Shown: one piece after another, positions 1-64,000 of the stretch
How the letters are laid out: each line of letters opens with the position of its first letter
How positions within the stretch are numbered: position 1 is the stretch's first letter
Assembly: GCA_053919585.1 (NCBI GenBank)
Contig: CM132823.1
Origin: Euprymna scolopes
Taxonomy: Eukaryota
Length of the DNA: 64,000 bases
Direction: 5' to 3' (one strand)
Position numbers and translations under genes: made by a program
Notes under the pieces: model-generated
What the model was told of the DNA's origin: nothing
The model's database searches: none
Seen by the model: only the letters and a program-made list of their open reading frames with translations

Positions 1-632
1 TTGATCTGGCATAATGATGATTCATTAAATTTGTGGGGTCTGCGTACGCGCCTGGTCCGCAAAGTATAGAAATAAAAAACTTAAAAATTAAAAAAAAAAG
101 TTTACAAGTGTTTTTGATATAGATGTACATAATAATACTTTGCTAAGTATGTTTTAACTTAAATAGGGATGGTATAATAAAAATTGTGGGGTCTGCGTTC
201 ACGCCTGGCCTCTATAGAATGGAAATAGGCACACATTTTAATAAAGACTTTTCATATCTATCTGCTTAAATACACTTCGATAATTATGCTTCAGTTTGAA
301 GAAATATGGTATAATAAAATTATGGGGTGTTCGTTCGCACCTGACCTCCATAGAATGGAAATATGTCACAAAGTTTAACAAGGTTTTTTTTAATATAGAT
401 CCACAGAATATTGTGATAAGTGTTTCAGTGTGAACAGGTATGGTATAATAAATTATGGGGTTTATCTATTTCATTTTTACTTTCATCATATTTTGCTTTG
501 GTTTTGATACTCCTAAATTCGAAGCTATCTCTTTACAACCCTTCCTTTTCATAACCTATCATACTTTCATAAATCCGAATCCATTTTCTGTAGGCTGTTT
601 TTGAACACAGTCAACGACGGGTACTTTTGCTA

Positions 633-634
<2 letters not shown>
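1..634 (+). mobile_element. 3' part of a non-autonomous Helitron-like element with internal ~135-150 bp tandem repeats
   Basis: Four degenerate copies of ggtataataaaa.ttgtggggtctgcg... (tgggg at ~34, 187, 323, 456). Ends in an imperfect hairpin cagtc-aac-gacgg followed by CTAGT (630-634), directly abutting (TA)n. This is the typical Helitron 3' end layout. Confidence 0.6.

Positions 635-722
<88 letters not shown>
634..722. repeat. (TA)n(TG)n compound microsatellite
   Basis: Directly visible. Confidence 0.98.
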
Positions 723-724
<2 letters not shown>

Positions 725-830
725 GGTGGATTGATCGAAATCGAAATCGGAAATCGGAAAAATCCGAACTTTGGGGGTATCAGAATCGATATCGGAAAAA
801 TTCGTACCTAATTTCCGATTCCAAAAACGA
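723..830. mobile_element. Possible DNA-transposon terminus
   Basis: taggtggattgatcg followed by repeated aaatcg/aaatcgg motifs. Resembles the tagggtagatcgat terminus at 40608. No partner TIR found. Confidence 0.3.
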
Positions 831-1355
831 TTCTTTTTATATTTTTAGTCTTAATTTTCCATTGCTTATACTACTGATAACTTTTTATTGTTTTTAAACT
901 TTTAGTAAAACTAAACTTTGTAGATCATAATAACATCCAAATAAGATGTAATTCTTTTATTTGCAGAAAACAAACAAAACTTGAAAATTTATGAAAATTC
1001 AATAGGTAACCCCTAGAAGAATGCAGTTTATTTACGAGGTATCGAAAAAATTGTTTAAAATTAAAGAAATATTTTGTCAAGAAAAATGCTATCAAACATG
1101 ATTGCTAATTAAATCAAAAGTATAATATTAAAAACGTTTTTTAATCTTTAATTTATTTATTTAATGGGTTTATGCTTTTGTTAAGCTGAGTTTGGTCCGG
1201 TTTTTGTCTGCTCCCTCACTCCACATTGACAAATATAACAAGGAATGGACAAAAGGTACGAAAAAAACTTAGCTTTGTAGAAATTTGAAATTAATTTGAG
1301 AATTTTCATGCTTCGGTGTGAAAAACTTTTAGCATCAAACGTTCTTTGATTCTGC

Positions 1356-4300
1356 CATTTCCTCATACTTAGACTTAAGCATTCCTATATATCATTTCCT
1401 CATACTTAGACTTAAGCATTCCTATATATCATTTCCTCATACTTAGACTGAAGCATTCCTATATATCATTTCCTCATACTTAGACTGAAGAATTGCTATA
1501 TATCATTTCCTCATACTTAGACTTAAGCATTCCTATATATCATTTCCTCATACTTAGACTGAAGCATTCCTATATATCATTTCCTCATACTTAGACTGAA
1601 GCATTGCTATATATCATTTCCTCATACTTAGACTTAAGCATTCCTATATATCATTTCCTCATACTTAGACTGAAGCATTCCTATATATCATTTCCTCATA
1701 CTTAGACTGAAGCATTGCTATATATCATTTCCTCATACTTAGACTTAAGCATTCCTATATATCATTTCCTCATACTTAGACTGAAGCATTCCTATATATC
1801 ATTTCCTCATACTTAGACTTAAGCATTCCTATATATCATTTCCTCATACTTAGACTGAAGCATTCCTATATATCATTTCCTCATACTTAGACTTAAGCAT
1901 TCCTATATATCATTTCCTCATACTTAGACTTAAGCATTCCTATATATCATTTCCTCATACTTAGACTGAAGCATTCCTATATATCATTTCCTCATACTTA
2001 GACTTAAGCATTCCTATATATCATTTCCTCATACTTAGACTGAAGCATTCCTATATATCATTTCCTCATACTTAGACTTAAGCATTCCTATATATCATTT
2101 CCTCGTACTTAGACTGAAGCATTCCTATATATCATTTCCTCATACTTAGACTTAAGCATTCTTATATATCATTTCCTCATACTTAGACTGAAGCATTCCT
2201 ATATATCATTTCCTCATACTTAGACTTAAGCATTCCTATATATCATTTCCTCATACTTAGACTTAAGCATTCCTATATATCATTTCCTCATACTTAGACT
2301 TAAGCATTCCTATATATCATTTCCTCATACTTAGACTTAAGCATTCCTATATATCATTTCCTCATACTTAGACTTAAGCATTCCGATATATCATTTCCTC
2401 ATACTTAGACTTAAGCATTCCTCATACTTAGACTTAAGCATTCCTATATATCATTTCCTCATACTTAGACTTAAGCATTCTTATATATCATTTCCTCATA
2501 CTTAGACTTAAGCATTCCTATATATCATATCCTCATACTTAGACTTAAGCATTCCTATATATCATTTCCTCATACTTAGACTTAAGCATTCCTATATATC
2601 ATTTCCTCATACTTAGACTTAAGCATTCCTATATATCATTTCCTCATACTTAGACTTAAGCATTCCTATATATCATTTCCTCATACTTAAACTGAAGCAT
2701 TCCTATATATCATTTCCTCATACTTAGACTTAAGCATTCCTATATATCATTTCCTCGTACTTAGACTGAAGCATTCCTATATATCATTTCCTCATACTTA
2801 GACTTAAGCATTCCTATATATCATTTCCTCGTACTTAGACTGAAGCATTCCTATATATCATTTCCTCATACTTAGACTTAAGCATTCTTATATATCATTT
2901 CCTCATACTTAGACTGAAGCATTCCTATATATCATTTCCTCATACTTAGACTTAAGCATTCCTATATATCATTTCCTCATACTTAGACTTAAGCATTCCT
3001 ATATATCATTTCCTCATACTTAGACTTAAGCATTCCTATATATCATTTCCTCATACTTAGACTTAAGCATTCCTATATATCATTTCCTCATACTTAGACT
3101 TAAGCATTCCTATATATCATTTCCTCATACTTAGACTGAAGCATTCCTATATATAATTTCCTCATACTTAGACTGAAGCATTCCTATATATCATTTCCTC
3201 ATACTAAGACTTAAGCATTCCTATATATCATTTCCTCATACTTAGACTGAAGCATTCCTATATATCATTTCCTCATACTTAGACTTAAGCATTCCTATAT
3301 ATCATATCCTCATACTTAGACTTAAGCATTCCTATATATCATTTCCTCATACTTAGACTTAAGCATTCCTATATATCATTTCCTCATACTTAGACTGAAG
3401 CATTCCTATATATCATTTCCTCATACTTAGACTGAAGCATTGCTATATATCATTTCCTCATACTTAGACTTAAGCATTCCTATATATCATTTCCTCATAC
3501 TTAGACTTAAGCATTCCTATATATCATTTCCTCATACTTAGACTTAAGCATTCCTATATATCATTTCCTCATACTTAGACTGAAGCATTCCTATATATCA
3601 TTTCCTCATACTTAGACTTAAGCATTCCTATATATCATTTCCTCATACTTAGACTTAAGCATTCCTATATATCATTTCCTCATACTTAGACTGAAGCATT
3701 CCTATATATCATTTCCTCATACTTAGACTTAAGCATTCCTATATATCATTTCCTCGTACTTAGACTGAAGCATTCCTATATATCATTTCCTCATACTTAG
3801 ACTTAAGCATTCCTATATATCATTTCCTCGTACTTAGACTGAAGCATTCCTATATATCATTTCCTCATACTTAGACTTAAGCATTCTTATATATCATTTC
3901 CTCATACTTAGACTTAAGCATTCCTATATATCATTTCCTCATACTTAGACTTAAGCATTCCTATATATTATTTCCTCATACTTAGACTTAAGCATTCCTA
4001 TATATCATTTCCTCATACTTAGACTTAAGCATTCCTATATATCATTTCCTCATACTTAGACTTAAGAATTCCTATATATCATTTCCTCATACTAAGACTT
4101 AAGCATTCCTATATATCATTTCCTCATACTTAGACTGAAGCATTCCTATATATAATTTCCTCATACTTAGACTGAAGCATTCCTATATATCATTTCCTCA
4201 TACTTAGACTTAAGCATTCCTATATATCATTTCCTCATACTTAGACTGAAGCATTCCTATATATCATTTCCTCATACTTAGACTTAAGCATTCCTATATA

Positions 4301-7300
4301 TCATTTCCTCATACTTAGACTTAAGCATTCCTATATATCATTTCCTCATACTTAGACTTAAGCATTCCTATATATCATTTCCTCATACTTAGACTTAAGC
4401 ATTCCTATATATCATTTCTTCATACTTAGACTTAAGCATTCTTATATATCATTTCCTCATACATAGACTTAAGCATTCCTATATATCATTTCCTCATACT
4501 TAGACTTAAGCATTCCTATATATCATTTCCTCATACTTAGACTTAAGCATTCCTATATATCATTTCCTCATACTTAGACTTAAGCATTCCTATATATCAT
4601 TTCCTCATACTTAGACTTAAGCATTCCTATATATCATTTCTTCATACTTAGACTTAAGCATTCCTATATATCATTTCCTCATACTTAGGCTTAAGCATTC
4701 CTATATATCATTTCCTCATACTTAGACTGAAGCATTCCTATATATCATTTCCTCATACTTAGACTTAAGCATTCCTATATATCATTTCCTCATACTTAGA
4801 CTTAAGCATTCCTATATATCATTTCCTCATACTTAGACTTAAGCATTCCTATATATCATTTCCTCATACTTAGACTTAAGCATTCCTATATATCATTTCC
4901 TCATACTTAGACTTAAGCATTCCTATATATCATTTCCTCATACTTAGACTGAAGCATTCCTATATATAATTTCCTCATACTTAGACTGAAGCATTCCTAT
5001 ATATCATTTCCTCATACTTAGACTTAAGCATTCCTATATATCATTTCCTCATACTTAGACTGAAGCATTCCTATATATCATTTCCTCATACTTAGACTTA
5101 AGCATTCCTATATATCATTTCCTCATACTTAGACTTAAGCATTCCTATATATCATTTCCTCATACTTAGACTTAAGCATTCCTATATATCATTTCCTCAT
5201 ACTTAGACCTAAGCATTCCTATATATCATTTCCTCATACTTAGACTTAAGCATTCCTATATATCATTTCCTCATACTTAGACTTAAGCATTCCTATATAT
5301 CATTTCCTCATACTTAGACTTAAGCATTCCTATATATCATTTCCTCATACTTAGACTGAAGCATTCCTATATATCATTTCCTCATACTTAGACTTAAGCA
5401 TTCCTATATATCATTTCCTCATACTTAGACTTAAGCATTCCTATATATCATTTCCTCGTACTTAGACTGAAGCATTCCTATATATCATGTCCTCATACTT
5501 AGACTTAAGCATTCCTATATATCATTTCCTCGTACTTAGACTGAAGCATTCCTATATATCATTTCCTCATACTTAGACTTAAGCATTCTTATATATCATT
5601 TCCTCATACTTAGACTGAAGCATTCCTATATATCATTTCCTCATACTTAGACTTAAGCATTCCTATATATCATTTCCTCATACTTAGACTTAAGCATTCC
5701 TATATATCATTTCCTCATACTTAGACTTAAGCATTCCTATATATCATTTCCTCATACTTAGACTTAAGCATTCCTATATATCATTTCCTCATACTAAGAC
5801 TTAAGCATTCCTATATATCATTTCCTCATACTTAGACTGAAGCATTCCTATATATAATTTCCTCATACTTAGACTGAAGCATTCCTATATATCATTTCCT
5901 CATACTTAGACTTATGCATTCCTATATATCATTTCCTCATACTTAGACTGAAGCATTCCTATATATCATTTCCTCATACTTAGACTTAAGCATTCCTATA
6001 TATCATTTCCTCGTACTTAGACTGAAGCATTCCTATATATCATTTCCTCATACTTAGACTTAAGCATTCTTATATATCATTTCCTCATACTTAGACTTAA
6101 GCATTCCTATATATCATTTCCTCATACTTAGACTTAAGCATTCCTATATATCATTTCCTCATACTTAGACGTAAGCATTCCTATATATCATTTCCTCATA
6201 CTTAGACTTAAGCATTCCTATATATCATTTCCTCATACTTAGACTTAAGAATTCCTATATATCATTTCCTCATACTTAGACTTAAGCATTCCTATATATC
6301 ATTTCCTCATACTTAGACTGAAGCATTCCTATATATAATTTCCTCATACTTAGACTGAAGCATTCCTATATATCATTTCCTCATACTTAGACTTAAGCAT
6401 TCCTATATATCATTTCCTCATACTTAGACTTAAGCATTCCTATATATCATTTCCTCATACTTAGACTTAAGCATTCCTATATATCATTTCCTCATACTTA
6501 GACTTAAGCATTCCTATATATCATTTCCTCATACTTAGACTTAAGCATTCCTATATATCATTTCCTCATACTTAGACTTAAGCATTCCTATATATCATTT
6601 CTTCATACTTAGACTTAAGCATTCTTATATATCATTTCCTCATACTTAGACTTAAGCATTCCTATATATCATTTCCTCATACTTAGACTTAAGCATTCCT
6701 ATATATCATTTCCTCATACTTAGACTTAAGCATTCCTATATATCATTTCCTCATACTTAGACTTAAGCATTCCTATATATCATTTCCTCATACTTAGACT
6801 TAAGCATTCCTATATATCATTTCTTCATACTTAGACTTAAGCATTCCTATATATCATTTCCTCATACTTAGACTGAAGCATTCCTATATATCATTTCCTC
6901 ATACTTAGACTGAAGCATTCCTATATATCATTTCCTCATACTTAGACTTAAGCATTCCTATATATCATTTCCTCATACTTAGACTTAAGCATTCCTATAT
7001 ATCATTTCCTCATACTTAGACTTAAGCATTCCTATATATCATTTCCTCATACTTAGACTTAAGCATTCCTATATATCATTTCCTCATACTTAGACTTAAG
7101 CATTCCTATATATCATTTCCTCATACTTAGACCTAAGCATTCCTATATATCATTTCTTCATACTTAGACTTAAGCATTCTTATATATCATTTCCTCATAC
7201 TTAGACTTAAGCATTCCTATATATCATTTCCTCATACTTAGACTTAAGCATTCCTATATATCATTTCCTCATACTTAGACTTAAGCATTCCTATATATCA

Positions 7301-10300
7301 TTTCCTCATACTTAGACTTAAGCATTCCTATATATCATTTCCTCATACTTAGACTTAAGCATTCCTATATATCATTTCTTCATACTTAGACTTAAGCATT
7401 CCTATATATCATTTCCTCATACTTAGACTTAAGCATTCCTATATATCATTTCCTCATACTTAGACTTAAGCATTCCTATATATCATTTCCTCATACTTAG
7501 ACTTAAGCATTCCTATATATCATTTCCTCATACTTAGACTTAAGCATTCCTATATATCATTTCCTCATACTTAGACTTAAGCATTCCTATATATCATTTC
7601 CTCATACTTAGACTTAAGCATTCCTATATATCATATCCTCATACTTAGACTTAAGCATTCCTATATATCATTTCCTCATACTTAGACTTAAGCATTCCTA
7701 TATATCATTTCCTCATACTTAGACTTAAGCATTCCTATATATCATTTCCTCATACTTAGACTAAAGCATTCCTATATATCATTTCCTCATACTTAGACTT
7801 AAGCATTCCTATATATCATTTCCTCATACTTAGACTTAAGCATTCCTATATATCATTTCCTCATACTTAGACTTAAGCATTCCTATATATCATTTCCTCA
7901 TACTTAGACTTAAGCATTCCTATATATCATTTCCTCATAATTAGACTTAAGCATTCCTATATATCATTTCCTCATACTTAGACTTAAGCATTCCTATATA
8001 TCATTTCCTCATACTTAGACTTAAGCATTCCTATATATCATTTCCTCATACTTAGACTTAAGCATTCCTATATATCATTTCCCATACTTAGACTTAAGCA
8101 TTCCTATATATCATTTCTTCATACTTAGACTTAAGCATTCCTATATATCATTTCCTCATACTTAGACTTAAGCATTCCTATATATCATTTCCTCATACTT
8201 AGACTTAAGCATTCCTATATATCATTTCCTCATACTTAGACTTAAGCATTCCTATATATCATTTCCTCATACTTAGACTTAAGCATTCCTATATATAATT
8301 TCCTCATACTTAGACTTAAGCATTCCTATATATCATTTCTTCATACTTAGACTTAAGCATTCTTATATATCATTTCCTCATACTTAGACTTAAGCATTCC
8401 TATATATCATATCCTCATACTTAGACTTAAGCATTCCTATATATCATTTCCTCATACTTAGACTTAAGCATTCCTATATATCATTTCCTCATACTTAGAC
8501 TTAAGCATTCCTATATATCATTTCCTCATACTTAGACTAAAGCATTCCTATATATCATTTCCTCATACTTAGACTTAAGCATTCCTATATATCATTTCCT
8601 CATACTTAGACTTAAGCATTCCTATATATCATTTCCTCATACTTAGACTTAAGCATTCCTATATATCATTTCCTCATACTTAGACTTAAGCATTCCTATA
8701 TATCATTTCCTCATAATTAGACTTAAGCATTCCTATATATCATTTCCTCATACTTAGACTTAAGCATTCCTATATATCATTTCCTCATACTTAGACTTAA
8801 GCATTCCTATATATCATTTCCTCATACTTAGACTTAAGCATTCCTATATATCATTTCCTCATACTTAGACTTAAGCATTTCTATATATCATTTCCTCATA
8901 CTTAGACTGAAGCATTCCTATATATCATTTCCTCATACTTAGACTTAAGCATTCCTATATATCATTTCCTCGTACTTAGACTTAAGCATTCCTATATATC
9001 ATTTCCTCATACTTAGACTGAAGCATTCCTATATATCATTTCTTCATACTTAGACTTAAGCATTCCTATATATCATTTCTTCATACTTAGACTTAAGCAT
9101 TCCTATATATCATTTCCTCATACTTAGACTGAAGCATTCCTATATATCATTTCCTCATACTTAGACTTAAGCATTCCTATATATCATTCCCTCATACTTA
9201 GACTGAAGCATTCCTATATATCATTTCCTCATACTTAGACTTAAGCATTCCTATATATCATTTCCTCATACTTAGACTTAAGCATTCCTATATATCATTT
9301 CCTCATACTTAGACTGAAGCATTCCTATATATCATTTCCTCATACTTAGACTTAAGCATTCCTATATATCATTTCCTCGTACTTAGACTGAAGCATTCCT
9401 ATATATCATTTCCTCATACTTAGACTTAAGCATTCCTATATATCATTTCCTCGTACTTAGACTGAAGCATTCCTATATATCATTTCCTCATACTTAGACT
9501 TAAGCATTCTTATATATCATTTCCTCATACTTAGACTTAAGCATTCCTATATATCATTTCCTCATACTTAGACTTAAGCATTCCTATATATCATTTCCTC
9601 ATACTTAGACTTAAGCATTCCTATATATCATTTCCTCATACTTAGACTTAAGCATTCCTATATATCATTTCCTCATACTTAGACTTAAGAATTCCTATAT
9701 ATCATTTCCTCATACTTAGACTTAAGCATTCCTATATATCATTTCCTCATACTTAGACTGAAGCATTCCTATATATAATTTCCTCATACTTAGACTGAAG
9801 CATTCCTATATATCATTTCCTCATACTTAGACTTAAGCATTCCTATATATCATTTCCTCATACTTAGACTGAAGCATTCCTATATATCATTTCCTCATAC
9901 TTAGACTTAAGCATTCCTATATATCATTTCCTCATACTTAGACTTAAGCATTCCTATATATCATTTCCTCATACTTAGACTTAAGCATTCCTATATATCA
10001 TTTCCTCATACTTAGACGTAAGCATTCCTATATATCATTTCTTCATACTTAGACTTAAGCATTCTTATATATCATTTCCTCATACTTAGACTTAAGCATT
10101 CCTATATATCATTTCCTCATACTTAGACTTAAGCATTCCTATATATCATTTCCTCATACTTAGACTTAAGCATTCCTATATATCATTTCCTCATACTTAG
10201 ACTTAAGCATTCCTATATATCATTTCCTCATACTTAGACTGAAGCATTCCTATATATAATTTCCTCATACTTAGACTGAAGCATTCCTATATATCATTTC

Positions 10301-13300
10301 CTCATACTTAGACTTAAGCATTCCTATATATCATTTTCTCATACTTAGACTGAAGCATTCCTATATATCATTTCCTCATACTTAGACTTAAGCATTCCTA
10401 TATATCATTTCCTCATACTTAGACCTAAGCATTCCTATATATCATTTCTTCATACTTAGACTTAAGCATTCTTATATATCATTTCCTCATACTTAGACTT
10501 AAGCATTCCTATATATCATTTCCTCATACTTAGACTTAAGCATTCCTATATATCATTTCCTCATACTTAGACTTAAGCATTCCTATATATCATTTCTTCA
10601 TACTTAGACTTAAGCATTCTTATATATCATTTCCTCATACTTAGACTTAAGCATTCCTATATATCATATCCTCATACTTAGACTTAAGCATTACTATATA
10701 TCATTTCCTCATACTTAGACTTAAGCATTCCTATATATCATTTCCTCATACTTAGACTTAAGCATTCCTATATATCATTTCCTCGTACTTAGACTTAAGC
10801 ATTCCTATATATCATTTCCTCATACTTAGACTGAAGCATTCCTATATATCATTTCTTCATACTTAGACTTAAGCATTCCTATATATCATTTCTTCATACT
10901 TAGACTTAAGCATTCCTATATATCATTTCCTCATACTTAGACTGAAGCATTCCTATATATCATTTCCTCATACTTAGACTTAAGCATTCCTATATATCAT
11001 TCCCTCATACTTAGACTGAAGCATTCCTATATATCATTTCCTCATACTTAGACTTAAGCATTCCTATATATCATTTCCTCATACTTAGACTTAAGCATTC
11101 CTATATATCATTTCCTCATACTTAGACTGAAGCATTCCTATATATCATTTCCTCATACTTAGACTTAAGCATTCCTATATATCATTTCCTCGTACTTAGA
11201 CTGAAGCATTCCTATATATCATTTCCTCATACTTAGACTTAAGCATTCCTATATATCATTTCCTCGTACTTAGACTGAAGCATTCCTATATATCATTTCC
11301 TCATACTTAGACTTAAGCATTCTTATATATCATTTCCTCATACTTAGACTTAAGCATTCCTATATATCATTTCCTCATACTTAGACTTAAGCATTCCTAT
11401 ATATCATTTCCTCATACTTAGACTTAAGCATTCCTATATATCATTTCCTCATACTTAGACTTAAGCATTCCTATATATCATTTCCTCATACTTAGACTTA
11501 AGAATTCCTATATATCATTTCCTCATACTTAGACTTAAGCATTCCTATATATCATTTCCTCATACTTAGACTGAAGCATTCCTATATATAATTTCCTCAT
11601 ACTTAGACTGAAGCATTCCTATATATCATTTCCTCATACTTAGACTTAAGCATTCCTATATATCATTTCCTCATACTTAGACTGAAGCATTCCTATATAT
11701 CATTTCCTCATACTTAGACTTAAGCATTCCTATATATCATTTCCTCATACTTAGACTTAAGCATTCCTATATATCATTTCCTCATACTTAGACTTAAGCA
11801 TTCCTATATATCATTTCCTCATACTTAGACTTAAGCATTCCTATATATCATTTCTTCATACTTAGACTTAAGCATTCTTATATATCATTTCCTCATACTT
11901 AGACTTAAGCATTCCTATATATCATTTCCTCATACTTAGACTTAAGCATTCCTATATATCATTTCCTCATACTTAGACTTAAGCATTCCTATATATCATT
12001 TCCTCATACTTAGACTTAAGCATTCCTATATATCATTTCCTCATACTTAGACTGAAGCATTCCTATATATAATTTCCTCATACTTAGACTGAAGCATTCC
12101 TATATATCATTTCCTCATACTTAGACTTAAGCATTCCTATATATCATTTCCTCATACTTAGACTGAAGCATTCCTATATATCATTTCCTCATACTTAGAC
12201 TTAAGCATTCCTATATATCATTTCCTCATACTTAGACATAAGCATTCCTATATATCATTTCCTCATACTTAGACTTAAGCATTCCTATATATCATTTCCT
12301 CATACTTAGACCTAAGCATTCCTATATATCATTTCTTCATACTTAGACTTAAGCATTCTTATATATCATTTCCTCATACTTAGACTTAAGCATTCCTATA
12401 TATCATTTCCTCATACTTAGACTTAAGCATTCCTATATATCATTTCCTCATACTTAGACTTAAGCATTCCTATATATCATTTCCTCATACTTAGACTTAA
12501 GCATTCCTATATATCATTTCCTCATACTTAGACTTAAGCATTCCTATATATCATTTCTTCATACTTAGACTTAAGCATTCCTATATATCATTTCCTCATA
12601 CTTAGACTTAAGCATTCCTATATATCATTTCCTCATACTTAGACTTAAGCATTCCTATATATCATTTCCTCATACTTAGACTTAAGCATTCCTATATATC
12701 ATTTCCTCATACTTAGACTTAAGCATTCCTATATATCATTTCCTCATACTTAGACTTAAGCATTCCTATATATCATTTCTTCATACTTAGACTTAAGCAT
12801 TCTTATATATCATTTCCTCATACTTAGACTTAAGCATTCCTATATATCATATCCTCATACTTAGACTTAAGCATTCCTATATATCATTTCCTCATACTTA
12901 GACTTAAGCATTCCTATATATCATTTCCTCATACTTAGACTTAAGCATTCCTATATATCATTTCCTCATACTTAGACTAAAGCATTCCTATATATCATTT
13001 CCTCATACTTAGACTTAAGCATTCCTATATATCATTTCCTCATACTTAGACTTAAGCATTCCTATATATCATTTCCTCATACTTAGACTTAAGCATTCCT
13101 ATATATCATTTCCTCATACTTAGACTTAAGCATTCCTATATATCATTTCCTCATAATTAGACTTAAGCATTCCTATATATCATTTCCTCATACTTAGACT
13201 TAAGCATTCCTATATATCATTTCCTCATACTTAGACTTAAGCATTCCTATATATCATTTCCTCATACTTAGACTTAAGCATTCCTATATATCATTTCCTC

Positions 13301-16300
13301 ATACTTAGACTTAAGCATTTCTATATATCATTTCCTCATACTTAGACTGAAGCATTCCTATATATCATTTCCTCATACTTAGACTTAAGCATTCCTATAT
13401 ATCATTTCCTCGTACTTAGACTTAAGCATTCCTATATATCATTTCCTCATACTTAGACTGAAGCATTCCTATATATCATTTCTTCATACTTAGACTTAAG
13501 CATTCCTATATATCATTTCTTCATACTTAGACTTAAGCATTCCTATATATCATTTCCTCATACTTAGACTGAAGCATTCCTATATATCATTTCCTCATAC
13601 TTAGACTTAAGCATTCCTATATATCATTCCCTCATACTTAGACTGAAGCATTCCTATATATCATTTCCTCATACTTAGACTTAAGCATTCCTATATATCA
13701 TTTCCTCATACTTAGACTTAAGCATTCCTATATATCATTTCCTCATACTTAGACTGAAGCATTCCTATATATCATTTCCTCATACTTAGACTTAAGCATT
13801 CCTATACATCATTTCCTCGTACTTAGACTGAAGCATTCCTATATATCATTTCCTCATACTTAGACTTAAGCATTCCTATATATCATTTCCTCGTACTTAG
13901 ACTGAAGCATTCCTATATATCATTTCCTCATACTTAGACTTAAGCATTCTTATATATCATTTCCTCATACTTAGACTTAAGCATTCCTATATATCATTTC
14001 CTCATACTTAGACTTAAGCATTCCTATATATCATTTCCTCATACTTAGACTTAAGCATTCCTATATATCATTTCCTCATACTTAGACTTAAGCATTCCTA
14101 TATATCATTTCCTCATACTTAGACTTAAGAATTCCTATATATCATTTCCTCATACTTAGACTTAAGCATTCCTATATATCATTTCCTCATACTTAGACTG
14201 AAGCATTCCTATATATAATTTCCTCATACTTAGACTGAAGCATTCCTATATATCATTTCCTCATACTTAGACTTAAGCATTCCTATATATCATTTCCTCA
14301 TACTTAGACTGAAGCATTCCTATATATCATTTCCTCATACTTAGACTTAAGCATTCCTATATATCATTTCCTCATACTTAGACTTAAGCATTCCTATATA
14401 TCATTTCCTCATACTTAGACTTAAGCATTCCTATATATCATTTCCTCATACTTAGACTTAAGCATTCCTATATATCATTTCTTCATACTTAGACTTAAGC
14501 ATTCTTATATATCATTTCCTCATACTTAGACTTAAGCATTCCTATATATCATTTCCTCATACTTAGACTTAAGCATTCCTATATATCATTTCCTCATACT
14601 TAGACTTAAGCATTCCTATATATCATTTCCTCATACTTAGACTTAAGCATTCCTATATATCATTTCCTCATACTTAGACTTAAGCATTCCTATATATCAT
14701 TTCTTCATACTTAGACTTAAGCATTCCTATATATCATTTCCTCATACTTAGACTTAAGCATTCCTATATATCATTTCCTCATACTTAGACTGAAGCATTC
14801 CAATATATCATTTCCTCATACTTAGACTTAAGCATTCCTATATATCATTTCCTCATACTTAGACTTAAGCATTCCTATATATCATTTCCTCATACTTAGA
14901 CTTAAGCATTCCTATATATCATTTCCTCATACTTAGACTTAAGCATTCCTATATATCATTTCCTCATACTTAGACTTAAGCATTCCTATATATCATTTCC
15001 TCATACTTAGACTGAAGCATTCCTATATATAATTTCCTCATACTTAGACTGAAGCATTCCTATATATCATTTCCTCATACTTAGACTTAAGCATTCCTAT
15101 ATATCATTTCCTCATACTTAGACTGAAGCATTCCTATATATCATTTCCTCATACTTAGACTTAAGCATTCCTATATATCATTTCCTCATACTTCGACTTA
15201 AGCATTCCTATATATCATTTCCTCATACTTAGACTTAAGCATTCCTATATATCATTTCCTCATACTTAGACCTAAGCATTCCTATATATCATTTCTTCAT
15301 ACTTAGACTTAAGCATTCTTATATATCATTTCCTCATACTTAGACTTAAGCATTCCTATATTTCATTTCCTCATACTTAGACTTAAGCATTCCTATATAT
15401 CATTTCCTCATACTTAGACTTAAGCATTCCTATATATCATTTCCTCATACTTAGACTTAAGCATTCCTATATATCATTTCCTCATACTTAGACTGAAGCA
15501 TTCCTATATATCATTTCCTCATACTTAGACTGAAGCATTCCTATATATCATTTCCTCATACTTAGACTGAAGCATTCCTATATATCATTTCCTCATACTT
15601 AGACTTAAGCATTCCTATATATCATTTCCTCATACTTAGACTTAAGCATTCCTATATATCATTTCCTCATACTTAGACTTAAGCATTCCTATATATCATT
15701 TCCTCATACTTAGACCTAAGCATTCCTATATATCATTTCTTCATACTTAGACTTAAGCATTCTTATATATCATTTCCTCATACTTAGACTTAAGCATTCC
15801 TATATATCATTTCCTCATACTTAGACTTAAGCATTCCTATATATCATTTCCTCATACTTAGACTTAAGCATTCCTATATATCATTTCCTCATACTTAGAC
15901 TTAAGCATTCCTATATATCATTTCCTCATACTTAGACTTAAGCATTCCTATATATCATTTCTTCATACTTAGACTTAAGCATTCCTATATATCATTTCCT
16001 CATACTTAGACTTAAGCATTCCTATATATCATTTCCTCATACTTAGACTTAAGCATTCCTATATATCATTTCCTCATACTTAGACTTAAGCATTCCTATA
16101 TATCATTTCCTCATACTTAGACTTAAGCATTCCTATATATCATTTCCTCATACTTAGACTTAAGCATTCCTATATATCATTTCTTCATACTTAGACTTAA
16201 GCATTCTTATATATCATTTCCTCATACTTAGACTTAAGCATTCCTATATATCATATCCTCATACTTAGACTTAAGCATTCCTATATATCATTTCCTCATA

Positions 16301-19300
16301 CTTAGACTTAAGCATTCCTATATATCATTTCCTCATACTTAGACTTAAGCATTCCTATATATCATTTCCTCATACTTAGACTAAAGCATTCCTATATATC
16401 ATTTCCTCATACTTAGACTTAAGCATTCCTATATATCATTTCCTCATACTTAGACTTAAGCATTCCTATATATCATTTCCTCATACTTAGACTTAAGCAT
16501 TCCTATATATCATTTCCTCATACTTAGACTTAAGCATTCCTATATATCATTTCCTCATAATTAGACTTAAGCATTCCTATATATCATTTCCTCATACTTA
16601 GACTTAAGCATTCCTATATATCATTTCCTCATACTTAGACTTAAGCATTCCTATATATCATTTCCTCATACTTAGACTTAAGCATTCCTATATATCATTT
16701 CCTCATACTTAGACTTAAGCATTTCTATATATCATTTCCTCATACTTAGACTGAAGCATTCCTATATATCATTTCCTCATACTTAGACTTAAGCATTCCT
16801 ATATATCATTTCCTCGTACTTAGACTTAAGCATTCCTATATATCATTTCCTCATACTTAGACTGAAGCATTCCTATATATCATTTCTTCATACTTAGACT
16901 TAAGCATTCCTATATATCATTTCTTCATACTTAGACTTAAGCATTCCTATATATCATTTCCTCATACTTAGACTGAAGCATTCCTATATATCATTTCCTC
17001 ATACTTAGACTTAAGCATTCCTATATATCATTCCCTCATACTTAGACTGAAGCATTCCTATATATCATTTCCTCATACTTAGACTTAAGCATTCCTATAT
17101 ATCATTTCCTCATACTTAGACTTAAGCATTCCTATATATCATTTCCTCATACTTAGACTGAAGCATTCCTATATATCATTTCCTCATACTTAGACTTAAG
17201 CATTCCTATATATCATTTCCTCGTACTTAGACTGAAGCATTCCTATATATCATTTCCTCATACTTAGACTTAAGCATTCCTATATATCATTTCCTCGTAC
17301 TTAGACTGAAGCATTCCTATATATCATTTCCTCATACTTAGACTTAAGCATTCTTATATATCATTTCCTCATACTTAGACTTAAGCATTCCTATATATCA
17401 TTTCCTCATACTTAGACTTAAGCATTCCTATATATCATTTCCTCATACTTAGACTTAAGCATTCCTATATATCATTTCCTCATACTTAGACTTAAGCATT
17501 CCTATATATCATTTCCTCATACTTAGACTTAAGAATTCCTATATATCATTTCCTCATACTTAGACTTAAGCATTCCTATATATCATTTCCTCATACTTAG
17601 ACTGAAGCATTCCTATATATAATTTCCTCATACTTAGACTGAAGCATTCCTATATATCATTTCCTCATACTTAGACTTAAGCATTCCTATATATCATTTC
17701 CTCATACTTAGACTGAAGCATTCCTATATATCATTTCCTCATACTTAGACTTAAGCATTCCTATATATCATTTCCTCATACTTAGACTTAAGCATTCCTA
17801 TATATCATTTCCTCATACTTAGACTTAAGCATTCCTATATATCATTTCCTCATACTTAGACTTAAGCATTCCTATATATCATTTCTTCATACTTAGACTT
17901 AAGCATTCTTATATATCATTTCCTCATACTTAGACTTAAGCATTCCTATATATCATTTCCTCATACTTAGACTTAAGCATTCCTATATATCATTTCCTCA
18001 TACTTAGACTTAAGCATTCCTATATATCATTTCCTCATACTTAGACTTAAGCATTCCTATATATCATTTCCTCATACTTAGACTTAAGCATTCCTATATA
18101 TCATTTCTTCATACTTAGACTTAAGCATTCCTATATATCATTTCCTCATACTTAGACTTAAGCATTCCTATATATCATTTCCTCATACTTAGACTGAAGC
18201 ATTCCTATATATCATTTCCTCATACTTAGACTTAAGCATTCCTATATATCATTTCCTCATACTTAGACTTAAGCATTCCTATATATCATTTCCTCATACT
18301 TAGACTTAAGCATTCCTATATATCATTTCCTCATACTTAGACTTAAGCATTCCTATATATCATTTCCTCATACTTAGACTTAAGCATTCCTATATATCAT
18401 TTCCTCATACTTAGACTGAAGCATTCCTATATATAATTTCCTCATACTTAGACTGAAGCATTCCTATATATCATTTCCTCATACTTAGACTTAAGCATTC
18501 CTATATATCATTTCCTCATACTTAGACTGAAGCATTCCTATATATCATTTCCTCATACTTAGACTTAAGCATTCCTATATATCATTTCCTCATACTTCGA
18601 CTTAAGCATTCCTATATATCATTTCCTCATACTTAGACTTAAGCATTCCTATATATCATTTCCTCATACTTAGACCTAAGCATTCCTATATATCATTTCT
18701 TCATACTTAGACTTAAGCATTCTTATATATCATTTCCTCATACTTAGACTTAAGCATTCCTATATATCATTTCCTCATACTTAGACTTAAGCATTCCTAT
18801 ATATCATTTCCTCATACTTAGACTTAAGCATTCCTATATATCATTTCCTCATACTTAGACTTAAGCATTCCTATATATCATTTCCTCATACTTAGACTTA
18901 AGCATTCCTATATATCATTTCTTCATACTTAGACTTAAGCATTCCTATATATCATTTCCTCATACTTAGACTTAAGCATTCCTATATATCATTTCCTCAT
19001 ACTTAGACTTAAGCATTCCTATATATCATTTCCTCATACTTAGACTTAAGCATTCCTATATATCATTTCCTCATACTTAGACTTAAGCATTCCTATATAT
19101 CATTTCCTCATACTTAGACTTAAGCATTCCTATATATCATTTCTTCATACTTAGACTTAAGCATTCTTATATATCATTTCCTCATACTTAGACTTAAGCA
19201 TTCCTATATATCATATCCTCATACTTAGACTTAAGCATTCCTATATATCATTTCCTCATACTTAGACTTAAGCATTCCTATATATCATTTCCTCATACTT

Positions 19301-22300
19301 AGACTTAAGCATTCCTATATATCATTTCCTCATACTTAGACTAAAGCATTCCTATATATCATTTCCTCATACTTAGACTTAAGCATTCCTATATATCATT
19401 TCCTCATACTTAGACTTAAGCATTCCTATATATCATTTCCTCATACTTAGACTTAAGCATTCCTATATATCATTTCCTCATACTTAGACTTAAGCATTCC
19501 TATATATCATTTCCTCATAATTAGACTTAAGCATTCCTATATATCATTTCCTCATACTTAGACTTAAGCATTCCTATATATCATTTCCTCATACTTAGAC
19601 TTAAGCATTCCTATATATCATTTCCTCATACTTAGACTTAAGCATTCCTATATATCATTTCCTCATACTTAGACTTAAGCATTTCTATATATCATTTCCT
19701 CATACTTAGACTGAAGCATTCCTATATATCATTTCCTCATACTTAGACTTAAGCATTCCTGTATATCATTTCCTCATACTTAGACTTAAGCATTCCTATA
19801 TATCATTTCCTCATACTTAGACTTAAGCATTCCTATATATCATTTCCTCATACTTAGACTTAAGCATTCCTATATATCATTTCCTCATACTTAGACTTAA
19901 GCATTCCTATATATCATTTCCTCATACTTAGACTTAAGCATTCCTATATATCATTTCCTCATACTTAGACTTAAGCAGTCCTATATATCATTTCCTCATA
20001 CTTAGACTTAAGCATTTCTATATATCATTTCCTCATACTTAGACTGAAGCATTCCTATATATTATTTCCTCATACTTAGACTTAAGCATTCCTATATATC
20101 ATTTCCTCATACTTAGACTTAAGCATTTCTATATATCATTTCCTCATACTTAGACTGAAGCATTCCTATATATCATTTCCTCATACTTAGACTTAAGCAT
20201 TCCTATATATCATTTCCTCATACTTAGACTTAAGCATTCCTATATATCATTTCCTCATACTTAGACTGAAGCATTCCTATATATCATTTTCTCATACTTA
20301 GACTTAAGCATTCCTATATATCATTTCCTCATACTTAGACTTAAGCATTCCTATATATCATTTCCTCATACTTAGACTTAAGCATTCCTATATATCATTT
20401 CCTCATACTTAGACTTAAGCATTCCTATATATCATTTCCTCATACTTAGACTGAAGCATTCCTATATATCATTTCCTCATACTTAGACTGAAGCATTCCT
20501 ATATATCATTTCTTCATACTTAGACTTAAGCATTCCTATATATCATTTCCTCATACTTAGACTTAAGCATTCCTATATATCATTTCCTCATACTTAGACT
20601 TAAGCATTCCTATATATCATTTCCTCATACTTAGACTTAAGCATTCCTATATATCATTTCCTCATACTTAGACTTAAGCATTCCTATATATCATTTCCTC
20701 ATACTTAGACTTAAGCATTCCTATATATCATTTCCTCATACTTAAACTTAAGCATTCCTATATATCATTTCCTCATACTTAGACTTAAGCATTCCTATAT
20801 ATCATTTCCTCATACTTAGACTTAAGCAGTCCTATATATCATTTCCTCATACTTAGACTTAAGCATTTCTATATATCATTTCCTCATACTTAGACTGAAG
20901 CATTCCTATATATTATTTCCTCATACTTAGACTTAAGCATTCCTATATATCATTTCCTCGTACTTAGACTTAAGCATTCCTATATATCATTTCCTCGTAC
21001 TTAGACTTAAGCATTCCTATATATCATTTCCTCATACTTAGACTTAAGCATTCCTATATATCATTTCCTCATACTTAGACTTAAGCATTCCTATATATCA
21101 TTTCCTCATACTTAGACTTAAGCATTCCTATATATCATTTCCTCATACTTAGACTTAAGCATTCCTATATATCATTTCCTCATACTTAGACTTAAGCATT
21201 CCTATATATCATTTCCTCATAATTAGACTTAAGCATTCCTATATATCATTTCCTCATACTTAGACTTAAGCATTCCTATATATCATTTCCTCATACTTAG
21301 ACTTAAGCATTCCTATATATCATTTCCTCATACTTAGACTTAAGCATTCCTATATATCATTTCCTCATACTTAGACTTAAGCATTTCTATATATCATTTC
21401 CTCATACTTAGACTGAAGCATTCCTATATATCATTTCCTCATACTTAGACTTAAGCATTCCTGTATATCATTTCCTCATACTTAGACTTAAGCATTCCTA
21501 TATATCATTTCCTCATACTTAGACTTAAGCATTCCTATATATCATTTCCTCATACTTAGACTTAAGCATTCCTATATATCATTTCCTCATACTTAGACTT
21601 AAGCATTCCTATATATCATTTCCTCATACTTAGACTTAAGCATTCCTATATATCATTTCCTCATACTTAGACTTAAGCAGTCCTATATATCATTTCCTCA
21701 TACTTAGACTTAAGCATTTCTATATATCATTTCCTCATACTTAGACTGAAGCATTCCTATATATTATTTCCTCATACTTAGACTTAAGCATTCCTATATA
21801 TCATTTCCTCATACTTAGACTTAAGCATTTCTATATATCATTTCCTCATACTTAGACTGAAGCATTCCTATATATCATTTCCTCATACTTAGACTTAAGC
21901 ATTCCTATATATCATTTCCTCATACTTAGACTTAAGCATTCCTATATATCATTTCCTCATACTTAGACTGAAGCATTCCTATATATCATTTTCTCATACT
22001 TAGACTTAAGCATTCCTATATATCATTTCCTCATACTTAGACTTAAGCATTCCTATATATCATTTCCTCATACTTAGACTTAAGCATTCCTATATATCAT
22101 TTCCTCATACTTAGACTTAAGCATTCCTATATATCATTTCCTCATACTTAGACTGAAGCATTCCTATATATCATTTCCTCATACTTAGACTGAAGCATTC
22201 CTATATATCATTTCTTCATACTTAGACTTAAGCATTCCTATATATCATTTCCTCATACTTAGACTTAAGCATTCCTATATATCATTTCCTCATACTTAGA

Positions 22301-22906
22301 CTTAAGCATTCCTATATATCATTTCCTCATACTTAGACTTAAGCATTCCTATATATCATTTCCTCATACTTAGACTTAAGCATTCCTATATATCATTTCC
22401 TCATACTTAGACTTAAGCATTCCTATATATCATTTCCTCATACTTAAACTTAAGCATTCCTATATATCATTTCCTCATACTTAGACTTAAGCATTCCTAT
22501 ATATCATTTCCTCATACTTAGACTTAAGCAGTCCTATATATCATTTCCTCATACTTAGACTTAAGCATTTCTATATATCATTTCCTCATACTTAGACTGA
22601 AGCATTCCTATATATTATTTCCTCATACTTAGACTTAAGCATTCCTATATATCATTTCCTCGTACTTAGACTTAAGCATTCCTATATATCATTTCCTCGT
22701 ACTTAGACTTAAGCATTCCTATATATCATTTCCTCATACTTAGACTTAAGCATTCCTATATATCATTTCCTCATACTTAGACTTAAGCATTCCTATATAT
22801 CATTTCCTCATACTTAGACTTAAGCATTCCTATATATCATTTCCTCATACTTAGACTTAAGCATTCCTATATATCATTTCCTCACACTTAGACTGAAGCA
22901 TTCCTA
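1356..22906. repeat. 37-bp tandem satellite, ~582 copies, consensus catttcctcatacttagact(t/g)aagcattcctatatat
   Basis: Period 37 (1356, 1393, ...). Highly homogeneous, no spacers, stop codons in all frames. One shortened monomer near 2393-2420 and a 1-bp deletion near 8081. Confidence 0.99.
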
Positions 22907-23184
22907 CGGCACTAGATACCGTCTGAAGCCGATCAATCTCACTTCTCATCTATCAAACGTTGAGTTGGAAGGCAATAAAAGCATGACTGCTAAAAGTATT
23001 TTTGGTAACATGATACCGTTTGGCTTTGACAATTTAGTTTCACATTTCCCATTAACTGACACTACGCACGAAAGACTATGAAAATTTACCAGTGTAAAAA
23101 TGTAAGTGTATTAAAAAAACTATTTTAAAAATATTCAAAATGTGTTTCATGATTTGAAAATTAATTTGGCGGAATTGTACAACC

Positions 23185-24540
23185 GGTGCCCGGAAAACTC
23201 GTCCCGGGAAAACTTGTCTCCGGAAAACCCGTACCCGGAAAACTCGTACCCGGAAAACTCGTACCCAAAAAAACTCCCCCTTTTTTACTAGGTAGGAAAA
23301 CTGGTCCCTTATTGAATAAATATCGATTGAAAACACATTTTATTACCGTTCTTGAAGGAGATATTGTTTTTAAAAGAGACTATGCACCCCCATAATATTT
23401 TTAAAAAAAAATATTTTTAACTCTTGCTTAAAAAAAAACTTGATCACGGAGTCAAGATACGAAAAACGAAACTAAATATTTATTAAAAAAAAAATACTCT
23501 AGTTTTAACATTTTTGTGCCATTACGAAACAAAAATAAATAAAGAAAACACGTATTATCAAAGAAAGCAATCATTTTATTTAGAAGAATTAATTCAGTTT
23601 AAATAATTCTTGTGCTATTACAAAACAAAAAAGAAAAAACGGTATTATGTAATTTTGGTATCGCGCTGAAATAATAACGTTATTATTTCGAAAGCCATTC
23701 TTAACATCGGGAGGGGAGGGTATCGTTTAAAAGTCATTTCGGGGGCACTTGTGCAGTACTTAAAAATATTTATTTTCTTTTGGAGGTGGGGGAGGCTCGT
23801 TTTAAAACTATATCTACCTCAGTATTTTCTTTAATTTTCGGATATTTTTTGTAAAAAATAATTTACTAACTAATGTCGAGTCTGACATTACTTGTTATTT
23901 CTTTTTAATTAAATAAACTCTTTAAAATAAGTTTAAACACCAAAAACTTACAAAGCTAGGTAGAAAACGAAAAATCAATTTAATTTTTTTAAAACAATAA
24001 ACATGTAAAAATATTTTTTTTTAAATATTATGGGATGTGCATTATTACCTAAAAATATACAAATTTATTTTCTTTCGGAGAGGGGGGGGCTCGTTTAAAA
24101 ACTATATCTACCTTAATATTTTCTTTAATTTTCTATTTTTGAGCGATTATCCTCCTAAGACGTGATCCTCTTATGTCGGACATTTTTTTATTCACAAGTA
24201 ACACTCGACATTACTTTTTTTTTTAACTAAATAAACTCTTTAAAATAAGTTGAAAGGCCAAAAACTTTCAAAACTAGGTAGAAAACTAAAAGTTAGAAAA
24301 ATTAATTTAATTTTTTTAAAACCACAGTAAAAAAGTAAAAATATTTAAAAAAAAAAAAATATTATTGGATGGGTATTCTCTTTTAAAGACAATATCTTCT
24401 TCAAGAACGGTCATAAGATGTGTTTTCAATCGATATTTATTCAATAAGGGATCAGTTTTCCTACCGAGCAAAAGGGAACGAGTTTCCCGGGTACGAGTTT
24501 TCCGGAGACGAGTTTTCCGGGGACGAGTTTTCCTAAATTC
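23185..24540. mobile_element. Non-autonomous TIR element (MITE/foldback type) with ~230-bp TIRs
   Basis: Left TIR 23185-~23420 is the reverse complement of ~24330-24540. Both carry 15-bp subterminal repeats ccggaaaactcgtac. Perfect 8-bp TSD gtacaacc at 23177-23184 and 24541-24548. Internal duplication ~23760-24010 vs ~24060-24340. Confidence 0.9.
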
Positions 24541-26759
24541 GTACAACCATCACCACATGTGTAATTTCTATACTGATACATTTTTGAAATTTTTTTACTG
24601 GATTATTATTGATTGGACAGCAATTAACCAGATTATGAAAAAAAAAATCATTATTTTGACATTTTAAAGGGGTGCTCATTTTTTAGTTACAACATTCTGG
24701 TAAATGTGTCACCCATTTTTTTTTTCTTCGGGAGATATGAAATGGTGCCATGTTGACGAAGCAATGTATTGGTAGGCGTATGATATGAAAATTGACAACG
24801 GGATGGAAAATTATGAAACATTTCTCCAGCATCTTAGTGAAATTTATAATATTTAAAAAATATCTGGGAGGGGTGTCTACTTTTTAAGTGATTACGCATG
24901 GTTTTACGGTGTGGTCAATCGAACTTAAGTTAGTGGTAAACAATATAGTTAACATCCAGAAAAAATTAGAATAACAAAGAACTGATGATTATTTTACGTT
25001 AAATTTATATTCGAAGCTGATTTCCTACTCTAAATACTAAAATGATTGCTTTTCTATCCGTCAAGTTTTTTAAGGTTTCATCCGTAATCATTAGGCACTA
25101 CCATTTTTATGTGAACTTTTCCAAAAATGTACACATGATCTGGTGACGTCATCGAACGATTTTTTAAAAACTATTATTTACTACTGTAATTTAATTTAAT
25201 AGGAATTTATTTTACATTCAAATAATTTACTTAAAGATTAAATTATCGAAGTGTAAAAAAAGATTCATTATCGTTAGAAATAATTAAGTAAAATCTGTTT
25301 TTTCAAACATAACACAAAAATAAAATGTTACGTAACTTTTTTGACATCTACAAAGGAGCAAAAGTGACAATAAAACAGTTTGTTAGTTCACTACACATGT
25401 TATTTGTTTATTTAAGTTTTCCATACTTTGGAATGATTTAAATTATTTATACGAAAGACCATTTTTCCCGCCATGAATGCTACTTGTGAATAATTTTCCC
25501 TTTTACCAGTTTGGTGCTTCCGACCACTTCATTACTACTAGAATTAAAAACAAACGTTAACGAAGAAGTTTTTTAAAGTATCTAAAATTGAAAAAAAAGT
25601 TTAATAAACTTTAAAATTAAACGTAAAACACAAGAAATAATTTATAAAAATAGTTTAACAACTTACTTTTAATAGATAATTTGGTTACCTTTTAATAAAC
25701 CCTAACAGAATAATCGAGTTAAGCTGTGAAGCTTTACAACGGCGAATGCAACGGCGGAAGTAAATGTCTTCAATCAATCAGTTAATTTTTGGTCAGTCTA
25801 TGCTTCCGTATTTTATTTCATAAAATAAGACATACAAGAATATCGCAGTGCATGTACAAAAACTGGATTTTCACACAATATTAATTTTGAATCGGTTTTA
25901 ATCTGCCATAAAATATCTGGCAAGAGTCATGTTTATATTATAACTTTATAGTTTAAAAAAATTTCACACAATTAATTAAGAAATCTATGTTCTAGCGGAC
26001 ATTTTGAAAAATGGAATTTTAATCGTTTTAATCTTTTAAAAATCAGTTAATTTTTAAGAAGTTACTTTTTCATGGCAATTCAACTGATTATAGTATATAT
26101 TAATTAGAAAAAAACGATATTTTTAAAAAACATAATAGTATTAAGTTTATATCAATTTTTTAATTGCAACTTCAAGATAATGTTTTGTTCAATACATGTA
26201 TTTAAACTTTAAAAAATAAATATTTTTTCTTATTTGAACTCATAATAAATAGAAATTTCAATAGATTTAAATATATTTTGTTCGAATTTCGAAAAAAATA
26301 AATAGGGAGGGGGGACACGCACTAAAAATATTTCTCCTCATATATTTTACAGACACTGCATTTTATATGTAATTTCACTCTAAAATGGATAAGTATCGAA
26401 AATTTGACTATTAGTTGATTTTTGCTAGATTTATTAAATACGGGTATGTTTTCACGTTCGGAATGTCTACTACATGGGGGCGTTATTTTAAAGCGTCAAT
26501 TATGTAAACAAGATTTTCGCCTCGCAATTTCATTATTTTCGTTCGATGACAAAAATCTTAAAAAATTATTACTAGTTTATTTTGCCCTTCTTTTAAATGG
26601 TACAAAAGTTATGTTGATAATATTAGTTTATAAGAAAGTTACATCGTTTTACATATAGGAGTGGGGTAATTCTGTGTTGACTTTTGGCAGTCCCTAGCAA
26701 TCATCTATAAAAGTAATATTTCATTTTGGAGTAGGGATTTAGTTGAGAATGTTAATTTG

Positions 26760-26761
<2 letters not shown>

Positions 26762-26811
<50 letters not shown>
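26762..26811. repeat. (TTA)n microsatellite
   Basis: Directly visible. Confidence 0.97.
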
Positions 26812-26812
<1 letters not shown>

Positions 26813-27243
26813 TGCATCTCGTTTTTGTCTTTTTTTTTTTTTACAGCAAAGCAAATCAATTTAATAACCCACCAAATTTTTATAATTATAATAAAATTTT
26901 CATTTCATTCATAGAAAAAGGCACAGGATAGTTAACAAAGCCCACGTCCTCTCCATGTTAAAATAGGTTTTCTAAATAGTAACATTATTATTTAGAAATT
27001 CGTTCGTAACAATGGGAGGGGGGCGTTGTTAATATTTTTTTCTTACATCGTTTTCTCATTTTGGCTACCAATTCGTCGACTATTTTCAACTGTTTATGAA
27101 AACTTTCAAGTAGCATGTGTTATATTTGTAGAGAGGCAAGTTGATATCGGTTGATAAATTATAAAATAATCATAACGAAATAAGAAATAGTTTTTTTTTA
27201 ATCTCTTAGGGAATGCCTACGGCGACCGGTGAATTTAAATTCA

Positions 27244-27247
27244 ATAA

Positions 27248-27279
<32 letters not shown>

Positions 27280-27281
27280 AA
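27244..27281. repeat. (AAAT)n microsatellite
   Basis: Directly visible. Confidence 0.9.
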
Positions 27282-28269
27282 CAAACAAATGAACGCACTA
27301 GCGTTCGAGGCATACACACACACCCTTCCCTCCCTCTGAAAATGCAATGCGCGAAAGAGCCCACTATCAGCGGAGCTGATGAAAAGGGAAGAGAGAGAAA
27401 GAAAAAGTGAAATCAACGCTGACGAAAAAAAAAAAAAGCAATTTTGAACTAAGCATTCATTTTAACGGTGATAAACGATAGCGTTCTTATAAAAATATTG
27501 AGAGGACAAAAAAAAAAATAGAAAAGAAAAAGAGACTGTGGAGAGCAGTGAACATTGTCAAATGGACCGGTTGTTTTGTTTACGTTTGAGCGAATAATGA
27601 ATAATAAAAAAAAAATAACAAAAATTCGCTATGAACCGGTGATGTTTAGGAATGCCCAAAGCGCAGCGTAAACAGATTTCCCTGAAATAAATAGGAGTTG
27701 AATTCTTTCGACCGAGAATGGACATCATGGAAAGTTCACGGCGAAGATATTAAAGATGAATAAGAAGAGGGTTGCAACGAACAAAAATATCGTCATCCAA
27801 GAAGTAACCAAACAGGAAAAATCTTGCGAATGATGAACTTTGCGGGGACATTATGAAACACGAAAGTCCAATTGGATAAAGTTAAGTGACTATTATGACT
27901 TCCCCATCTCGATATCCCCGCTCCTTGTCCTTGGCCGAACTGTCATACCATAATGGAAATGGTATATACATTTTCTCTTATTTTTTTTTGTTTGTCACCT
28001 TGTTTTCTTTTCTTTCTTTTATGATGTTTCTTTTTTATCATCCGACCTCACCTCAACCTATTGCGGTGTGATATTAAATTTAAGGATGCTGAATAAAATT
28101 CGTGTTTTAAGATTTTAGCGTTGTGTCATTCTTGCTTTGAGTTTGAATCGTTCGGAACAAAATGTGCTAATGAGAACCTCAGACAACGTGTCAAATAGGT
28201 CACAAATCGTGGACGACACTTTACTTGTCATTATTTTATTTTTATTTTTATATTGTGTTACGGACAACG

Positions 28270-28850
28270 TAGGGTGAAGCGCTGTCCTAGAGTCATAAGA
28301 TTCTTACCTGGGGACATCCACCCGACTCAGCTTCATACCGGCCTGTAACACTTGTTATAGATTTAACTCCATGATTCTCATGTAGTTGTGACGTCCATAT
28401 CACCATTCTGGCTATGGCTAGGATCCTGAGAAACACCATTCATTTCTCCCTGCCTCATGGCGACTCAACACTGTGGATGATGTAGGACACGTCCAGCAGG
28501 TGAGTTAGGGTTAGGGTTAGGGTCAGGATCGATGCGATCCATCACCTCGTTGACATATGCGCAGTACTGTCTGAGTCCATTGCATTTGAAGAACATATTC
28601 TGGCGTTTCCTTGGCTGGGGCCCTACAATGTGGACACCCGGGCTAATTCATTGGTCCAGCTCCAGCACTGTGCAGCATTGAGAGGCAATGCATTTCAGGC
28701 CAATCGCCAAGTCAAGGAAAACTTAAAGTTGTTAAAATGACTTGAATCTTGCGGCCATCTCCACCAGAAGTGGATCTCCTCCCTCAACCCCAAACACTCA
28801 ACGAGCAAGTCGTCAGCCGTCCCCTCCCTAGTTCTTTGTAAAATTCTTTT
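28270..28850 (-). mobile_element. Decayed 3' fragment of an L1/Tx1-clade non-LTR retrotransposon (C-terminal zinc-binding region)
   Basis: Minus-strand pieces SLTWRLA*NALPLN, GCPHCRAPAKETPE..MFFKC, DRIDPD, LLDVSYIIHSVESP and MVFLRILAIARMVIWT, with stops and frameshifts. Locally higher GC. Confidence 0.7.
28505..28522 (+). repeat. Interstitial (TTAGGG)3
   Basis: Three perfect telomeric units inside the Tx1 remnant. Confidence 0.9.
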
Positions 28851-29217
28851 CTAGTTAACCGTGAAAGGTCTCTAGACCCTATTTACAATAAGTAAGTTGT
28901 TGTTGTTAGCTGTTTGAACTACTGTTGCTGAGACCCTTCGGCTGCTGGCTTAGTTGACTTCACTGGGCGCATCAAAGTCGCATTTCACAAAGCTTCCTAC
29001 TTCCCAAACTGAAATTTTGCTGAGAAAGTGCTCTCTTTATGAAAAAGTGCTGATGTTGTAGGAATGGTGCCGATAAACATACAAACGAATAAAATTAATT
29101 CCCAACCGAACTTATCACAATCAAAATTGTTTTAAATATATATTGACTGTGTTTATGCTAGAAATTAATTATAGAAATTAAATATAGATTGACTGTATTT
29201 AGGCTAGAAATTTGCTG

Positions 29218-29400
29218 TTTTTTTTTGTTTTTTTTTTTACATGGGTGTCACCACTTATCAAGGCCCAGAGGCCACTCAAGGATAAGGGTTAATAGGTATA
29301 CATTAATCATTGTGATTTTAGCATAGTAAACAGTGGGAATTTTGTAACTTGGATTACTTAGGGGGACGATTCAATTAGAACTTGTTCACTTTGGACTTTT
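29218..29400 (-). mobile_element. Short 5'-truncated LINE 3' end related to the adjacent element
   Basis: Poly-T tract followed by ttatcaaggcc...aggccactcaaggataagggttaa, the same motif seen at 29431-29469. The rest of the sequence has diverged. Confidence 0.6.
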
Positions 29401-29402
29401 TC

Positions 29403-32400
29403 TTTTTTTTTTTTCATAGGTACCACCACATTATCAAGGCCAATAGGCCACTCAAGGATAAGGGTTAAAGAGTGTACAGTAGAAATTGGACAATATAATA
29501 ATCATTAGTAATGAAAATTTGTTAAATTTGATAACTTATATGGAACGGCTCATCAAGAACTTATTTACGTTAGACTTGAAGACAACCATATTGTAGTCAG
29601 CCGGAAAGCAGGAAAACGGAAGACAATTCCACAGGCGTGCAGTTCTAATAAAAAAGCTTTGTTCATGGAATCTACGTTTAGGTTTAGGCACAGATAAAGA
29701 GTGGGGGGAATTATTGATAGTGTTTACAGCTAGACGAGTGTTTCTTGTGAAAGTTTTGCGAGGAGGGACCATAGATTGAAGCTCAGTCGAACACTTTCTA
29801 TGAAAATAACGATACATCAGAGACAAACTCGCAACATCTCTTCTGTGAGATAGAGGTTGCAAGGAAGAGAAAAGGACATCTCCTACGAGGCTACGAAGTC
29901 TATTTTGAACTCTATCAAGGCAGGACAAGTCCTTTCTAGCAGCTCCTGCCCAGATGTGGCAACAGTATTCCATCCTTGGACGTACCTGGCTCTTATACAA
30001 ATAGAGAATTGCATCAGCAGTGAGATATCTACTGGATCGATAGAAAGATCCCACCATTTTTCCAGCGGCCTTGGCAACAGATTTGATATACGTGTTCCAT
30101 TTAAGATCAGGAGTAATGGTCAAGCCCAGAAGCTTGTCAAAACTTGAGGCCTCCTGAAGACGAGAGCCATTCATTTCAATTGATGCCAAATGGGGATCAG
30201 AATGTTGATGATGTAAAGAGAGAAGCTTGGTTTTAGATGCATTAAAAGTAACCAGCCACTCCTTTCCCCATTGTACTACATGCTCAAGATCAGAGGAGAG
30301 AGAATTGGAGAGAACTTGGTCGTTTACTGTCTTAGATGTTCTACCATAAATGGTAGTGTTGTCAGCATAAATGTCTACAAATGATGTAAGGATATGATTT
30401 GGAAGATCATTAATGTAGATCAGGAAAAGAGTTGGGCCCAGGATGGATCCCTGAGGGACACCGGCATTAATACTGTGGGCTTCTGATTTTTGCCCCTCAA
30501 CTACTACTCTTATGAACCTATCAGAAAGAAATGATTTAATAATTGAGAAGACATTTCCAGCTATACCATAGCTAGAGATCTTATGAAGTAAACCTTTATG
30601 CCATACGCTATCAAAGGCCTTAGATATGTCAAGAGCAATTGCCCTAGAAAGGTTGCCTCCGTCGAGAGATTTGCTAATCCTATGAGATATAACTGTAAGT
30701 ACATCTGCTGTAGATCTAGCAGAACGGAAACCATATTGAGTGTCACTAAGAAGGTTATTTTTGTTGAGATGGTTGATTACTTCTGTATTTAACACAGATT
30801 CCAGCAACTTACTCATGACGCACAGGAGACTTATTGGCCTGTACTGAGAGGGAGATGAGCGATCACCTGAATTCTTAAATACAGGGCATACTGATGAAAT
30901 TTTCCAGGGAGATGGGAAGCAATTCTCCTTAAGACAACGTTTAAATAGTTTTGTAAGTATGGGCGCTAGTTCAGGTTGAAGTTTTTTGAGTACTATAATT
31001 GGAATACCGTCCGGGCCAGTTGCTTTACTGGAATCAAGGTTTTTGATTAGCTTGGCAACATCACGTACAGATATACGTAGATCACATAGTGTGTTTTCAG
31101 ATACAGGAGGAAATATTGGGGGTTGGCGGCCTTGATCGAAAAAGGTAGAATTAGCTGCAAAGTTCTTGACAAAGAGTTTGGCTTTTTCTGATGCTGACAA
31201 GATTACCTCAGGTCCATTGATGATAGTTGGGATGGAGCACACGCTTCTGTTCAGAATTCTGTTTGCTATTTGCCAAAACTGGTGGGAACCAAGCCGCTGC
31301 TCAGCTACTTTGGACTTAACAGATTGAGCATACAACCACCTTGCGCTCTTTATTACTTTCTTACAATGGTTGCTGGCAGTCCTGAAAGCGGCTTTAGTTT
31401 CCATACATCTATTACGTTGGAAACAGTGGAAAAAGTGATTTCTGTGCGCAATGGCAGCAGCACATTCTGGTGAGAACCATGGCTGGCTGTTAGGTTTTTG
31501 CTGAAACATTTTCGAGGGTATGAAACGATCAATACCTACAATTAACCATTCCGTCAGGTCTAATACTATAGAGGACACATCCTTTTTAAATATAGAATGC
31601 AGAGGTAGATCAGTTATAAATGTACGGAAGCTATTCCAGTCAGCCTTAGTGTATCGATATACTGTACGATGGAGAGGTACGTCTGGGGACTTATTACATT
31701 TCATTTTTATCTTAATTGATACAACAGAGTGGTCGGAAGATCCAAGAGGCGACAGAACAGAAACTGAACATAGTTCAGGGCAAGTTGTGAGAAAAAGGTC
31801 TAGTAGGCTCGCATACTGGCCGTCATTGTCGGGCACACGGGTGGGTTCCTGAACAATCTGAGTGAGGTCATAGGCAATGGAGAAATCATGACAGAACCTC
31901 CCCTCATCATCGGTCTTGTTTGAGTGGGTCAACCATTCGACGTTGTGAACATTGAAGTCTCCACATACGTGAATGTTAGCTGAAGGATAAGCAGATAGGA
32001 CTTGGTCAATTTTCTCAGATATGCTTTTAAAGATAGTAACTCCGCTGTTGTGGGGGCGATAGAGAGTAAATAAAAATGCCGTAGTGTGAGCTAAAGCAAC
32101 CCGGAAGCACATATAGGGTAAGTTAGGATCTTCCCTGGAGACGTCCCTACCACATGGAAAGCCATCTTTAATATAGGCACATATTCCATGCCCATGGCGA
32201 TCTTGGGGGTCAGATTTAGAAGTCAAGTTAGAGTATCCTTTAATTGCAAACTCTTCTAGGGAAATAGCCTGTCCAATGCCAGTTTCACTTAAAAATAAAA
32301 GGTCTGGTTTAGTCTCCTGTAATTGGGTTTCAACCTCTGGAAGGTTAGAACGTAGACCCCTGATGTTGGAGAAGGAGACATGGTAGTAGTGGTCTACGTT

Positions 32401-33170
32401 GGAAGTTGTAGAACCGGGTTTAATCGTGTATTTTTTCTTGAAACTTGTCATGATGAAATTTTGAAATTTGTGGACTAGGTTGTCAGATTTACTTAGAGCA
32501 GGACAGAGAGGGGAAATTAAGAGAGAAAAAGAAACGAAGATTTTTTTTTTTTTTGTAGCTAATGATAAGGTAAAGCCGTAACAATTACCCACTAGTATGG
32601 CATCGAGAGGCCCCACCAGAAGCTACTGCATGGTCCAGAATCCATTTACCAAATGGCAATACAGCAGCCCCAGTACTTTGCACCTGCTGATAGGACAGCC
32701 TCCTTAGTGGTTAATCCAAGGTTCGGGTCCCTGACTATCAGGCGGATAACGTCAGCCCAGACAAAACGTTTACCTCCAGCACCCTTACTAGTGACATGGC
32801 TACAAGGATAGACATAGAAACAGAAAATTTCCGCCATCTAAGCCAACTGTTCGCAAAAATACTGCCAACCTAGAAAACAGCTTTTTCTTCTCCTTTTGTC
32901 CGAAAAATCACTCATTAAAAAATGAGGACTGAGGGACAAATAAGAAGAAGCGAGAGTAACAGGAGTTGCCGATAACGCATCCACAATGCGTTTTCTACTC
33001 TCCATTAAAAAAAAAAAAAAACTATTAAGTATTGTACTTAAAAGTCCAACAGACGTGTTTAAGGGAAAGTATGGTGATAGATTCCCCTTACACGAACTAA
33101 AAATGAGTACAATTCGTAATCTATTTTTGCAATCAACTCGGTAGATAAATAAACATATATGTACGAGGAA
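29403..33170 (-). mobile_element. Near full-length single-ORF LINE (CR1/Jockey group)
   Basis: Poly(A) tail (T run 29403-29414), short 3' UTR, long ORF and GC-richer 5' UTR. The 5' boundary is approximate and no TSD was identified. Confidence 0.9.
29536..32451 (-). CDS. LINE ORF2: APE endonuclease + reverse transcriptase (~971 aa from the ATG at 32451; frame open to 32616)
   Basis: APE motifs SNIRG, LSET, GDFNVH, LLDLF, SDH. RT motifs YRPISLL, QYGFR, LDISKAFD, GVPQGSILGP, YADN (expected YADD). C-terminal FFIRTARLWNCLP. Confidence 0.95.
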   Translation of the reverse strand: MTSFKKKYTIKPGSTTSNVDHYYHVSFSNIRGLRSNLPEVETQLQETKPDLLFLSETGIGQAISLEEFAIKGYSNLTSKSDPQDRHGHGICAYIKDGFPCGRDVSREDPNLPYMCFRVALAHTTAFLFTLYRPHNSGVTIFKSISEKIDQVLSAYPSANIHVCGDFNVHNVEWLTHSNKTDDEGRFCHDFSIAYDLTQIVQEPTRVPDNDGQYASLLDLFLTTCPELCSVSVLSPLGSSDHSVVSIKIKMKCNKSPDVPLHRTVYRYTKADWNSFRTFITDLPLHSIFKKDVSSIVLDLTEWLIVGIDRFIPSKMFQQKPNSQPWFSPECAAAIAHRNHFFHCFQRNRCMETKAAFRTASNHCKKVIKSARWLYAQSVKSKVAEQRLGSHQFWQIANRILNRSVCSIPTIINGPEVILSASEKAKLFVKNFAANSTFFDQGRQPPIFPPVSENTLCDLRISVRDVAKLIKNLDSSKATGPDGIPIIVLKKLQPELAPILTKLFKRCLKENCFPSPWKISSVCPVFKNSGDRSSPSQYRPISLLCVMSKLLESVLNTEVINHLNKNNLLSDTQYGFRSARSTADVLTVISHRISKSLDGGNLSRAIALDISKAFDSVWHKGLLHKISSYGIAGNVFSIIKSFLSDRFIRVVVEGQKSEAHSINAGVPQGSILGPTLFLIYINDLPNHILTSFVDIYADNTTIYGRTSKTVNDQVLSNSLSSDLEHVVQWGKEWLVTFNASKTKLLSLHHQHSDPHLASIEMNGSRLQEASSFDKLLGLTITPDLKWNTYIKSVAKAAGKMVGSFYRSSRYLTADAILYLYKSQVRPRMEYCCHIWAGAARKDLSCLDRVQNRLRSLVGDVLFSSLQPLSHRRDVASLSLMYRYFHRKCSTELQSMVPPRKTFTRNTRLAVNTINNSPHSLSVPKPKRRFHEQSFFIRTARLWNCLPFSCFPADYNMVVFKSNVNKFLMSRSI

Positions 33171-33180
33171 AAAAAAAAAA

Positions 33181-33749
33181 AGTAAGTTGGTGCCGTTATA
33201 AGTAATTTCGAGATAAGATGGAAGCCGGTATTGGACTAGAAAAAAAAAAGCTAGCATTTAATAAAACAGAAATACACAAATTAAATACTGAAATAAAATG
33301 GAGTTGTTAATATTTTAAATCTAAAATAAAAAGCATGATTGAAATCACTTATCTCAACAAAAACAATTCCGTCTCCAAATTGCAAACTGTATTGAAAGAA
33401 GTTGAGTTAGTAGCGTTCAAAACATTTTTTTTTAAATTAACCGTTAAAAGAAAATCGTGATTTTATTCTGAACTTAAGCTAGTAACGTTTTAAGAAGCTT
33501 ACGATATAAAAGAAAAGGCGGATGGGGGGGGGTCTTCCGAAAGTAAGTTGGTGCCGTTATAAGTAATTTCGAGATAAGATGGAAGCCGGTATTGGACTAG
33601 AAAAAAAAGCTAGCATTTAATAAAACAGAAATACACAAATTAAATACTGAAATAAAATGGAGTTGTTAATATTTTAAATCTAAAATAAAAAGCATGATTG
33701 AAATCACTTATCTCAACAAAAACAATTCCGTCTCCAAATTGCAAACTGT
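33181..33749. repeat. ~210-bp direct repeat (33181-33390 and 33542-33749) with ~150-bp spacer
   Basis: Copies appear identical apart from A-run length. Confidence 0.95.
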
Positions 33750-35177
33750 GGTTGTGTTCCCTCGATTGTAATAAGAAAAAAAAACGTGGGGCAACTTCAA
33801 AGATTGTTGGTCACGTGTCTGTTTCCACCATCTAGCATAGCCATTGTTTGTTTTATAAGTGGAAGCAATGATCTGACACATACCACAACACCATAATTTT
33901 GTAACATCAGACACAATGTACCGTTATTCTCGTCTCTTTTTTTTCATGGATGACGTCATCCTTTTACGATATTCCTTTATGATGTAATCTAGTGTGCTCA
34001 GACATAAACACGCAAATCCATAGGGATCTAGAATTCATCTAGATGTGTTCCTCGTTTCTTATTTCATAATTTTGTGATGTCATCTATTGTCTTAGCTTCA
34101 TCTGTTTTAATGGATGATATCATCATTTGAGTGGCGTCATGTTCGCCGTTGTTGTAAATGGGGCTGAACTGCTATGTCATCAAAATAAGAAACTTGCCAT
34201 ATTCTTTCAAGGAAACACGTAAAAGTATGTCAAGAGTATTTCGAGCTTGAAGTTTAGATTCTACTCTTCCGATTCTATCGCTTTGATTCACCTTAACCTT
34301 TGGAATGATTACATAGATTTCAAAGAGACACTTCCATTCTTCTCTAGCGACCGCTCCCTGATGATAATTGAGAACTAATATTTCCGTTTTCCATTCGCTT
34401 TTGCCTGTCATGACTTGACCTTTAGCTCGGTTATAAAATGTCCAAACCAAATGTTTATAATGTTTGCATCTATTCATGGATTTTCATTCCAATCTCAGGG
34501 AATGAAAATGTACCTGACTCACGCGATCAACCAATCAGATGACACCTAAAAGGAAATCGGTAATGCAAGAAATATAACGGTCTAATATGGAAAGCTATCA
34601 TGTTAGCCTCCAAAGGTCTGGGAACCTCATAGCTAGAAATGATAATAACTGATATAGTATATTCAATCAGTCAACGCTAACTCTATGAAAGACTATTCCA
34701 ATACCACTGACACTCTACAAGTGGACACACATTACCTTCCTTTCTAACCACCCTAAATGCATCTTATTTTGTAAAGTAAGTGTGACGAACAGATGAATGA
34801 AATGGATTTGATTGAGGCTAATCCTCAGTATAGGTACATTTAACTGATGAGGAACCACTGTCCTTGTTTGCAACTTAGCTTTTTTTCTGTAGAAAATAGA
34901 CAACTAAACTTTTCAACTAGAGAGAATTTAAATTTTGATTCCATGGAAATACTGTTCCCTGTTTCTAGGAGCCCTTGTGTTCTCGTACAGGAATGACCAA
35001 CTGAATCTCTAAGTAAAATCACTTCTCTCCTGACCAAATTAAAACATTCGACTTCAGCTCACATTCTGCAGTCTATTTGAGCGCATCAAACGCCACTTCA
35101 CTATTGAAAAAAAAAATGGAAGAGAGACTGTTTTACTAAAGTTATGTTAATTCTGGATAGGAGGGACATTGTCACTA

Positions 35178-35588
35178 TTTTTGGTAGTCGACAGAGAATG
35201 CTAACCTTTTTGGTAGTGGATAAAGAATGCTAACTTTTTTGGTAGTGGACAGAGAATGCAAACTTTTTTGGTAGTGGACAGAGAATGCTAACTTTTTTGG
35301 TAGTGGACAAAGAATGCTAACTTTTTTGGTAGTCGACAGAGAATGCTAACTTTTTTGGTAGTGGACAAAGAATGCTAACTTTTTTGGTAGTCGACAGAGA
35401 ATGCTAACTTTTTTGGTAGTGGACAAAGAATGCTATCTTTTTTGGTAGTGGACAGAGAATGCAAACTTTTTTGGTAGTGGACAGAGAATGCTAACTTTTT
35501 TGGTAGTGGACAAAGAATGCTAACTTTTTTGGTAGTCGACAGAGAATGCTAACTTTTTTGGTAGTGGACAAAGAATGCTAACTTTTTT
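35178..35588. repeat. 29-bp minisatellite, ~14 copies (ttttttggtagtggacaaagaatgctaac)
   Basis: Period 29 (ggtag at 35183, 35212, ...), with partly alternating gtcgacaga/gtggacaaa variants. Confidence 0.97.
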
Positions 35589-35769
35589 ATAACGAAAGTG
35601 TCTACAGTACATCTTTTTGGGGGTGGAAATCCGGACTTGGTGCTGAGGTGAAAATCTTCTCAAACGATATATTTGAATTTAGGTGGATGCTGTTTTACAC
35701 AAGAAACGTATCGCCACACATACTCTGCTGTTCAAGTAAGGGATAAATATCCAAAAACTAGCAGACATA

Positions 35770-35950
35770 ATGCATTCAGTGCTGCCTTGGACTGTTTGGT
35801 CAACTGGAAGCTAACCATGGCTTCTTGCAATCTGTTCCATAGTCCAGTTGCCCGAACTGAAAAAGATGACTTCCGACGATTTTGTCCAAAGTATTTCAGG
35901 TGCAATTCTTAGTTTCTACAAAGCCATGTAAAGCTGGTGTGGAGAAGTCG
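35770..35950 (-). mobile_element. CR1-type LINE 3' coding fragment
   Basis: Minus-strand translation RRKSSFSVRATGLWNRLQEAMVS...KAALN matches the CR1 C-terminal FS.R....WN.LP pattern. Confidence 0.7.
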
Positions 35951-36081
35951 CAAGCACATTATAGTTGCTATTTACAATGCCTCCCAACGGGACAAAGTTA
36001 GACACCAATGCTTAATGTAAAAGTAAACATAATTTTTACATGCTTCAGCCTCCTATGCTTCAGCAAACCAATCATTGTTTA

Positions 36082-37750
36082 CAGGACTTTTTATGGAGTC
36101 TATGCAACATTCTCCGCTTTAACACGTTCAGTCCGGTTCTCGAGAACTCAATTCGACTCAACTCGCTTCCGGCCTCTTCACTGCTGGCCTTATATTGTCT
36201 CATTCATGCAAATTAAGACGCGATCGAACCTAATGATTTGTCGCCTTTCTGTGTCCCGTTGGTCGAATTTAGAGTTCGCACAAGCCACCCTTAGCAGTCC
36301 GCCTCTATGACTGCAATCACACCAAAATTTTCCCTACACTTCTCCCTGATCTCATGATCACAAACTGGGTAGTGAAGTAGTATCTGTCTTTGTCGGATAC
36401 TCCTTAGCAAAAGTGGGGCTACTCGGCTAGACACAGCTAGTCCTCCATACTCGGCTAGACACAGCTAGCCCTCCATACTCGGCTAGACACAGCTAGCCCA
36501 CGGCCAGACAGACACACTAGTTAATTTTTAAATTTCTCGTTTAAAAAACGACTTTACATACAAGTCGACTGAATCGCATTGTAAGTTTTTTTAACAGCTG
36601 CGACTTTAAAAAAATCCGACTCAAATTGTACTTTCATTAAAATGAATCTATCGTTTAAAAACGACACCTTTTCTCTTTTCAACGCCACAGGATTTCATTT
36701 TAGATTCCTCGATGAAAAACGACGACTTTAATGCACACAAGTCGTCCGAATCGCATTTTAAGTTCTGTTAACAGCGACGACTTTTCATAGACAATAAAAT
36801 CCGACTCCAATAGTACTTTCAAAAAATAACTTTTGTTTGAAAAAAACTTTTTCTTTTGAGCACAACAGGATTTCAGTTTAAATTCCGCATTGAAAAAATA
36901 ACTTTTAAATACATACAAGTCGTTCGAATCATATTTTAAGTTCTTTTAACAACGACCACTTTTTTTCAAACAATAAAATCCGACTCGAATTGTACTTTTA
37001 TAAAATAATTTTCGTTTAAAAACGACAAATTTTTCTTTTAACCACAACAGGATTTCATTTTAAATTCCTCGTTTAAAAACGACGACTTTAATGCACACAA
37101 GTCGTCCGAATCACATTTTAAGTTCTGTTAACAGCGACGACTTTTTTTCACCAAATATAAGCGAATTTCATTCCAAATTCCACGTTTACTAACGAGGACT
37201 TTTAATACATTCAAGTAGACCGAACCGCATTCCAACACGTTCATTTGACGACGATAGTTAAAGAAATCCAACGGATCTCACTGGGAATAACAAACAAACA
37301 AAAAGACAAAAAAGTCCGACTCACTTCATATCTTCAACCTTTGCAGTTTGACAGAACTCATTCAATTCTCTCTTTAACCACGCTTTTCAATTTTCAACGC
37401 GACTTAATTTTCCAGGTTCGACACGAATCATTTAAAATTTCCCATTTCATCTCAGCCGCATCGGTCTTATATTTAAAGCCAGAATAGCTTCTAACAGAAA
37501 AAAAAAACCCTGGACTGGATTCTTGGCAACATTTTCCGCTTTAACACGTTCAGTCTGGTTCTCGAGAACTCAACTCGCTTCCGACCTCTTCACTGCCGGC
37601 CGTATATTGTCTCATTCATGCAAATTAAGACGCAATCGAACCTGATGATTTGTCGCCTTTCTGTGTCACGTCGGTCGAGTTTAGAGTTCGCACATGCCAC
37701 CTTTAGCAGTCTGCCTCTATGACTGCAGTCACACCAAAATGTTCCCTACA
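36082..37750 (-). mobile_element. Non-coding LTR-like element: ~235-255 bp terminal direct repeats enclosing 29-bp and ~180-bp tandem arrays
   Basis: Repeats 36104-36338 and 37526-37750. On the minus strand both begin TGTAGGG, and a purine tract agggagaag precedes the 3' copy. Candidate TSD tgttta at 36076-36081 and 37751-37756. Internal 29-bp x3 (36420-36500) and ~180-bp x4 (36530-37240). No canonical TGG primer-binding site. Confidence 0.6.
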
Positions 37751-38022
37751 TGTTTATAAGGCAAATTTGATAAAGATGCAATGCCTCGAAATATTAAGCC
37801 TGGACTAAGAAAAAAATAATAAAAGAAAATTATTACATAAAACACCATATATCTTCTTTCTGTTGGTTTTGTTTTTTCCACTTTTTTCAGTTTTCCTGGT
37901 GTCCACACTTTCTTCTTGCATTGTTACAACCTTCTACAATATAAAAATCGTCTTATACAATACACATAATGCTTTCAACAAACTATATTTTCTTTACATT
38001 TAACTTCTTTTATACTTAATAG

Positions 38023-38211
38023 TAAGAGTCCACAACAATGCATCGATGGGCCAGCAAATCCGAGATGACATCTTTTCTTCATGCCATTCTTGTGAAGCCA
38101 ATAATCAAACGGAACCAATCTCTTCCAACACATTAAATGTTCAAACCTCACCGCATGATACATTCATCATGACACAGCAGAATGGATCCAATGATGCAAT
38201 TCCATACACAA
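38023..38211 (+). CDS. Candidate internal exon of the ETS gene (S/T/Q/N-rich linker)
   Basis: Strong polypyrimidine tract and tag acceptor. Open frame RVHNNASMGQQIRDD...NDAIPYT, donor A|gtaaac. Phase 1-1, compatible with exon 46066. No recognisable domain. Confidence 0.45.
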
Positions 38212-38885
38212 GTAAACATTTTGCAGCTTCAATCTTTCATTCTGTTTTCATCCCATTTTCATTCTACTCCTTCGTTTTTGTCGTGTTTCTCTTCCTCCTC
38301 TTTTTCCAAGTACCTTTTCTGCTTTTCTTTAGTAACTTTATCATAAAAACGAGACTTGTCATAGGTGCACCAGTCCATGCGAAGGTGAATGATGCCTTCT
38401 GGTGTGAGTAATGTTCTAGTAGTCAGCAGGAGTCACTTTCTTTGCAGCAACCTTAGCAATGTCCTCAATGGATTTTTTTCAATTTATGTTGCCTTCGAAT
38501 GTTAGGCTGAGGTGTTTGAAAGACAAACTCTCAGGTAGAGTGTTATTTGTCATGCCTATTAAGAAGAGGTTTGTAGTTGTGACAATCCATGAAGATCGCT
38601 TTCTAAGGATTTCTGCCTTAGATATGTGTACATTCGTTTACCCTCATGTTTATTATAGAATGCGGTGTTATAAGCAAATATACCCCTCTTAGGCCCAATT
38701 TTATAAGGTTATTTATGAATATCAAGAATGATAAATATTAAGAGTTCGACATCTGGGACACGCCTGCATTAATATTAGATTTCTTCAATACATTTCTACA
38801 TGTACACCGTATGCTAATTCACCCCAAAATAAAAAAGTGGGATTCTACTATTTTAGGTGATTACATATAAACGCCATGAAAAATG

Positions 38886-38886
<1 letters not shown>

Positions 38887-38948
<62 letters not shown>
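38887..38948. repeat. (TA)n microsatellite
   Basis: Directly visible. Confidence 0.98.
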
Positions 38949-38949
<1 letters not shown>

Positions 38950-39530
38950 TAGTTGGCTGCCCAGTGTTGTCCAGTCATAAAATAAGCTTATATATGATAT
39001 TTTAATTTATGAAGATTTCGTATATTTATCACAGAGCGATTCCTTTATTGATTATCATAGTGTGTCCCAGCATAGTCCAGTCGTAAAAAACGCTTAAATG
39101 TGATATTTTAATCCATGCAGATTTCGTATTTATTATTATAGAGTCAATTCTCTATTGCATATTATATTGTACCCAATATATAATAATGATTCTAAAAGTT
39201 AAATAAATTAATCGAAATCAAAACATTTAGCACCCAAGCTTTGGTTTTTACTGTTTGAGCTATCGACAGATGGATAAGAAACCCTTCAAAATTAAGCGAC
39301 TTAAACATATAATGTATATTTGCATATGCGTAAAAGTAACATTTTCAGTTCATTTACTCCTGCCAATTTTGCAAAGTTAGTAGATAGTTTTACCGGCTAA
39401 AAACTAAATATTATTTGTTCTGATAGACCAAATTTGCTATATATCAAGTTTCAAAATCTGTAGTCCAAACATTGAGAGAGGAGTTTGATAGAGATCGTGC
39501 TGTACACACAAGATAATTATATACATATAT
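38948..39530 (-). mobile_element. Non-autonomous Helitron-like element
   Basis: ACTAG terminus abutting (TA)n, followed by a degenerate GC-rich subterminal motif (cccagtgttgtccag). Internal ~105-bp duplication (38957-39050 vs 39063-39158). The other end also runs into (TA)n. Confidence 0.55.
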
Positions 39531-39600
39531 ATATATAAAATAAAATATGCATCAAGTGCGCTTGAAACCAATAAACAAATATTTTACTTGTTTGAAATTT

Positions 39601-39642
39601 ATCACAAATATATTTCAGAGGTATACTCCATCTTCAGTGTGT
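39601..39642 (-). ncRNA. Minimal type I hammerhead ribozyme motif (inverted copy)
   Basis: Minus strand reads acaca-CTGAAGA-tggagtatacctct-GAAA-tata-tt-tgtgat. Confidence 0.6.
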
Positions 39643-39941
39643 TGTTTTTTTTTTTCCTTTTCTTCTTCCTTGCCATGTAGTAAATTTGGAGAAAGAAGTC
39701 TGTATAGAGCCACGCGTTGCATCTGGCGGTTGTATTTTGAAATGTTTTTTTAACTGTGCGTAGGTAACGCGTGAATAACGTCAAGAATGAGAGTTCATAC
39801 AGAAACGTTGTCTTAATTTGAATACCTACGCACAGTTCAAACATTTCAAAATACAACCGTCAGATGCAACGTGCGGCTTTATACAGACTTCTTTCTCCAA
39901 ATTTACAACATGGCAAGGAAGAAGAAAAGGAAAACAAAAAC

Positions 39942-39984
39942 ATCACACTGAAGATGGAGTATACCTCTGAAATATATTTGTGAT
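39942..39984 (+). ncRNA. Minimal type I hammerhead ribozyme motif
   Basis: ATCACA-CTGAAGA-t-ggag-tatac-ctct-GAAA-tata-tt-TGTGAT. 6-bp stem I, both core boxes, palindromic ATATAT in place of stem III, AUU cleavage triplet. Confidence 0.65.
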
Positions 39985-40111
39985 AAATTTCAAAAAAGTA
40001 AAATATTTGTTTATTTTCCTAATATTACGTTGTGATTTGGTTTCATGCGCACTTGATGCGTATTTTATTTTATTCAAATTAAAACAACGTTTCTATTGAA
40101 CTTCCATTCTT

Positions 40112-40113
<2 letters not shown>

Positions 40114-40153
<40 letters not shown>
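40114..40153. repeat. (TA)n microsatellite
   Basis: Directly visible. Confidence 0.98.

Positions 40154-40157
<4 letters not shown>

Positions 40158-64000: not shown

What the first reader, a model, noticed from the sequence alone, without database searches (positions are those of the whole stretch)
1335..22952. 21.5 kb satellite appears to have grown in place from a 32-bp seed; the flanks rejoin into a reading frame
Seen: the array starts and ends on the same 32 bp (catttcctcatacttagact.aagcattccta). The extra tatat occurs only between copies, and both edges are sharp. Collapsing the array to one seed gives, on the minus strand, tttgatag|ATG then MRSEIDRLQTVSSAVGMLQSKYEEMAESKNV* (22949 to 1335). 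With the array present the frame ends ...QSKCEEMIYRNA*. Inference: a duplication with a short TA filler inside a terminal exon or TE ORF amplified ~580-fold. If the locus is transcribed, this changes the C-terminus and creates a 21 kb repeat 3' UTR. The frame is only 31 codons, so chance is not excluded.
Basis: partly seen in the sequence, partly recalled or inferred. Interest (0 to 1): 0.75.

Follow-up and report, generated by a model that had tools for sequence, protein, structure and literature searches.

The report
Tandem array born inside dead transposon
A 37-base piece of an old, broken hAT jumping-gene copy was copied about 583 times where it sat, making a 21.5-kb tandem array found nowhere else in this 5.9-Gb genome. 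This origin of repeats is already known, and the small reading frame across the array is a chance one.

Summary
Window 1356-22906 is 583 head-to-tail 37-bp units, 1.4% diverged, with sharp edges. The unit occurs nowhere else in the 5.9-Gb assembly.

"Grown in place" is supported. Both flanks belong to one decayed copy of a dispersed repeat with hundreds of copies. In about 30 paralogous copies the two flanks are contiguous, with one copy of the unit between them. Long paralogues carry hAT transposase relics, so the parent is a hAT DNA transposon. The array sits in its non-coding left subterminal region.

Two parts of the interpretation fail:
- **The seed.** It was 37 bp of transposon, not 32 bp plus filler. 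The "TATAT" is the family's own TGTAT/TATAT at that position. The left edge later lost 6 bp.
- **The 31-codon frame.** It is chance. Paralogues stop after 12-18 codons, and the frame exists here only through a 1-bp loss. It lies on the strand opposite the transposase gene. Frames this long occur about 4 per kb nearby. One polyA RNA run gave no reads.

The array grew by nested multi-kb block duplications, some with zero mismatches. It was not seen in DNA runs of two other species.

This scan has already reported the same kind of origin twice in this genome (s1-288488, s1-295690). It is a clean new member of a known kind, of low to moderate interest.

The parts
634..722 (.). (TA)27 and (TG)17 microsatellites at the left terminus of the transposon copy. 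The TG run appears to have grown out of the terminal TAGTGT.
   Evidence: Seven of the 13 paralogous copies listed (L014 is the same place as L002) have a TA run directly outside the same terminus.
716..1355 (+). Left flank: the left-terminal, non-coding subterminal part of a decayed hAT-family copy. The terminus resembles TAGTGTTGGGACGATTAATCGG and is followed by AATCGG-type repeats.
   Evidence: Window 1000-1355 has 905 first-look candidates in the genome; the 39 scored paralogues are 80-86% identical. Homology to paralogues starts at 719-779. The terminus is sharp in the 13 paralogous copies listed. This flank is 9.9% from the family majority; the paralogue median is 9.0%.
1356..22906 (+). 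Locus-specific tandem array of 583 units of 37 bp (21,551 bp), derived from one 37-bp segment of the same transposon copy.
1350..1361 (+). Left edge of the array. It reads TCTGCC|ATTTCC and lacks the 6 nt (TGTATC-type block) that paralogues have here and that every inner junction of the array keeps as TATATC.
   Evidence: Sixteen of 36 paralogues have TGTATC, and most others have one-step variants. The window alone has nothing there.
2392..2414 (+). The single 23-nt unit (14-nt deletion). A single 36-nt unit lies at 8039-8074.
8386..22906 (+). Zone of recent block duplications. Most 740-bp windows here have a twin with 0-2 mismatches, at lags that include 46, 49, 92, 120 and 212 units.
22907..23166 (+). 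Right flank: the continuation of the same hAT copy, cut off at 23166. Paralogues run on for kilobases to the transposase region.
22857..22949 (-). It is a chance frame in transposon debris.
23167..24545 (.). Another repeat with long inverted arms that carry 15-bp tandem repeats (23189-23266 and 24474-24533). It abuts the truncated hAT copy and is not part of the array.

Best explanation
One old copy of a hAT DNA transposon, of which only the left 0.9 kb remains here, had a 37-bp stretch of its non-coding subterminal region duplicated in tandem. The stretch lies about 630 bp inside the left terminus.

Shown:
- The founder unit already carried this copy's own six substitutions.
- The array then grew to 583 units.
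- Much of the recent growth came from duplication of blocks of dozens to hundreds of units.
- The two flanks stayed as they were, except for a 6-bp loss at the left edge.

Inferred:
- The mechanism was unequal sister-chromatid or homologue exchange, or replication slippage or template switching.
- The array is non-coding and has no known function.
- The short minus-strand frame is an accident of decay.
For: - **Array and its uniqueness:**
- **Flanks are a dispersed repeat:** there are 905 and 435 first-look candidates for the two flanks, and the best paralogues are 84-86% identical.
- **Contiguous paralogues:** the collapsed sequence aligns in one piece through the unit in L002, L007, L012, L016, L017, L031 and others.
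- **The unit is transposon sequence:** 31 of 37 positions match the family majority without gaps.
- **The parent is hAT:** two paralogues on different chromosomes are collinear over more than 6.6 kb. They carry a hAT dimerisation domain at 40.3 bits against a cut-off of 21.4. They also give weak zf-BED and hAT RNase-H matches.
- **Termini:** the left terminus is sharp in the 13 paralogous copies listed, and a matching inverted end was seen once.
- **Block growth:** twins with zero mismatches at lags of 46 to 212 units.
- **Young relative to the insertion:** 1.4% divergence inside the array against 9.9% flank-to-family.
- **Reads:** a DNA run of the same species covers the array and the junction region. 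DNA runs of two other species give zero depth on 22700-22967.
Against: - No true empty allele or orthologous empty site was seen, only paralogues at 80-86% identity.
- The 6-bp gap at the left edge needs one extra event.
- The array's length rests on a single assembly, and read depth from contigs is not a copy number.
- Absence in the two other species rests on contigs of runs of 3.3-4.6 Gb, which can show presence but not absence.
- Eight-base target duplications for the hAT assignment could not be shown cleanly, because the targets are TA-rich.
Confidence: 0.9

Rival explanations
1. One reading: this copy had only the 32-bp seed, and the first duplication joined two seeds through an untemplated TATAT filler.
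For: Collapsing the array to one unit gives 32 nt between the flanks, not 37, and the left edge has no TATAT.
Against: A random 5-nt filler would match the family's own 5-mer at the homologous position, with at most 1 mismatch, about 1.6% of the time (16 of 1024; my arithmetic). Three paralogues read TATAT there (two TATATC, one TATATG), and at least 30 of 36 carry the block.
Confidence: 0.06
2. The frame is a real terminal exon or transposon ORF, and the expansion changed its C-terminus and created a repeat 3' UTR.
For: An ATG follows an AG, and there are 31 open codons in the collapsed state. Runs X1 and X2, which the tool only guessed to be RNA, hold about a third of the sampled words of 22700-23300.
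Against: - Paralogues stop after 12-18 codons.
- Two stops lie directly upstream in frame.
- Chance frames of this length occur 3-4 per kb.
- The peptide's only matches in the genome are its own two pieces at the array edges.
- It lies antisense to the transposase, in a non-coding subterminal region.
- A polyA run with 1.8 Gb read gave 0 reads on 22700-23034.
Confidence: 0.02
3. The array was made elsewhere, or as circular DNA by rolling-circle copying, and then inserted into the transposon copy.
For: The units are very uniform, and one edge is imperfect.
Against: The unit is exactly the transposon segment expected between these two flanks, and the right edge is seamless. No other locus holds the unit. 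The nested block structure fits stepwise growth.
Confidence: 0.03
4. The array is real, but its assembled length and block pattern are partly an assembly artefact.
For: Perfect multi-kb internal duplicates are hard to assemble. Only one assembly was available.
Against: An independent-looking DNA run shows much higher summed word depth on the array (497) than on the junction region (5-8). The tool warns that this is not a copy number.
Confidence: 0.15

Closest known systems
Satellite or tandem-repeat DNA born from part of a transposable element (reviewed in PMC9659126, Cells 2022)
   Same: A short internal segment of a transposon is amplified head to tail. The review states that satDNA may form by tandem amplification of a whole TE or only a part of it, and that any part can serve.
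   Different: This array is at a single locus and has not spread. Both parental flanks are still readable, so the founding event can be reconstructed almost base by base.
The other in-place arrays noted by this scan in the same genome (s1-288488: 24 bp x 189 from Gypsy integrase codons, same window; s1-295690: 84 bp x about 550 in a dead transposon)
   Same: Each is a locus-specific array amplified from a piece of a dead transposon. These are AI notes and I did not re-test them.
   Different: Here the parent is a hAT DNA transposon and the piece is non-coding subterminal sequence.
Subterminal regions of hAT elements such as Ac/Ds
   Same: Short terminal inverted repeats are followed by many copies of a short motif. 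Here the motif is AATCGG-type. Ac has AAACGG (my own knowledge of Ac, not tested here).
   Different: The amplified 37 bp lies inside these motifs, about 630 bp from the terminus, and does not contain them.

Membership tests
TE-derived tandem repeat (satellite born from part of a TE) | Head-to-tail array of near-identical monomers | tested here: met
   583 units at 1.4% divergence.
TE-derived tandem repeat (satellite born from part of a TE) | The monomer is homologous to a segment of a dispersed transposon family | tested here: met
   31 of 37 positions match the majority of 36 paralogues, without gaps.
TE-derived tandem repeat (satellite born from part of a TE) | The flanks continue the same transposon on both sides (in-place origin) | tested here: met
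Classical satellite DNA (genome-wide family) | Many arrays or loci, usually in heterochromatin and shared among chromosomes | tested here: not met
   All 576 and 582 pattern matches lie in this one array. It sits at 36.08 Mb of a 76.2-Mb contig.
hAT superfamily (parent transposon) | Transposase with a hAT C-terminal dimerisation domain (plus BED finger and RNase-H-like core) | tested here: met
   PF05699 scores 40.3 bits against a cut-off of 21.4 in paralogue L059, and 20.0 bits in L061. The zf-BED and hAT RNase-H matches are below their cut-offs. The genes are broken by stops. The window's own copy holds none of this.
hAT superfamily (parent transposon) | Short terminal inverted repeats | tested here: inconclusive
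   The left end TAGTGTTGGGACG is seen in the 13 paralogous copies listed. One right end reads CGTCCCATCACTA. Only one right end was seen.
hAT superfamily (parent transposon) | 8-bp target-site duplication | tested here: inconclusive
   In one element the two sides read ATATATAT and ATATATTA. The sequence is low in complexity, so this is not decisive.
Protein-coding exon | The frame is kept in homologues and is longer than chance | tested here: not met
Protein-coding exon | Transcript evidence | tested here: not met
   One polyA run gave 0 reads on 22700-23034. This is one sample only, with 12% of the run read.

The most novel reading that the evidence does not exclude
This genome may have an unusually active process that amplifies short pieces of dead transposons in place into arrays of 5-50 kb. 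Three cases have now been noted, two of them in this one 64-kb window. Such a process could be a lineage-specific source of new satellites and of genome growth.
Probability: 0.12. Interest if true: 0.5.

Novelty: new member of a known kind. Interest (0 to 1): 0.25.

Why it matters
It is a very clean snapshot of how a tandem array is born. The parent transposon family, the founder segment, both intact junctions and the block-wise growth can all be read from sequence.

It also corrects two tempting readings. The "filler" is ancestral transposon sequence. The "rejoined reading frame" is a chance frame in a decayed non-coding region.

Beyond that it is ordinary. Origin of satellites from transposons is well documented, and nothing here points to a function.

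Tried and rejected
- **Retroposon reading.** I first read the (TA)n(TG)n at 634-722 as a retroposon tail and the repeat as a SINE or LINE. I rejected this once long paralogues showed hAT transposase relics on the other strand and a sharp TIR-like terminus.
- **Walking out the 'subfamily B' copies** (L051, L052) led into a mosaic of other repeats, including a 373-bp element with 8086 candidates, and gave no long ORF.
- **Independent tandem duplications of the same segment in other copies.** A consensus-type junction pattern gave 70 hits against 9 for the control. The eight hits inspected belong to an unrelated repeat, so no second array was found.
- **BLAST-type search of the genome with three units** was not scored because there were too many candidates. 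I replaced it with pattern counts.
- **Microhomology at 37-bp spacing** in the family sequence: I looked by eye and saw none.
- **Continuation of the hAT copy beyond the repeat at 23167-24545:** the copy does not resume there.

Full report
**1. The observation**

Tandem Repeats Finder reports a 37-bp period from 1356 to 22906 at 96-97% matches. Parsing the array in register gives 583 units:
- 580 units of 37 nt;
- one unit of 23 nt at 2392;
- one unit of 36 nt at 8039;
- a final unit of 32 nt at 22875-22906.

There are 40 unit variants. 336 units are identical to the consensus. Mean divergence is 1.4% and does not rise towards either edge.

**2. The array is unique to this locus**

The window is C41:36,084,001-36,148,000 of a 5.9-Gb assembly with 925 contigs. 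C41 is 76.2 Mb long.

| Pattern | Mismatches allowed | Matches in genome | Matches in window |
|---|---|---|---|
| Junction 33-mer | up to 1 | 576 | 576 |
| Core 31-mer | up to 3 | 582 | 582 |

There are no matches on the reverse strand and none for the reversed control patterns.

**3. The flanks**

- Window 1000-1355 has 905 first-look candidates in the genome. The 39 scored paralogues are 80-86% identical.
- Window 22907-23180 has 435 candidates.

On several chromosomes the two flanks lie side by side, 32-40 bp apart. A query made of 150 bp of left flank, one unit and 150 bp of right flank aligns in one piece through the unit in L002, L007, L012, L016, L017, L031 and others. The alignment of 36 paralogues shows one copy of the unit between the same flanks. 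It is seen in paralogues, not in an allele or an orthologue.

**4. The seed was 37 bp of transposon**

Between TCTGCC and ACGGCG the paralogues read a TGTATC-type block followed by a 30-nt core.
- 16 of 36 have TGTATC, three have TGTATT and two have TATATC. Most of the rest are one-step variants.
- The window's left edge is the only one with nothing there.

Written in the phase TATAT+32, the array unit aligns without gaps to the family majority at 31 of 37 positions. That includes 4 of the 5 TATAT positions. A random 5-nt filler would do this about 1.6% of the time (my arithmetic).

So the founder duplication copied 37 bp of the element. The inner junctions keep the ancestral block with one G-to-A change. 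The left edge lost 6 nt later. The right edge is seamless.

**5. What the parent repeat is**

Paralogues continue to the right beyond the point where the window's copy stops (23166). Two long copies on C10 and C17 are collinear over more than 6.6 kb. On the strand that corresponds to the window's + strand they carry broken transposase pieces:
- a hAT C-terminal dimerisation domain at 40.3 bits against a cut-off of 21.4, and 20.0 bits in the second copy;
- sub-threshold zf-BED and hAT RNase-H matches.

The left terminus TAGTGTTGGGACGATTAATCGG is sharp in the 13 paralogous copies listed, each with a different outside flank. It is followed by AATCGG-type repeats. One right end reads the inverse, CGTCCCATCACTA. 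An 8-bp target duplication could not be shown cleanly.

The parent is therefore a hAT DNA transposon. The window holds only its left ~0.9 kb, which is non-coding. The amplified piece lies about 630 bp inside the terminus. The copy does not resume elsewhere in the window.

**6. Timing and mode of growth**

- The left flank is 9.9% from the family majority. The paralogue median is 9.0%. The copy is therefore old.
- All units share six differences from the family, so the founder already carried them.
- Units differ from each other by only 1.4%.

A symbol map of the unit variants shows long motifs of variants recurring. Most 740-bp windows between about 8.4 kb and 22.9 kb have a twin with 0-2 mismatches. 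The lags include 46, 49, 92, 120 and 212 units. Much of the present length thus comes from recent duplications of 1.7-7.8-kb blocks. The mechanism, unequal exchange or replication template switching, is inferred and not shown.

**7. The reading frame**

- In paralogues the homologous frame stops after 12-18 codons. The window's longer frame comes from a 1-bp loss (CCGATCAA where the family has CCCGATCAA).
- Two stops lie directly upstream in frame.
- ATG-to-stop frames of 31 codons or more occur 4.3 per kb in the neighbouring sequence and 3.1 per kb in shuffles.
- The peptide finds only its own two pieces in the whole genome.
- It lies antisense to the transposase orientation, in non-coding subterminal sequence.

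**8. Reads (laid on 22700-24700 at 90% likeness)**

| Run | Type | Result on the array and junction |
|---|---|---|
| X23 | polyA RNA, 1.8 Gb read | 0 reads on 22700-23034, both strands |
| X3 | DNA, same species | summed word depth 497 on the array, falling to 5-8 over the junction and flank |
| X9, X10 | DNA, two other species | 0 depth on 22700-22967; cover only the repeat further right |

The limits are real. This is one RNA sample. Contigs show presence but not absence. X3 may come from the assembled individual.

**9. Comparison with what is known**

Tandem amplification of a whole TE or of only part of one is a documented route to satellite DNA, and any part may serve (PMC9659126). Two earlier notes of this scan describe the same kind of birth in this genome, one of them in this same window. 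I did not re-test those notes.

This case is a new member of that kind. It differs in being confined to one locus, so it is not a classical genome-wide satellite, and in having both parental junctions legible.

**10. Verdict**

- "Grown in place" is supported.
- "32-bp seed plus filler" and "exon or TE ORF" are not supported.
- No function is indicated.
- Interest is low to moderate.

Noticed in passing
window 23167-24545: A repeat of about 1.4 kb with long inverted arms. Each arm carries a 15-bp tandem repeat (CCCGGAAAACTCGTA and its complement). It abuts the truncated hAT copy. A member of the same family sits about 95 bp further along the hAT sequence in paralogue L015.
   Followed up: partly
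window 29536-32616 (-): An uninterrupted 1026-aa ORF that looks like a non-LTR retrotransposon ORF2 (endonuclease plus reverse transcriptase). Near-identical fragments occur in L051, L052 and L059. I did not run it against Pfam.
   Followed up: no
window 634-722 and left ends of L003, L006, L008, L009, L015, L016, L017: Seven of the 13 paralogous copies listed have a (TA)n run directly outside the left terminus. In the window a (TG)n run seems to have grown from the terminal TAGTGT. This could reflect a target preference for TA runs, or microsatellite birth at target duplications.
   Followed up: partly
window 35178-35588, 48114-49067 and 57002-61527: Three more mid-size tandem arrays lie in the same 64 kb: 29 bp x 14, 47 bp x 20 and 24 bp x 189. 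The last was already traced to Gypsy integrase codons by another agent. I did not examine the other two.
   Followed up: no
window 43745-44083 (-): A 112-aa ORF with a mariner-type transposase C-terminal look (…HDNARPH…). It is probably a fragment of a Tc1/mariner element.
   Followed up: no
L051:6941-7313 (C14): A 373-bp repeat with 8086 first-look candidates in the genome, at 85-88% identity. It is a very abundant short element of unknown class.
   Followed up: no
window 23638-23771 and 24107-24173: polyA RNA reads pile up here, at depths of 100-500, but at 90-99% likeness and mostly running on into unlike sequence. They are likely transcripts of paralogous repeat copies, not of this locus.
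   Followed up: no
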